Under the pieces are notes generated by a model, which worked only from the letters and a program-made list of their open reading frames with translations, ran no database searches and was not told where the DNA came from. From the NCBI GenBank assembly GCA_964555245.1, contig CAZKRI010000032.1, positions 93,239 through 157,238 of the forward strand: 64,000 bases of DNA. The letters run 5' to 3'. A program made the position numbers and the translations under genes. Source of the stretch: an uncultured Myxococcales bacterium. Lineage in GTDB: Bacteria; Desulfobacterota; Binatia; UBA1149; SPBQ01. Below are positions 1 through 64,000 of this stretch, in pieces (positions within the stretch are counted from its first letter, which is position 1; each line of letters opens with the position of its first letter).

Positions 1-29
1 CGCCCTCGGCTACGTGGACTGAGGCGGCG

Positions 30-608
30 TCATCGCCCCGCGCTGGCCGCTTCGGTTTTGAAGTACACGATATACGACAGCACGCGGCCGACCAGGAGCT
101 GGGCCTGTTCTCGAGCCGGAGCCGCGTTGCCGTTCCGTGCGACTGCGTCCGGGCCAACGTTCCACGCCGCCGCCATGAGGTCGAGACGGCCGTCGAACTG
201 GCGGCCGTAGCTCGCACTGAGAAAGCAGGCGATCAGGATGTTGATCGCAGGGTCGTGGAGGCCCTCGAGCGTGAGCGCGCCGAGCATGCGCTCGTCGACG
301 TAGCTAAAATCGAAGCCGCTGGTGATCAGCCGCTGGGCGGCCGTGCGGCCGGTGACGGGCAGAATCTGCGTGAGACCGATCGCGCCGCTCGATGAGACCG
401 CTCGCGGGTCGCCGGAAGACTCCGCCAGAATGAGGGCGCGGATGTAGTCCGCCGGCACGGTGGTGTCATCGTAGCTCAGAGCCGAGAAGTAGCGGATGTA
501 CCGGTCGATCTCGCGAAGGCGGGCCAGTTCCGTCGACGATGGCTTCCGCGCGGTAACATCAGCTGCCGCCAGCGGCTGAGCCCACAGCACCGCCACCAAA
601 CCCGCCAT
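30..608 (-). CDS. Lytic transglycosylase (SLT domain) with N-terminal signal peptide. Start chosen at MAGLVAVLW (ATG 608) rather than the longer upstream frame.
   Basis: Motif AESSGDPRAVSSSGAIGLTQI matches the SLT catalytic ES...GLMQ region. Hydrophobic N-terminus after the internal Met. Confidence 0.75.
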   Translation of the reverse strand: MAGLVAVLWAQPLAAADVTARKPSSTELARLREIDRYIRYFSALSYDDTTVPADYIRALILAESSGDPRAVSSSGAIGLTQILPVTGRTAAQRLITSGFDFSYVDERMLGALTLEGLHDPAINILIACFLSASYGRQFDGRLDLMAAAWNVGPDAVARNGNAAPAREQAQLLVGRVLSYIVYFKTEAASAGR

Positions 609-786
609 GGCGAGCCCCCGCGGGATCGGCTTGGCGCGGCGCAGGGACGCACGCCTCCCCCAACCGACTCCTCCCACCGCTACCGATGGTTGCGGAAAGC
701 GAGACCGAGGGCAACAGATCCAAGGGGCTGGTGAGAAAGGGGCCGCGGCGGGCCCGCGCGTTAGCGCAGGCCCGCCGTCGTGGGCG

Positions 787-3700
787 TCAGAAGTTCAATA
801 GATGCCAGCCGCTACGCTGCTGGGTCCAGATGCTGGTGATGGAAGCCACGTCGTCGACCCCGGCAATCTGCAGCGTCATTTCCGGCATGACCGCCGCTCC
901 GAAATCGTTGAACGCCTTAACCTTGAAGATGTACCACCAGTTGGCGTCGAGCTTCTTCACCTTGATGGCAACCAGGAACAGGCCGTTGCGCAGGCCCGGG
1001 CTGTCCTTCGCCGAACGGTCTCGGAAACGGAAGCGCCCGTTCTGGCGGAAGATCAGATCGCCGGGCAACAGCTCGCCACGGTAGATCGTGGCGACGTCAT
1101 TGGAGAGCAGGACGCGGAAGCCGTCGGCGACCGGGTTGATGAGCGCCGGATTGACCACGACGCGCCCACGCAGCTTCAACAGATCCTTCCCTACCGGACT
1201 CAAGCGGATCACGCCCGGATCCTGGGCGATCACCTTGCATGCACTGACCTCGTTGCAGGTCGCGCCGCAGGTCGGAGCACTGGAGGCGTCGCAGCCGCTG
1301 TCCTCGCAATCGATCAGGCTGTCACCGTCATCGTCGATGAGGTTGTCGCAGATCTCCACGGCGGGCGGATCGCATTCTTCACCGCAGGCCACGTCGAGCA
1401 TGCCGTCGCCACAGGTGGTTCCGGCCGCAACGCAGATCCCGGCCACGCAGGCATCATCGGGTGTGCAGGCGTCACCGTCGTCGCACCCGAGGCCTTCGTT
1501 CATCGGCACCACGTCGCATGCGTTGGCCGCCTCGTCGCAGAACCCGGTGCCGCAGCTGCTGGTCAGGGGAGAACAGTCGATCGTGGTGCCAACGTTGCAA
1601 GCCCCACCGGCGGCGCAGCGCTCACGCCCGTCGCAGAACAGGCCGTTGTCGCACAACGCATCGTTGGGCGTGACGCTGCAGACGTTGAGGATCTCGTTGC
1701 AGAACCCTACGGCGCAGCCGACGGTCGCCCCCGAACAGTCCACGCGCGGGCCACTCCCGCAGCCGAACTGCGGGTCGCAAATCTCGGCCCCGTCACAGAA
1801 CAGGCCGTTGTCGCACAGCGTGTTGTCGGTCGTATTCTCGCAGAGGTCGGTGGTCTCGTTACAGGTATCGACCGTGCAGGAGATGGCGTCGGCGCAATCG
1901 ATCGCCGTACCCGCAACGCAGCCCACTCCGACCTGACAGATCTCGACGCCGTTACAGAACAGCGTGTCGTCGCACAGCGTGTCGTCCGGCGTGCTCACGC
2001 AGATGTTATTCACGTCGTCGCAGATCTCCACGGTGCATGGAATGCCGTCGTCGCAGGCCGGGCCGGTGCCGGGCTGACAGCCCAGCAGCAGGTCGCAGGT
2101 CTCACCGCCGTTGCAGGTGACACCGTCGCTGCACAAGACGTCGGCAGGCACGTTGACGCAGCGGCGCCCGGCTTCGTCGCAGCCATCGATGGTGCAGGTG
2201 ATCGCATCGTTGCAGGTGACGGGCACACCCGAGAGGCAGCCGGCAAACAGATCGCAGGTTTCCGCACCGTCACAGAACAGACCGTTGTCGCACAGCGAGT
2301 TGGCCGGCACGTGCGAGCACGTATCCGCAACCTCGTCGCAGGCGTCGACCGTGCAACCGATGCCGTCACTGCAAGCAACCGTCGCTCCGGCCTGGCAACC
2401 GGCGGTTGCGCTGCACACTTCGGCCCCGTTGCAGAACAACCCGTCGTTGCAGAGGCTGTTGGTGGGAACGTTCACACAGGCATTGGCAACGGTGTTGCAT
2501 GCGTCGATCGTGCACACGATGCCGTCGTTGCAGGTGGGCGCAGCCCCGGCCTGACATCCGAGCAACGCGTCGCACACCTCCGTGCCGTTGCAGAAGAAGC
2601 CGTCGTTGCACGCCACGTTATTCGGAGCGTTCACGCACGAGTCGAGCGTCTCGTTGCAACTGTCGGTCGTGCACGCGACAGCGTCGCCGCAATTGACCGG
2701 TGCACCGGCCTGGCAGTCGTTTATGACATCGCAGGTTTCTGGCCCGTTGCAAAAGAGCCCGTCGTCGCAGATCGCGTTGTTCGCAATATGGGTACAGGTG
2801 TCGGTCGTCTCGTTGCACGCATCGGTCGTGCACCCGACGCTGTCGTTGCAGTTGACCAGCGCAGCGGCCTGACAACCGATCAACGCATTGCACGTCTCGA
2901 CGCCGTTGCAGAACAGGCCGTCATCGCACAAGGCATTGCTCGTGGTGTTGAGGCACTGGTCGCCAATCTCATCGCAACTGTCAACCGTGCAGCTCACACC
3001 GTCGCTGCAATTGACAGGAGTGCCCAGTTGGCAACCCAGCAGCGCGTTGCAGGTCTCGACGCCGTTGCAGAACTGGCCATCGTTGCAGACCGCATTGTTC
3101 GGCGTGTTGTCACACTGGTCCGTGGACTCGTTACAGGAGTCGGTCGTGCATGCCACCGAATCGGTGCAGCTCACCGGAGTGCCCGCCTGGCAGCCCAACG
3201 TTGCGTTGCAAGACTCCACGCCATTGCAGAACTGGCCGTCGCTGCAGGCTGCATTGCTCGGCGTGTTGTCGCAGGCGTCGGTCGCTTCGTTGCAAGCGTC
3301 GATCGTGCAGGCCACCCCGTCGTCGCAGTTGACTGCGGTGCCGACCTGGCAGCCCAACGTGGCGTTGCAGGCCTCCGCCCCGTTGCAGAACAGACCGTCG
3401 TCGCAGACCGCGTTGTTCGGCGTGTTGTCGCAGGCATCGGTCGCTTCGTTGCAAGCGTCGATCGTGCAGGCCACCCCGTCGTCGCAATTGACTGAGGTGC
3501 CGACCTGGCAGCCCAACGTGGCGTTGCAGGCCTCCGCCCCGTTGCAGAACAGACCGTCGTCGCAGACCGCGTTGTTCGGCGTGTTGTCGCAGGCATCGGT
3601 CGCTTCGTTGCAAGCGTCGTTCGTGCAGGCCACCCCGTCGTCGCAATTGACTGAGGTGCCGACCTGGCAGCCCAACGTGGCGCTGCAGGTCTCCGCCCCG

Positions 3701-4350
3701 TTGCAGAACAGACCGTCGTCGCAGACCGCGTTGTTCGGCGTGTTGTCGCAGGCATCGGTCGCTTCGTTGCAAGCGTCGACCGTGCAGGCCACCCCGTCGT
3801 CGCAACTGACTGGGGTGCCAGCCTGGCAGCCCAACGTGGCGTTGCAGATCTCCGCACCGTTACAGAACGCCCCGTCGTCGCAGGCCGCGTCGTTGGGCGT
3901 GTTGTCGCAGGCGTCGGTCGCTTCGTTGCAAGCGTCGATCGTGCAGGCCACCCCGTCGTCGCAGTTGACCGGGGTGCCCGCCTGGCAGCCCAACGTGGCG
4001 TTGCAGGTTTCGGCCCCGTTGCAGAACGCCCCGTCATCGCAGGCCGCGTCGTTGGGCGTATTGTCGCAGGCGTCGGTCGCTTCGTTGCAAGCGTCGATCG
4101 TGCAGGCAACCCCGTCGTCACAGGTCACCGCGGTGCCACCGGTACAGGTCGCGGCCTGACAGGTTTCGCCGGTGTTGCAGAACAAACCGTCGTCACAAGG
4201 CTGCAGGTCGCAGCTCGGGTCGAGGCAGTCGACGAGTAGATCGCCGTCGTTATCGATACCGTCGGTGCAGTCGCTCTCGGCGAGCGCAGTCCCGGGCGCA
4301 AGCACGGCAGCAAAGAGGAAGGCAAGCAGGAAACGCCTCGTGTGTCGCAT
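787..4350 (-). CDS. Giant secreted cysteine-rich tandem-repeat protein: signal peptide, about 18 units of a 53-54 aa CDDGxxCTxDxC-type repeat (resembles Dictyostelium-type CTDC and myxobacterial Cys-rich repeats), then a non-repetitive C-terminal domain of roughly 160 aa.
   Basis: Start at MRHTRRFLLAFLFAAVLAPGTALA (ATG 4350). Repeats CDDGVACTIDACNEATDACDNTPNNAVCDDGLFCNGAE(A/T)CNATLGCQ. Element CGDGMLDVACGEECDPP resembles a myxo-type Cys repeat. N-terminal CTDGIDNDGDLLVDC resembles the MopE-like metal-binding motif. Confidence 0.7.
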   Translation of the reverse strand: MRHTRRFLLAFLFAAVLAPGTALAESDCTDGIDNDGDLLVDCLDPSCDLQPCDDGLFCNTGETCQAATCTGGTAVTCDDGVACTIDACNEATDACDNTPNDAACDDGAFCNGAETCNATLGCQAGTPVNCDDGVACTIDACNEATDACDNTPNDAACDDGAFCNGAEICNATLGCQAGTPVSCDDGVACTVDACNEATDACDNTPNNAVCDDGLFCNGAETCSATLGCQVGTSVNCDDGVACTNDACNEATDACDNTPNNAVCDDGLFCNGAEACNATLGCQVGTSVNCDDGVACTIDACNEATDACDNTPNNAVCDDGLFCNGAEACNATLGCQVGTAVNCDDGVACTIDACNEATDACDNTPSNAACSDGQFCNGVESCNATLGCQAGTPVSCTDSVACTTDSCNESTDQCDNTPNNAVCNDGQFCNGVETCNALLGCQLGTPVNCSDGVSCTVDSCDEIGDQCLNTTSNALCDDGLFCNGVETCNALIGCQAAALVNCNDSVGCTTDACNETTDTCTHIANNAICDDGLFCNGPETCDVINDCQAGAPVNCGDAVACTTDSCNETLDSCVNAPNNVACNDGFFCNGTEVCDALLGCQAGAAPTCNDGIVCTIDACNTVANACVNVPTNSLCNDGLFCNGAEVCSATAGCQAGATVACSDGIGCTVDACDEVADTCSHVPANSLCDNGLFCDGAETCDLFAGCLSGVPVTCNDAITCTIDGCDEAGRRCVNVPADVLCSDGVTCNGGETCDLLLGCQPGTGPACDDGIPCTVEICDDVNNICVSTPDDTLCDDTLFCNGVEICQVGVGCVAGTAIDCADAISCTVDTCNETTDLCENTTDNTLCDNGLFCDGAEICDPQFGCGSGPRVDCSGATVGCAVGFCNEILNVCSVTPNDALCDNGLFCDGRERCAAGGACNVGTTIDCSPLTSSCGTGFCDEAANACDVVPMNEGLGCDDGDACTPDDACVAGICVAAGTTCGDGMLDVACGEECDPPAVEICDNLIDDDGDSLIDCEDSGCDASSAPTCGATCNEVSACKVIAQDPGVIRLSPVGKDLLKLRGRVVVNPALINPVADGFRVLLSNDVATIYRGELLPGDLIFRQNGRFRFRDRSAKDSPGLRNGLFLVAIKVKKLDANWWYIFKVKAFNDFGAAVMPEMTLQIAGVDDVASITSIWTQQRSGWHLLNF
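3191..4144. repeat. Six near-identical tandem copies of a 159-bp (53-codon) unit inside the giant repeat gene. Unit starts at 3191, 3350, 3509, 3668, 3827 and 3986. More diverged copies extend back to about 1200.
   Basis: Direct reading: cagcccaacgtggcgttgcaggcctccgccccgttgcagaacagaccgtcgtcgcagaccgcgttgttcggcgtgttgtcgcaggc... recurs with only a few substitutions at a 159-nt period. Confidence 0.85.
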
Positions 4351-4741
4351 GGATCGTCCTGGCTGTTGGTCTATGCCGAGTGCACAGGCATGGCGATGCA
4401 CAGCACCCACGGTCGGAGAAAGCCGATCTCAGCGTAAACACCATCGGCTCTGACTTGGGATACTGTTGCGCGCCAGCCCGCGATCGGCGGCGCGAAGGCT
4501 GGCCGTCAGCGCGAGCGCGGCCTCTCACCGGCGCTCGCCGACGACAGAAAAAACTCCTTGAATCACGCGGGTTTTGCGCGGACGCGTCGGTCGATGCGTC
4601 CGCAACATTGCGGGGAATCGCCCGCGCCCGGCCCGAATCGACACATAACGCGGGCTCGTCTCCACTGGCCGCCCCGAACGGGGGTGCGGCTAGCCGGAGC
4701 CGCGGTGGCCGCGTCGGACCGTGCTCGAAAGGTGGCCTGCC

Positions 4742-5092
4742 TCAGGCAACGGCCTGAACGGGAACGCCGTCGCTGCTTTGATCGGCCAGACGGCTGATGG
4801 TGCGCGTGAAGTACGCAGCCGCCCCCTCCGACAGCTCTCCCGCGCCCAGCCTCTGACGGGTCTCCGCCAGGGCATAGTAAACCAGGCTGTCCGGAATACG
4901 GGCCGCGAGCTGCTCATAGAGCGCGACCGGCTCCCGATCGCCGCAGAGATCCAGGATTTCCTGCGCGACGGCCGCCCGCGAGTTGGCCTGAGCCCGGCTG
5001 AAGTCGGCCAGCCTGTGTGACTGCTCCTGAATCAGCAGAACCAGAGCGAGGCCAACGGATATCCAAATGACTGCTGTGGCTAGTGCGTCCAC
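4742..5092 (-). CDS. Hypothetical small membrane-anchored protein (N-terminal TM helix VDALATAVIWISVGLALVLLI). Start assigned to GTG 5092, preceded by GGGAGG. The frame stays open up to TTG 5140.
   Basis: Frame looks like coding codon usage. RBS-like GGGAGG 6 nt upstream of the GTG. No recognisable family. Confidence 0.35.
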   Translation of the reverse strand: MDALATAVIWISVGLALVLLIQEQSHRLADFSRAQANSRAAVAQEILDLCGDREPVALYEQLAARIPDSLVYYALAETRQRLGAGELSEGAAAYFTRTISRLADQSSDGVPVQAVA

Positions 5093-5338
5093 AACCTGCC
5101 TCCCAGCGCGGATGCGTACCGCGTGTCTGCCAAGGAGCAATCGTCGTGCCTACGGCGATTGCTCCGCCTGACTCCGAAGATACGCACCTTGGTCGGCAAC
5201 TCCGCATGGCGGACCGCAGGTCAATCCTCAATCTGCTGTGTCGATTTTGTGACGGTCGAGACTTCGACCGTTCCCGCTCTGGGAGTCCTTTCTGCTAGAG
5301 TGAGCCGGCCCAGGCCAACAACGGGGAGAACGCTAGAG

Positions 5339-6334
5339 ATGAATACGGTTGCCTTGCGCTCGTTCGTGGCATCGTCGGTGGTGGCGGTTTGGTTGTCGGT
5401 TGCTGGGACCGCGAGCGCCGGTCTCGGCGATTGCGCCCAACCGTTGTCCACCGGCCCTTCCCCGCTGGCCACCGACTGCCTGTTCATCCTGCGAGTGGTC
5501 GTAGGGTTGCTCACCTGCCCCTCCGATCCCTGTGTTTGCGCCCCCAAGGGGACCCTTCCTGCGTCGGCCACCGACGCGCTTCTCTGTCTCAGGGTGGCGA
5601 CGGGACAGCCACTTCCGTTGAGCTGTCCGTGTGGCGGTAACGGGTGCGATCAGAGCCAGATCCCCGAGTGCGGTGGAACCTGCGGGGACGAAGGACGCAC
5701 CTGCGCGCCGGATCCGTTCGATCCTGGGCATTGCACCTGCCTCAATGCGTGTGAACAGAGCGCAGCGCCGGCTTGCGGCGTGAGCTGCGCAGACATCGGA
5801 TTCCCGGATGAGCAATGTCTGCCGGTCACTCGTACGCCGCAGGGCCAGCCGTCGACCGAGGCTTGTGCGTGCTTGCCGGCCGACCTCGTCAGTTGCGCGA
5901 ACGCCGCTGCGCCGGCTTGTGAAGGTATTTGCCAGGCAGGCAGCACCTGTGAGGACACCGGCGGCGGCTGCGCGTGCACTGCGCAGCCGGTGCAGGGCCC
6001 TTGTGGTGGCGCCTCACCTCCGGCCTGCGCCGGCACCTGCACGGACGGCTTCATCTGCGAAACCTCCGGCGCCGGCTGCGCGTGCGTCGCGTACGTAGGA
6101 CAGCCGGCGAGTTGCTTCGAAGCCGGCGCTCCCGTCTGCGGCGGTACCTGCGCGTCGGGCGATCTGTGCGCCGTCGAAGTTCTCGGCTCGTGCGAATGTC
6201 TGGCACCCTGCGAGGTTTCACCGGCCCCCGCATGCGGCGGCGACTGCCCGAGCGGTGGCACCTGCACCGCCGTGACCGTGAGCACCTCGACCGTGATGCT
6301 CGAGCTCTGTGCTTGCGAGCCGGCCGGCAACTGA
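5339..6334 (+). CDS. Secreted cysteine-rich protein. Signal peptide, then an internally duplicated segment (ATDCLFILRVVVGLL / ATDALLCLRVATGQPL), then about 7 copies of a roughly 30-aa PACxGxCxxGxxCxxxxGCAC repeat.
   Basis: ATG 5339 preceded by GGGGAG. MNTVALRSFVASSVVAVWLSVAGTASA is signal-like. The repeat is read directly from the translation. Confidence 0.65.
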   Translation: MNTVALRSFVASSVVAVWLSVAGTASAGLGDCAQPLSTGPSPLATDCLFILRVVVGLLTCPSDPCVCAPKGTLPASATDALLCLRVATGQPLPLSCPCGGNGCDQSQIPECGGTCGDEGRTCAPDPFDPGHCTCLNACEQSAAPACGVSCADIGFPDEQCLPVTRTPQGQPSTEACACLPADLVSCANAAAPACEGICQAGSTCEDTGGGCACTAQPVQGPCGGASPPACAGTCTDGFICETSGAGCACVAYVGQPASCFEAGAPVCGGTCASGDLCAVEVLGSCECLAPCEVSPAPACGGDCPSGGTCTAVTVSTSTVMLELCACEPAGN

Positions 6335-6552
6335 AACGGCTCGACACCCCCGGTGGGGTGGAGTGGCGCGAGGCCTCGCGATCAACGCGATCGCCATGCG
6401 CGGGGCGGAGCCGAAGCGATCATTCATCGTCGCGGCTAGAAAACCCTTGACCCAAGCTCGCCGTTCGCTATACACGGCATGCCGCCCGGCAGCCCGAGCT
6501 CGCTGGTGGATGCAGCGCGGCGTGCGACGCTTTTACCATCGGGCACTGCCGT

Positions 6553-7956
6553 ATGCGCCATACCTGCGCTTTCCACCCAGCCCTTACGCGTGGGGTTACC
6601 TCATTCTCAGCGCTGATTGCCGTCCTCGCTCTGTGCCTGACGGCACTTGAGCGCTCGGCCGAGGCCAGCCCGGCGTTCATTCCCGACATCTTCAGCGACG
6701 GAATGGTCCTGCAGCGCAACTCGCCCGCACCCGTATGGGGTGAGGCTGCGCCCGACGAACAAATCACCGTCACGTTCAATGGCCAGGAGAAGTCGGCGTT
6801 CAGTAACGGTGTGGGCGAATGGATCGTGCATCTGGATCCCATGCCGGGCGGTGGCCCCTTCGATCTGACGATCTCGAGCTCGAGCGAGAACAGAATCATC
6901 CACGACGTGCTGATCGGCGAGGTCTGGCTGTGCAGCGGTCAGTCCAACATGTCGCTCTCGCGCGTCAAGCACGACGTGCTCAACCAGTACCGCTCGCAGG
7001 TTCGCGGGATCACACGTGTGGGCTGGTCCGATCGTCCCGGTCTGATTGCGTTCCAGTTCGGGCTGGATTTGAGCAACGCGCTGGGCGTGCCGGTCGGTCT
7101 GATCAACAACGCGAAGCGCGGGTCGAGGCTCCGCTCATGGTTGCCGGTGTCGGCGCTCAACGACCCCGACCCGCAGGTCGCCGCCATCGCCTCGGCGTGG
7201 CTGCCGCCCTGGGGAGAGAACTATCCCCTTCGGATGGGTCCATACCTGCGCTACGGCATCCGCGGGGTCGCATGGTGGCAAGGCGAGACGGATCTGCAAT
7301 CGGCTGGCGAGCATCGCCATATCCTTCCAGCGTTCATCCGTGCGCTGCGCGCGGAATGGGGGATTGGCAACTTCCCTTTCCTGTTCGTGCAGACTCCCAC
7401 CGGCCGCGGCCTGCAGCTCGGCAACGCCGCCAAATCGCTGCCAACTAATCCCAACGGCTCACCCCAGGCCGCCGTCCTGCGCAACGCATTCATCACCGCG
7501 TTGCAGGAGCCGAACACGGGAATGGTCGTCACGACTGACTTGGACGGCGGCACGCATCCGCCCAAGCCAGCGCGGCCTACCTATGCGCACCGCCTTGCCG
7601 ACGTGGCGCTAGCCGAGGTCTACGGTCAGAGCTTCATCTACTCGGGCCCGATCTTCCGATCGGCCGTGCTGGAAGGGAACCAGGTTCGCGTGAGCTTCAG
7701 GTCGAACACTTCCGGCGGGCTTTTCGCTCCGGGAGGCGCCCAGCTGCAGGGCTTCGCGCTGTCGGCGGACGGGCAGAGCTACGTCTGGGCAGACGCCGAG
7801 ATCGTCGGCAACGACGTGATCGTCTGGAGCGATCAGGTGCCTGCGCCCGTTGCCATCCGTTACGGCTACGCAACTCGGCCGGCATGGGCGAACCTGTTCA
7901 ACACCAGCGGTATGGGTGCTGCGCCGTTCGCAGCCGCGGTCACGCCCGGTCCCTGA
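6553..7956 (+). CDS. Sialate O-acetylesterase-like carbohydrate esterase (SASA / SGNH-type) with signal peptide.
   Basis: GEVWLCSGQSNM active-site Ser motif and overall SASA-like layout. N-terminal hydrophobic segment. Confidence 0.75.
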   Translation: MRHTCAFHPALTRGVTSFSALIAVLALCLTALERSAEASPAFIPDIFSDGMVLQRNSPAPVWGEAAPDEQITVTFNGQEKSAFSNGVGEWIVHLDPMPGGGPFDLTISSSSENRIIHDVLIGEVWLCSGQSNMSLSRVKHDVLNQYRSQVRGITRVGWSDRPGLIAFQFGLDLSNALGVPVGLINNAKRGSRLRSWLPVSALNDPDPQVAAIASAWLPPWGENYPLRMGPYLRYGIRGVAWWQGETDLQSAGEHRHILPAFIRALRAEWGIGNFPFLFVQTPTGRGLQLGNAAKSLPTNPNGSPQAAVLRNAFITALQEPNTGMVVTTDLDGGTHPPKPARPTYAHRLADVALAEVYGQSFIYSGPIFRSAVLEGNQVRVSFRSNTSGGLFAPGGAQLQGFALSADGQSYVWADAEIVGNDVIVWSDQVPAPVAIRYGYATRPAWANLFNTSGMGAAPFAAAVTPGP

Positions 7957-8019
7957 AGCGCCCTGCAACCCGCAGCGCACTCCGCGCCCGTCGACGCAGC
8001 CTGCCCCCCCCTCGATCGC

Positions 8020-8859
8020 CTATCCGAAGTACGCCGCGGCGAAGTCGCGTAGGCCGTCGCGCGCCTCCGGCGACCGTCGCCAGGGTGCGACGATCAGCCG
8101 GTCGACACCGGCTCGTCGCCACAGCTCAATCTCATCGCGGCCGCGCACATCCGCCATCACCGTGACCGTGAAACACTCGGCAAGCCGGCCAGCCTGGGCA
8201 CGCAACTCGCGCAGCCTAGCCACCGGTCGCGCCACGCTCGCCGGGGTGTGTTGAAGTCCGATCCAGCCGTCGCCCGCGACCGCCGCACGGCGCAGCGCGG
8301 CTTCGGACTCCCCGCCGACGTGAAGCGGCGGCCAGGGTTTTTGCGTCGGCTTGGGCTCGAACACCACCGGTTCGAACGTGAAAAACTCCCCGTGGTGCTC
8401 TACCACCGGCTCGCTCCAGAGCCGCTTGCAGATGGCCAGCGCCTCATCCAACCGCCGCCCGCGGCTCGCGAAGTCGACGCCGGCGGCCCGGCACTCGCCG
8501 GCAAGCCAGCCGGCGCCGATGCCGATCTCCGCACGGCCCCCCGAAACGATGTCGAGAGTCTGCACGGCCCGCGCAGCGACGAAGGGATGCCTCAAGCCCA
8601 GCAGGTAGACGTGAGTCCCGAGCCGGACCGTGCGGGTCTGTCCTGCCAGGAAGGAAAGATACGCAAAACAGTCGAAGACCGGGGTGGTCGCGGCCACGGG
8701 AGGCTCGTTCAGGCCCGGGTGCGGTGAGCCCGACAGCGTCTCGGGGAAGATCAGGTGCTCAGGCAGCCACACCGATTCGAAACCGAGCCGCTCGGCCTCG
8801 ATGGCGACCGCCAGATGGAAGGCGGGGTTGAGCCGTCCGAGCGCGACGCCGAACCTCAT
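8020..8859 (-). CDS. Luciferase-like monooxygenase (LLM) / F420-dependent oxidoreductase family protein.
   Basis: MRFGVALGRLNPAFHLAVAIEAERLGFESVWLPEHL is a typical LLM N-terminus. TIM-barrel-like family pattern. Confidence 0.75.
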   Translation of the reverse strand: MRFGVALGRLNPAFHLAVAIEAERLGFESVWLPEHLIFPETLSGSPHPGLNEPPVAATTPVFDCFAYLSFLAGQTRTVRLGTHVYLLGLRHPFVAARAVQTLDIVSGGRAEIGIGAGWLAGECRAAGVDFASRGRRLDEALAICKRLWSEPVVEHHGEFFTFEPVVFEPKPTQKPWPPLHVGGESEAALRRAAVAGDGWIGLQHTPASVARPVARLRELRAQAGRLAECFTVTVMADVRGRDEIELWRRAGVDRLIVAPWRRSPEARDGLRDFAAAYFG

Positions 8860-8862
8860 CGG

Positions 8863-9639
8863 TCACAGAGTGTAGCGGCCGTCCTCGGTCAGGCGCCATC
8901 CGCCGGCGGCGGCCGTGCCACCGTCCACGTGCAGCGTCGTCCCGGTCACGAACAGCGATAGATCGGAGGCGAGGAACAGCGCCGCGCCCGCGACGTGGTT
9001 GGGGTGCCCCTTGCGTGCCAGAGGCGCACGCACCTGCGGATCTCCGATTCCCGGCGTGGGGATCAGGTCGGGCGCGATGGCATTGACGCGGATCCGCCGC
9101 GCGCCGAGCTCCAGAGCAAGGGTCCTGGTCAGGTTCTCGACCGCGGCCTTCATCGCCGCATAGATCGCGTATCCCGGGGCACCGCGCCCGGCTTCGATCG
9201 AGCTGATGTTGAGGATCGAGCCGCCGGTATCGGGAAACAGCGGGAGCGTCGCGCGGATGCAGTTCGTCACGCTCGTGAAGTTCTCCGCAATGAGGGCGTC
9301 CTGCGCATGGGCACTGAGCTCCGCGAACGCGGCGTGAAAACCCCCTCCGGCGTTGTTGACGAGCACGTCGACCCGGCCGGCTTCCGCACCAACCCGGGCG
9401 ACGAACGCGCCCACGGCCTCGCCGTCGCGCACGTCAAGGCGCCCGGTCCATGCCCGCCGGCCCAGGGCCCGCACCGAGCGCGCGGTCGTCTCGAGGTTCA
9501 CCTCGTCGCGGTCGCAGATCGCCAGGTCGGCGCCGAAGCTGGCCAAGGTCAGTGCGATCGCCTCGCCGATCCCGGCGGCGGCCCCGGTAACGAGCGCGAC
9601 GCGGCCTTCCAGCGAGACGGTAGCAGGACCGAGCGGCAC
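8863..9639 (-). CDS. Short-chain dehydrogenase/reductase (SDR).
   Basis: VTGAAAGIGEAIAL Rossmann motif, NNAG, and catalytic YAAMKAAV. Confidence 0.85.
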   Translation of the reverse strand: MPLGPATVSLEGRVALVTGAAAGIGEAIALTLASFGADLAICDRDEVNLETTARSVRALGRRAWTGRLDVRDGEAVGAFVARVGAEAGRVDVLVNNAGGGFHAAFAELSAHAQDALIAENFTSVTNCIRATLPLFPDTGGSILNISSIEAGRGAPGYAIYAAMKAAVENLTRTLALELGARRIRVNAIAPDLIPTPGIGDPQVRAPLARKGHPNHVAGAALFLASDLSLFVTGTTLHVDGGTAAAGGWRLTEDGRYTL

Positions 9640-9710
9640 CGGCCCAAGCTATCAGCCGGACCTCCGCTCGTCACGCCGCCGCCCGGCACCAAGCCTGCCA
9701 CGATCGCGCG

Positions 9711-10292
9711 GTGGACGTTCGCGAGCGAAGGGTCCTGGTCAGAACCGCCGCCGTGCATGAGAATGCCGCCGTGAGCTGGCTGGCACACGCGGCCGGAACC
9801 GGCGCGACGTTTGCGCAGGTGTTCGGCCTTTGCCCAGAGCTTCATCGTGGGTTCGAGCGTTTTTACGGATTGTTCTGGCAACGGCGGCTCGTGGATCCGG
9901 TGGTACTCGAGCTGTGCCGGTTGCAGGTGGCCGCGCTGCTCGGCTGCACCGTCGAGCGCGAGGTGCGCTACCGCGCCGCCGTCGAAGCCGGGTTGACGGA
10001 AGCCAAGGTTGCCGAGCTTTCCCGCTGGCGAACCAGCCCGAGCTTCAGCGAACTGGAGCGGGCTTGCTTGGGTTTCGCGCAGCGGTTCGTCACCGACGTG
10101 CACGGGCTTACCGATGAGGACGTCGCCGCTGTCTCTCGTCTGCTCGGCGAACCGGGAACGGTGGCGCTCGCCGAGGCGATCGCCTTGTTCGAGGGCTTCT
10201 GCCGCTTCCGCCTCGCGCTGGACGTCCAGAGCGAGGTCCAGGGGACCGTTCCCACTCCGACGGCCGAGCCCACGGGTAGGCTCGAACGATGA
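9711..10292 (+). CDS. Carboxymuconolactone decarboxylase (CMD/AhpD-like) family protein. Start uncertain (in-frame GTGs downstream of the ATG at 9711).
   Basis: AhpD-like core (…LELCRLQVAALLGCTVEREV…). Ends in ATGA overlap with the next gene. Confidence 0.55.
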   Translation: MDVRERRVLVRTAAVHENAAVSWLAHAAGTGATFAQVFGLCPELHRGFERFYGLFWQRRLVDPVVLELCRLQVAALLGCTVEREVRYRAAVEAGLTEAKVAELSRWRTSPSFSELERACLGFAQRFVTDVHGLTDEDVAAVSRLLGEPGTVALAEAIALFEGFCRFRLALDVQSEVQGTVPTPTAEPTGRLER

Positions 10293-10822
10293 CCAAGCGT
10301 CCGCGCAGCCCGCGTATCCGCCCCCCGCAGCAAGCGGCCGCCGATCCCATTGCCGGCAGTGCGCTCAGCCACCAGCCCGAAACCCTACGGGCGTTCCTCG
10401 ATCTCTACGCAACGCTGTGGGAGGGAGGCTCGGTGGATGCCGCGACCAAGGAGATGGTTCGGCTGCGCAACGCGCAGATCACCGACTGCGGCTATTGAAA
10501 GAACGTTCGCTTCGCCGTGGCGAAGGAGCAGCTTGTCGACGAGTCCGCGGTCGCCCAGATCCAAAATCACCGCGCGTCGACCGTGCTCACCGCACGCGAC
10601 AAGGCGCTGCTCGCTTACGTGGACCTGCTGCTAACGATACCTGGTGCGATCGACGAGCGGGTGACCGCGCAGCTGCTGACGCACTTCTCTCCCGCGCAGA
10701 TCGTCGAGCTGACCGCAGCCGCGGCCGTGTTCCTCGGGTTCTCCAAGCTCGCCATCGCCCTGGGTCCGGTACCGGACGATCTGCCCCGGATGCTCATGCC
10801 GCTGCCCGCTCGCCCCGACTGA
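10289..10822 (+). CDS. AhpD/CMD-family protein read through an in-frame TGA (10496..10498) at the second Cys position of CxxC (…RLRNAQITDCGY-U-KNVRFAVAKEQ…). Candidate selenoprotein; alternatively a pseudogene.
   Basis: ORFs 10289..10498 and 10517..10822 are in the same frame, separated only by the TGA. Family motif C-x-x-C. Stem-loop cuucgc/cgug/gcgaag at 10510..10525 begins 11 nt 3' of the UGA. Confidence 0.55.
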
Positions 10823-10834
10823 ACCCTTCTCGGG

Positions 10835-12196
10835 TCAGCCGGCTAGGGACGCGCCCGCCGCCCCGGCGCTGCCGCAATCGAGACTGGCGCACAGCTCGGC
10901 GAAGCTCTTCACCGTGTGCCGCTTGGCCAGCGACCGGATGCGGGTCGCCGGTCCGATCAGACCGGCAGTGGACAAGACCACGTCGGCGTCCACGGAGGCA
11001 ACCGCGGCCGGCGCGGTCAGCCCGGCGCGCAGCGTCGCCGCAACGGCGACCTCGGCGTAAGCCGCGGCGAACTCGTCGGCGTCGCCGGGACTGTCCCACG
11101 TGGTGAGCCACACGAACTCCAGCCGGGTCCCGCAGCGGGCGACGAGATAGCGATCGCCGTTCCACCCTTCCCAGGCCTCCGGCCGGGCGCTGGCTGCCAG
11201 ATCCCGGAAGAGATAGCTCAGCCCGAGCTCGCCAGCCGTGTTCTCGTAGACGAACGCGCATTCGGCGGGCAGCAGTTCGCGCAACGGGCGCAGATCGATC
11301 GACTGGAAGCCCTCCTCGCGCCGCGAGGGATGGAGCACCTGTTCGGTCGAGATCGGCGGACGTTCCAACAAAAGATCAGCCTCGAGCATGGCGAGTCGGT
11401 AGCCCTTGGTGTAGGGGAACGGCACACCGTAGCGGATCATCGCCGCGCGCTCGTGTAGCCGATTCTCCGAGAGTTCCGCATCGAGGCTCGACTCCAGGTC
11501 GACGGGTGCGGGCGGCGTCATCCGGGCATCGAGCGCCTGAAAGCTGATGCGGACGGCGTCGCCCTCAATCGCCGCTTGCAGCGCCGCCACCACGTCATCC
11601 TGATCCTGCAACGTCTGCGTGGCGCCGATCAGCGCCGGGTAGGCTTGGTGTTGCAGCAGGTGAGTCAGCTCGTGCCCGAGCAACAGCTCACGGGCGAGGT
11701 CGCGCCCCATGAGCGCAGAGACCAGGGAGACCGAGAACGGCGTCTCCGGCTCGTCGACCACGTAGAGCACGCGCCGGCTCGGAACGTAGAGCCCGCCAGC
11801 CTCGGCGCCGACGCTGTCGACGAACTCGGTGAACAGGTCTTGGTCGCGGGGCCATAACCCCACGGCGACCAACCCATCCTGATAGGCGGCCGCCGCCTGG
11901 GGTGGCCACTGCTCCTCCAGCGCGCGCGCCACCGCGGCGCGTAGATCCCCGCTGCTCACGACGCGCGCGTCAACCAGGCCGCGGGCTTGGATCCCGCGCG
12001 CCTGTTCGACGCGGGCGATGATGGCAGCGAACGGCTCGGGACGGATCGCGCCGTCCGAGACGATCGAGCGCGCGCAACCTGCGGCCGCTGCGACGCCTGC
12101 CAGCGCGAGGACCAGCAGAACCCGGGCGCCAGAACCCGATCGCGCGACGGCCTGCCGGCCCGACGATGCGATGCCCGGATGCCGCACGCTAGCCAC
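10835..12196 (-). CDS. Lipoprotein with HExxH zinc-metallopeptidase-like motif (GHELTHLLQH).
   Basis: Lipobox LLVLALAGVAAAAGC, HELTH motif. No confident family assignment. Confidence 0.55.
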   Translation of the reverse strand: MASVRHPGIASSGRQAVARSGSGARVLLVLALAGVAAAAGCARSIVSDGAIRPEPFAAIIARVEQARGIQARGLVDARVVSSGDLRAAVARALEEQWPPQAAAAYQDGLVAVGLWPRDQDLFTEFVDSVGAEAGGLYVPSRRVLYVVDEPETPFSVSLVSALMGRDLARELLLGHELTHLLQHQAYPALIGATQTLQDQDDVVAALQAAIEGDAVRISFQALDARMTPPAPVDLESSLDAELSENRLHERAAMIRYGVPFPYTKGYRLAMLEADLLLERPPISTEQVLHPSRREEGFQSIDLRPLRELLPAECAFVYENTAGELGLSYLFRDLAASARPEAWEGWNGDRYLVARCGTRLEFVWLTTWDSPGDADEFAAAYAEVAVAATLRAGLTAPAAVASVDADVVLSTAGLIGPATRIRSLAKRHTVKSFAELCASLDCGSAGAAGASLAG

Positions 12197-12213
12197 GCCG
12201 GGGGCGCAGCCGC

Positions 12214-12528
12214 TCAGCTATCCGAGCCGGTCGCGCGCTCGGCTCGGCGCCGGGCGCGCAGCGCCTTGCGCTCGGCGCGCCGCTCGGTGCGCTTGTCCGA
12301 CTTGTCAGCCGTCCACACCGCGTCCTCATCGAGCCGGTGCACGACCAAGGCCTGCGCCAAGACGATCCCTTCCTGCAAGGCCAAGGCTCGTACGCTCGAA
12401 TCCGGCTCGGCGATCGGCATCGAATCGCCTGCGCGCGAAACGGTCGCGCCGCCGATCAACAACGCGAGCGTAACGACAACGGCCAGAAACAAGCTGATCC
12501 GAAAATGCTTGGTAAACTGCCCCTCCAT
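12214..12528 (-). CDS. Hypothetical small membrane-anchored protein with basic C-terminus.
   Basis: N-terminal TM segment ISLFLAVVVTLALLIGGATV. Arg/Glu-rich tail. Confidence 0.4.
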   Translation of the reverse strand: MEGQFTKHFRISLFLAVVVTLALLIGGATVSRAGDSMPIAEPDSSVRALALQEGIVLAQALVVHRLDEDAVWTADKSDKRTERRAERKALRARRRAERATGSDS

Positions 12529-12590
12529 CCAACTCCCCCTCCACGCCCGTGCGGCGTCAACGTCTCAGCATAGAGTTCTCTGCTCGAATC

Positions 12591-13073
12591 TCAATACTTG
12601 ACAGTCGCCGACGGATCTGTCGCGCGCCGTTTTCGGCGGCGGCCTTGCAGAAAAGAACGGCCCGGGTCGACGATGAACGCATCGCGGACCGCTTGTCTGC
12701 CCAGCAGCATGCGAAAGCCCATCGCGTCGCGCGAGGTCAGCGTCAGCTCGATGGGAACGCTCAGCTCACCGATCCGCACCGCGGTCTGGATCACCGGCCG
12801 TCGTTCGACCAGGCCGCCAGAGTTTCGGATGCTACGGTACTCGAGCAACGTCGCCTCCGCCTCGACAGCCTCGCGTTCGCTCCGTTGGAACGGTAGCACA
12901 CGAAACCGGACGAGCAGCCGCGCCCCGTGCCGCACGACCCGCACGTCATAGGCGTGCAGCGCCGAGGATCGCGCTCCGGTGTCGACCTTGGCCTTGATCC
13001 GCTCGACTCCGAGCTCCGGGAGGCCAACCCACTCGCGCCAGCCAATCACCTGTCGCTCGGATCTGCCGTGCAT
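12591..13073 (-). CDS. Retropepsin-like aspartic protease of the RimK-associated / DUF785 type (annotated as ATP-dependent zinc protease). Start at MHGRSERQ (ATG 13073); the frame is open to 13157.
   Basis: IGWREWVGLPELGVERIKAKVDTGARSSALHA matches the DUF785 core, including the DTGA aspartyl motif. Confidence 0.6.
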   Translation of the reverse strand: MHGRSERQVIGWREWVGLPELGVERIKAKVDTGARSSALHAYDVRVVRHGARLLVRFRVLPFQRSEREAVEAEATLLEYRSIRNSGGLVERRPVIQTAVRIGELSVPIELTLTSRDAMGFRMLLGRQAVRDAFIVDPGRSFLQGRRRKRRATDPSATVKY

Positions 13074-13192
13074 GGGCGTCGCGCACCTTACCACAGGCCG
13101 CGGCCAATGCTCTTGCGCCTGGCCGGCGTCCGCGTCACCAATGACGCCGTCCAGCATCTATAAGGGAGCGCCTCCCCGTAGGTGCGCAACTC

Positions 13193-13723
13193 ATGACCCG
13201 GCGGACTTTCATCGAGCGATCCTTGTTGCTAGGGAGCCTGTGGTTGGTGGGCCCGGCGTGTGCCCGCAGCGAGCGGACCACCAGTGCCACCGAGCCGTCA
13301 TCCGACATCGAGCGCTTGGCCAAGCCACGGGAGGAATGGCGGCGGCTCCTGGGACCGCAGCGCTACGCGGTGCTCTTCGAGGAGGACACCGAACCGCCCT
13401 TCTCGAGCCCGCTCAACGATGAGAAGCGGGCGGGCACCTTCGTCTGCGCGGCGTGCTATCTGCCGCTGTTCGCCTCGGATGCGAAGTTCGACAGCGGCAC
13501 GGGTTGGCCCAGCTTCACACGGCCGATCGAGGGGCACGTCGGCCTCGAGGACGATTTCAAACTCCTGCTGCGCCGCACCGAATACCACTGCATCCGCTGC
13601 GGCGGGCACCAGGGGCACGTCTTCGAGGACGGGCCGCCCCCCACCGGGCAGCGTTGGTGCAACAACGGCTTGGCGCTCGAGTTCGTCCCCGCCGAACTAC
13701 CCCTGCCTCGGCTACGCACATGA
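13193..13723 (+). CDS. msrB: Peptide-methionine (R)-S-oxide reductase MsrB with Tat-type signal (RRTFIERS).
   Basis: CAACYLPLF…GWPSF…HCIRCGGHQGHVFEDGP…RWCNNG are classic MsrB motifs. ATGA overlap with msrA. Confidence 0.85.
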   Translation: MTRRTFIERSLLLGSLWLVGPACARSERTTSATEPSSDIERLAKPREEWRRLLGPQRYAVLFEEDTEPPFSSPLNDEKRAGTFVCAACYLPLFASDAKFDSGTGWPSFTRPIEGHVGLEDDFKLLLRRTEYHCIRCGGHQGHVFEDGPPPTGQRWCNNGLALEFVPAELPLPRLRT

Positions 13724-14358
13724 AGGCCGTGACTCCCATGATCGCTCTGGCCGTGACGCTGGCAGGCGCGACGGCTACGATGGCGCAGACAACCCAACCG
13801 GAGCAGGCCATACCGATGACAGAACAAAGCCATCTCAAGAAGGCAACGTTCGCTGGCGGCTGTTTTTGGTGCATGGAACCGCCGTTCGACAAGCTCGACG
13901 GCGTGGTTTCGACGGTATCCGGCTACACCGGCGGACGCACCGAGCATCCGTCCTACGAGCAGGTCAGCGCCGGCGGCACCGGCCACGCCGAGGCGGTGGA
14001 GATCCAGTTCGATCCGGCCAAGATTACCTACGCGCGCCTGCTCGACGTGTTCTGGCGCAACATCGATCCAACGACCCTCAACCGCCAGTTCTGCGACATC
14101 GGCGACCAGTACCGCACCGCGATCTTCTATCATGACGATGAACAGAAGCGCCTAGCCGAAGAATCCAAGCGCGCTCTGGAGCAACCCGATCGTCTCGGAA
14201 CGAAGATCGTTACCCAGATCGTTTCTGCCTCGGCGTTCTATCCGGCCGAGGACTACCACCAGGACTACTCGACGAAGAATCCGCTGCGCTACAAGTACTA
14301 TCGCTTCTCGTGCGGCCGCGACCAGCGGCTCGAGGAGCTCTGGGGCGACGACTCATGA
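13720..14358 (+). CDS. msrA: Peptide-methionine (S)-S-oxide reductase MsrA with signal peptide.
   Basis: GGCFWCMEPPFDKLDGVVSTVSGYTGG and HQDY motifs. Confidence 0.9.
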   Translation: MKAVTPMIALAVTLAGATATMAQTTQPEQAIPMTEQSHLKKATFAGGCFWCMEPPFDKLDGVVSTVSGYTGGRTEHPSYEQVSAGGTGHAEAVEIQFDPAKITYARLLDVFWRNIDPTTLNRQFCDIGDQYRTAIFYHDDEQKRLAEESKRALEQPDRLGTKIVTQIVSASAFYPAEDYHQDYSTKNPLRYKYYRFSCGRDQRLEELWGDDS

Positions 14359-14377
14359 GGCACCGCGCTCGACGGAC

Positions 14378-16768
14378 TCAGCCGCGCAAGACCACGGCGG
14401 TCCACGCGTCGCCGCCCTGCTCGGAGTCCGCCGGACCGAACGCCGCTACGTAGGGCGAGCCATCGAGCGCCGCGCGCACCGCGCGCTTGAGCGCGTCGGT
14501 ACCGTGGCCGTGCAGCACGAAGACGCCGTCGTGACCGGCGAGCATCGCCTCGTCGAGAAAGCGCTCCAGGCGTACCAGCGCCTCCTCCACCCGGGTTCCG
14601 CGCAGATCCAGCGTGTTGGCTGCATGGCGCACGATTCGGTTGATGGCGGTCGATCGCGCCGGCTGCGATGAGGATCGGCTCGGCGGCCTCGCGAGTCTGT
14701 CCGGAGCATCCGGCTCGAGTTTGCGCAGTTGGTTCGGCGCGACCCGCACGCTGAGCGCCGCCGCACGCACCTCGACCTCGCGACCACGGACCGCGACCAC
14801 CTCGCCGGTCAAGTTCAAATGCTCGATGCGCACGCGATCGCCCGGTTGCGGGCTGGGCGCTGCGCGGTCCTCGCTCTCCGTCGGCCCGACCATCACCGAA
14901 TCGCGCGTGTGCCGAACGGCCGACCGCGCGGCGGCGGCGGCGGCCGCCGAGGGGGCGCGCTGCAGGTCGGCGACGATGGCGCCGATCTCGCGCTCTGCCT
15001 GGCGCGCCCTTTCCACCAGCGCCGCTGCGGCCTCCTGCTCGAGTTGCCGGGCCCGCCGCCTGATGTGAGCCTCGCGCTCGGCCACCGCGGCTTCACGGCC
15101 GGCTACCTCTTCCAGCGCTCGCTCGGCCTGCAACCGGGTCTCCCGCGCGCGGGTGCGTTCCGCTTCGAGGCTCGCGAGCGTCTCCTGCAAGGCACGCTCG
15201 CCCTGATCCATTAGCGCGCGTGCGCGCGTGACGACCGCCGGCTCGATCCCGGCGCGCAAGGCCGCGGCCAGCGCATGACTTTCGCCAGCCAAGCCGGGGA
15301 GGATGCGATACGTGGGACGCTCGTCACGGTACTCCATCGCCGCGACGCTCACCCGGCGGTCAGCGGCGGACATCGCCTTGAGCTGCGCGTAGTGCGTGGT
15401 GACGACTACGCGCGCACCGGCCTCGGCGAATCGTTCGACGAGCGCGCGGGCGAGCGCGCCGCCCTGGGCGGGATCTGTGCCCGCGGCAATCTCGTCGAGC
15501 AGCAGGAGGGCTCCCGGCCGAACCTCAGCGAGCATCCCGTGCAAGTTGGCCAGGTGGCCGGAGAAGCTGGAGAGTCCACCGTAGACGCTCTGGCGATCTC
15601 CGATGTCGGCTAGCACAGGCTCGAACAGGTCGACCCGGGAACCCTCAGCCGCGGGCACGAAGCAACCGGCGCGCACCAGTAGCGCGCAGATTCCGATGGT
15701 CTTCAGGGCGACGGTCTTGCCGCCCGCGTTCGGTCCCGTCAGCACCAGCACCGGCTGCTCGGCCGTCAGGCGCAAGTCGTTCGCCACGACCTCGGCACGC
15801 TCGAGCACCAGGACCGGATGTCGCGCCGCGCGCAGATCGACGATGGCCTGATCGGCCACCTCAGGCCGCGCGGCGTGCATCCGCAGCGCAAGCTCGGCCC
15901 GCGCCACGATCAGATCGATGGCGGCGGCTGCGGCCAGCGCCGCGACGAGCGCCGGCGCGTGCCGGCCGACCAGCGCACTGAGGTCGCGCAGAATCCGTAG
16001 CTCCTCCGCACGCAGCTCGGCCTCGGCGACGCGGCGCTGATTGTTGAGCGGCACGACGGCATGGGGCTCCAAGAAGATCGTCTGCCCCGAGCGCGAGGCG
16101 TCGTGCACGATGCCGAGGTCGAGTCCCTTGGCGTGCGCCTTGATCGGCACGACGAAGCGTTCTGCGCGGATCGTCACGTAGCGATCCTGAAGCACCCCAG
16201 CGAACTCCTCGTCCACCAGGAGCGCGTCCATCCGCTCGCGCACCCGTCGGTCCAACGCCTGGATCCGCCGTCGCAGCTCGCCCAAAACAGGATAAGCGCG
16301 CTCGCTCAGCTCGCCCCGCTCGTCGAATGCCGAGGTCAAGGTCGACAGCAGCGCCCGATCGATGTCGATCGCGTCACCCGTGGATGCGAGCGTCGGAGCC
16401 GACTGCCGGCGCACGTCGAGAAAGCCGCGCAACCCGACGAGCGCCGCAACCGTGCTGGCCACGGGGCGTAGCTCACCTGCCTCTAGCAGTTCTCCTCGCT
16501 CGCTGCGCGCGACCAGGCCGGCGATATCCTCGACTCCACCCGTCGGCGGAAACGCCCCCTCCGATGTGAGCAGGCCGAGCGCCTCGCCGACCGCATCGAG
16601 CGTCCGGTGAATCGCCGCCAATTCATCGAAAAGGTCGAGTTCCAATGCCGCCCGCCGCCCCGCCGCGGTGCGCGCGTGCGAGGCAAGCGCACCAAGCACG
16701 TACGGCCAGTCCAGTGCCTCGAGGGTCCGTTGGGACAGGTCCATCGAGGCCACCGCTAAGCCGGCCAC
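14378..16768 (-). CDS. mutS2: Endonuclease MutS2 (MutS ATPase core plus C-terminal Smr domain). Start uncertain: GTG 16768 or ATG 16744.
   Basis: Walker A LTGPNAGGKTVALKTIG. C-terminal Smr region LDLRGTRVEEALVRLERFLDEA…VLHGHGT. Confidence 0.85.
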   Translation of the reverse strand: MAGLAVASMDLSQRTLEALDWPYVLGALASHARTAAGRRAALELDLFDELAAIHRTLDAVGEALGLLTSEGAFPPTGGVEDIAGLVARSERGELLEAGELRPVASTVAALVGLRGFLDVRRQSAPTLASTGDAIDIDRALLSTLTSAFDERGELSERAYPVLGELRRRIQALDRRVRERMDALLVDEEFAGVLQDRYVTIRAERFVVPIKAHAKGLDLGIVHDASRSGQTIFLEPHAVVPLNNQRRVAEAELRAEELRILRDLSALVGRHAPALVAALAAAAAIDLIVARAELALRMHAARPEVADQAIVDLRAARHPVLVLERAEVVANDLRLTAEQPVLVLTGPNAGGKTVALKTIGICALLVRAGCFVPAAEGSRVDLFEPVLADIGDRQSVYGGLSSFSGHLANLHGMLAEVRPGALLLLDEIAAGTDPAQGGALARALVERFAEAGARVVVTTHYAQLKAMSAADRRVSVAAMEYRDERPTYRILPGLAGESHALAAALRAGIEPAVVTRARALMDQGERALQETLASLEAERTRARETRLQAERALEEVAGREAAVAEREAHIRRRARQLEQEAAAALVERARQAEREIGAIVADLQRAPSAAAAAAARSAVRHTRDSVMVGPTESEDRAAPSPQPGDRVRIEHLNLTGEVVAVRGREVEVRAAALSVRVAPNQLRKLEPDAPDRLARPPSRSSSQPARSTAINRIVRHAANTLDLRGTRVEEALVRLERFLDEAMLAGHDGVFVLHGHGTDALKRAVRAALDGSPYVAAFGPADSEQGGDAWTAVVLRG

Positions 16769-16788
16769 TGCGATGCGTCAAGCGCGGC

Positions 16789-19700
16789 TCAAGCCGGGAC
16801 GGGCGCGCCCATCTCCTCGCAGAGCCTGCGCGCCATCTCGCGCTCGCGCTCCGCGGCGGCATGATTGCCGGCCGCAGCCTCGAGCGCAGCACGCAGGATG
16901 TGAACGCGCGGGGCGAAGCTGCGGGTCCCCATCTCTTCGATGGATGACCGCGCCCGGCTGAGCAGCGAGTCGACGGCGGCGCGGGCCGCACCGCCGTGCA
17001 TTCGAGTCAAGATTTCCGCCTCCGCCAGCAGGGCCGGCGCGATGAACGTCCTCATCCCGGTCGACCGAACCCTCTCGGATGCCTGGCGAACGAGGTCGAG
17101 TGCCGCGTCCATGTCACCGCGCGCAAGTGCAAGCTGTGCGCGTAAGAACGTCAAGGCGAACTGCTGAAACCCGAACGCGACCTGCGCCAGGCGTTGCACC
17201 GTCGCTTCGAGCTCTTCGACCGGCATGCCGAAGCCGGATATGTCCGGTGTGAGAGCCACACACGCGCATGAGACCGCCACCGCCATGCGTACACCCGTCG
17301 CCTCGCCGAGCCGACGCGCCTCGCGGACGCAAGCGAGCGCACGCTGGCGATCCCCCCACAGGGAACAGACGCAGGCCACCAGGCCGAGCGTGATCGCTAG
17401 GTCGATGCGGTCGTCCGTTGCGCGCGAGTGCTCGAGCGCAAGATCTGCCCCGGCCAGCGACTCGGCATACCTACCGGCGTAGGCGGCGCACGTAGCGCTG
17501 AAGCCCCTGCTCCAACCGGCGGTCTGAAATCCCATGTAGTCACTCGCGCCGTCGATGCCGACCTCGCCTATCTGGTCGAGCGTCGCAATCGCCGCCGCCG
17601 GGTCGCGAAACGTCTGCACGACAAGCCAGAAGCTCAGGGCCGCCGAGATCAAATAGTCGTCGCCTGTCTCGCGCGCAGCCATCAGCGCCCGGTCGAGCAG
17701 CGGGAACGCGCCCACCATGTTGCCATCGACGTATGCGACGTTGCCTTCGGCAATGAGGATTCGTATCTCCGCGTGCGGGTCGTCGCAGCCCTCGAGCGCT
17801 CCGCGCGCCTCGGCCAGCAACGCCGGCGCATCGACGCTCGCGCCGGCGCGAAGCCCACGCATCAGCTCCTGGCAACAGGCGCGGATCCGTTGCGACCTCA
17901 CCTCCGGCGTCGGCTCGATGCTCGCCGTCAGGGTCCGTACCTTGCGCCAGTGCTCGTAGCACTCGGCAACGTTGCTCTGCCCGATCCACAGAGCGGCACG
18001 CTCGTACCACCGCGCTGCCGCCAGCAGCTCGCCGGCTTGCTCGTAGTGATGGGCGAGAAGCGCGGCGCGCTCGTCCCGCACCGCATGCGCCTGCGACTCC
18101 AGCGCGCGCCCGAGAGCGGCGTGCAGCGCTCGCCTACGACCGCCGAGCAGAGATTCGTAGGCAACGTCGCGGGTCAGCGCGTGCTTGAACGCGTACTCGG
18201 CGTCGGGATAGAGCGCCGTCGGATAAACGAACTCGTCGTCGACGAGCTTCGACAGGATCGGCGCGAGATCGCTCGGCGCACGCTCGGTCGCGGTCGCCAG
18301 CAGTGCGAGCGGAAAATCTCGGCCGATCGCGGATGCGGCCTGGAGCACCTGCTTGGCCTCGTCGTCGAGTCGGTCGATGCGCGCGGCAAGGACGCCTTGA
18401 ACGCTCCCGGGCACAGGAATCGCATCGATCGGAGTCTCCAAGCGGAAGGCGCCGCGCGCGCCGACGATGTGCCCTTGTTCGGCAAGCTCGCGCGTTATCT
18501 CCTCGATGAAGAACGGGTTCCCGCCGGTGCGCTCGCGCACGCGGGTGCGCAGCTCGGCGAGAGTCGGGTGGCGACCGAGCAGGAAGTCCATCAACTCGTC
18601 GATCTCGCCCGCGCCGAGCGGCGCGAGCGGTACCTGCTGGTAGTACGACTTCTGGATCCATCTTCCGGAGAACTCGGGCCGGAAGTTCAGCAGCAGAAGC
18701 AATTTTCCGCTCGGCACACTGTCGATCAGGGCGTTGAAAAAGACCGTGCTGCCGGGATCCATCCAGTGGAGGTCTTCGACGAGCACCACGACCGCGTCAC
18801 GCTCGCCGCGTGCCGCGGTGAAGCGCCGCAGGACGTCGAGGATCCGGCGAGTCCGTAGCTCCGGGTCGGTCACCGGGATCGGTCGCTTTGGATCGGGAAC
18901 ACCGAGGAAGTCGAACAGCAACGGCAGCGTGTCGATCAGCTTCTCGTCGATCAGCACCACGCGGCCGGCGATCTTGTCGCGGGCGCGTTCGGGCGAATCG
19001 TCGTCCTTGATGCCGAAGACGTTGCGGTACAGCTCGAGCACCGGGAACAGCGGCAGCGTCCGACCGTGGGGCAGGCAGTAGGTCTCGTAGACCGTCACGC
19101 CCCGCTCGCGGCAGCGCTCGAGAAACTCGAAGCAGAGGCGGCTCTTACCGGTGCCCGCCTCGGCGACCACGCCTACGATGCGACCTTGACCGCCCCTGAC
19201 CTCCTCGAAGGCTTCTTCGAGCGACTCGACCTCCCGCGAGCGGCCGACGAAGCGCGAGAAGCCGCGGCTTCGTGAGACGTCCAAACGCGTGCGCAGCTCC
19301 CCGAGGCCGGTCAGTGCGAACACCTCGACCGGCTCGCGCACGCCCTTGATCGTCGAGCGACCCAGACCCTCGAGCGCGAAGTAGCCGCGCACGAGATCGG
19401 CGGTCGCTCCTGTCAGGTAGGCCTTGCCGGGCTCGGCGATCTGCTGCATGCGCGCGGCCAGCCCCACGCTGTGCCCTTGCGCCGTGTAGTCCATGCGCAA
19501 GTCGTCGCCGATGCGTCCGACGACCACGTCTCCGGAGTTGAGCCCGATGCGTGCGGCGACCGGCAGCCCGCGCTCGATCCGCAGTTCGTTGGCGTACTTG
19601 CGCAGCTCGCTCTGGAGATGGAGCGCGGCGAAGCAGGCGCGCTGCGCGTGGTCTTCGTGCGCGATCGGCGCACCGAACAGCGCCATGACACCGTCACCGG

Positions 19701-20094
19701 TGTACTGGTTGATCGTGCCTTCGAAGCGATGGATGCCCTCGGTCATGATCGCGAAGAAGCGATCCATGACGAGGTGCCACTCCTCGGGGTCGAGCTGCTC
19801 GGACATCGCCATGGACCCTTGAATATCGCTGAACAGAACGGTGACGCGCTTGCGCTCCCCCTCGAGCGCACTGCGCGAGGAGAGAATCTTGTCGGCGAGG
19901 TGCTTGGGCGTGTACGCGCCCGGTGAGCGTTCGACAGGCTTCTCGATCGCCGCCTGTCCGCAGGCGGGGCAGAACTTTGCAGACGCTTTCAGCGAGGCGC
20001 CGCAGGTCGCACAGGCACGGGCGAGCTTTGCCCCGCACTCCTCGCAGAACTTGGCCGCGGCCTCGTTCGGGTGCTTACAGACGGCACATTCCAT
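16789..20094 (-). CDS. Multidomain signalling protein: double zinc-ribbon, class III adenylyl/guanylyl cyclase domain, AAA ATPase, and TPR/regulatory C-terminal region.
   Basis: CAVCKHPNEAAAKFCEECG…CATCG…CPACG. Cyclase region RVTVLFSDIQGS…YTGDGVMALFGAP. P-loop GVVAEAGTGKSRL. Confidence 0.8.
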   Translation of the reverse strand: MECAVCKHPNEAAAKFCEECGAKLARACATCGASLKASAKFCPACGQAAIEKPVERSPGAYTPKHLADKILSSRSALEGERKRVTVLFSDIQGSMAMSEQLDPEEWHLVMDRFFAIMTEGIHRFEGTINQYTGDGVMALFGAPIAHEDHAQRACFAALHLQSELRKYANELRIERGLPVAARIGLNSGDVVVGRIGDDLRMDYTAQGHSVGLAARMQQIAEPGKAYLTGATADLVRGYFALEGLGRSTIKGVREPVEVFALTGLGELRTRLDVSRSRGFSRFVGRSREVESLEEAFEEVRGGQGRIVGVVAEAGTGKSRLCFEFLERCRERGVTVYETYCLPHGRTLPLFPVLELYRNVFGIKDDDSPERARDKIAGRVVLIDEKLIDTLPLLFDFLGVPDPKRPIPVTDPELRTRRILDVLRRFTAARGERDAVVVLVEDLHWMDPGSTVFFNALIDSVPSGKLLLLLNFRPEFSGRWIQKSYYQQVPLAPLGAGEIDELMDFLLGRHPTLAELRTRVRERTGGNPFFIEEITRELAEQGHIVGARGAFRLETPIDAIPVPGSVQGVLAARIDRLDDEAKQVLQAASAIGRDFPLALLATATERAPSDLAPILSKLVDDEFVYPTALYPDAEYAFKHALTRDVAYESLLGGRRRALHAALGRALESQAHAVRDERAALLAHHYEQAGELLAAARWYERAALWIGQSNVAECYEHWRKVRTLTASIEPTPEVRSQRIRACCQELMRGLRAGASVDAPALLAEARGALEGCDDPHAEIRILIAEGNVAYVDGNMVGAFPLLDRALMAARETGDDYLISAALSFWLVVQTFRDPAAAIATLDQIGEVGIDGASDYMGFQTAGWSRGFSATCAAYAGRYAESLAGADLALEHSRATDDRIDLAITLGLVACVCSLWGDRQRALACVREARRLGEATGVRMAVAVSCACVALTPDISGFGMPVEELEATVQRLAQVAFGFQQFALTFLRAQLALARGDMDAALDLVRQASERVRSTGMRTFIAPALLAEAEILTRMHGGAARAAVDSLLSRARSSIEEMGTRSFAPRVHILRAALEAAAGNHAAAEREREMARRLCEEMGAPVPA

Positions 20095-20365
20095 TGCGAT
20101 TTCGCAGCTGCGGGACGATCGCTGTCCGCGTCCGCCTTACCTATCGGCAATATCACGCTACGGTCAATCTCGAGGCGTCTAGACGCCTCACAAGGCGATT
20201 GACGGCCGGCGGCCAAGTGCGGTAGCGTGCGCCACGACGGACCGAGTCCGGCGAGAGACCCGCCCTGCCGCCACGGGCCTTGTTCGGGCCCAGCCCGCCG
20301 ACTGAGATCGCTCACGCGAGCGTTTCCTCTATACGCGCGCGGTGAGCGTCGAAGAGGGCACGTCG

Positions 20366-20458
20366 ATGACGCAATTCGTGGCCGTTCTGATCGCAATCGC
20401 GGTCGCGCTGGGATTTCTGGGTACCCTGTTCCGGCTATCGCATCACTGGGAGGGCTGA
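20366..20458 (+). CDS. Possible 30-aa hydrophobic peptide MTQFVAVLIAIAVALGFLGTLFRLSHHWEG, too short to appear in the ORF track.
   Basis: ATG with GAAGAGGG 6 nt upstream. One predicted TM helix. Lies in a roughly 400-bp intergenic gap. Speculative. Confidence 0.2.
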   Translation: MTQFVAVLIAIAVALGFLGTLFRLSHHWEG

Positions 20459-20513
20459 CCAGAGTCCGGAGCGGGTGCCGGCGTCCAAGGTTAGCCGGCG
20501 CCCCGACCGCCCT

Positions 20514-21122
20514 TCACCTGGAGCTAGCCTCGCGTCGTAGCGGGACGCCGGCCGCAGAGGCGCGCGCTGTCTCCTCGTCGAGGGTCAAACCGAAGCCGTC
20601 GGCAAGGCGGGTCAGGTAGTTGAAGATGCCGACGATGTGTCCGACCTCCAAACAGGCGCGGTCGTCGAAACCGAGCGCACGTAACGGTTGCCAGTCGGAC
20701 TCGACCATCTTGGTCGGGGTGGCGCTGAGCTTCTCGGCAACTTCGCACAGGGCGCGGTCGCGCGTGGACAGGCTCCCCAGCGCGCGCCAGCGCCGGGCCT
20801 TGATCGCGTCCACCAGCTCCGCGTCCCCGTGCTCGACACGCAGAAACTCTGCGTGGGACTGCGTTCAATAGAAACAGTCCTGGGCGGCTGCGGTTACTGC
20901 CGCGACCATCTCCCGTTCGCGCCGGTCGAGTGATCCCGGAGCAAACATGATCTGTGCAAACAGCAAGCCGAAAGCCGGACCGAGATCGCGGTGCGCCATG
21001 ATCAGACCGGCCATCGTCGGCAAAAAGCCGAAGTCGTAGGGATGCCCGGACGGCATCGCAGCGCGCAGCTCGGTCTGGTCCGGGAGCGCGACCCATGCGG
21101 GTGGTGGTAATGTTTGGCTCAT
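20514..21122 (-). CDS. Peroxidase-related / AhpD-like CMD-family protein read through an in-frame TGA (20865..20867) inside C-F-Y-U-T-Q-S-H, i.e. CxxUxxxH where the family has CxxCxxxH. Candidate selenoprotein. Start ATG 21122 (MSQTLPPP), preceded by GGAGGA.
   Basis: ORFs 20865..21149 and 20514..20813 are in the same frame, separated by 17 sense codons after the TGA. Perfect stem-loop cacgcag/aguuu/cugcgug (20855..20837) begins 10 nt 3' of the UGA. Confidence 0.6.
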
Positions 21123-21292
21123 GGTGTTCGTCCTCCTCGATCGCAGCACCGCAAGCGGTGCTGCGGTGCCGACTCTACCTCTACGTCCCGAGCAGGTCGA
21201 CGGATCATCGGGTTGCGCTTGGCAAACCTCCCTCCCCCCGTGCTAAGGAAAGCGCCGCCGGGCCGCCGCGGGTGTCCGGCAAGGAGGCTTCC

Positions 21293-22978
21293 GTGTCGAG
21301 ACGGAGAACAGTGGCGATCACGCTCGTGGCCTGTATCGCGGCAGCGGGTTGCGCGCCAAGGCTCCCTGCTGACCCAGATCGGACGGCTTCTGCGCGGCGC
21401 GTGATTCCGAAGGGTGCAACCGCTCCTCTTTTCAACGACCTGGGGAACCACCACTACTCCGTCACCACGAATTCCGAGCTCGCCCAACGCTACTTCGACC
21501 AGGGCTTACGGCTCTGTTACGCCTTCAACCACCAGGAAGCCGTGCGCTCGTTCCGCGAGGCGGAGCGGTTGGATCCCAACTGTGCGATGTGTTTCTGGGG
21601 CGAGGCGTTCGCCCTGGGCGCCAACATCAACAAGCCCATGGACGACGCCGATGTGCCGGTGGCGTGGGCTGCCGTCCAGAACGCCCGTCGCACCGCCGCC
21701 AGCGCAACTTCCAAGGAGCACGCCCTGATCGATGCGCTGGCCGTGCGCTACAGCGAGCAGCCGGTCAAGGACCGCGCTCCGCTGGACCTCGCTTATGCGG
21801 ATGCCATGCGCACGGTCGCGCGGGCCTATCCAAACGACCTCGACGTGCAGACGCTGTTCGCCGAGGCGCTCATGGATACGATGCCGTGGAACTACTACGA
21901 GAAGGACGGCAGCCCCAAACCGGCCACGCTCGAGGTCGTCGCCGCGCTCGAAGGCGTAATGGAGCGCGAGCCGCTCCATCCGGGCGCGTTGCACTTCTAC
22001 ATTCACGCCGTCGAGGCATCCGCCACGCCCGGGCGCGCCGAGACGCCTGCCGACCGTCTGCTCGGCCTGATGCCGGGCGCCGGTCACCTGGTGCACATGC
22101 CCTCTCACATCTACATTCGGGTCGGACGCTACCACGACGCCAGCGTCGTCAACGAGCTGGCGGCCAAGGCCGATGAGTCCTACCTCACGCAGTGCAACGC
22201 GCAGGGCTTCTATCCGGCGATGTACTATCCCCACAACGTGCACTTCCTGTGGGCCGCCGCCAGCTTCGAAGGCCGCAGCCAGGTCGCTCTGAATGCCGCA
22301 CGCAAGCTGGTCGCATTCATCCCGCCCGAGCGCGTCGGCGAGTTTCCGTTCCTCGAAGAGCTGCTGCCGGTCGTCGCGTTGACGCAGGCTCGCTTCGGGC
22401 AATGGAAGGAGATCCTCGCGGCCCCTGCGCCCGCGGCCGAGTTCCGGTACGCGACCGGCATGTGGCACTACGCGCGTGGCCTCGCTCTGGTACGCAACGG
22501 CCGGATCAAGGACAGCGAGGACGAGTTGCGTCAGGTTGTCGCACTCGCCGAGAGCGAAGCGATGCGTTCACTCATGCTGCTGTCGGTGCAGACCAGCGCC
22601 CAACAGCTGCTGAGAATCGCCGCGAAAGTCCTCGAGGGCGAGATCGCTGCTGCGCGCGGCCGCTGGAGCCAGGCCATTGCAGCGCTCGAGCGAGCGGTGA
22701 CCCTCGAAGCCGACCTCACCTACTCCGAGCCGCCGCCCTGGTACTTCCCGGTGAGAGATGCGCTGGGACAAACCCTGCTCCGCGCTGGACGTGCCCGCGA
22801 CGCCGAAGCCGTCTACCGCAAACAACTCGCGTCCACCCCCGGTAACGGCTGGAGCCTGTACGGACTCGCGGCCAGTCTGCGCGAACAGGGCAATGTGGCT
22901 ACCGCCGCAGCGGTCCAGGCAGACTTCGAGGCCGCCTGGGCCCTGGCCGACGTCCCGCTTACGGGCTCGGTGTTCTAG
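21293..22978 (+). CDS. TPR-repeat lipoprotein. GTG start at 21293 with AAGGAGG RBS and lipobox (LVACIAAAGC).
   Basis: AAGGAGG 6 nt upstream of the GTG. Signal/lipobox TVAITLVACIAAAGCAPR. TPR-like helical repeats throughout. Confidence 0.6.
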   Translation: MSRRRTVAITLVACIAAAGCAPRLPADPDRTASARRVIPKGATAPLFNDLGNHHYSVTTNSELAQRYFDQGLRLCYAFNHQEAVRSFREAERLDPNCAMCFWGEAFALGANINKPMDDADVPVAWAAVQNARRTAASATSKEHALIDALAVRYSEQPVKDRAPLDLAYADAMRTVARAYPNDLDVQTLFAEALMDTMPWNYYEKDGSPKPATLEVVAALEGVMEREPLHPGALHFYIHAVEASATPGRAETPADRLLGLMPGAGHLVHMPSHIYIRVGRYHDASVVNELAAKADESYLTQCNAQGFYPAMYYPHNVHFLWAAASFEGRSQVALNAARKLVAFIPPERVGEFPFLEELLPVVALTQARFGQWKEILAAPAPAAEFRYATGMWHYARGLALVRNGRIKDSEDELRQVVALAESEAMRSLMLLSVQTSAQQLLRIAAKVLEGEIAAARGRWSQAIAALERAVTLEADLTYSEPPPWYFPVRDALGQTLLRAGRARDAEAVYRKQLASTPGNGWSLYGLAASLREQGNVATAAAVQADFEAAWALADVPLTGSVF

Positions 22979-22981
22979 GGA

Positions 22982-23443
22982 GTGTCCGACGTGCGCGAGA
23001 CCGAACCGCCGTCCGCCCGGCTACGAGAGCTGATCTTCAAAGCCAACGAAGAGACCTTTCGCGCCTGGAACGCGCACGACGCCGCGGCCGTGGCTGCAGT
23101 GTTCGCACCAGAGGCCGTGGTGGTCGACGTGCTGACCGGCGAAACCATCACCGGACGCGAGGCGATCCGGACGCGTACGGCTTCGCTGTTCGAGGCTTTT
23201 CCCGACCTGTCGCTGACCCGCGTCATGCTGCTCATCGATACCGCGACCAACGCCGATCAATGGGTCATGCGAGGCACGCACCGCGGCCCGTTCCTCGGGA
23301 TTCCACCCAGCGGCCGTAGATTCGAGGTGCGCGGCGCAACCTTCAGCGAGTTCGATCAGGCCGGCCTGGTGGTGCGCGACACCAACTACGTCGACGTCGC
23401 GGCTTTGCTCGCGCAGATCAGCCCCGCGCGGGCTGAAGGCTGA
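22982..23443 (+). CDS. SnoaL-like / NTF2-fold protein (ester cyclase-like), GTG start.
   Basis: Family-typical pattern …WNAHDAAAVAAVFAPEAVVVD…, about 150 aa. Confidence 0.6.
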   Translation: MSDVRETEPPSARLRELIFKANEETFRAWNAHDAAAVAAVFAPEAVVVDVLTGETITGREAIRTRTASLFEAFPDLSLTRVMLLIDTATNADQWVMRGTHRGPFLGIPPSGRRFEVRGATFSEFDQAGLVVRDTNYVDVAALLAQISPARAEG

Positions 23444-23479
23444 GGCCGGACGCTTGCGGGTCCGGCCTCAGCATCGTGG

Positions 23480-25084
23480 TCACGGCCCTTTCGCCTTGTA
23501 CTGCGTTGGGCTCTGCAGCGTGAAGGTGGAGAACGTCGTCTTGAAGCACTCAGTCGTGAAGCCGTCGTCGATCAGCAACTGCACGACGACGCTGGGCGCC
23601 AGCGCGGCGGTCGAAGGAGGCCCGAGCAGAGCGCCCTTCCCCTTCACCTGCACCTGGGACTTGCCGGCCGCGCCGGCCTTGAGCTTACCGCCAGTGATGC
23701 CGTCGGGCGTGGCGGCTTTGTTTTTGTACTTGAACCCGGTGGTGCCCGATGGCTTCCAGCACGGCTGAGTCCCGCACAGCGGCATCACGCCGCCGTTGGG
23801 GATGTCCGCTTCCAGCAGCGGCTGCGGATTGATCGAGGCGTCGTAGACACACAGGCGGTACGTCGAGCCCGCTACGGTCGGCGTCTGGAAGTCGCCGATC
23901 ACGGTTGCCACCCCTTTGTTCCACTTCCACTTGAAGGAGTCCTTGGTGTTGTCGGCGTCGTTCTTGATCTGGAGCGAGGACTTACCGAGCCCGGTCACGT
24001 CCGCGAGGTTGCACGAGCCGTCGGGCTCGGGAAGCGGACCGCAGAGCGGCACGAGCGTGGTGCTCGTGGTCGACGTGGTGGTCGTCGACGTCGTGATCGT
24101 CGTCGTGGTCGACGTGGTGGTGGTCGTTGAGGTGGGAGTCGCAAACGCTGGCGTCAGCTCCAAGGCGTCGACGTTGTCGCCGCCGGGATGGAACGGATGC
24201 GGGCCGCAGGCTCGCGCCGGCCAGAGGTTCACAATGTCCTCGGGGATGAGGATGCAGAGCGGGCCGGCAAGGCCGAACAGCGCCGGATCCGCCAGGACGT
24301 CGCCTTCTTCGATTGGCATTCCGAGGCAGGAATCGAAGAGTCCGATGCTTGCCGAGCCGGGCGCCAGCGAGAAGAGGACGTAGTCCCCGCCGCCCCCGGG
24401 AATCGGGCCATATGCACAGTCCATTGGCGGGTCCGAGACGACGAGACCGTCGATGTCGTCGGTGCCCGGGCCGAAGAAGTCGAGCCCGAGCACGGGCGCC
24501 GGCGCGTAGAGACAGGCGGGGAAGCCGCCTATCGTGCCGATCACGTCAGCGCCGGATAGACCAACACCGGCTCCGGTCGCAGCATCGACCGAGAAGTACA
24601 CGAGAATGTCAGGTGTACCGTCGACCGGGCCCGAATCAATCGCGCCGACCGGGAGAAAGTCGACTGCGTCGATATCGTCACCTCCCGGCATCGGCTCTAT
24701 GAGACCAAGGGGAGCACTGAAGAAAGGCGGCCCCCCCGGTGCGTTCCCATCTGCGATCTGGCGGTGCGGCATCGGCGGGAACCCGAACGGCAGAGGTCCG
24801 GCAAAGTTGCCACCGGTGTAGTAGACGTCGGCAGGAGCATCGGAGCTAAGAGGCAAGAGAGCCGATTCGGTACCCACGTTCGGCGGGAACGGCACTGCAC
24901 CCGGTACGCACCCTGGCACGGTCGTACCCGTCGCCGGCAGGTCAACGCTGAACAGGATGCTCACGGCACCCGGCGGAATGGGAAACGGAAGACCCGGTGG
25001 GGCGACGAGACCCGTGGAGAAGCCGTCGAGGTTCGCCGGCACCGGCGGGCCGAACCAGCCTAGTCCGCAGCCCGGAGGCGCCAT
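23480..25084 (-). CDS. Pro/Gly-rich N-terminal region, Thr/Ser-rich linker (TPTSTTTTTSTTTTITTSTTTTSTTSTT), and a C-terminal Cys-containing domain of roughly 190 aa of unknown function (KSSLQIKNDADNTKDSFKWKWNKG…YRLCVYDAS…). Start uncertain: candidates 25084, 24772, 24688. No obvious signal peptide.
   Basis: Long coherent frame. C-terminal domain is homologous to the small ORF at 35725..36024. Overlaps the plus-strand ORF at 24957..25084. Confidence 0.5.
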   Translation of the reverse strand: MAPPGCGLGWFGPPVPANLDGFSTGLVAPPGLPFPIPPGAVSILFSVDLPATGTTVPGCVPGAVPFPPNVGTESALLPLSSDAPADVYYTGGNFAGPLPFGFPPMPHRQIADGNAPGGPPFFSAPLGLIEPMPGGDDIDAVDFLPVGAIDSGPVDGTPDILVYFSVDAATGAGVGLSGADVIGTIGGFPACLYAPAPVLGLDFFGPGTDDIDGLVVSDPPMDCAYGPIPGGGGDYVLFSLAPGSASIGLFDSCLGMPIEEGDVLADPALFGLAGPLCILIPEDIVNLWPARACGPHPFHPGGDNVDALELTPAFATPTSTTTTTSTTTTITTSTTTTSTTSTTLVPLCGPLPEPDGSCNLADVTGLGKSSLQIKNDADNTKDSFKWKWNKGVATVIGDFQTPTVAGSTYRLCVYDASINPQPLLEADIPNGGVMPLCGTQPCWKPSGTTGFKYKNKAATPDGITGGKLKAGAAGKSQVQVKGKGALLGPPSTAALAPSVVVQLLIDDGFTTECFKTTFSTFTLQSPTQYKAKGP

Positions 25085-26516
25085 CGGAATCGTCGTGAGG
25101 GCGAGCGGATCCCAAACATCGCCGTCCGGTGAAAAGTTCGCGCCGAGGCACGGAGGTCCGAGCGGTGGAGGAGGCGGCAGAGTTACCGAGCCGGGCGCCC
25201 CTGAGATCGTCTGGGCAACGATCGACGATCTCTACGTCCACCGTCCGGACGGTACCCTGGTGCTCGGTTTTCGGGTCGCTGCGCCCCCCCAGCATGAGTT
25301 CCGGACGGTTCCGACCCTGGCCGACCTCGACGGAGACGGGAGCCTCGACATCGTGGTCGGGGCACGTGGCGATACCGCGAGCGATCCCGGTCAAGTCCTC
25401 GCCTTCCGTTACTCCAGCGGCAACCCGACTCTGCTGCCGGGCTGGCCTCGAGAGGTGGACGACAACTCTCTCTACGCATCCGCGTCGGTGGGAGATCTCG
25501 ACGGTGGTGGACCGGATGTCGTCGTGGAGAGCTACGACCGAATCTATGCCTGGCACGCCGACGGCACACCGGTCGCCGGCCTGCACGGCGCGCCGCTGGC
25601 GGCTCCCATCGATCAGGCCGAGACCGCGGGGTCGGGGTCGGTCCGGTCTTCGTCGCAACCGGCGCTCGCAGACCTGAACGGCGACGGGACGCTCGAGATC
25701 ATCGTCGGCTCCAACGTCCTGCGTGCCGACGGAACCGCTCTGCCCGGATGGGAGGGCGCGAAGCCTGGCGCTAGGAATAGCCTGTCGGCGGCCGTGGGAG
25801 ATCTCGACGGCGTGGCCGGCAACGGTTTCGAAGTCGTGCTTGGAACGGATGCCTGGCATGCCGACGGGACCACTGTCACGGGTCGCCCGTTTCCCTCTCC
25901 CCTCGCCTCCGCAGTGCTCGGCGACTGCGGCGATGGGGATCTCGACACGATCGTCGGCTCGCGCGATCCGTTCGAACCAGGCGTTGCCGCGTTTCGTCCG
26001 GACGGAACCATGCTGGAGGGATATCCGAAGAGTCTCTACGGAAATACGGGAGATGCGGGTGCACCGGTGATCGGCGACTTCGACGCCGACGGGCTCGTCG
26101 ACGTCGCCACCGCCATCACGGACGCCGGCTATGGCGGTGTGGTCGCGGTGTGGGACATGCCCGGCACCAACCACGACGAGCGTCACGCCTGGCCCATGCT
26201 CGGGCATGACGTCCGGCACACCGGCCTCTACACCCTCCCCCCGCCCAACCGGCCCGCGAACCTCGCGGCAACCCTAGAGGACGGGGCTTTGCGGTTGACG
26301 TGGGAAGACCGGAGCGCCGTCGAGGATGCCTATGTCGTCGAGCGTTCGGCCACGGGCGCACCGTGGACTTACTCCGCGATCGCCCAGCTCCCGGCCAACA
26401 CGACGGCGTACGTAACTCCTGTCGTCGGGGGAACCTATCGCGTCCGCGCCACACGACAGGATCCACAAAGCGGAACGAGCCTCTCGTCCGTGGCCTCGGA
26501 CCCGGTCCAGCCGTAG
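24957..26516 (+). CDS. FG-GAP / integrin-alpha-type beta-propeller repeat protein with a C-terminal fibronectin-III-like segment. True start is probably downstream of 24957.
   Basis: Repeats LADLDGDGSLDIVVG, VGDLDGGGPDVVV, LADLNGDGTLEIIVG, VGDLDGVAGNGFEVVLG, GDFDADGLVDVA. The N-terminal 40-70 aa are G/P-rich low-complexity and overlap the minus ORF. Confidence 0.55.
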   Translation: MLTAPGGMGNGRPGGATRPVEKPSRFAGTGGPNQPSPQPGGAIGIVVRASGSQTSPSGEKFAPRHGGPSGGGGGRVTEPGAPEIVWATIDDLYVHRPDGTLVLGFRVAAPPQHEFRTVPTLADLDGDGSLDIVVGARGDTASDPGQVLAFRYSSGNPTLLPGWPREVDDNSLYASASVGDLDGGGPDVVVESYDRIYAWHADGTPVAGLHGAPLAAPIDQAETAGSGSVRSSSQPALADLNGDGTLEIIVGSNVLRADGTALPGWEGAKPGARNSLSAAVGDLDGVAGNGFEVVLGTDAWHADGTTVTGRPFPSPLASAVLGDCGDGDLDTIVGSRDPFEPGVAAFRPDGTMLEGYPKSLYGNTGDAGAPVIGDFDADGLVDVATAITDAGYGGVVAVWDMPGTNHDERHAWPMLGHDVRHTGLYTLPPPNRPANLAATLEDGALRLTWEDRSAVEDAYVVERSATGAPWTYSAIAQLPANTTAYVTPVVGGTYRVRATRQDPQSGTSLSSVASDPVQP

Positions 26517-26553
26517 CGCTGGGCAGTGACGTCAGCCAGCGCGAAGCGAGAGC

Positions 26554-27867
26554 CTATCCCGCATCCCCCGCTGCCCGGATCCGCCGCAGCAGCACCTTTG
26601 CATCCCGCTGTTCCGGCTCGAGCGCGAGGCTTTGCTGCCAGTGCTCGCGGGCTTCGACCAGCCGGCCTTCCTGGCGCAACAGGTTGCCGAGGTAGCGGTG
26701 CACGTCGGCCATCGCTTGGTTCTGGTCGAGCGCCCGCCGGTAGGCCGCCTCGGCACGTGCGCGGTCGCCGAGCCTCTCGTAGAGGACTCCGAGGTTCTTG
26801 TGGGGGCGCGCGTAGTCAGGACTGATCGCGATGGCACGCTGGTACGCTCGCTCGGCCTCATCGAGTTTGCCGGCATGATGCAGAGCCACTCCGAGATCGT
26901 TTTGCACCTTCTCGTCTTGCGGCTCGAGCGCAGCAGCACGGGTAAACGCCTCGATCGCCTTTTCACGATCGCGAGCACGCAGGGCGGCCCGCCCCATCCG
27001 GCGCCAGATCTCGGCATCCTCCGGCCTGAGCGTGGCAGCCTCGGCATAGGCGATGAGCGCGCGATCGTACTGCTTGTTGTCCACGAACTTGTCCCCGGCG
27101 CGACGGTGCAGGTAGACGGGGTTCGAGAGCGTAAGCAGACCGATCGCCACTGCCGCGACCGCGGCCAGGCCACCGGCGGCGCCGAGCACACGCCAGACCG
27201 ACAGACGCGACAGCGGCAACGCCTGACGTACGCGGGCGATCGCAAAGCAAGCAAAGGCTGCCAGGATGCAGGTCCCGCCCACCATCTCGCAGGCCTCTTC
27301 GAGCGCGACCTCGATCCGGTACAGCCCCGCGGGAATGAAGTAGGGTTTGGCCGCGCCCTCCAGGATGAAGCTCGCCGTCCATAGTCCCAGCCCGGCCAGC
27401 CCGAGCCCCTTTGCGCCCGGCAGCGGCCCCAAACGCGTCTGCAGGAGGGAGACGATGACGACAAAGGCTGCGACGATGCCCGGCGCAAAGATGAGCTGCC
27501 AGGGCAGCACACCTTGAAGGAGCGAGTCGGCCGGAAAGAACGCCCGCACCGCGTGGGTCAGCACGCGCTCGTGCAAGGCGAGCGCTTCATCGGCCGAGAG
27601 ATAGAAGAAGCCCAAGCCGACCACCGGCCAGATCCACGTGGACCACTGCGGGCTCCCCACGTCGCGCCGCTCGGCCTCGAATGCGAATAGGCAGGTGCCG
27701 CCGATGCCTGCAAGCTGAAGCGCCGAGAACCAGGCCGGCAGCGTGTGCTCCTTGTCGAGATCGACCAGAGCGATGTCGGGCAGCAACAGGTGCGCGGCCA
27801 CGAGCAACGCCTCAACGGCGCCTATCGCGACTGCGTAGGGAAGAAGAATTCGCCACGCGCTACGCAT
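26554..27867 (-). CDS. Integral membrane protein with N-terminal multi-TM region and C-terminal TPR repeats.
   Basis: Several hydrophobic helices (aa 1-250), then TPR-like repeats (AIEAFTRAAALEP…AERAYQRAIAISP…AEAAYRRALD). Confidence 0.65.
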   Translation of the reverse strand: MRSAWRILLPYAVAIGAVEALLVAAHLLLPDIALVDLDKEHTLPAWFSALQLAGIGGTCLFAFEAERRDVGSPQWSTWIWPVVGLGFFYLSADEALALHERVLTHAVRAFFPADSLLQGVLPWQLIFAPGIVAAFVVIVSLLQTRLGPLPGAKGLGLAGLGLWTASFILEGAAKPYFIPAGLYRIEVALEEACEMVGGTCILAAFACFAIARVRQALPLSRLSVWRVLGAAGGLAAVAAVAIGLLTLSNPVYLHRRAGDKFVDNKQYDRALIAYAEAATLRPEDAEIWRRMGRAALRARDREKAIEAFTRAAALEPQDEKVQNDLGVALHHAGKLDEAERAYQRAIAISPDYARPHKNLGVLYERLGDRARAEAAYRRALDQNQAMADVHRYLGNLLRQEGRLVEAREHWQQSLALEPEQRDAKVLLRRIRAAGDAG

Positions 27868-27905
27868 GGCGCAACAGGCCGATGCTGAGCGAGGCTAGAC
27901 CGCCC

Positions 27906-28691
27906 TCAGTCGCCGCCGCCGGGGCCGGAGGTGTCGTCCTCGTCCTCCGAAACGCTGGGCGAGACTTCTTCGTCGTCGCCGTCAGACTCGCTGGGCGAGG
28001 GCTGCTCATCGTCGCTCACGCTCGGTGAAACGTCGTCCTCGCTCACCGAGGCGGATGCCGACGCGCTAGGGTCAGCGGAGGGCTCCCCATCGGCGGGGCT
28101 GGCGGAGGGTGAGACCGACGCGCTGGGCTCGTCCTCTTGCGTGCCGTCGCCGTCACCGCCGTCGACCGGGCTGACCGAAGCCGATGCCGACGGAGAGACG
28201 CTCGGATCATCCTCCGGGTCCCCGTCGAAGGGGCTCACCGACGGGGAGGCGCTCACGCTCGGCTCTTCGGTGCCGGTATCGGGCACATCGCCTTCCAGAA
28301 TTGGGCCGCCCTCGGTATCCGCTACCACGAGGGTGCAGGCGCCCGGGTCGAAGTCCAGGGGTTCGTCGCGGCTGCTGCGCCGATCGCCGGCACGCAATCG
28401 TACCTTGCCTCCGCCACCTCCATTGGTGGCGATGTCGGCCACGTGAGCACCGCCGCAGAGCACCTTGAACCCAGAGTCCGCGGCCAAGCCCGCCACCCGG
28501 ATCTTCAAGCTCGCGCCCGAGTGGCCGCCGCGATTCTTGAATGCTGCGCTCCCGGTCGCACTGGACCCGGCGGTCGAAGCGGAAAGCGCGGTCTTTGATT
28601 TGCTGCCGCCTGAGACTGCCACGCCCGTCAGGAGCAGCACCATCGAAGCGACGGATGAAAGACAAGCGATGCGCCGGAAAACAGTGGTCAT
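27906..28691 (-). CDS. Secreted protein with extremely acidic Ser/Pro/Asp/Glu-rich low-complexity C-terminal half.
   Basis: Signal-like N-terminus (IACLSSVASMVLLLTGVAVSGG). GGAGG RBS. Repetitive SVSPSASASVSP… tail. Confidence 0.5.
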   Translation of the reverse strand: MTTVFRRIACLSSVASMVLLLTGVAVSGGSKSKTALSASTAGSSATGSAAFKNRGGHSGASLKIRVAGLAADSGFKVLCGGAHVADIATNGGGGGKVRLRAGDRRSSRDEPLDFDPGACTLVVADTEGGPILEGDVPDTGTEEPSVSASPSVSPFDGDPEDDPSVSPSASASVSPVDGGDGDGTQEDEPSASVSPSASPADGEPSADPSASASASVSEDDVSPSVSDDEQPSPSESDGDDEEVSPSVSEDEDDTSGPGGGD

Positions 28692-28824
28692 GGTGGAACC
28701 TCCTGGAAGAATGATGTTCTGCCCTTAATACAGTGCACCCGCTCGCGCAAGTCGTTGATGAGTCGCAGCAGCGAGCGTCGCCCCGCCGGCTTAGGACTAG
28801 CGTCCTACTTCGATCGAGTGGGAA

Positions 28825-29586
28825 TCAGATGCTCATCATCCCCCGGCGTGGGACGTTGGTTCCGTAGGTTTCGCTCGCGATCGGGGCGCCCATCTCGGCC
28901 AAGACCGTGCGCTGTTGCGCGAGCGGAGTGCGCATCGAGCGATCCTCGAACGGCCTGAGCCGCGCGAATTCATCGAGCGCCAGAACACGGTCGACGTATC
29001 CCGCAGTTCGGGGCCAGCGAGCCGATTCGATCGAGAAGCCTGCGAATGCGGCGTTGCGGAAGAACGTCGCGATCGAGATGTCGGCAATCGAAGGCGCGCC
29101 GAACAAGAATCCGTCCGGCGGCGCGATGCTCTCGAGGTAGTCGAGCACACTTGGGATTTCTTCCCGCCGCGCGCGCTCGACGACGGCCTCGTCGGTCGGC
29201 TCCCCCCAGACGAACGGCCGGATGACGAGCTGATTGAAGAAACGCCAGATCAGCACCTCTCCCATGCGCGTGTCGGCGAACTCCTCCAACCAGCGGGCCT
29301 TCGCCCGGTCCACCACGTCGATCGGATAGAGCGCGGGCTCTGGATAACGGTCCTCGAGGTACTGACAGATGACCGAGGAGTCGGCGAGCGTGACCCGGTC
29401 GTCCACGAGTACGGGAACCCGGCGCACCGGGCTCAGCTTGGCGAATCGGTCATCGCCCAGAAACGGAACGATCGGATCGATGCGGTACGGTATGCCCTTG
29501 AAGTGCAGGACGACCAAGACTTTGCGGACGTAGGGGGAGACGTACGATCCAATGATCGTGACCGGGGGTCGCGCGACCTCAGGCAT
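28825..29586 (-). CDS. Glutathione S-transferase family protein.
   Basis: Thioredoxin-like N-domain (VSPYVRKVLVVLHFKGIPY…RRVPVLVDD) and helical C-domain. Confidence 0.75.
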   Translation of the reverse strand: MPEVARPPVTIIGSYVSPYVRKVLVVLHFKGIPYRIDPIVPFLGDDRFAKLSPVRRVPVLVDDRVTLADSSVICQYLEDRYPEPALYPIDVVDRAKARWLEEFADTRMGEVLIWRFFNQLVIRPFVWGEPTDEAVVERARREEIPSVLDYLESIAPPDGFLFGAPSIADISIATFFRNAAFAGFSIESARWPRTAGYVDRVLALDEFARLRPFEDRSMRTPLAQQRTVLAEMGAPIASETYGTNVPRRGMMSI

Positions 29587-29591
29587 ACGGG

Positions 29592-30039
29592 TCAGACATA
29601 GGAAGGATCGAATTCGCCGCCGTTCTTGCCGACCCAGGCGACCGTCTCATCGCCGATCCCGTCCTCGTAGGTGTCCGAGAGGTAGACGATTCGATCGTCT
29701 TGGTAGCGAGCCTCGGAACGGCCGCGAATGGTCACCGGTGCCATCCCTTTGCCCTCGTAGGTTCCCTTCCAGGGCACGGCGACGCCGTCGGGTTGCATCT
29801 CGGGAGCGCCGGTAACCTCAACCCGCCGGACGGCGAACTTGCGATCGAAGCCGTCGAGCGACTTGCGGATCCCGCGCAGAACCGCGGCGCGGCCTTCCAG
29901 CCGGCAGGCGAAGGGAACGTTCTTGACCTCGTAGACGGCGTCCTCGGTAAAGTATCGTTCCAGGCGCGACCAATCGTCGTCGAGATAGGTCTTCTCGAAG
30001 TCGGCCGCGTAGGCGACGAAACGGTCGAGAAAATTCATC
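29592..30039 (-). CDS. SnoaL-like / NTF2-fold protein. Start at MNFLDRF (ATG 30039) with GGAGG RBS; the long upstream extension is rejected.
   Basis: GGAGG 7 nt upstream of the ATG. Family-like length (148 aa). The upstream extension is Ala/Arg-rich. Confidence 0.6.
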
Positions 30040-30177
30040 ACGGTACCTCCGTGCGTTGCCGCGGCGGCCAGTATCCCGGCGGCGGTGCCTGTGACAAGCG
30101 CGCCCCACGGCAGCCTTGACAAGCACCGGTTGCGCGGGTGTATCGTCCAACGGCCGCCGGCAGTCCCGGCGGCGAAC

Positions 30178-32253
30178 ATGCCCCGCACCCGAATAGCAAC
30201 CAAGGGGCTTTCCCTGACCGTATCGCTGCTGGCCGTAGCCGCGGTCGCGCACGCGCAGCCCTGCACGACGGTCGATGAAGCGCGCGCGGTGCTCAAGGCG
30301 GCCAAGTCCGAGGTCCGGTGCAACGACCGCCGGCTGGCATCAGACCCAGCCCACGTGTGCACGATCGAGGCGGCTCCCGCGTGCTCGGCAGCTCTCGTCG
30401 ACGATACCGTCGCGCTGGCCTACGGAGCGAACAATCCGCCCCTCGCCGCCGTCGATCGCTCGACGCTTCGCGACCAGCTTCGCTGCCAGCGTGCGATCGG
30501 CAAGGGAAGCGCATCCTTCATCGGGCTCAAGCTCAAGTTCCTCGTTCAGGGATCGAGCGCAGCTGAAGCGGAGCTTCGAGCACGCAAGCGTCTGGACCGC
30601 CTGCCCGACCGATGCGCCGTCGGCGTGGCCCAGAGCAACGGTGTTCTGCTGCCGGCGGTTGGCCCCCAGCTCGCAGCTGCGGTCGGCGGTGCCGGCTCAA
30701 CCGTGGACGCGGTCGCACTGCCCGCTGCGTTCGTGACGCTGCTGGAGACCTGGGTCGACCGGATCGGGCCCAACCCGCAGCCACTCAAGCCCAACATCGT
30801 GCTGATCATCACCGACGATCAGCGCGGGGATACGATCGCACCGCAGTTCATGCCCAAGCTCACCGCCGAGCTGGTCGACTCGGGTGTGCTGTTCCCCAAC
30901 GGCTTCTCCTCCAATCCGGTGTGCTGCCCGAGCCGGGCGAGCATCTTGAGTGGCCAGTACGCCCACAACCACGGGGTGCTGCAGAACCGCGAGGGCGATC
31001 CGTTGAATCCCACTGGTGGGATCCAGGCGTTCAACGACGTCTCGACCTTGTCCACTTGGCTGCGCGACCAGGCTGGCTACCGGACCGGGCTGTTCGGCAA
31101 GTACCTCAACGGCTACCGCCAGTTCAGCAACGATTACGCCGCAAGCCACGGAGGGTTGCAGTACGTTCCGCCTGGATGGGACCGCTGGTACGCCGTTCAC
31201 GGTGGCGGAGGTCAGTACGGGATCACGTTCGCCGATGAGACCGGGGCGATCGTCGACACCGACCCGGGGAGCTGCGTCGATCTTCCTCTCGGCCAGGAGT
31301 GCGCGGCCACCCAGGCCCCCGATTGTCCGCACTCGACCGACCACCTGCGGGACAAAGCGATCTCGTTCATCGACGAGGCGCTCGGGCTCGGGAAGAGGTT
31401 CTTCCTCTATCTGTCGACGCAGTCGCCGCACGGGCCGGCCTGTCCGGCCATGCGGCACCTTGGAATGTTCGCGGGGCTTCCACCCCACCGGCCGCCCAAC
31501 TACAACGAGGGTGAGCCGGGGCAGGATCCCGACAACGACAAGCCCGCCTGGCTCCGGCAGCAAGGCCCCATCGACGCCGCCGCGATCGACCAGTTCCGGA
31601 TCAATCAGCTCGAGTCGTTGCAGAGCGTCGACGAGGCCATCGAGGCGATCATGCAGAAGCTGCGCGACACCGGGCACGACCGGGACACGATCGTGATCGT
31701 GTACGGCGACAACGGCTACCTCTGGGGCGAGCATCGTCGCGAGAAGAAGTCCTGCCCGTACGAAGAGTGCCTCCGGGTTCCCTTCCTGGTCCGCTACCCG
31801 CCGCTGGCTCCGCTGCCGCGCAGCGACGACGGCCCGGTGATGAACATCGACCTCGCCCCCACCCTCGCGGCACTAGCTGGTCTTGCTCCCGCCGGGCTGC
31901 TGCCGCCAATCGACGGGCTGAGCATGGTCGACCAACTCGACGGCACCGAGGCCGCCTGGCGCACCGACATTCTGGGCGAGCACTGGGGTAGCGAGCCTCA
32001 GCCTGGCGATCTTTCCCCACCGATCCCGACCTTCGCCTTGGTCCGTGGCCCGCAGTGGAAGTACACGGAATACTGCACCGGGGAGACCGAGCTCTACGAT
32101 CTCACGCAGGATCCCAACGAGCTGACCAACATCGCCGGCGCCAACCCCGGCGTGGTCGCCACGATGGCCGCACGGTTGCGCGAACTGAACGACGAATGGC
32201 CGGCAACGATCCCGTTTACCTGCGGCATCTTCGACGACGACGAGAACGAGTAA
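30178..32253 (+). CDS. Cys-type sulfatase (arylsulfatase family) with signal peptide and an extra N-terminal Cys-containing domain of roughly 200 aa.
   Basis: CCPSRASILSGQYAHNHG is the sulfatase C-x-P-x-R formylglycine motif. Start at MPRTRIATKGLSLTVSLLAVAAVAHA. Confidence 0.85.
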   Translation: MPRTRIATKGLSLTVSLLAVAAVAHAQPCTTVDEARAVLKAAKSEVRCNDRRLASDPAHVCTIEAAPACSAALVDDTVALAYGANNPPLAAVDRSTLRDQLRCQRAIGKGSASFIGLKLKFLVQGSSAAEAELRARKRLDRLPDRCAVGVAQSNGVLLPAVGPQLAAAVGGAGSTVDAVALPAAFVTLLETWVDRIGPNPQPLKPNIVLIITDDQRGDTIAPQFMPKLTAELVDSGVLFPNGFSSNPVCCPSRASILSGQYAHNHGVLQNREGDPLNPTGGIQAFNDVSTLSTWLRDQAGYRTGLFGKYLNGYRQFSNDYAASHGGLQYVPPGWDRWYAVHGGGGQYGITFADETGAIVDTDPGSCVDLPLGQECAATQAPDCPHSTDHLRDKAISFIDEALGLGKRFFLYLSTQSPHGPACPAMRHLGMFAGLPPHRPPNYNEGEPGQDPDNDKPAWLRQQGPIDAAAIDQFRINQLESLQSVDEAIEAIMQKLRDTGHDRDTIVIVYGDNGYLWGEHRREKKSCPYEECLRVPFLVRYPPLAPLPRSDDGPVMNIDLAPTLAALAGLAPAGLLPPIDGLSMVDQLDGTEAAWRTDILGEHWGSEPQPGDLSPPIPTFALVRGPQWKYTEYCTGETELYDLTQDPNELTNIAGANPGVVATMAARLRELNDEWPATIPFTCGIFDDDENE

Positions 32254-32265
32254 CCAGGAAACACG

Positions 32266-32299
32266 ACCCGATGGGGAACGGCACACGCCCCCCATCGGG
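32266..32299 (+). terminator. Intrinsic-terminator-like hairpin just 3' of the sulfatase stop codon.
   Basis: CCCGATGGGG-aacggcacacgc-CCCCATCGGG (10-bp stem), followed by UAAAUCU. Confidence 0.4.
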
Positions 32300-32458
32300 G
32301 TAAATCTCCGACGCAGCGGCGTACGTCTCTTGACCTAGGCACCGGAGTAGGACGAAAGTCCAGGGGTTTTTACGGACCTTTGTCGGGGGCAGCGGCCGGC
32401 GCACATCGATGTTCCCCGGAAGCTGCCTGTCGGCGTTCATCAGAGGGAGGGTACCGGC

Positions 32459-35400
32459 ATGCCGACAGTCACCAGTCGTTTTGCACGCGCGGTGGCCACG
32501 GTCGCCTGCGCATTGTTGCTATCCGCCGCCAGGGCACTGGCCGGCGGCGCGGTGATGGTCGTCGGCCACGATGCTGACGATCACGGCTTCGAAGCCACGT
32601 ACGCCGATCTCTACGACCTGCTGCTCGCCAGCACCACCAACGGCAGCAGCGGCATTCTCGCCATCGGCGCCGACGCCGGCTCGGCCGCCGGCAACTGGAT
32701 CACCACCGTTGCCGGCCTCATGAACACACCGCAGACGGTCACCTTCGTCAACGACGCCGCAATCTCGACGGCCTCGTTCTCCGGCTTCGCCATCATCCAC
32801 GTGCCGAGCACGAACATCGATACCCCCGGCGGCATCAATTCGACCACCGAGCAGCCGCTGCTGGTCGCCCGCGCCGTCGACATCGCCGGCTTCATCAATG
32901 GGGGCGGCTCCCTCTTCGGACTTACTCAGGACAGCGTCACGGACGCCTACGGGTATCTGGGGTTGTTCGCGGAGATCACCTCCGTCGGAGTTCCGGCGAG
33001 CGGGGACTGTGGCGGCGGTCAACAGTTCGACAACATCACGTCCACTCCAGCGGGGCAGGCTCTCGGCATCACCGACACGAACGTGGATGGGTGCTGCTGG
33101 CACAATTCGTTCACGAGCTACCCGGCCTTCTTGCAACCGCTCGCGACGGTGGACGAGCCCGGGTGCACCAGCCCGGTCATCGACGGCCATGCAGCGATGC
33201 TCGGCTGTCTGAACTGCACCTTGCCCGGCCAGATGAGCCTGGCGCCGGCGGTTGATCTCAACCCGCCCGGGACCAGCCACACCGTAACCTCGACGTTCCT
33301 CGAAGGCCTCGCGCCGAACGACCCCATCGTGGGCGTGCTCACCGATTATGACGTCATTTCGGGTCCCAACGCCGGGGCGAACGGTACGGACACCACCAAC
33401 GTCAACGGCCAGGCTTCGTTCACCTACACCAGCAATGGAAGCATCGGAGTGGACCGGATTCAGGCTGCCGCCCAGGATCCGAGCACGCTCGACATCGTGA
33501 CCTCCAACACGGCGATCAAGTTCTGGGACGAAGACTGCAACAGCAACTCGATCCCGGACACCTGCGATCTGGACTGCAACGGATTCGCCGACGACTGCCT
33601 GCTCTTCGCTGGCTGCGGCACGAGCGCCGATGCGAACGGCAACAGTGTGCCCGATGACTGCGATGAGTGCTTGACGGACGCCGACTGCGACGACGGCAAC
33701 GTCTGCACGGACGACGATTGCGTGTTGCCTGCCGCGCAGTGCACGAACATCCCGAATACCGCGCCCTGCGACGACGGCTTGTTCTGCACCGCAACCGACG
33801 TGTGTGCCGGCGGCGTCTGCACGGGCTCCGGTGATCCCTGCCCCGGCCAATTCTGCGACGAAGCGAACGATCAGTGCGCGGACTGTACGGCGAACGCTCA
33901 GTGCGACGACGGCATCGCGTGCACCGTCGACACCTGTACGCCGGGCGGCACATGCGCGAGCGCGCCCGACGACAGCTTGTGTCCGGATACGACGTGCACG
34001 AACGGTGTCTGCAACGCGATCAGCGGCTGCGGGAGCACGCCCACCAACGAAGGCGGGCCCTGCGACGACGGGAACTCCTGCACGACCAACGACGTCTGCA
34101 TCGCGGGAGTCTGCACCGGCACGAGCGACACCTGCGGCAACGGCACCGTGGAACCCGCGTGCGGTGAGACCTGCGAGCCACCGGGCACGCTCACCTGCGC
34201 CAGCGACTGCACCGACGCGGAGTTCTGTCGCGGGCCCATCCCGCCCCCGGGCGTCGACTGCAACGATCCCCTCACTCCGCCCGAGCTGTGCGACCCCTGC
34301 GATCTGATCTGCTTCCCGGGGGAGCAGCCGACCGTGCGGCGCGCCGCCGGTCGCATCGGGTTCGTCTCGGACGAGAACTACACCGGCACCAATATCGACG
34401 GGAACGACGAGATCCACATCTTCGATCTCAAGCACTTCTTGCGACGCAAGAAGAAAGGCGCCGCCCAGCCTGTTGCGCTGATCGATTCGGTGGTGCAGAT
34501 CACCGACACGACGGTCAACGGTGTCAGCGCCATCGCCGTCAACGAAGCACCGAGCTTCAATGCAAGTGGACGCTATCTGGCGTTCGCATCCAACGCGGAC
34601 GTGTTCGGCGATGGCTTGAGCGATGACGGCAACAACGAGATCTTCCACCACAAGCTCACCGTCAAGAAGAGCAAGATCATCAAGACCAAGATCACGGTCG
34701 ACCTCCAGGAGAGCAACCGCATCACGGCCACCGCCGGCGTCGACAACCGCAACCCGAACCTGCGCGCCTTCCGCGGCAACCTCCTCATCTTCGACTCGCC
34801 CGGGGATCTGGTCCCCGACCGCTGCTCGGGCGGCGACCTCGATCTCGAGCTTTGCACCACCAACGCCGACTGTGCCGGCGCCGTCTGCGGCAACCCCGAG
34901 GGCAACCGCGAGGTTTTCGAGTGGGTCCGTAGCGAAAGCTCGGGCGACACGCCGTTGCGGCAGCTAACGGCTTCACCCAGCGGCACGAGTACCGTGGGCC
35001 AGGCCGGCAACTTCAACACCAAGGCTACCGTCTTCTCGAGCGACGCCGACCTGATCGGTCAGAATCCGGACGGAATCGGCCAGATCTATCGAATCATCAA
35101 GAAACCCGAGAACCTGGTGCAGATCAGTCAGCTCACCGACGCGACCACCCCCGGGGCCACCGCCAGCGACCCGGTGCAGTCACGCAAGCCGCTCGCCACG
35201 TTCATTTCGGATGCCGACCTGACCGGAGCCAACCCGCTGACGCTCGATCAGGTCTTCCTGTGGCGCGAGAGCGGCGCACCGGCGTTCACGCAGATAACCG
35301 ACACTCCGAGCGGGCTCTGCGAGTACGACGCGCCGGCGATCGACGGCGGCGGGCGGTACATCGCGCTCGCCACCAACTGCGATCTCTTGGACAGCACCGT

Positions 35401-35620
35401 CGGTATCACCCCGACCCTATTCTTCTTCGACGTCGTTCGCGGCGGGTACGTCGGTTTCTCGGTCGCGTCGCCTGGCGGCGAGCCGGTCGCCAATCCGATC
35501 GTGACGCAACGGGCCAAGCGGGCCGTGTTCGAGCTTCTCGACCAGAATGACGATCCGGACGCGGTCTGTATTTTCCGGATCCGCAAGGAGCACTTCGAAG
35601 GCCCGCTCACACCGCCGTAA
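32459..35620 (+). CDS. Giant secreted multidomain protein: signal peptide, N-terminal domain, Cys-rich CxDGxxCTxDxC (CTDC-like) repeats, a myxo-type CGNG…GE.CE repeat, and a C-terminal TolB-like (PD40/WD40-like) beta-propeller region.
   Basis: GGGAGG RBS. Signal MPTVTSRFARAVATVACALLLSAARALA. CDDGNVCTDDDC, CDDGLFCTATDVC, CDDGNSCTTNDVC. CGNGTVEPACGETCEPPG. PD40-like GRYLAFASNADVF…GNNEIF, GRYIALATNCDLLD. Confidence 0.75.
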   Translation: MPTVTSRFARAVATVACALLLSAARALAGGAVMVVGHDADDHGFEATYADLYDLLLASTTNGSSGILAIGADAGSAAGNWITTVAGLMNTPQTVTFVNDAAISTASFSGFAIIHVPSTNIDTPGGINSTTEQPLLVARAVDIAGFINGGGSLFGLTQDSVTDAYGYLGLFAEITSVGVPASGDCGGGQQFDNITSTPAGQALGITDTNVDGCCWHNSFTSYPAFLQPLATVDEPGCTSPVIDGHAAMLGCLNCTLPGQMSLAPAVDLNPPGTSHTVTSTFLEGLAPNDPIVGVLTDYDVISGPNAGANGTDTTNVNGQASFTYTSNGSIGVDRIQAAAQDPSTLDIVTSNTAIKFWDEDCNSNSIPDTCDLDCNGFADDCLLFAGCGTSADANGNSVPDDCDECLTDADCDDGNVCTDDDCVLPAAQCTNIPNTAPCDDGLFCTATDVCAGGVCTGSGDPCPGQFCDEANDQCADCTANAQCDDGIACTVDTCTPGGTCASAPDDSLCPDTTCTNGVCNAISGCGSTPTNEGGPCDDGNSCTTNDVCIAGVCTGTSDTCGNGTVEPACGETCEPPGTLTCASDCTDAEFCRGPIPPPGVDCNDPLTPPELCDPCDLICFPGEQPTVRRAAGRIGFVSDENYTGTNIDGNDEIHIFDLKHFLRRKKKGAAQPVALIDSVVQITDTTVNGVSAIAVNEAPSFNASGRYLAFASNADVFGDGLSDDGNNEIFHHKLTVKKSKIIKTKITVDLQESNRITATAGVDNRNPNLRAFRGNLLIFDSPGDLVPDRCSGGDLDLELCTTNADCAGAVCGNPEGNREVFEWVRSESSGDTPLRQLTASPSGTSTVGQAGNFNTKATVFSSDADLIGQNPDGIGQIYRIIKKPENLVQISQLTDATTPGATASDPVQSRKPLATFISDADLTGANPLTLDQVFLWRESGAPAFTQITDTPSGLCEYDAPAIDGGGRYIALATNCDLLDSTVGITPTLFFFDVVRGGYVGFSVASPGGEPVANPIVTQRAKRAVFELLDQNDDPDAVCIFRIRKEHFEGPLTPP

Positions 35621-35724
35621 ACAACCGGCATGGAACGGCAACGAGCGAATCCGCGTTGACAGCCGTCGCTGCGGGAGAGTAAGACCGTGGCAGAGAACGC
35701 CGTCTCCCGGAGGAGGCTGCTGCC

Positions 35725-36024
35725 ATGGCTCAATCGTACGGTCGACGCGTCACGGGTATCGCGCTCGGTCTGCTCGCCGGCTTCGCACTTCAGCGGCCGG
35801 CTACCGCAGCGACGATCTGCCCCGCCAAGCCGTTCTCAGGATGCGTAACGAGCGAGAAGGCGTCGTTCCAGATCCGCGGCGACTCGGATGACGCCCGTGA
35901 CCAGCTCAAGTGGAGCTGGTCGAAGGGAGCGGCGGTCGGCCAGGCCGAACTTGGAGATCCCTCGGTGACCACGGCTTACGCCCTGTGCATCTATGATTCG
36001 ACGGGCAGCGCACCCTGCCCGTAA
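35725..36024 (+). CDS. Small secreted Cys-containing protein (99 aa). A truncated paralog of the C-terminal domain of the 23480..25084 protein; possible gene remnant.
   Basis: Signal-like GIALGLLAGFALQRPATAA. KASFQIRGDSDDARDQLKWSWSKGAAVGQAELGDPSVTTAYALCIYDS aligns with KSSLQIKNDADNTKDSFKWKWNKGVATVIGDFQTPTVAGSTYRLCVYDAS. Confidence 0.45.
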   Translation: MAQSYGRRVTGIALGLLAGFALQRPATAATICPAKPFSGCVTSEKASFQIRGDSDDARDQLKWSWSKGAAVGQAELGDPSVTTAYALCIYDSTGSAPCP

Positions 36025-36174
36025 ATGGGGTCAGGTCAGATTTTCGACGAATCTCATGCGCACCGTGCCAGAGAGAGTTTCTCCTGGTCCGATCACTCGT
36101 AGACCGGTCAGCTCGCGCGACTCGAAACCGTTTGCATGACGCAGCGTCAGGATCGGCACCGCCACTAGTCGCGT

Positions 36175-37371
36175 TCAGAACACATCCATCGTGGGGAACG
36201 CGTCCGTAGCCCGGATGCAACTCCACAGGTAGATCGCCAGGCCGAGATCTCCCGTCCACAGCGAGTATCGATAGCGGCCGTACTCCTCGTGGTGCCGTTC
36301 GCACTGCGCGATCCCGTGCATCGCGAACGCTCGCGCCCGATCCAGCCAGAGCTGGTTCCGAGTCCGGCGAAAGAGCTTGAGGAAGGCGTAGCCGTTGCCC
36401 GCCGTTCCGTGACAGAGATTGGCGCCCTTTTGCAGGGGACCAGCGGTCCAGATCAGCTCTCCTGCTTCGCTCAGCAGCTCATCGAGGGCGGAATCAGGAA
36501 GCTCGGCAAGGCAAGTCACCACGCCCGGGGCGCCGTGACAGTGTTGGACCAGCAGCGCGGTGCGGCCGGGCCGCGGGGTGCCCACGCTCTGAGGCCAGTT
36601 TACCCGGCCCTCTGCGCGCAGTGCCGTCGCGGTGATGGTCTCCACGATGCGACGTTGCCACTGGCGCCAATCGGCCGGCGGCAGCACTCGGCGACCGCGA
36701 ATGAGGGCGAACGCGTTGCCCGCGAAGCCATGGACGGCGCCCAACAGCTTGGAACGGGCGCCGAGAAAATCTTGCGTCCAGAGATAGCAGCCGTGCTCGG
36801 AGTCTTGCTCGAGTGCGCGGCCGAGCGCGCTGGCGCTACGGCGAAACAGTTCGGCCCAGGACTCATCCCCGGTCCACTCATGCATCGCGAGCGCCGCCAG
36901 CATGGTTCCGGGCGAGCCCAACATGAGCTCGAGGGCTGGGTGCTCCTCGTTCCCCGAGATCGCCTTGGCAAGCTCCGTCGCAACTTCCGGCGAGCGGCTC
37001 CGCTTCCAGGAGAGCAGAAGAATGCCGGCATCTCCCACGAGCAGGGAACCGGTGTCCGGCGTGAAGAGCCGGACGGTGGCGCGATTCGGCTCGAGCAGTC
37101 CGGCCAGCGCCTCCGCGAAATCCGCGGGCGGTCCTGCCGCGCCAACCTCGTGGAGATAGTCGAGGCCCCACATGACGCCGGCCGCGCCGAAGTAGAGCAT
37201 CCGCAGCGGTTCGGTCGCAGCCGGGGAGTCGAGAGCATGGGCCGGCCACAGGCCGTTCGTCGTAAAGTCCCGTTGCGTCGCGGCCGCGATCCGCTCGATG
37301 GCGTCCCGAGCCGCGGCCACGTCCCACGGCGTGCCGATGAGTGGCTCGTGTCTCTCGGTCTCGAACAACAT
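36175..37371 (-). CDS. LanC-like protein (lanthionine synthetase C-like fold), stand-alone.
   Basis: Conserved LanC motifs: …AHG-like, VQHCHGAPGVV (WCxG/CHG) and LCHGTAGNGYAF. Size about 400 aa. Confidence 0.7.
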   Translation of the reverse strand: MLFETERHEPLIGTPWDVAAARDAIERIAAATQRDFTTNGLWPAHALDSPAATEPLRMLYFGAAGVMWGLDYLHEVGAAGPPADFAEALAGLLEPNRATVRLFTPDTGSLLVGDAGILLLSWKRSRSPEVATELAKAISGNEEHPALELMLGSPGTMLAALAMHEWTGDESWAELFRRSASALGRALEQDSEHGCYLWTQDFLGARSKLLGAVHGFAGNAFALIRGRRVLPPADWRQWQRRIVETITATALRAEGRVNWPQSVGTPRPGRTALLVQHCHGAPGVVTCLAELPDSALDELLSEAGELIWTAGPLQKGANLCHGTAGNGYAFLKLFRRTRNQLWLDRARAFAMHGIAQCERHHEEYGRYRYSLWTGDLGLAIYLWSCIRATDAFPTMDVF

Positions 37372-37485
37372 GCGTGCGGCACCTCGCTTGGAGGCACAAG
37401 CGGTACGGGTTTGCCTGGCCTGCCATCACGTGTCCATTGGTGACCTGCTTTGCCGGCACCCGATCGCGTGTTAGCGTAGCGCAGC

Positions 37486-37905
37486 ATGGGGCAGGTCGTT
37501 CCACCTTTAGCATCCGGTCTCGATGATGCTGTAGCGCTCATCGGCAGGCGCTTCGCGCCGGCCGCGATCCTGCTCTACGGCTCGGCCGCTCGCGGCGAGC
37601 TACGTCGCGACAGCGACATCGACATCGGGATTCTGTTCGGAAGCCAGCCCCCGGATGCATTCGAGCTCGCGTCGACACGCACGGACGTCGAAGCACGGGT
37701 CGGACGCGACGTTGACCTCGTCGTCCTCGATACCGCGTCGCCAATTCTGTCGATGGAAGTGCTGCGCGAGCATCGAGTCCTGCTCAACCGCGCTCCTGAG
37801 ATCATGGAGAGCTTCATCGTGAAAACCCTCGGGGCGTACTTCGATCTCAAGCGCGTCCGGCGCCCCATCGAGGAAGCGCTGCGACGTCCGACCGTCTCCG
37901 CATGA
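37486..37905 (+). CDS. mntA: Minimal nucleotidyltransferase (MNT-type) antitoxin.
   Basis: GSAARGELRRDSDIDIGILF NTase motif. ATGA overlap with the downstream HepT gene. Confidence 0.75.
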   Translation: MGQVVPPLASGLDDAVALIGRRFAPAAILLYGSAARGELRRDSDIDIGILFGSQPPDAFELASTRTDVEARVGRDVDLVVLDTASPILSMEVLREHRVLLNRAPEIMESFIVKTLGAYFDLKRVRRPIEEALRRPTVSA

Positions 37906-38333
37906 CGGACGCGGTTCTCGCAAAGCTCGCTTCCATCCGGCGGTACCTGCAGCGAATTCGCGATGTCACCCGTGGCGATGCGTCCAGGGTGTCCGATATC
38001 GACGTTCAAGACGTCGTAGTCCTCAATCTCCAACGGGCAATCCAGGCCGCGATCGACCTGGCCGCTTACCTGATCTCCCGCCGGCGGTGGGGCTTACCGG
38101 ATTCCTTGAAGGCACACTTCACTATCCTACAGCAAGAGAGAGTCATCGACGCTAGCCTCTGCCAGCGACTCGAAGCGATGGTTGGCTTTCGCAACATCGC
38201 CGTTCACGACTACCAAGCTCTGGACCCGAAGGTTCTGCAGCGAATCGTTGCCGAACGACTGGGTGATTTGGAGAGCTTCGCCGTGGCAATCACGCGAGTG
38301 CTGGCGAAAGACGCGGGAACGCCCCTTCCGTAA
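37902..38333 (+). CDS. hepT: HepT-like (DUF86, HEPN-fold) RNase toxin.
   Basis: HEPN R-x(4-6)-H motif in FRNIAVHDY. Size and genetic pairing with MNT. Confidence 0.75.
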   Translation: MTDAVLAKLASIRRYLQRIRDVTRGDASRVSDIDVQDVVVLNLQRAIQAAIDLAAYLISRRRWGLPDSLKAHFTILQQERVIDASLCQRLEAMVGFRNIAVHDYQALDPKVLQRIVAERLGDLESFAVAITRVLAKDAGTPLP

Positions 38334-38678
38334 CTCTCGCGGACCTGAACTCTCGCCAGGCTGGCCCAGTGTCTCTGCGAACTCTTCCCGAGCTCACCAC
38401 CGGCGGTCCTGGGCGGGGCCTCCGGCCGCTCTGGTCGGAATTTGCCAGGCGTCTGCAGTACCAGTGTCTTGCACAAACGCTGGGACAGCTGTCGGGTCAG
38501 CTGCTGCGAGTCGCACACCCCATGCCCTCCGCCCATGCAATCGTACGCCCAGCGAACCTTAGAGGACGTAAATGGTCGGCCGACGGCTTGACAGCCGACA
38601 CCTCGGCCCGCAATCCTGAGATGATCGATGCACTGTGAGGGCCGGGCCACCGGCTCGCGAACAGCGGAGGAAAGCCCA

Positions 38679-39785
38679 ATGAGCCGTACCGATAGATATA
38701 CTCGGATGAGCGTGGTGTTTTCGGTCGCGGTCATTCTCGGCGTGCTCGACGCGACGAGTTGGGCCGACACGGGGGCAGACCACCGCCTCAAGCAGAGCCT
38801 GCCGATCAAGCTCGGAACATCGGGAGGCAGCGTCGCGGATACGAGCAAGGCGTTCTGCTGTGGGGGCACTCTGGGAGCAGCCGTGACCTGCAACGGGGCC
38901 GTCCACATTCTCTCAAACAACCACGTCCTGGGGCGCTCCGGCAGCGCAGCCGCCGGCGAAGATGCCATACAGCCCGGCTTGATCGACAGCGGCTGCAGAG
39001 CCAACCAGGCGAACGTCGTTGCCGACTACGCGGGCAACCTCGTGCCGCTTGGAACCGCCAACGTCGATGCCGCGCTCTCGATCGCCCGGCCGGGAGCCGT
39101 GAACACGAGCGGGGAAATCCTAGACATCGGGGTCCCCTGCGCGACTGCGAAAGCGGTAACCATCGGCATGCCCGTGGCAAAGAGCGGTCGCACGACCGGT
39201 TTCACGATGGGAACGGTACAGGCGATCAATGCCACGGTATCGGTGCAGTACCAGAAGGGCTGCAACGCCGGCAAGAAGTTCTCGGTGCGGTTCGAGAACC
39301 AGATAACGGTGACGCCTGGTACCTTCCTACAGTCGGGTGACTCCGGATCGCTCATGGTCACCAACGATTCGAATCATCAGCCCACTGGCCTGCTCTTTGC
39401 GGGCAGTAGCAGCATCGCGATCGCCAACCCGATCCAGGACGTGATCGATGCCTTCGCACCGGTGTGCGGGGGAGACTTAGCGTTCGTGGGTGCGGCCTGC
39501 GCGGCCAACGCCTCGTTGATGGTCGGCATGGCGGAACCGGATCCCTCGCAGATTGCCCTGGCCAGCGCCGTCAAAGGGCGGCACGTCGGTCAGCTCATGT
39601 CCGACGACGCCGTACTGGGCGTCGGCGTGGGCGCTTCGGAAGACGATCCCAGCGAGGCGGCGATCGTGCTCTATCTCGAGCAGGGCCGCAGCCACCGGCC
39701 GCTTCCTGCGAAGCTCGATGGCGTACGGGTGCAGGTGGTTCTGACTGACCGGATCGTTGCGCGCGTGGGAGCGTGCGGCGACTGA
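38679..39785 (+). CDS. Secreted S1-family (chymotrypsin/trypsin-like) serine protease with a C-terminal extension of roughly 100 aa.
   Basis: GGAGG RBS. Signal MSRTDRYTRMSVVFSVAVILGVLDATSWA. Catalytic serine motif LQSGDSGSLMV. His region HILSNNHVLG. Confidence 0.7.
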   Translation: MSRTDRYTRMSVVFSVAVILGVLDATSWADTGADHRLKQSLPIKLGTSGGSVADTSKAFCCGGTLGAAVTCNGAVHILSNNHVLGRSGSAAAGEDAIQPGLIDSGCRANQANVVADYAGNLVPLGTANVDAALSIARPGAVNTSGEILDIGVPCATAKAVTIGMPVAKSGRTTGFTMGTVQAINATVSVQYQKGCNAGKKFSVRFENQITVTPGTFLQSGDSGSLMVTNDSNHQPTGLLFAGSSSIAIANPIQDVIDAFAPVCGGDLAFVGAACAANASLMVGMAEPDPSQIALASAVKGRHVGQLMSDDAVLGVGVGASEDDPSEAAIVLYLEQGRSHRPLPAKLDGVRVQVVLTDRIVARVGACGD

Positions 39786-40458
39786 GCACCCGGCTCAACG
39801 CTTCCAGGCACTCGCGTCCAGTACCCGATTGGCGATCAGGTAACGCTTCGACCAATAACCACGGTCGAGCCCCGACAGGATCATCCCCCTGCTTAGCCGA
39901 CACGCCGGCGAACTCGCCACGTCCGAGGTAAAAACCGACGTGCTAACGGTTGGACCATAATGTGGTTTTTTTGGCCACCTCGTCGAGCAGGCGCTCCGCC
40001 ACCACCTGCAGGCGCTGCACGAGCTACCGTCCGACGTCATCATTCATCCCCAGTTGGTGGTCACGCGGAAGTCCGGGGACGCGATCCTGAAAGAGTTGAA
40101 GACCGGGAAACCCTCGCGAGCGTTGCGCGCCCTCTTGCGCAATGGAGACTAGACCGCAACCTGGGGAAAACATACGTCGCCGTCGAGGGCGGCTCGAACT
40201 CTCGGCCGCAACCTATGCCCATGTTCCTTTCGATGCGCGCCATCAAGGCTGGAATCGGCTGACGCGACGCTCACCGAGACCCGTACCGCCCCTGACGCAT
40301 GCTGGGGCGCGCGCGCCTTTGGTCACCCGCGGCACAGCTCCCAGGCGCAAGGGGTGTGCGTGCGGGCAGCCACTTGGGGAACCAGTGCCGTTCCGGCGCT
40401 GCAAAATACCAGCACGGGTGTTGACGGCCCCGAAAGCGGCGGGATAACCTTATCTTCC

Positions 40459-41415
40459 ATGATCAGATCTAAAGCCGTATCGACCCTGCTGTTTCTCATG
40501 CTCTTCGCTGTCTCATCGGCCCTCGCAGCCGACGACACGAATGACGGCCAAGCCGGAGTGTGCATCGAGCGCTGCCTGCGCTCGGCGCACGAGCTTTTTC
40601 ATGACTGCGTCGCCGCAGGCGGTGACCCCACCGTCTGCCGAGCCGACGCCCAAGTAGCTTTCCGTGAGTGCATGGCAACGAATTGCGAGCCGCCCGGCTG
40701 CGAAGAGCGCTGTGCGAACAAAGCAGCCAAGCTCGAGCAGCGCTGCCTCGAGGCGGGGATCGCGCCCGACCGTTGCGCAGCGATCTCGCAGGAGGCGGAA
40801 ACGCGCTGCGTCGCCGCGTACTGCGAACCCGACCTGCGCCCGTGCGAGCGTAGGTGTGTACGCTTGGCGCATCGCCTGCTCCACGCCTGTGTGAAGGAAG
40901 GTGGCGATCCGGAGACCTGTGCTTCGCGCGCGCGCGAAGTCGCGCAGAACTGCATCGCGGACCACTGCAGTCCGCCTACCTGCGAGGATCGCTGCGCGCG
41001 GCTTGCAGGCGCGATTCGTGACGCGTGCGTTCTGGCGGGCGGTACCGAAGAGGAGTGCGCCACGCTTGGCCGCGCGGCGTACCATCGCTGCACCAACCTG
41101 CACTGCGATCCGTCGCTTCGCTGCGAGCGCAAATGCGCAGCGTTGGCGCACGGGGCGATTGCAGCGTGCTTGGCCGGTGGCGGCGATCCGTTGGACTGCG
41201 AGGAGACTGGCAGGACGGTATTCAAGAAGTGCCTCGAACGACGGTGTGAGCTGCCACCACCCACCAACCCGTGCGAGGAACGATGCGAAACCGTTGCCCG
41301 AACCGTCTACGACACCCTGGTCGCCGGCGGATTGGATCCCGAGCGCGCGGCGTACAAGGCGCGGGCGCTGTACCGTCGCTGCGTGGCGGGGCTGTGTTCC
41401 GACATCGGTAGCTGA
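40459..41415 (+). CDS. Secreted protein built of six ~48-aa cysteine-rich repeats (CExRCxx[LA]AxxxxxxCxxxGGDPxxCxxxAxxxxxxCxxxxCxPP). No recognisable family.
   Basis: Signal MIRSKAVSTLLFLMLFAVSSALAA. Repeats read directly: CIERCLRSAHELFHDCVAAGGDPTVC…, CERRCVRLAHRLLHACVKEGGDPETC…, CERKCAALAHGAIAACLAGGGDPLDC…. Confidence 0.6.
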   Translation: MIRSKAVSTLLFLMLFAVSSALAADDTNDGQAGVCIERCLRSAHELFHDCVAAGGDPTVCRADAQVAFRECMATNCEPPGCEERCANKAAKLEQRCLEAGIAPDRCAAISQEAETRCVAAYCEPDLRPCERRCVRLAHRLLHACVKEGGDPETCASRAREVAQNCIADHCSPPTCEDRCARLAGAIRDACVLAGGTEEECATLGRAAYHRCTNLHCDPSLRCERKCAALAHGAIAACLAGGGDPLDCEETGRTVFKKCLERRCELPPPTNPCEERCETVARTVYDTLVAGGLDPERAAYKARALYRRCVAGLCSDIGS

Positions 41416-41559
41416 CTGTCGGACTGAGCACCCAGCTGCGACATGCTGACGGCCCGTGACGGCACCACCGTCGCCCACCAGGAGTCGTGCAAGCTGGCAT
41501 CGCACCTGCGAAATAGTGAGGCTTGCCTCGGGCTCGTACATGGAGTCCTATCGCAACCC

Positions 41560-42051
41560 ATGGATGAGATCCTCCGAGCGTGCGACGGGATAGCGTCGGA
41601 GCGTACGATCCCGGCCGGCGAAACGCTTCTCGCGGAGGGCCAGCGAGTCGGCGTCCTCTTCATCTTGGTCGATGGCGAGGTCGAGGTTCTCAAGGGCGAT
41701 TTTCGGATTCACTCGATCTCTGAGCCGGGCTCGGTCTTCGGTGAGATCTCGGTACTACTCGACGCGCCACACACGGCGACGGTCAAGACCACGTCGCCGT
41801 GCCGGTTCTACGTCGTCGAGGACCCGCTCGAATTTCTGCGCTCGCGGCCCGAGATCGCGCTCGACATCGCGAGACTTCTCGCCGAGCGGCTGCACGCAAT
41901 GACTACTTACCTCGTCGATCTAAAACAGCAGTTCGAGGGCAGCGACGACCACTTCGGCATGGTCGACGAAGTGCTCGAGACGCTGGGCCATGCACAGCGC
42001 GGGCGGCACGTGCCGGGCTCCGACCGCGACCCCGATCCGACCGTATCCTGA
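41560..42051 (+). CDS. Cyclic-nucleotide-binding (cNMP/CAP-like) domain protein with a short C-terminal tail.
   Basis: …LLAEGQRVGVLFILVDGEVEVL…SVFGEISVLLDAPHTATVKT… beta-roll pattern of cNMP-binding domains. Start at MDEILRAC (the frame is open from 41443). Confidence 0.55.
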   Translation: MDEILRACDGIASERTIPAGETLLAEGQRVGVLFILVDGEVEVLKGDFRIHSISEPGSVFGEISVLLDAPHTATVKTTSPCRFYVVEDPLEFLRSRPEIALDIARLLAERLHAMTTYLVDLKQQFEGSDDHFGMVDEVLETLGHAQRGRHVPGSDRDPDPTVS

Positions 42052-42071
42052 GCAGCACGCGACGCGCGCTT

Positions 42072-42833
42072 TCACGCGAGAGCGGCGACCGGGCGCACCA
42101 ACGGTTCTCCGAGGTCGACGTACTCGCTGCCCGCAAGCGAGAACCACATTGCACGCCGCTCGTCGGTGTCGATGACGATGTGGCAGGGAACCGGCCCGAT
42201 CTGTCTGCCGGAATTGAACACCCAGGTGTCGCCAATGCGGTCGACCCACGATCCGCCTGCACGGAACGGTGACTGATGGATGTGGCCGGTGAACACCATG
42301 TCGGGGCGGTACTGGGAGATCCATGCCGACAGGTCGCTATCGCCGTAGTGCCGCGTTCCCGCCCAGCTCGTCGGCGATTGGTTGGGTGGGGAGTGATAGA
42401 TCCATACCCAAGGGTGCTTGCTGCCGTCTCGCAGCGCTCCGTCACGCGCGAGCTGCGCGGCCACTTGCTCTCGCGTCGCGGAGCCGTCCCACCAGGGGCA
42501 CACGGTGAACAGCGTGCCGTCGACCTCGAGCGCGTCACCGTCGGTAGACACGCCGAGCTTACGCACCCGGGCCATCCACCCTGCGACCTTCTCGCCGGCA
42601 TCGTTGGTGGCGTTGAGATCGTGGTTGCCTGAGCACACCAGAAGCTTCGCCCGCGAGCTCACACGCTGGAGGTACTTCAGGGTGACGACAATCTGTGCCT
42701 CGAGGGCCACGGCCGACGAGACGTCGAGATGATCACCCGCGACGACGACGAGAGAGAATTGGTCCGCCGTTTTCTGGAGCCAATCGAGCTGCTTGAGCGT
42801 GTAGTGAAGGTCTGAGACGAGGAGGCATCTCAT
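42072..42833 (-). CDS. Calcineurin-like metallophosphoesterase with class-III cyclic-nucleotide phosphodiesterase-like motif set.
   Basis: VSDLHY, AGDHLD, SGNHD, GHIHQ motif series (D…GD…GNH[DE]…GHxH). Confidence 0.7.
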   Translation of the reverse strand: MRCLLVSDLHYTLKQLDWLQKTADQFSLVVVAGDHLDVSSAVALEAQIVVTLKYLQRVSSRAKLLVCSGNHDLNATNDAGEKVAGWMARVRKLGVSTDGDALEVDGTLFTVCPWWDGSATREQVAAQLARDGALRDGSKHPWVWIYHSPPNQSPTSWAGTRHYGDSDLSAWISQYRPDMVFTGHIHQSPFRAGGSWVDRIGDTWVFNSGRQIGPVPCHIVIDTDERRAMWFSLAGSEYVDLGEPLVRPVAALA

Positions 42834-43031
42834 CGCGCGGCGCCGCGCTCATGGTTTGCGCCGGAGTGAGTCCCAACGCAACAAGCTAGCCGCACGGCCA
42901 TGGACGCGGACTGGAGGCCGTGGAGCGTTTCGTTTCTAGCGGAACCGGCACCGCTACCGGGACCAGTGACGAAGCCGAAGAGTGCGTCGCGGAAGCAGCG
43001 GCGAAGTCGTTGAACTAGCGGGGAAAACGGA

Positions 43032-43104
<73 letters not shown>

Positions 43105-43155
43105 CGGGGCTCTGTTATACGTGTGCGACCTTGGGATCAAGGTCGCGGGAGAGAA

Positions 43156-43232
43156 TGGGGTGAGCGACGGGATTCGAACCCGCGACAACCGGGACCACAA
43201 CCCGGGGCTCTACCGCCTGAGCTACGCCCACC
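43156..43232 (-). tRNA. tRNA-His (anticodon GTG) with extra 5' G(-1) and encoded 3' CCA.
   Basis: Reverse complement GGTGGGCGTAGCTCAGGCGGTAGAGCCCCGGGTTGTGGTCCCGGTTGTCGCGGGTTCGAATCCCGTCGCTCACCCCA. Anticodon loop uuGUGgu. 8-bp acceptor stem typical of tRNA-His. Confidence 0.85.
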
Positions 43233-43332
43233 ACAAGCATTGGCCGCGTCTCGCCGGCCCTCGCTGCGCCCCTCACGACGAGACGCGATCGACAGCGGGA
43301 GAGCCTAGGGCGATTGCGCCCCGGAGTCCAGT

Positions 43333-43713
43333 TCACATGTTGAGTTGGAGGCGGGCGGCCTCGGTCATCATGTCGGGGGTCCATGGTGGGTCCCAGACCA
43401 GGTCGATGGCGCAGTCGCTCACCGCATGGATGCAGCGGACGGCGCGCTCGACCATGCCGGGCATCGAGCCGGCCACGGGGCACATCGGCGTGGTGAGCGT
43501 CATCTTGATGGCGACCTTGCTGCCCTCGTCGATCCTGAGGTCGTAGACCAGCCCGAGATCGTAGATGTTGACGGGAATCTCCGGGTCGTAGACGGTGCGC
43601 AAGGCATCGACGACCATCTCCTCGAGCTTCTCGGGGGTGAGCTTGACGTTTTCGGTGGCGGCGGGCGGGCCCGGTGCCGTTGGCTGAGTTGGTTCGGTCG
43701 TTGGTTCTTTCAT
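43333..43713 (-). CDS. sufT: DUF59/MIP18-family Fe-S assembly protein (SufT-like). Start at MKEPTTEP (ATG 43713) with GGAGG RBS.
   Basis: …VYDPEIPVNIYDLGLVYDL…TLTTPMCPVAGSM… is the DUF59 core. GGAGG 7 nt upstream of the ATG. Confidence 0.75.
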   Translation of the reverse strand: MKEPTTEPTQPTAPGPPAATENVKLTPEKLEEMVVDALRTVYDPEIPVNIYDLGLVYDLRIDEGSKVAIKMTLTTPMCPVAGSMPGMVERAVRCIHAVSDCAIDLVWDPPWTPDMMTEAARLQLNM

Positions 43714-43745
43714 GTGACTACCTCCGATGACTAGACGCTCCGAGG

Positions 43746-44210
43746 TCACTCCGTCACCGCGACGTTCTCACCGCGGCCGTCGATTGCGTTGCGCAAGGTG
43801 TGCCAGGCCAAGGTGGCGCACTTGACCCGCAGCGGATACTGGCGGACGCCCTCGAAGACCGCGAGCTTGCCGATCTCGACCGGCTCGCCGGGCTCCGCGC
43901 CGGCATCCTTTTGGCCGGTCACGGTCTCGCGCAAGCGACGGAACAAGGCGCGCGCGTAGCCGACGGTCTTGCCTTTGACGGCCTCGGTCATGAGCGACGC
44001 GGACGCGGTAGAAATCGCGCAACCCGCGCCTTCGAAGCGAATGTCCTTGACGGTCTCGCCCTCGACGTCGAGGTAGAGTCGAATCTTGTCGCCACAGAGC
44101 GGATTGTAACCTTCGGCACGGTGGGTGGCGCGCTCGAGCTTGCCGTAGTTCTTGGGCTGCCGGCTGTGATCGAGAATGGTCTCTTGGTAAAGCTCGCGCA
44201 GCTCGGACAT
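43746..44210 (-). CDS. sufU: SufU/IscU-like Fe-S cluster scaffold / sulfur acceptor.
   Basis: NifU-N-like domain with Cys ligands (NPLCGDKIRL…GAGCAISTASASL…VKCATLAW). Confidence 0.85.
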   Translation of the reverse strand: MSELRELYQETILDHSRQPKNYGKLERATHRAEGYNPLCGDKIRLYLDVEGETVKDIRFEGAGCAISTASASLMTEAVKGKTVGYARALFRRLRETVTGQKDAGAEPGEPVEIGKLAVFEGVRQYPLRVKCATLAWHTLRNAIDGRGENVAVTE

Positions 44211-45481
44211 CAGAGCAGCACCTTACGCACGTGATCGAGGCCGGCCACGAGCCGGTCGACGTCCTCTTTCGTGTTGTAGATCGCGAACGAAGCGCGCGCC
44301 GTGGCCGGCACGCCGAACCGTTGCATCACCGGCTGCGCGCAGTGGTGGCCGGTGCGAACCGCGATTCCTTCGTGGTCCAGGATCGTTCCGATGTCATGCG
44401 GGTGGCAGCCGTCGATCACGAAGGAGTGGACAGCGGCTTTGTCGGCGGCAGTCCCGATCAATCGCAGCCCCCGCACGGTAGCGAGGGCCGGCTCCGCATA
44501 CTCGAGCAACTCGCGCTCGTAGGCGGTGACCGCATTGATGTCCAGGCCGATCAGGTAGTCGACGGCTGCACCCAGCCCGATCGCCCCGGCGATATCCGGC
44601 GTCCCCGCCTCGAACTTGTGCGGAATCTCGTTGTAGGTCGTGCGTTCGAAGGTCACCGACAGGATCATCTCGCCCCCACCCTGCCAGGGCGGCATCGCTT
44701 CGAGCAGGCTTGCCTTGGCGTAGAGCGCGCCGATGCCGGTGGGTCCGTAGGCCTTGTGGGCGGAGAGCGCGTAGAAGTCGCAGTCGAGATCCTGGACGTC
44801 CACCCGCATGTGCGGAACGGCCTGCGCGCCATCGACCAGAACGGGCACGCCGTGGGCGTGGGCCATGCGGACGATCTCCTTGACCGGGTTGACGGTGCCC
44901 AACGCGTTGGAGACATGCACCAGAGCGGCGATCTTCGTGCGCGGCGACAAGAGCTTGGCGAGCTCATCGAGGATTAGCTCGCCGCGGTCGTTGATCGGCG
45001 CTACTCGAAGCCGCGCACCGGTCTGCTCGCAGAGGATCTGCCACGGCACGATGTTGGAGTGATGCTCCATGGCCGTGATCAGCACCTCGTCGCCCGAGCC
45101 CACGTGGCTGCGCCCGTAACTCTGGGCGACCAGATTGATCGCCTCGGTGGTGCCGCGCACGAAGACGATCTCGCGAATGTCCCGCGCGTTCAGGTACATC
45201 TTGACCTTGCCGCGAGCTCGCTCATACGCGAACGTCGCGCGCTCGGCCAGCGAGTGGACGCCGCGGTGAACGTTGGCGTTGTCCTGCTCGTAGTAGCTCA
45301 GGATTGTATCGAGCACCTGGCGCGGCTTCTGTGAAGTGGCTGCGCTGTCCAAGTAGACCAGGGGCTTGCCGTGAACCTCCTGCTGGAGGATCGGAAACTC
45401 GTCTCGCACGTTGCGCGCCACACCGAATCCGGCGAGCGACTCGGTGGCCTTGCGGGCGAGCTGCTGAGCGCGCGGCATCAT
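44210..45481 (-). CDS. sufS: Cysteine desulfurase SufS (PLP-dependent, class V aminotransferase family). Start set to ATG 45481, right after the sufD stop; the long upstream extension in the ORF track is rejected.
   Basis: …LVYLDSAATSQKP…RGVHSLAERATFAYE…HVSNALGTVNPV…SAHKAYGPTGIGALY… motifs. Operon context. Confidence 0.9.
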   Translation of the reverse strand: MMPRAQQLARKATESLAGFGVARNVRDEFPILQQEVHGKPLVYLDSAATSQKPRQVLDTILSYYEQDNANVHRGVHSLAERATFAYERARGKVKMYLNARDIREIVFVRGTTEAINLVAQSYGRSHVGSGDEVLITAMEHHSNIVPWQILCEQTGARLRVAPINDRGELILDELAKLLSPRTKIAALVHVSNALGTVNPVKEIVRMAHAHGVPVLVDGAQAVPHMRVDVQDLDCDFYALSAHKAYGPTGIGALYAKASLLEAMPPWQGGGEMILSVTFERTTYNEIPHKFEAGTPDIAGAIGLGAAVDYLIGLDINAVTAYERELLEYAEPALATVRGLRLIGTAADKAAVHSFVIDGCHPHDIGTILDHEGIAVRTGHHCAQPVMQRFGVPATARASFAIYNTKEDVDRLVAGLDHVRKVLL

Positions 45482-45482
45482 C

Positions 45483-46838
45483 TCAGGGCTTTCTGCCCGC
45501 AATGGGCTCATGTTGGCTCGGCGCGAGCCCGGAAAGATCGCGTTCGAGCGCGCTGCGCAGTTCGGCCGGTTGGAGCGTGGCGAGCACCTCTGCCGCAAAA
45601 CCGTAGGTGAGCAGGGCGCGAGCGCTCGCTTGGTCCAGACCACGCTGGCGCAGGTAGAACATGGCGTCTTCGTCCAGATGTCCGACGGTCGCGCCGTGGG
45701 TGCAACGCACATCATCGGCGTGGATCTCGAGCTGCGGCCGCGTCTCCACCAGGGCGCCTTCGCCTAGCAGCAGATTCTTGTTCGTCTGCTCGGCGCTCAC
45801 CTGCTGGGCGTCACGGCGCACCTTGACGCTGCCCGTGAACACACCGCGGGCCTGGCCATCGAGAATGCCTTTGTACAGCTCGCGACTGGTCGTTCGAGCC
45901 ACCGCGTGGTCGATCACGGTGTGATGATCGACGTGCTGGCGTCCGCCGATCATGTAGAGCCCATACAGCGAACAGCTTGCCCCGTGTCCAGATAGCACGG
46001 TCGCGATCTCCGTCCGCGACAGCGCGGCGCCGAACGCGACCGCATGGGACGCGAACGTGCTGCCGGCCTCCTGAAACACCTGAATGCGATGGACGTGGAA
46101 CGCGCGCGCATCCTCTTTCTGAATCTTGCAGTGCGAAAGCGTCGCGTCGACGCCGAGCGCGATCTCGGTGACGGCGTTGGTCAGGTAAGGATGCTGGGCG
46201 TCACCCAGATAGTGTTCGACGACGGCGGCACGCGCTCCTGGCTCCACCAAGATGAGATTCCGGAGATGCGCAAGCGTCGGCTCGGACGTCGCCTCGGCGT
46301 AGAAGACGAGGTGGATGGGGTTGATGCAGCTCGTTGCGCGAGGCACCCGGACGATCGCGCCATCTTCAAAGAACGCCGTGTTGAGCGCGGCGAACCCATG
46401 CACACCGTAGTCGAGCTGGCGTGCGAGCGTCCCCGACAGACCCCCATCCTCCGCTTCGATGCGGGGGCGAATGCTGCCCGCTAGATCTGAGAGCGCTGGC
46501 TCGCCGGATCGCGATAGCTCGGCCATGAAGTGGCCGTTGACGAAGACCAAAACGGTCGCGGCCTTGTCCGCCGGGATCGAGGCGACGGCGCGAGCCACAG
46601 CCGCCCGGTCGAAGCTCAGTCCGGAGCGCGCGACCCGCCGGAACGGGATCTGAAGAAGCGAGCCGACGCTGGTGTACTTCCAGTCCTCGTTCTTGGATCC
46701 AGGGAAACCGATCTCGGCGAACCGCCCGATCGCCGAACGACGCAGATCGCCAATCCAGCCTGCGCCACCGGCCAGCTCACCGCGGGATCTTTCGAACTCC
46801 GCCAGAAAGCTCTCTCGTGCCTGTACGGTCGTGGCCAT
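45483..46838 (-). CDS. sufD: Fe-S cluster assembly protein SufD.
   Basis: SufB/SufD-family beta-helix C-terminal region. Position between sufC and sufS. Confidence 0.85.
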   Translation of the reverse strand: MATTVQARESFLAEFERSRGELAGGAGWIGDLRRSAIGRFAEIGFPGSKNEDWKYTSVGSLLQIPFRRVARSGLSFDRAAVARAVASIPADKAATVLVFVNGHFMAELSRSGEPALSDLAGSIRPRIEAEDGGLSGTLARQLDYGVHGFAALNTAFFEDGAIVRVPRATSCINPIHLVFYAEATSEPTLAHLRNLILVEPGARAAVVEHYLGDAQHPYLTNAVTEIALGVDATLSHCKIQKEDARAFHVHRIQVFQEAGSTFASHAVAFGAALSRTEIATVLSGHGASCSLYGLYMIGGRQHVDHHTVIDHAVARTTSRELYKGILDGQARGVFTGSVKVRRDAQQVSAEQTNKNLLLGEGALVETRPQLEIHADDVRCTHGATVGHLDEDAMFYLRQRGLDQASARALLTYGFAAEVLATLQPAELRSALERDLSGLAPSQHEPIAGRKP

Positions 46839-46847
46839 CTTGGGGGT

Positions 46848-47607
46848 TCAGGCCGGAGTCGCCTGCGTCTCGATCCAGCCGTAACCCCGCTGCTCGACCT
46901 CGCGCGCCAGCTCGGGACCGCCCGAGCGGACGATGCGCCCAGCGGCGAGCACGTGGGTGTGATCGGGAACCACATGGTCGAGCAAGCGCTGGTAGTGGGT
47001 GATCACGATCATCGCGCGCTGGGGAGAGCGTAGCGCGTTGATGCCGCGGGCGACGGTTTGCAGCGCGTCGATGTCGAGGCCCGAATCGGTCTCGTCCAGA
47101 ATCGCCAGCCGCGGCTCCAGCATGGTCATCTGGAAAATCTCGTTGCGCTTCTTCTCTCCGCCCGAGAAGCCGTCGTTGAGCGGCCGGTTGAGCAGATCTT
47201 CCTTCATGTCGACCAGGCTCAACTTCTCGCGAGCCAACTTGAGGAAGTCCATCGCGTCCAATTCGGGACGGCCGCCGTGACGGCGGACGGCGTTGAGAGC
47301 TTCCTTGAGGAAGTAGGCCGTGCTCACGCCGGGAATCTCAACGGGGTACTGGAACGAGAGGAACACGCCCTCGCGCGCGCGCTCTTCGGGTGGCATCGCC
47401 AACAGATCACGCCCCTCGAACAGAACCTGGCCGGCCGTCACCGTAAACGCTTCGCGCCCGGTCAACACTCCGGCCAAGGTGCTCTTGCCCGAGGCGTTAG
47501 GCCCCATGACCGCGTGGACCTCGCCGGCGCGCACCGTCAGATCGATCCCTCGCAGGATCGGCTTGCCCTCGACTTGGGCGTGAAGGTTGCGAATCTCGAG
47601 CATCACC

Positions 47608-47615
<8 letters not shown>
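46848..47615 (-). CDS. sufC: Fe-S cluster assembly ATPase SufC.
   Basis: [44 protein letters not shown] signature LSGGEKKR, Walker [11 protein letters not shown]. Confidence 0.9.
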
Positions 47616-49068
<1,453 letters not shown>

Positions 49069-49081
49069 GCTCGCTACCTCC

Positions 49082-49570
49082 CTACCCCTCACGCACGACC
49101 GGCGCGCCGGTTTGCGTCCCGCGGGCCATCTCGGTGATCCACGCCAGCGGTGGCTGCGCACCGGCCGCCAGATCGGCCACCGTGATGCTCGAAAGCGCGG
49201 CGTGCAGCAGAGCGTTGAGGCTGGTCCAGACCGCTCGGATCGAACAGTTGGGTGTGTGAACGCAATCTCTGAGCGCGCCCGGATGCGCCTCGCAGAAGGA
49301 GTCGGGGAACAACGGGCCGCCCAGGATGGTCAGGGCATCCCAGAGCGTGACGTCTCCAGCGGGCCGGCTCAGCTGATAGCCACCCGCCGCTCCACGCGTG
49401 CTGCTCACCAGGCCGCCTTGCCGCAGGATCCGCATCAGCTTGGCGACGTACTCGGGACCCAGGCCCTCGGCGGTCGCGATCTCCTGGATCCGCATCGGCT
49501 GAGCCACCTCGTGACGCGCGAGCTGGAGCAGGCAGCGAAGACCGTACTCTTCCTGGGATGAGAAATGCAC
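49082..49570 (-). CDS. Rrf2-family transcriptional regulator (IscR/SufR-like) with three C-terminal Cys (candidate Fe-S ligands). Probable leaderless GTG start at 49570.
   Basis: [13 protein letters not shown]…[10 protein letters not shown] Rrf2 wHTH signature. Cys cluster [19 protein letters not shown] sigma70-like promoter sits 7 nt upstream of the GTG. Confidence 0.75.
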
Positions 49571-49577
49571 TGGGCGA

Positions 49578-49606
49578 GGTATAGGGAATCTATACCGACT
49601 AGTCAA
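49578..49606 (-). promoter_or_regulatory. Sigma70-like promoter (minus strand TTGACT-17nt-TATACC) overlapping two palindromes (GGTATAG-N5-CTATACC and GACTAGTC). Candidate autoregulatory operator of the Rrf2 regulator and suf operon.
   Basis: Read directly. The -10 hexamer ends 7 nt before GTG 49570. The palindromes overlap the -35/-10 elements, as is typical of IscR-type sites. Confidence 0.4.
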
Positions 49607-49742
49607 TATTGGGGTCAGGTCACACTTAATAAGGGCCGCCACCCATCTGGGGCCCACGGCATTCCGACCGCTGGCCTTACGGCGATACTAAATTCGAACT
49701 TTTCCGTTTGACTCTAGTAGTACGGGCATCCAGGCTGCCCCC

Positions 49743-50468
49743 GTGCCCGATTTCCAGTACCCGCAATTCTGCGCGGTGGCTCGAGCGGCCGAGGTCGTCG
49801 GTGAGCGCTGGACCCTGCTGCTACTGCGGGAGCTGTTCTTCGGCCCGCAACGCTTCAGCGACCTGCGCCGCCAGTTGAGTCAGGTGAGCCCGAGCGTACT
49901 CAGCGAGCGTCTGGGGTTGCTCGAAGCGCAGGGGATCATCCGTAAGCGGGAGCTCGAGCCTCCGGCGGCCGCGACCGTCTACGAGCTTACCGAGGACGGC
50001 CACGCTTTCGGTCCCGCGCTCATCGCGCTGGCGCGTTGGGGGATGCGCTTCCTGCTACCGGCTCGGCCCGGCGATCAGATCGACGTCGGGCGCCTCGCGT
50101 TCATGCTTCAGCAATTCGCGCGCGCTTCCGCCTCCCCCGCCCTTTCCTGTGCTCTGCATGTGACCGACCCGGGCAAGTCGCGCCGGATACTCCTGGCCGG
50201 CGGCGCGACAGGAACTCAGGTCACCGAGATGAGCGCTACCACCGCCGCACCCGCGGTCGACGTCACGGTGGAAGCGAGCGCCTTGGACTTGGTCGGAGTC
50301 CTGATGCAAACGATCGATCTAGCGGTCGCCGAGCGCGAGGGGCGCGTTCGGATCAGTGGCGACCGAGCAAAACTAGCCGAGCTGCCCCAACTCTTCGAGA
50401 TCGAACCATCCCATTCCCGAACGATCTCGTTGTCCCCCCAACCCAACCAACAAGGAGAAACGTCATGA
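49743..50468 (+). CDS. HxlR-family winged-helix transcriptional regulator with a C-terminal extra domain.
   Basis: CAVARAAEVVGERWTLLLLRELFFGPQRFSDLRRQL HxlR signature. Divergent from rrf2. Confidence 0.7.
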   Translation: MPDFQYPQFCAVARAAEVVGERWTLLLLRELFFGPQRFSDLRRQLSQVSPSVLSERLGLLEAQGIIRKRELEPPAAATVYELTEDGHAFGPALIALARWGMRFLLPARPGDQIDVGRLAFMLQQFARASASPALSCALHVTDPGKSRRILLAGGATGTQVTEMSATTAAPAVDVTVEASALDLVGVLMQTIDLAVAEREGRVRISGDRAKLAELPQLFEIEPSHSRTISLSPQPNQQGETS

Positions 50469-51115
50469 GCACGTTACACGGAGTCAATGCCTCACCGTTC
50501 GTTCGCAAGGCGCGCATCGCGCTGAAGGAGAAGGGCATCGCCTACACCCTCAATCCCGTCTTTCCGATCAACGTGAGCGAAGAGTACCGCAAGATGAGCC
50601 CGCTCGGGAAGGTCCCCTGCTACACGACGCCGAAAGGTGACAACATCCCGGACTCCTCCGTGATCATCGCCTACCTCGAGCGCGTCCAGCCCAAGCCGCC
50701 TCTGTATCCGGCCGACGCGGTCGAGTTCGCCCGTGCCCTTTACTTCGAAGAGTACGGTGATTCGGGGCTCATGGGACAGATCGGTCCGGTGTTCTTCAAC
50801 CGCATCGTCGGCCCCAAGTTCATGAACAAGCCGGCCGATGAGGCCGCGATCAAGCTGTCGCTGGAGACCGGGCTGCCGCCGTTGCTCGCCTACCTCAACG
50901 AGCAGACCAAGGACAAGCGGTTCCTCGTGGGCGACGCCTTCAGTGTGGCCGACATCGGAATCACCTCGCCGTTCATCAATCTCATGCACGCTGGCGAGGA
51001 CGTCGACGCCAAGAAGTACCCGCACCTGGCTCGATACCTGGCCAACATGTTCGAGCGGCCCTCGATCAAGGAGCTGATCGACGAAGAGAAGGCCCTGTTC
51101 CCACGCGCGGCTTGA
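50465..51115 (+). CDS. Glutathione S-transferase. Start at MSTLHGV (ATG 50465, AAGGAG RBS, ATGA overlap with hxlR-like gene).
   Basis: GST N-domain (ASPFVRKARIALKEKGIAY…VPCYTT) and C-domain (FSVADIGITSPF). Confidence 0.8.
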   Translation: MSTLHGVNASPFVRKARIALKEKGIAYTLNPVFPINVSEEYRKMSPLGKVPCYTTPKGDNIPDSSVIIAYLERVQPKPPLYPADAVEFARALYFEEYGDSGLMGQIGPVFFNRIVGPKFMNKPADEAAIKLSLETGLPPLLAYLNEQTKDKRFLVGDAFSVADIGITSPFINLMHAGEDVDAKKYPHLARYLANMFERPSIKELIDEEKALFPRAA

Positions 51116-51164
51116 AGCTTGGGATTCAGCCGGGGCGGCGCAGACCGCCGCCCCGGCCCCTGCT

Positions 51165-52973
51165 CTACGGAGTCACGCTCCAGACCGGCCCGAGCCCGCT
51201 GTCGAACTGGGCGCCGCTGAACAGCAGATGGGCGCCGGGCAAGAAGTCCGCCCCCAGCATGAACGCATCCAACTGGTAGAGCGTGCCGGACATCGAACCG
51301 GCCCCGATCAACCCGGCCATTCCAAGCTCGGTGACGTCAGTAACGGCCGTTCCCCCCGGCAGCTCGACGGTGGTGCGGCTGAAGCCACCGCTCTTGTTTC
51401 GTGAGAGCGCACCGCCCCCGCTCGGCGTGAAGTGATCGGAGCGGTAGGTCGTGCCTCCCACCACGGCGTACGCGTAGAGAACGTCGCCGGGAACATCGAC
51501 ATCCAGCTCGTACTCGACGAACAGATAGTCACGCGGATCGCCGAGCGCCAGGGTATTGGTACGTGTCGGCACCTCGATCTTGGTCTCGCGGATCATCTCC
51601 TTCGCCATCGCGACGTAGGAAACCGGATCCAGGTCCATGCCCCGCTCGCGCGGCAGACCGCTGTCGTCGAATTCGAACGGCGCCAGGGCGAAGCGCAGTC
51701 GCGAGTCGCCGTCGTCTTCGACCAGGCCGTTGGCCGTGCTCGTGCGGACGATGGGATGCGTGCCCAGGAAGCCTCCGGCGAACACCGGCAAGATCCCGCT
51801 CTCGTCGGGCCGGAATCGTACCTCCTCGAGCACCCCGAGGTCGCTCACGTCGACCTCGACGTAGCCTTCGATGTCGGTGGTCCGCCCGTACTGGGCCATG
51901 AGCACGTTCGGGAACAGCCCGGTTCCGCCGTCCTCATTGCTCCAGATCATCACGTAGCGGTACGTGGTCATGCCGCTTTGCGGGATCGCGCGAACGTAGG
52001 TCACCACGGGCACATCGCTGACCGCATTGCCGGGATGGGAACTGAAGACGTTGAGATCATCGTCCAACCCCAGCAGCACCGGTGCGAAGCGGAGCGCGTC
52101 GTAGCCGGGGTCGCTCGGCGCAAGCACGGAGGCCTGAGCCGATGCATGGATCACACCGGCGGAGGTCGAGGCGGGGCTCAGGGTTTTGCTGTGACGCAGC
52201 CCGATCGTGTGATCGCCTGCGCTGAGATCGCCCAGGAGAATGCGGTAGTCGGTTGCGGCCTCACCGTTGTGGACGACGATCGTGCCGAGGGCCTGGCCAT
52301 CGACGTCATACTCCAAGACGATCGATTCGGCTCCGTACAGACCCCAGTCGGACGCTTCCGACGACAACGTCAACGTGGCGGCGCCTTCGCCAGCAACTGC
52401 CGCCGTGAACTCCAACGTCTGAATGCGGCCCGGACGCACCGCGGTCGGCATGATTCCTTCGACCCAGTCGGAGACCTGCGCGCACAGCGTCGCGCCATCG
52501 CAGGCGCCCGGCTTGTCGGCCGAGGTCGCGCAGGACTGCGCGTCGTTAGCGAGCTTGTCCATGGTTCCGGTGCGCCGGCGTTTGAGGCGTTTTGCGGCGA
52601 GCTTGCCTGCCGCCTTCGCACGCGCGAGCTGACAGTCATCCGCCGCCGACATCGCGCAGGAGCCGGCGTCATCCCACGCGGCAGCCAGTGCGGTCTCCGC
52701 CATCGCTCGGATCTGGCAAGCGAGCAGATCCCCGCAGGCCGGTGATAGCCCCGACTCGGCCGGGTCGGGCAGCGGACAAGCTGTGGGACAGCCGGGATCC
52801 CCGTCCTTCGCGCAATCGAGCACCGCTTTCGATGCTCTCTTCGCGTAGACCTCTAGCGTCTTGGGATCGGTCGAATCCTCGACCGAGCAGTCGCCGGCGC
52901 ACTGGGCTGTCGCGCGTACAGGGATTGCAAGAAAGGAACCGATGAGGAGGCACATCAACGCGAAGCGAAGCAT
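51165..52973 (-). CDS. Large secreted hypothetical protein (about 600 aa). N-terminal Cys-containing helical region, then a beta-rich region. No recognisable family.
   Basis: Start at MLRFALMCLLIGSFLAIPVRATAQ (signal peptide). Coherent long frame. Confidence 0.5.
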   Translation of the reverse strand: MLRFALMCLLIGSFLAIPVRATAQCAGDCSVEDSTDPKTLEVYAKRASKAVLDCAKDGDPGCPTACPLPDPAESGLSPACGDLLACQIRAMAETALAAAWDDAGSCAMSAADDCQLARAKAAGKLAAKRLKRRRTGTMDKLANDAQSCATSADKPGACDGATLCAQVSDWVEGIMPTAVRPGRIQTLEFTAAVAGEGAATLTLSSEASDWGLYGAESIVLEYDVDGQALGTIVVHNGEAATDYRILLGDLSAGDHTIGLRHSKTLSPASTSAGVIHASAQASVLAPSDPGYDALRFAPVLLGLDDDLNVFSSHPGNAVSDVPVVTYVRAIPQSGMTTYRYVMIWSNEDGGTGLFPNVLMAQYGRTTDIEGYVEVDVSDLGVLEEVRFRPDESGILPVFAGGFLGTHPIVRTSTANGLVEDDGDSRLRFALAPFEFDDSGLPRERGMDLDPVSYVAMAKEMIRETKIEVPTRTNTLALGDPRDYLFVEYELDVDVPGDVLYAYAVVGGTTYRSDHFTPSGGGALSRNKSGGFSRTTVELPGGTAVTDVTELGMAGLIGAGSMSGTLYQLDAFMLGADFLPGAHLLFSGAQFDSGLGPVWSVTP

Positions 52974-53074
52974 GGCGGGACTATACACGCCGGGCGACGC
53001 TCCTGTCCACGCGGGATTGCCCCGTTTGCGCCCAGACCGCTCTCGCGTTTTAAGACCGGAGGCCACGAACGAAT

Positions 53075-53587
53075 ATGGCAACGCTCACCCACATCTTGGG
53101 GCTCGTTATTCTGATCGCTGTGGCGCTCCTCGCCCTGGCCTGCCTCGTCATCGGTTTGCCCGGCACGTTCTTCCTGTTCGGCATCGCACTGGCCTACGGA
53201 TGGATCACCGGTTTCGAGATGGTCACCTGGGTAAAGCTGGCCTGGCTGCTCGCTCTGGCTGTGGTCGCCGAGATCCTCGAGCTCGCCTCGGCCGCGGTAG
53301 CGACCGGCACCGAGCGCCCCACCCGGCGGGTGACAGTCGCCGCCTTGAGCGGCGGTTTCGTCGGTGGCCTGGTGGGGACGCCGTTTCTGCTGGGCGTGGG
53401 TTCGTTGCTCGGCGCACTGACGGGTGCGTTCGCCGGTGCGACACTGGCGGCAAGCAGTGAAGGCAAGCAGACGCAGTCGGCGCTGCGCGCGGGACTGGCC
53501 GCGATGCGCGGCCGCCTGCTCGGCTTCGTCGTCAAGGCGTCGATCGGCGTGGTGATGCTGATCGTTCTGATCGCCGCGGCGCTGTAG
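53075..53587 (+). CDS. DUF456-like small integral membrane protein.
   Basis: GGAGG RBS. Four hydrophobic helices. Gly-rich GGFVGGLVG…LGALTGAFAG segments typical of DUF456. Confidence 0.6.
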   Translation: MATLTHILGLVILIAVALLALACLVIGLPGTFFLFGIALAYGWITGFEMVTWVKLAWLLALAVVAEILELASAAVATGTERPTRRVTVAALSGGFVGGLVGTPFLLGVGSLLGALTGAFAGATLAASSEGKQTQSALRAGLAAMRGRLLGFVVKASIGVVMLIVLIAAAL

Positions 53588-53681
53588 CCTTCGGAGCTAC
53601 CGGGACGGAAGTAGCCGGCTACGTGTTGACGGAAGCGCGTAGTACGACCACACTTGCTATGTATTACAGGAGAAACAGACG

Positions 53682-53927
53682 ATGCGAAGCGTGAGACTCG
53701 ACGAATCGCTCGAATCTCGCCTGGAGGAGGCGGCCCACCTCAGCGGCGAGCCCGTCTCCAACATCATCCGGCAGGCGATTGAGGAGCGTTGCGCCGCCAT
53801 GCTGGGACAACGGCTTGCGCACCGCCTGCGGGACGTCGCAGGAATCGTCCGCAGTAAGGGCGGACGCGCGCGACGCACGGGCAAGAAGTTCTCGGCCCAG
53901 CTAAAGAAGAAACAGGGTCGCCGTTGA
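53682..53927 (+). CDS. vapB: Ribbon-helix-helix (CopG/VapB-like) antitoxin.
   Basis: MRSVRLDESLESRLEEAAHLSGEPVSNIIRQAIEE RHH pattern. Overlaps the downstream PIN gene. Confidence 0.6.
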   Translation: MRSVRLDESLESRLEEAAHLSGEPVSNIIRQAIEERCAAMLGQRLAHRLRDVAGIVRSKGGRARRTGKKFSAQLKKKQGRR

Positions 53928-54331
53928 TTTTGGTGGACGCGGGTCCTCTCGTCGCGGTCATCGACCGCGGAGAGGCCGATCACGAACGGTGTCTCATGGC
54001 TCTCTCGAGCCTTTCCGCGCCCATGATCACGACCTGGCCCGCGTTCACCGAAGCGATGTACCTGCTCGGAAGCGCGGGGGGATGGAAGGCTCAGGACGGG
54101 CTCTGGAAGCTGCTGGAACGCGGAGACCTGCAGCTCGTCCCGCTCGACGACCCACTGCAGAGTCGAATCCGCGTCCTGATGGCCAAGTACAAGGATCTTC
54201 CTATGGATCTGGCCGATGCGTCTCTGGTTGCTGCCGCCGAAGCGCTCGGGATCACACGGGTGTTCACCCTGGATCGCGATTTCCGGGTCTATCGCTGGAA
54301 AGGTAAGCGCAGGTTCGAGATCGTCCCCTGA
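53924..54331 (+). CDS. vapC: PIN-domain toxin (VapC-like). TTG start at 53924 or GTG at 53933.
   Basis: Acidic PIN residues (ILVDAGPLVAVID…DLADASLVAAAE…TLDRDF). Confidence 0.7.
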   Translation: MILVDAGPLVAVIDRGEADHERCLMALSSLSAPMITTWPAFTEAMYLLGSAGGWKAQDGLWKLLERGDLQLVPLDDPLQSRIRVLMAKYKDLPMDLADASLVAAAEALGITRVFTLDRDFRVYRWKGKRRFEIVP

Positions 54332-54351
54332 GCGTACCTGTCAGTCCACCC

Positions 54352-54729
54352 CTAACGTGGTGACGCGCCGACCAACGCAGTGACCGCGTTGACGAGATCG
54401 GTCGTGTTGAACGGCTTGGTCAGGTATGCGCTCGCGCCGCGCGCCAGCGCCTCGGCGCGATCGGTGTCCTTGGCGCGCGCCGACAGCACCAGGATCGGAG
54501 GCTCCGCGGCGGAGGAGCCGCGGCCCAGCTCGGTGAGAATGTCGAGCCCGGACTTGCCCGGAAGATTCAAGTCCAACACGATCAGGTCCGGCGCCGGGGC
54601 CTGACGCAGTCGTTCCAGCGCTTGGATTCCGTCGCTGCAGTGCTCGATCTCGAAGCCCAGGTCCTCCAGACAGAACTCGACGAGCACGGCCACGTGGTGA
54701 TCGTCCTCGGCCAGCAGCATCCGCTTCAT
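54352..54729 (-). CDS. Single-domain CheY-like response regulator receiver.
   Basis: LLAEDDHHVAVLVEFCLEDLGFEIEHCSDG…DLIVLDLNLPGKSG…YLTKPF receiver motifs. Confidence 0.8.
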   Translation of the reverse strand: MKRMLLAEDDHHVAVLVEFCLEDLGFEIEHCSDGIQALERLRQAPAPDLIVLDLNLPGKSGLDILTELGRGSSAAEPPILVLSARAKDTDRAEALARGASAYLTKPFNTTDLVNAVTALVGASPR

Positions 54730-56669
54730 GAGCTCACCTCCGGCATGAGCAGATCGGCCGGCTCACTCGGCTGAGCGACTGCACGCTCGCTTATCTCGAC
54801 CGGCAGCACGATCCGGAACCGGCTTCCGGCGCCCGGCGCGCTCTTGACCTCGATCCGCCCGCCGTGGCGCTCGACCAATGCCTTGACGATGGAGAGCCCC
54901 AGTCCGGTGCCACCTACCTGCGCCGCGTAGGCGGCGCTGCTGCGGAAGAAGCGGTCGAAGATCCGGACCAACTCGGTCTCGCCGATTCCGATGCCCGTGT
55001 CCTCCACGTCCACGATCACGGTGCTCGCGGTCTCGCTGTCGACCGAGACGGTCACGGTGCCCTGCGGCGTATACTTGATCGCGTTGGCCACCAGGTTCTG
55101 GAAGACCTGATAGAGGCGTTCCCGGTCACCGCTGATCCGGCACGAGGCCAGGCCGCGCAGTCCGACCGCGAGGCCCTTGGCTTCGGCGCGCGTGCGCTCG
55201 TTCGTAATGGCTTCGGCCAAGAGCGCGACCAGGTCGAACTGCGCGATCTCGAGCGGCGCCGTGCTCACGCGGTCGACGTCGAGGAGGTCGGAGACCAGGT
55301 GCTTGAGGCGCTCGACGTTCTCGCCGACTATTCCAAGAATCTTCCGCTGTTTCTGCGAGACCGAGCCGGCCCGCTCCTCGACGAGCAACTGCACGAACCC
55401 CTGAATGGACGTGAGCGGCGTACGCAGTTCGTGGGAGACGTTGCCGATGAGATCGTCCTTGGCGCGGTGAACCTCGTCCTCCCAGGTCACGTCGCGGAAC
55501 ACGGCCAAGCGTCCGATGGGGTTGTCCGCTTCCGAACCGTAGCTGCGCCAGGAGACCCGCAGGGTGCGCGGTACGACCGCGTCGATTCGGCAGCGACGGT
55601 AGAGGGGCCGGCCCGAGTGATCCCCCTGCCCTCCCACGCCGAGGGCGTAGTCGAACGCATCGGCGGGGTCGGGCTTGAGCCGCCGCAACCGCTGCGCCAG
55701 GTCGCAGGCGGGCATGCCGCGGATCGCAACCCCGTCGCAGCCCATCATCTCCTCGAAGCTACGATTGGCATAGGCAACCGCGCCGTCGTGCGCGAGCACG
55801 ACGATGCCGTCGCTGGTGACCGAAAGGATCGCCTCGAGCTTGGCTTTCTCCTCGGCCAGCCGCGAGAGGTACCGCTTGCGCTCGGAGATATCGCTGACGT
55901 AGGCGGTGAAGGTGAGCGAGTTGCGGCGCCGCACCTCGCCCACGCGCAACTCCACGGGGAACTCGCTGCCGTCGCGCCGCATGGCCACGCTCTCGAAGCG
56001 CCGGCCCAGCAGCTTGGCGCCGCGGCCAGCTGCGCAGTCGCGCAGCCATCGATGATACGCTTCGCGGAGGAAGGGAGGCACGACCAGATCGGCGATCGGG
56101 CTGCCCAGGGCCTCCTGTCGCGTGTACCCGAACATCTTCTCGGCCGCTGGGTTGAACTCGAGCACGGTCCCGCGGTCGTCCAGACTGATGATCGAATCGA
56201 GCGCACAGCCCAGGATCGCGCGCGTGATCTCGTCATTTTCGTGCAGGTAGCGGACGATCTTCACCGTCTCCTCGACGTCGCGCACGATGATCTGGATCAG
56301 GTGCTCGCCGGCCACGCGGCAACGGCTCGCGGAGATTTCGGCCGGAAACAGCTGGCCGCTCTTCTTGCGGCAGGTCAGCTCGAAGCGCGCGATGCGGTGC
56401 GAGAAGATCCCGCGTAGCTCGGCTTTGACGGTCGCGCCCGCTTCCTCCGGGTAGAGGTCGGCAAGGTCGAGATCGGCGAGCTCGTCGCGAGTGTAGCCGA
56501 ACAAATCGAGCGCACCGCGGGTGGCGTCGACGATGCGGCCGGACTGGTCGTACAGCAGCAGACAATCGGGTAGATGGTCGAACAGCGCCTTGTAGGCCGC
56601 GCCGTCGAGGCTGCCATCCTTCTCGGCGACGCCACGAGCCTGCGATTTGCCCAAGCCGAACAATGCCAC
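54726..56669 (-). CDS. Multi-PAS sensor histidine kinase (HisKA plus HATPase_c). GTG start at 56669 with AGGGAG RBS.
   Basis: PAS segments, H-box SHELRTPLTSIQG, G-box GTGLGLSIVK. ATGA overlap with the receiver gene. Confidence 0.8.
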   Translation of the reverse strand: MALFGLGKSQARGVAEKDGSLDGAAYKALFDHLPDCLLLYDQSGRIVDATRGALDLFGYTRDELADLDLADLYPEEAGATVKAELRGIFSHRIARFELTCRKKSGQLFPAEISASRCRVAGEHLIQIIVRDVEETVKIVRYLHENDEITRAILGCALDSIISLDDRGTVLEFNPAAEKMFGYTRQEALGSPIADLVVPPFLREAYHRWLRDCAAGRGAKLLGRRFESVAMRRDGSEFPVELRVGEVRRRNSLTFTAYVSDISERKRYLSRLAEEKAKLEAILSVTSDGIVVLAHDGAVAYANRSFEEMMGCDGVAIRGMPACDLAQRLRRLKPDPADAFDYALGVGGQGDHSGRPLYRRCRIDAVVPRTLRVSWRSYGSEADNPIGRLAVFRDVTWEDEVHRAKDDLIGNVSHELRTPLTSIQGFVQLLVEERAGSVSQKQRKILGIVGENVERLKHLVSDLLDVDRVSTAPLEIAQFDLVALLAEAITNERTRAEAKGLAVGLRGLASCRISGDRERLYQVFQNLVANAIKYTPQGTVTVSVDSETASTVIVDVEDTGIGIGETELVRIFDRFFRSSAAYAAQVGGTGLGLSIVKALVERHGGRIEVKSAPGAGSRFRIVLPVEISERAVAQPSEPADLLMPEVSS

Positions 56670-56682
56670 CGCGACTCTCCCT

Positions 56683-58097
<1,415 letters not shown>

Positions 58098-58104
<7 letters not shown>

Positions 58105-58442
58105 GGCGGTTGCTTGCCCAGGGAGAGCGAGCCGTCGCAGATCGCGACCGCCTCGCGCAAGCGCAGCGCGAACGCCCGCACGTCGGTCTCGGACGCGCCG
58201 GCATCGAGGGCGTTGTCCAAGCACGCTGCCGTGTCGCTGATCTGGGCGTAGCCGTAGGAGGCTCCCGTGCCGCGCAGGTTGTGGGCGATCACACGACAAC
58301 ACCGGCGTGCATCGGTTCCCGTCGACTGACCATTCAAGAGCGAGAGCAGCTCCGCGACATCGGCGGCCGCCTCATCGAGGAAGGCACGCTGCAGCTTGAG
58401 GAATCTCTGTTTGCGATCCGCTTCGAGCACCGCACACCTCAT
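58098..58442 (-). CDS. Hpt (histidine phosphotransfer) domain protein.
   Basis: HNLRGTGASYGYAQI matches the Hpt HxxKG phospho-His helix. 114 aa. Overlaps the NtrC-like start. Confidence 0.6.
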
Positions 58443-58570
58443 TCCAGCCTACCATCTGGTTCGGCCGCGGCTCGGCATAAAATGACGCGGGACCCGCCGG
58501 TCAGCCCACCGACGAGTCCCGCGTTTGCTGCAGAGAGAGAGGAGGAATCACACCGTGGCCTGCCGGAGGG

Positions 58571-58597
58571 CTCGCACCGTGGGGGGTTCGGTGCGAG
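58571..58597 (-). terminator. Perfect 9-bp stem / 9-nt loop hairpin (CTCGCACCG…CGGTGCGAG) 27 nt downstream of the flp stop codon. Candidate terminator or attenuator; no U-tract.
   Basis: Read directly from sequence. Confidence 0.3.
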
Positions 58598-58623
58598 CCT
58601 ACCGGCCTGCCGTTCGGCCTGGA

Positions 58624-58794
58624 CTACTTCGCGTTGCCGAGAGTCGAGGCCGAGGCGTTGAACACAGCAACGATCTGGTCGCGCAGCGCGGTCACCGCAC
58701 CGATCGTCGCCACCGCGATCAAAGCCAACAGCATGGCGTACTCCGCCATCGACGCGCCCTGCTCATCCTTCACGAAAGTCTCGAAAAGCTTCAT
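58624..58794 (-). CDS. flp: Flp-family type IVb prepilin (Flp/Fap pilin). Start at MKLFETF (ATG 58794).
   Basis: MKLFETFVKDEQGASMAEYAMLLALIAVATIGAV has the characteristic Flp G/xxxxEY processing motif and a hydrophobic stretch. AAAGGAGAA RBS. Confidence 0.7.
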   Translation of the reverse strand: MKLFETFVKDEQGASMAEYAMLLALIAVATIGAVTALRDQIVAVFNASASTLGNAK

Positions 58795-58862
58795 TTGGTT
58801 CCGTTCTCCTTTGGTTATCGATCCCCGCGACCTGATCGCGTTCGTCGTAGTGCTCGGACATC

Positions 58863-58878
58863 TGCAAGCGAGATGCCA
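58863..58878 (-). promoter_or_regulatory. Sigma54 (-24/-12) promoter match TGGCAT-N5-TTGCA, about 57 nt upstream of the flp start codon.
   Basis: Minus-strand reading TGGCATctcgcTTGCA. GG and GC spacing identical to the TGGCACG-N4-TTGCW consensus. Confidence 0.4.
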
Positions 58879-59225
58879 TCGCGGCGCAACTCGCGCTGCA
58901 GAGCGAGTTTGGCGTCTTGGCCACCGCCGCCCTGGCCTCGAACCCAGCATCCGCAACGTTCAGACGTTCAATCTTGAGTCAGCCGTCTCATCTCGTCTCG
59001 ATCTGATGCGGGCCTGCTGCGGCAGACCGGCGCCGGCTCCATGGCATCCGCTGGGCCGGCCGCCCACGCACGTCGCATGCGCCGGACGCCACCGTAGTGG
59101 CACCATGACCCACTTGCACCAACTCGAAGCATCGACTCGAACCGGTGGATTGGACGCGGACGATCCACTAGCCTTGCCCACCCCTGGCCGGCCGGCTCGC
59201 CCGGCCGGCGGCCACGAGGAGACCT

Positions 59226-60776
59226 ATGGCGGAGTACGGATTCTGGAATCTGGCGCGCGCCAACCCGGACAGGCTCGCGCTGGTGACCCCGCGGGAGCGG
59301 CGGATCAGTCGCGGCGAGTTGGCGGCAGCCTCCAACCGCCTGGCGCGGGCGCTACGCGCCCTCGGTGTAAGCAAGGGCGACGCAGTGGCGACGCTGCTGC
59401 CGAACGAAGCCGAGATGATCGAAGCGTACCTGGCCGCATTTCAAATCGGTTGCTACCTGGTTCCCATCAACCATCACCTGGTCGGCCCTGAGATCGCCTA
59501 CATCGTCGACAACTCCGACTCGAAGGCGTTCATCGGCCACGAGAGCTTCGCCGAGGTCTGCCAGGCGGCGGCCGGGGAGTTCTCCGTACCCAATGCGGCC
59601 CGGCTCGCGGTCGGCTCGATACCTGGGTTTCGGACCTACGCGGACGTCGTGGGCGAGCAGCCCGACGGCCCACCAGAGGCGCGAACCGCGGGCGCCGTCA
59701 TGAACTACACGTCGGGCACGACCGGAAAACCCAAAGGCGTACGCCGGCGGCTTCCGGATACGGACCCGGACACGATGGGAGCGCTCTATGCGCTGTTCCT
59801 GTCCATGTTCGGAATCCAGCCCGAAGACGGCAACGTTCACCTGTGCGGCTCGCCGCTCTACCACACCGCCGTGCTGTTGTTCGCGTCATCCTCTCTGCAC
59901 TTCGGCCACGCCGTGGTGCTCATGGACCGGTGGACCCCCCAAAGCTGCCTCGAGCTCATCGAACGATACCGGGTAACGACCAGTCACATGGTTCCCACCC
60001 AGTTCCACCGGCTGCTCGGTCTGCCCGAAGCCGCGCGCAAGAGGTACGACCTCGCTTCGCTCCGCTGCATGATCCACGCGGCCGCGCCCTGCCCCACCGA
60101 AACGAAACGAAAGATGCTCGAGTGGTGGGGTCCCGTGGTCTACGAATACTACGCCGCAAGCGAAGGCGGCGGCACGCTCGTAACGCCGCAGGAGTGGCTC
60201 GAGTATCCGGGAACCGTGGGAAGGCCCTGGCCCAGCTCCGACATCAAGATCTTTGACGACCAGGGAAACCCCTGCCCCGTCAACACTCCCGGAACCGTCT
60301 ACATGGCGCTCGGCACCAACGAGTTCCGCTACCACAAGGACGAGGCCAAAACCGAGGACAACCGGCGCGCCGGTTACTTCACGGTCGGCGACATCGGCTA
60401 CCTCAACGAGCAAGGGTATCTGTTCCTCTGCGACCGCAAGGTCGACATGATCATCTCGGGCGGCGTCAACATCTATCCGGCCGAGATTGAGGCGGTGCTG
60501 CTCACGCATCCCCATGTTGCGGATGCCGCGGTGTTCGGGATTCCCAACGAGGACTGGGGCGAAGAGGTCAAGGCCACGGTTCAGCTCATCGACGGCATCT
60601 CACCCGATGATGGCACGAGCCAGGACGTTCTCGCGTTCTGCGACGACAAGCTTGCCAAGTACAAGCGGCCCAAGTCGATCGACTTCGTCGTCGAGATGCC
60701 GCGCGATCCCAACGGGAAGCTCTACAAGAGGAAGCTTCGCGACCCGTACTGGGCCGGCCGTTCACGGGCGATCTGA
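59226..60776 (+). CDS. Acyl-CoA synthetase / AMP-dependent ligase.
   Basis: AMP-binding motif YTSGTTGKPKGV, plus …GYLNEQGYLFLCDRKVDMIISGGVNIYPAEIE… and C-terminal PRDPNGKLYKRKL. Confidence 0.85.
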   Translation: MAEYGFWNLARANPDRLALVTPRERRISRGELAAASNRLARALRALGVSKGDAVATLLPNEAEMIEAYLAAFQIGCYLVPINHHLVGPEIAYIVDNSDSKAFIGHESFAEVCQAAAGEFSVPNAARLAVGSIPGFRTYADVVGEQPDGPPEARTAGAVMNYTSGTTGKPKGVRRRLPDTDPDTMGALYALFLSMFGIQPEDGNVHLCGSPLYHTAVLLFASSSLHFGHAVVLMDRWTPQSCLELIERYRVTTSHMVPTQFHRLLGLPEAARKRYDLASLRCMIHAAAPCPTETKRKMLEWWGPVVYEYYAASEGGGTLVTPQEWLEYPGTVGRPWPSSDIKIFDDQGNPCPVNTPGTVYMALGTNEFRYHKDEAKTEDNRRAGYFTVGDIGYLNEQGYLFLCDRKVDMIISGGVNIYPAEIEAVLLTHPHVADAAVFGIPNEDWGEEVKATVQLIDGISPDDGTSQDVLAFCDDKLAKYKRPKSIDFVVEMPRDPNGKLYKRKLRDPYWAGRSRAI

Positions 60777-60790
60777 GGTGCTAGAGAAAA

Positions 60791-60825
60791 GCCTCCGCGC
60801 CGGAGGAGGATCCGGCCGCGGAGGC
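60791..60825 (+). terminator. Long GC-rich hairpin (GCCTCCGCGCCGGA-ggagga-TCCGGCCGCGGAGGC) 15 nt after the acyl-CoA synthetase stop. Candidate terminator without U-tract.
   Basis: Read directly. About 14 bp of pairing with one bulge. Confidence 0.35.
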
Positions 60826-61150
60826 ATGTAGTGCAACCGAAGAGCTGCTGCCGAAGCTCCCCGGTACGGCGCGTCAGACATCACGGACGTGATGCCCGAC
60901 CCCCTTCCTCCCTACGCACCCGCTGGCGTGTGCCAGAGTTTGACCGGATGCGCACTTTACCGCCGTGCACCGTTCACTCGACAACCGGCGGGCTCGACAC
61001 CGATCATCGCGGTCCCCATATACAGCCGCCGGGCACGCCCGATCAATTAGGACTTTCCCTAACGCCACTAAGGGCGGCTAGCGAGGTCAACTTCGGGGTC
61101 TGCCGAAACTCTAGGAATCGGAGGTAAAGGTCAGGCTGAGCAGTTCTCCT

Positions 61151-61167
61151 CCCCCCATTGGGGGGGG
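61151..61167 (-). terminator. C6-att-G8 hairpin immediately 3' of the aldehyde dehydrogenase stop (minus strand). Possible terminator.
   Basis: ctcctCCCCCCattGGGGGGGGac read directly. No U-tract. Confidence 0.25.
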
Positions 61168-61175
61168 ACACAGCG

Positions 61176-62717
61176 CTACGTCAGCCACTGCCACAGGCGA
61201 GTTCCCCAAACCCACCGGACCATGCGCTGGAAATTGCGCAGCTTGCGCGCGGTGAACGGGTACCAGGCAGGCTCGTTCTTGCGGCCAAAGCGGTCGACGA
61301 TGATCGGTTGGGAGTAACAATAGCCACGCAGGCCCTCCTCACCGTTGACCCGTCCGACCCCGCTGTTGCGAACGCCGCCGAAGGGCGCCTCTGTGGCGCC
61401 GTAGGTCATCGAGCTGTCGTTGACGATGACCGATCCGGCCGAGATCCGCCGGGCGTACTCGACCGCTTTGCCGCGATCCCGCGTCCAGATCGTGGCCGTG
61501 AGGCCGTAGCTGGTGTCGTTGGCCAGGCGAATCGCCTCATCCTCGTCCCGCACGCGCAAGATGGGCAGAACGGGCCCGAACGTCTCCTCACGCATGATCG
61601 CCATCTCTTGGGTGACGTCGGCGAGCACCGTCGGCTCATAGAACAGGCCCTTCAGCGCCGGATTGCGCCGCCCTCCCACCAGGGCCTTGGCCCCTTTGGC
61701 AACGGCCTCATCGACGTGGCGTTCGATGATCTCGAGTTGGCGCGGCCAGAAGATCGCACCGACGTCGAACTCGCCTTCGGCTCCCTGACGAAGCGTACGG
61801 GTCAACGCGACGACGCGTTCGGTGAACTGGTCGGCGACGGATTCGACGACGTAAACGCGTTCGACAGCCATGCAGACCTGGCCCGAGTTCATGAAGGCGC
61901 CGAACACCACACCGCGCGCCGCGCGCTCCAGATCGGCGTCCGCGCAGACGATGCAGGGATCCTTGCCACCCAGTTCGAGCGTACACGGGATGAGGCGCCG
62001 CCCGCAGGCCTCACCCACCTTGCGTCCGGTGGCCACGCTGCCGGTAAACGAGATCTTGTCGACCCCTGCCTCGACGAGCGCCGCGCCTGTCTCGCCGTCG
62101 CCGAGCACGACCTGCAGCACGTCAGGCGGCAGACCGGCAGCCGCGAACAGATCGCCGACGAGCTTGCCCGAGCACGGCGTGACCTCCGACGGCTTGAGCA
62201 CGACCGTATTGCCCGCCATCAACGCTTGCACGGCTGGGTTGAGCGACAGAACCAACGGCGCGTTCCACGGCGTGATGATGCCGACGACGCCGAGCGGCCG
62301 GTAGACGATGCGCAGGCTCTTCATCGGGCCCAGCAGGTGCATGCGCCGCTTGCGCTCGGCCAGGATCTTCTTGGCATGCTTGGACCAGTAGGCGAGGAAA
62401 TCGCAGGAAGCGATGATCTCGATCATCAGCGCTTCCATGCGGGCCTTTCCGGTCTCCAGGCAGACCACGTCGAGGTAGTCGTCTTGGCGCTGGACCAGCA
62501 GCTTGAGCGCCCGCCTCATGTAGGCGGCACGGCCGTCGAATCCGAGTGCCGCCCACGCCGGCTGGGCTACGCGGGCGCGCTCGACCGCGCGACGGACGTC
62601 CTGCGGAGTCGCGACCTCGATCTCGCCAATGGGAGCCAGGGTGGCGGGGCTGGACAGCTTGAAGCGCCGCTTGGCCCCCGGCGCGACCGCCAGCGGTTCA
62701 ACGATGGCCACGGGCAA
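61176..62717 (-). CDS. NAD(P)-dependent aldehyde dehydrogenase family protein.
   Basis: FTGSVATGRKV, LELGGKDP, catalytic Cys region NSGQVCMAVERVYV, EETFGPV. Confidence 0.85.
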   Translation of the reverse strand: MPVAIVEPLAVAPGAKRRFKLSSPATLAPIGEIEVATPQDVRRAVERARVAQPAWAALGFDGRAAYMRRALKLLVQRQDDYLDVVCLETGKARMEALMIEIIASCDFLAYWSKHAKKILAERKRRMHLLGPMKSLRIVYRPLGVVGIITPWNAPLVLSLNPAVQALMAGNTVVLKPSEVTPCSGKLVGDLFAAAGLPPDVLQVVLGDGETGAALVEAGVDKISFTGSVATGRKVGEACGRRLIPCTLELGGKDPCIVCADADLERAARGVVFGAFMNSGQVCMAVERVYVVESVADQFTERVVALTRTLRQGAEGEFDVGAIFWPRQLEIIERHVDEAVAKGAKALVGGRRNPALKGLFYEPTVLADVTQEMAIMREETFGPVLPILRVRDEDEAIRLANDTSYGLTATIWTRDRGKAVEYARRISAGSVIVNDSSMTYGATEAPFGGVRNSGVGRVNGEEGLRGYCYSQPIIVDRFGRKNEPAWYPFTARKLRNFQRMVRWVWGTRLWQWLT

Positions 62718-62723
62718 GCCTCA

Positions 62724-63071
62724 CTACGATTTTCGCGGGCGGCCGCCCGGCGTGTACAGCGGGATGGTGATCGGCGAAACCTTCGACTCGGTAACCGCCG
62801 GCATGGCCAGGATCTTGGCCGTGCCACCCTTGTCGACTTCGTCGATGCGCACCACCGCATGCAGCGGCACGCTGGTGCGCTTGACCCCGTTGAACTCGTT
62901 CTTGAGCTCCTGCTCGCCGGGATCGACGATCACCTCGGAACGCTTGCCCCAGACGATGTCCTCGATCTGGATGAACCCAAACAGCTCACCATGGTGAACC
63001 CGGCGGGCGTACAGCTCGTAGACCTTGCCCTCGTTGAAGAAACGGACGCGAAAAATCGGCTTGCTTGCCAC
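62724..63071 (-). CDS. Small conserved-looking hypothetical protein. GTG start at 63071 preferred over the long Arg-rich extension to 63290.
   Basis: Coherent segment KPIFRVRFFNEGKVYELYARRVHHGELFGFIQIEDIVWGKRSEVIVDPGEQELKNEF… No confident family. Confidence 0.4.
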   Translation of the reverse strand: MASKPIFRVRFFNEGKVYELYARRVHHGELFGFIQIEDIVWGKRSEVIVDPGEQELKNEFNGVKRTSVPLHAVVRIDEVDKGGTAKILAMPAVTESKVSPITIPLYTPGGRPRKS

Positions 63072-63177
63072 CTGTGGGAATCCCCCCGCGGGACGGTCCA
63101 GCCTGTATAAGGTTCCCGGCCAACGATGCAAGGCGGTGGGTTGCGGGATCCGAGCCCCACGTCTAAGGAGGCCCCCA

Positions 63178-64000
63178 ATGTCCGAACGCAAAGACACGCC
63201 CGAGCAGGTCGAGTTCCGCCAGTACTGCCGCCGCTGGCTGGCCGACAACCGTCCGGCGGCCCCCGCCTTCCGGCTTCCCGAGTTCGCCATCGAGGTGATG
63301 ACCGAAGAGCAGCGGCGCTACCTGTGCGACTGGCAGAAGAAGTGCCACGCCGCGGGCCTGGTGGGTGCCGACTACCCCAAGGCGTACGGCGGCCACGGGC
63401 ACGAAGGCTTTCAGCGGACCGCGAGCCAGGAGATGTCACGGGCACAGGTCCCCTACCTCATCAACGTCATCGGTCTGGGCATGGCCGCGCCCACGATCCT
63501 CCACCACGGCAGCGAGGAGCAGAAGCGCCGTTACCTGCCTCCCTTGCTGGCGGCCGAAGAGATCTGGTGCCAGGGATTCTCCGAGCCGAACGCCGGCAGC
63601 GATCTGGCCAGCGTGCAGAGCTCGGCCGTGCGGGAGGGCGACAACTGGGTCATCAACGGCCACAAGGTGTGGACCAGCCTGGCGCACTTCGCCAGTTGGA
63701 TGATCATGCTCTGCCGTAGCAGCAGCGCAGACAAGTACGGGGGGCTCACCTATTTCATCGTGCCGATCGCAGACGCGCCGGGGGTCACGGTCCGGCCGCT
63801 GATCAAGATCACCGGCGAGACCGGCTTCAACGAAGTGATCTTCGAGAACGTCCTGGTCCCCGACCGGTTGCGAGTCGATGCCGTGGGTGAAGGCTGGAAG
63901 GTGGCCATGACCACCCTGCTGCACGAGCGCGGAGCTGCCGAGTCAGCCGGCGGCGGAGGCGGGCTGTCGCTGGAAGACCGCGTGGACGCGCTGGTCCGCT
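63178..64000 (+). CDS. Acyl-CoA dehydrogenase, 5' partial (continues beyond the window end). Not in the ORF track because no stop is reached.
   Basis: AAGGAGG RBS, ATG at 63178. Manual translation gives …WCQGFSEPNAGSDLASVQSSAVREGDNWVINGHKVWTS…, a classic ACAD N/middle-domain signature. Confidence 0.8.
   Translation, partial: MSERKDTPEQVEFRQYCRRWLADNRPAAPAFRLPEFAIEVMTEEQRRYLCDWQKKCHAAGLVGADYPKAYGGHGHEGFQRTASQEMSRAQVPYLINVIGLGMAAPTILHHGSEEQKRRYLPPLLAAEEIWCQGFSEPNAGSDLASVQSSAVREGDNWVINGHKVWTSLAHFASWMIMLCRSSSADKYGGLTYFIVPIADAPGVTVRPLIKITGETGFNEVIFENVLVPDRLRVDAVGEGWKVAMTTLLHERGAAESAGGGGGLSLEDRVDALVR

Follow-up and report, generated by a model that had tools for sequence, protein, structure and literature searches.

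Whether a lone gene for a small Flp pilin, lying apart from the machinery that assembles Tad pili, is still a working gene, and which regulator would switch it on if it is, are the two questions raised by this locus. The gene lies in a window of 64 kb (the whole stretch of DNA that was analysed), in which a preliminary description had placed an orphan flp gene behind a sigma-54 promoter and beside four signalling genes, proposing that the NtrC-type activator encoded there drives it in the manner of PilS/PilR. On balance, we favour the reading that flp is a functional extra copy of a Tad pilin gene, transcribed by sigma-54 and switched on by the adjacent phosphorelay. The features that bear on this reading are collected in Table 1.

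Table 1. Features of the flp locus, in window coordinates
Feature	Position	Strand	Basis or remark
Candidate activator-binding region TCAGATCGAGACGAGATGAGAC, three adjacent YGAGA pentamers	58985..59006	minus	shared motif
Palindrome, 11-nt arms AACTCGCGCTG/CAGAGCGAGTT	58888..58909		10 nt upstream of -24 box
Sigma-54 -24/-12 box TGGCATCTCGCTTGCA, TGGCAT-CTCGC-TTGCA	58863..58878	minus	sole strict match in 64 kb
Predicted 5' UTR, conserved blocks CACTACGACGAACG and GCGGGGATCGA	58795..58852	minus	L003 alignment
flp (56-aa Flp/Tad prepilin)	58624..58794	minus	Pfam PF04964, processing motif
Flp leader MKLFETFVKDEQG	58756..58794	minus	
Mature Flp pilin, 43 aa	58627..58755	minus	
3' UTR extended hairpin 1	58552..58622	minus	kept in L003
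Hairpin 1 core GGCTCGCACCG...CGGTGCGAGCC	58569..58599	minus	
Unpaired C/U-rich, G-poor tract TTCCTCCTCTCTCTCT, between two hairpins	58532..58547	minus	
Intrinsic terminator after flp, 17-bp stem then CATTTTAT	58478..58524	minus	
Stand-alone Hpt phosphotransfer protein	58098..58442	minus	Pfam PF01627
NtrC-family sigma-54 activator, 473 aa, REC/AAA+/HTH_8	56683..58104	minus	Pfam
Histidine kinase, 647 aa, three PAS + HisKA + HATPase_c	54726..56669	minus	Pfam
Lone CheY-like receiver, 125 aa, single domain	54352..54729	minus	Pfam

The 56-aa Flp prepilin of the preliminary description proved to be real. The frame translates as MKLFETFVKDEQG/ASMAEYAMLLALIAVATIGAVTALRDQIVAVFNASASTLGNAK, its product scores 42.3 bits for the Flp_Fap family (cut-off 32.2; E = 6.5e-11), and a ribosome-binding site, AAGGAG, lies before it at about 58806..58811. 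The product has the form of a short prepilin (50-80 aa, G/XXXXEY and a hydrophobic helix), with the cleavage context ...DEQG/ASMAEYAMLLALIAVATIGAV..., which carries the processing motif G/ASMAEY, and a hydrophobic helix after it whose hydropathy peaks at 2.22 over residues 19-37. No NCBIfam equivalog was found for Flp, Hpt or the activator.

The surroundings of the gene could suggest that it is a decaying orphan remnant without a pilus, the promoter match being a leftover or a coincidence. In line with the earlier statement that the 64 kb hold no tad/cpa genes, no tad/cpa Pfam domain (Peptidase_A24, RcpC, Secretin, T2SSE, T2SSF, TadE) was found in the roughly 50 window ORFs scanned, which were picked by GC3 and span 81-1207 aa, a few shorter ones (about 60-180 aa) being left out; 7 of those scanned (152-1207 aa) gave no Pfam match of any kind. 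A CpaF homologue was likewise not found on the 168-kb source contig, and the best NCBI/Logan match to CpaF, L084, comes from a different sample. The pilin sequence itself argues against decay. Compared with the tad-linked copy in the related locus L017, the mature pilin of the window differs at 21 of 129 nucleotides and at 0 of 43 residues, while 8 of the 13 leader residues differ, and compared with L003 it differs at 13/129 nucleotides and 1/43 residues. The same pattern is seen within one sample, Ga0315338, where the regulator-linked (L020), orphan (L029) and tad-linked (L033) genes encode identical mature pilins behind different leaders, with 9-24 nucleotide differences and no amino acid difference in the mature coding region. 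Judged from these counts, the mature pilin is under strong purifying selection across paralogous contexts. Since an identical mature pilin is kept despite the nucleotide differences, the window gene is best understood as an additional major-pilin gene kept by selection and not as a remnant. Its ribosome-binding site, processing motif, promoter and terminator are, moreover, all intact and conserved.

The relatives of the gene lead to the same conclusion. When metagenomes were scanned with these Flp proteins as an alignment, 67 loci were returned. In L033 and L034-L038, flp stands directly upstream of a complete tad operon and its product is 74-77% identical to that of the window. Complete operons after a related flp were seen in L033, L037 and L084, and the operon content comprises Peptidase_A24 (CpaA), RcpC (CpaB), secretin (CpaC), CpaE, T2SSE (CpaF) and one or two T2SSF proteins (TadB/C). 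The label "orphan" thus holds within the 64-kb window, but relatives have tad operons and a tad-linked flp with an identical mature pilin. The tad machinery of the window organism is probably encoded elsewhere in its genome, as these related operons suggest. A precedent for such an arrangement is KilP, a major Tad pilin encoded apart from its machinery (PMC12075869). We therefore regard the remnant reading as disfavoured and, given the intact and selected gene, as very improbable.

Both strands of the window were scanned for a strict sigma-54 box, defined as TGGCAY-N5-TTGCW, and the only match lies upstream of flp; dinucleotide shuffling of the 64 kb gave an expectation of 0.04 strict boxes, with any match at all in 4 of 100 shuffles. 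It is also the only intergenic site in the window that scores at least 10/11 against the sigma-54 consensus, and the spacing between its GG and GC elements is exactly 10 nt. The claimed -24/-12 match is therefore genuine, being unique in the window, hardly expected by chance and kept in relatives. Its position requires a correction: the box had been put 57 nt upstream of the ATG, but it occupies nucleotides 69-84 upstream, and what lies at 57 nt is the predicted transcription start, near 58852. In L003, an aligned box (TGGCAC-CGTGC-TTGCAGA) is retained within upstream DNA that has largely diverged, and related loci have corresponding boxes at 57-92 nt before flp. A promoter scan found no sigma-70 consensus in 58050..59300. 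Sigma-54 itself is presumably present in the genome, because the window encodes an activator that carries the GAFTGA motif. We infer that the window flp is driven by a sigma-54 promoter, both its start and its sigma-54 dependence being predicted from the sequence.

The association of this box with pilin genes extends well beyond the window. The non-redundant related loci, 518 kb in all, contain 45 strict boxes, of which 41 stand before flp or cpaA. Of these 41, 38 belong to flp genes, 36 of them at 30-130 nt before the start and 2 at genes whose start had been mis-set, and 3 belong to cpaA. Only the remaining 4 lie elsewhere, so that these loci hold almost no alternative boxes, and beyond the 45 there is an extra box before cpaA in L084. 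In L017, L031, L033 and L084, cpaA is preceded by a box of its own, TGGCATG-N4-TTGCA. Because the other flp copies of the relatives and their tad/cpa operon share this promoter type, the whole Tad pilus is probably one sigma-54 regulon. The box is not general to Flp genes, since none was found in a distant Flp subgroup marked by the motif LLLGLITV.

The transcript that would start at this promoter has a well-defined end. The intrinsic terminator after flp is strong, and three base pairs of its stem have changed in a compensatory manner between L003 and the window, as read from the alignment. With such a terminator behind the gene, and with no sigma-70 consensus in the region scanned, flp is essentially its own transcription unit. 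No promoter for the regulator operon emerged from the same sigma-70 scan of 58050..59300, and the operon must be expressed either by read-through of the flp terminator or from another promoter. A conserved ATGGTAGSCTGGA before the Hpt gene was considered as a second sigma-54 promoter and rejected, its spacing being a misfit; it is probably a ribosome-binding region.

The region after flp, terminator included, is structured, with a fold z-score of -5.7 for 58470..58640, and in the alignment of the window with L003 the flp 3' UTR is more conserved than the upstream region. The pyrimidine-rich tract between its two hairpins is reminiscent of a site for Rho loading or of an anti-Shine-Dalgarno sequence, and comparable tracts lie downstream of flp in many related loci. 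Conservation, fold and tracts would be accounted for if the main product of the locus were a regulatory RNA, a small RNA processed from the structured 3' UTR, and two ORF-less sigma-54 boxes accompanied by a C/U-rich hairpin region (L074:825 and L014:5062) point the same way. On the other hand, tracts rich in C and poor in G may just as well be sites of Rho loading, and neither Rfam over the whole window nor a sensitive scan of 58400..59250 placed any family at the locus, the matches in these scans being two tRNAs and one sub-threshold chance match and nothing else. As the coding sequence of flp is under strong selection, a regulatory RNA would be at most an added function, and we judge it improbable as the main product.

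Downstream of flp on the same strand, Pfam bore out the order of an Hpt protein, an NtrC-type regulator, a multi-PAS kinase and a CheY-like receiver given in the preliminary description. The Hpt domain is matched at 29.7 bits (cut-off 24.6); if translation began at the alternative GTG at 58430, the protein would have 110 aa, as it does in relatives, and its His54, within AHNLRGTGxxYG, is invariant in 10 homologues. The activator, at 520 nt from flp, carries the domains PF00072, PF00158 (234 bits) and PF02954, a GAFTGA motif at residue 219, the Walker A sequence GESGTGKE at residue 172 and a receiver aspartate within DLMLP, and the gene call in L001 agrees with it. Against the named NCBIfam equivalogs (NtrC, AtoC, PrsR, LuxO, ZraR and others) it stayed below every cut-off, with scores of 426 for NtrC (cut-off 559) and 387 for LuxO (cut-off 800). 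The kinase has the H-box HELRTP and no receiver domain, and it is without a membrane segment, no 19-residue stretch exceeding a mean hydropathy of 1.34. The genes are tightly packed, the junctions being -7 nt between Hpt and activator, +13 nt between activator and kinase, and -4 nt (ATGA) between kinase and receiver; in the last case the receiver start overlaps the kinase stop. The genes are translationally coupled. The presence of an Hpt protein and a receiver that both stand alone suggests a four-step His-Asp-His-Asp relay built of separate proteins, as far as domain content can tell.

Conservation of the locus in relatives is the main evidence that links this relay to flp. A unit of promoter, flp, Hpt and activator recurs at least seven times (L003, L008/L020, L010, L012, L014, L076/L079 and L086), with activator identities of 55-76%. 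The closest relative, L003, has the same gene order as the window (activator 76% identical), and L008/L020 carries the same five genes with other upstream neighbours (68%). The kinase and receiver are absent from the locus in L010, where three flp genes precede Hpt and activator (65%), and in L014, which has flp-Hpt-activator. L012 combines Hpt-activator-kinase-receiver with a following flp-Hpt-activator (65%), L076/L079 have flp-Hpt-activator (55-56%), and in L086 one inserted gene separates flp from the Hpt-activator pair (63%). The sole named relative with the unit is L014, a MAG labelled "uncultured Myxococcales bacterium"; a genome scan with the Hpt alignment returned this one locus, the search pattern having been too strict. 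The placement of the window organism, which is uncultured and high in GC, thus leans on one MAG label. The promoter is maintained together with the genes: TGGCA[CT]-N5-TTGCA stands 57-88 nt upstream of the ATG in 7 of the 7 flp genes examined in L003, L008, L010, L012 and L014, the L077/L079 box lies 60 nt upstream of flp, and L086 has a weaker box, TGGCGT-N5-TTGCT, at 140 nt. In L076, the contig start is too close to flp for the box to be judged. The window itself belongs to a metagenome-assembled genome, and short contigs identical to it occur in the Logan assemblies of SRR9952630 and SRR9952632.

These data have to be weighed against an explanation in which a genuine promoter answers to a regulator encoded elsewhere, for instance one dedicated to tad, the adjacent operon controlling other targets and adjoining flp by inherited synteny or as a read-through passenger. 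Several observations fit it. Around the tad-linked or orphan flp promoters of L029, L033 and L034-L038, there is no activator gene within 10 kb. More distant homologues of the activator (61-63%; L015, L016, L085) adjoin an Hpt gene and a receiver or hybrid kinase, with no flp and no sigma-54 box at the locus; the contexts of these three are planctomycete-labelled or other. Since they keep the pairing without flp, the Hpt-activator pair is taken to be older and the attachment of flp to be specific to the present lineage. The terminator separates flp from the regulator genes. In addition, all loci with the promoter-flp-Hpt-activator unit share a DUF456/suf neighbourhood, and part of the conservation of the unit may therefore be inherited synteny. 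Against this explanation, the order flp-Hpt-activator survives changes on both flanks, including new upstream neighbours, duplication of flp (one to three copies) and loss of the kinase and receiver, and the 518 kb offer almost no other sigma-54 boxes that could serve the activator as alternative targets. PilR is a sigma-54 regulator encoded next to its pilin gene. Such adjacency of a pilin gene and its own sigma-54 regulator is the rule in known cases, e.g., DVU2114 (PMC3333781). Taken together, these points make activation from elsewhere a rather unlikely explanation. The proposal that the neighbouring activator drives flp is supported by the conserved box and the persistent gene order, the link itself being read from adjacency and conservation.

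A binding site for the activator would be a further link, and the sequence upstream of the box offers a candidate, in the form of three pentamers side by side, 122 nt ahead of the -24 box. The sequence CAGATYGAGAC is common to the window (-122), L003 (-122) and L008 (-187), positions being counted from the box. The CGAGA half-site occurs 27 times in promoters of the regulator-linked type compared with 13.5 expected and is not enriched in the others, the tad-linked and orphan flp promoters, as would also fit activation from elsewhere; the flp promoters of L033, L029 and L034 lack it. TCTCG-N3-CGAGA dyads were seen in L049a/b and L010b, where promoter pairs of one contig share them, and the window has direct repeats of the pentamer, not a dyad, at the candidate site. 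A k-mer analysis of 34 non-redundant promoters also gave GAGWCTC in 8 sequences, with 0.8 expected, and an enrichment of A-tracts. All three enrichments are exploratory only, because motif and grouping were picked after inspection of the data. The search for inverted repeats upstream of the box, which had been put forward earlier, did yield a palindrome with 11-nt arms; it is not conserved in L003, which makes its significance doubtful, and no convincing shared dyad emerged. CGCA-N7-TGCG, considered as a shared palindromic site, was found in 4 of 9 promoters, with a shuffle maximum of 3, and was set aside as unconvincing. No single motif to which an activator could bind turned up in all of the sigma-54 flp promoters.

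The favoured reading, in which the adjacent phosphorelay switches on flp, can be put as a sequence of steps. The cytoplasmic triple-PAS kinase would autophosphorylate, and its phosphate would pass to the lone receiver, from there to His54 of the Hpt protein and finally to the REC domain of the NtrC-type activator. Once phosphorylated, this protein would bind DNA ahead of the promoter, for which the CGAGA-rich block some 120 nt upstream is a possible site, and would spend ATP on opening the sigma-54 complex at flp. The transcript would end at its own strong terminator, and occasional passage of polymerase through it into the regulator genes could give positive feedback. Further targets of the activator, located elsewhere in the genome, are probably the remaining flp copies and the tad operon. 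A more elaborate version of this scheme is speculative, and we doubt that it holds in full: the Tad pilus would be a sigma-54 regulon with two or three flp paralogues that encode the same mature pilin behind different leaders, each under its own promoter, and one copy would be wired to the relay such that feedback by read-through produces an all-or-none switch of piliation, with the 3' UTR as a possible regulatory RNA.

How Tad/Flp pili are regulated is known for only a handful of bacteria, all of them cultured, and the present locus does not overturn current understanding. It does place a promoter, a pilin, an Hpt protein, an activator, a kinase and a receiver in a compact circuit within 4.6 kb, and the roughly 40 related promoters suggest that sigma-54 boxes at flp and tad genes are widespread in an uncultured Myxococcota-like lineage. 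It also illustrates that a Flp gene far from the tad genes need not be a remnant, and it brings to light putative pilin paralogues with identical mature parts and differing leaders.

Among known systems, the most similar is that of DVU2114, a sigma-54 response regulator of D. vulgaris whose targets in a DAP-chip experiment are the Flp-type pilin genes DORF39640-DVU2116 (PMC3333781). These genes lie beside cpa/tad genes, in an arrangement conserved in a few other sulfate reducers (Rajeev et al. 2011, PMC3333781), and D. alaskensis G20 has the same layout, with Dde_2355 next to the flp gene Dde_2357 (PMC12363597). In both systems, an NtrC-type regulator gene adjoins Flp pilin genes, the machinery is of the Cpa/Tad type and sigma-54 regulation is inferred. 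The two differ in that the Desulfovibrio pilin genes are contiguous with cpaA-F/tad, whereas the window flp is apart from tad and joined to genes for an Hpt protein, a PAS kinase and a receiver. They also differ in kind of evidence: binding by DVU2114 was shown by DAP-chip, in a single study on which the sigma-54 precedent rests, and the window is known from its sequence and is likened to it by arrangement. DVU2114 is nevertheless a closer precedent for the window locus than PilS/PilR.

The window kinase has no membrane segment, unlike PilS, which is a polytopic membrane kinase. PilS and PilR control pilA, the gene for a type IVa pilin, in Pseudomonas, Myxococcus and Geobacter, according to the work cited in PMC3333781. 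As in that system, the window has a putative sigma-54 pilin promoter beside the gene for an NtrC-family regulator. The target of PilS/PilR is PilA, however, and the window pilin is a 56-aa Flp_Fap protein; PilS-PilR is a two-step system, to which the window locus adds an Hpt protein and a separate receiver. The analogy with PilS/PilR made in the preliminary description thus stands for the NtrC-type gene beside a pilin gene and is otherwise loose, in view of the soluble kinase, the Flp pilin and the extra relay proteins.

In the Vibrio relay, the signal of hybrid kinases passes by way of LuxU, an Hpt protein, to LuxO, a sigma-54 activator whose targets are the qrr small-RNA genes. The window resembles it in that a stand-alone Hpt gene adjoins, and is probably co-transcribed with, that for an NtrC-family activator and that a multi-step relay would lead to a sigma-54 promoter. 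Kinase and receiver are fused in the LuxU-LuxO system and split in the window, and LuxO acts on qrr small RNAs, whereas the putative target here is a pilin; by its NCBIfam score, given above, the activator is not a LuxO equivalog. The relay architecture of the window is closer to LuxU-LuxO than to PilS/PilR.

In Caulobacter, the CckA-ChpT-CtrA relay controls pilA. This relay, PprAB of Pseudomonas aeruginosa and a Pectobacterium system share with the window two-component or phosphorelay control of a Flp pilin, often encoded beside flp/tad; to our knowledge, the outputs of these three regulators are not sigma-54 activators. PprAB is named as a flp/tad regulator in a study cited in PMC3333781 (Bernard et al. 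[quoted passage not shown] The detached position of the pilin gene has its parallel in M. xanthus, where KilP (mxan_5121), the major pilin of the Tad-like Kil system, is encoded away from the kil clusters (PMC12075869). This, too, is a major Flp-type pilin apart from its Tad machinery, in a related bacterial group; KilP has 97 aa, compared with 56 aa for the window Flp, and no Hpt-activator module is reported beside it. Set against all these systems, the locus extends the scheme of sigma-54 control already shown in Desulfovibrio and is not a new type of system; what is new is the combination of sigma-54 control of a Flp pilin with a stand-alone Hpt relay, a detached pilin gene and paralogues that share the mature pilin.

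Identical mature pilins are encoded by the flp paralogues of the related metagenomic loci L017, L020, L029, and L033 and of the window (58627..58755). These genes lie in different contexts, being tad-linked, regulator-linked, or orphan; many synonymous differences separate them, and their 13-aa leaders are clearly unlike one another. The flp leader peptides cluster by genomic context, as exemplified by MNTVRELCKDEVG and MNIVRELCNDEMG among the tad-linked genes. At another related locus, L010, 3 flp genes (4690..7430), with one sigma-54 box apiece, form an array that is split by a wax-ester synthase/DGAT gene, and a WS_DGAT gene is also found nearby in L086.

Conservation in the flp 3′ UTR of the window (58478..58622, minus strand) was higher than in the region upstream of the promoter, and pyrimidine tracts occur downstream of flp in many related loci. 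The flp 3′ UTR, whose elements are listed in the table, could be a Rho-loading site or give rise to a 3′-UTR-derived RNA.

Strict sigma-54 boxes were also found outside this setting in related loci. No Flp ORF was detected downstream of those at L014:5062 and L074:825; after the L074 box come a stretch rich in C and U and then a hairpin. Both boxes may mark degenerate flp genes or small-RNA genes. Two further boxes, L072:4250 (+) and L072:15194 (−), precede small ORFs with N-termini resembling XRE-type helix-turn-helix proteins; these ORFs may be additional members of the same regulon. Separately, a weaker, sigma-54-like match (AGGCACGACGATTGCT) is intergenic in the window (5136..5151, minus strand); the ORF downstream of it encodes a small protein whose N-terminus is hydrophobic.

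Features of the flp 3′ UTR and of other genes in the window
Feature	Position	Strand	Region
Long hairpin with CGGCAGGCC direct repeats on its flanks	within 58478..58622	−	flp 3′ UTR
Unpaired C/U-rich, G-poor tract TTCCTCCTCTCTCTCT	within 58478..58622	−	flp 3′ UTR
Terminator, compensatory changes present	within 58478..58622	−	flp 3′ UTR
VapB-like (RHH/DUF6290) and VapC (PIN) toxin-antitoxin pair	53682..54331	+	
638-aa Cys-rich protein	51165..53081	−	
Two tRNA genes	43032..43104; 43159..43231	−	
1101-aa protein (double zinc ribbon, adenylate/guanylate cyclase, AAA_16, TPR); adjoining MutS2/Smr gene	16789..20094; 14378..16768	−; −	
Two very large ORFs; LanC-like gene	787..4410, 32459..35620; 36175..37371	−, +; −	

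Elsewhere in the window, the pair of very large ORFs, of 1207 aa and 1053 aa, gave zero matches in Pfam and NCBIfam, and the LanC-like gene comes after the second of them. The tRNA pair lies just outside the suf/isc Fe-S cluster region, at its iscU/cysteine-desulfurase end; the genes of this region span approximately 43.7 to 49.2 kb.

The 638-aa Cys-rich protein likewise had zero Pfam and NCBIfam matches, and the same position in the syntenic relative L003 is occupied by a 602-aa gene without a Pfam match. The VapB-like/VapC pair, located between the receiver gene and a DUF456 gene, was not found in the L003 locus and, since that locus is otherwise syntenic with the window, looks like a recent insertion.
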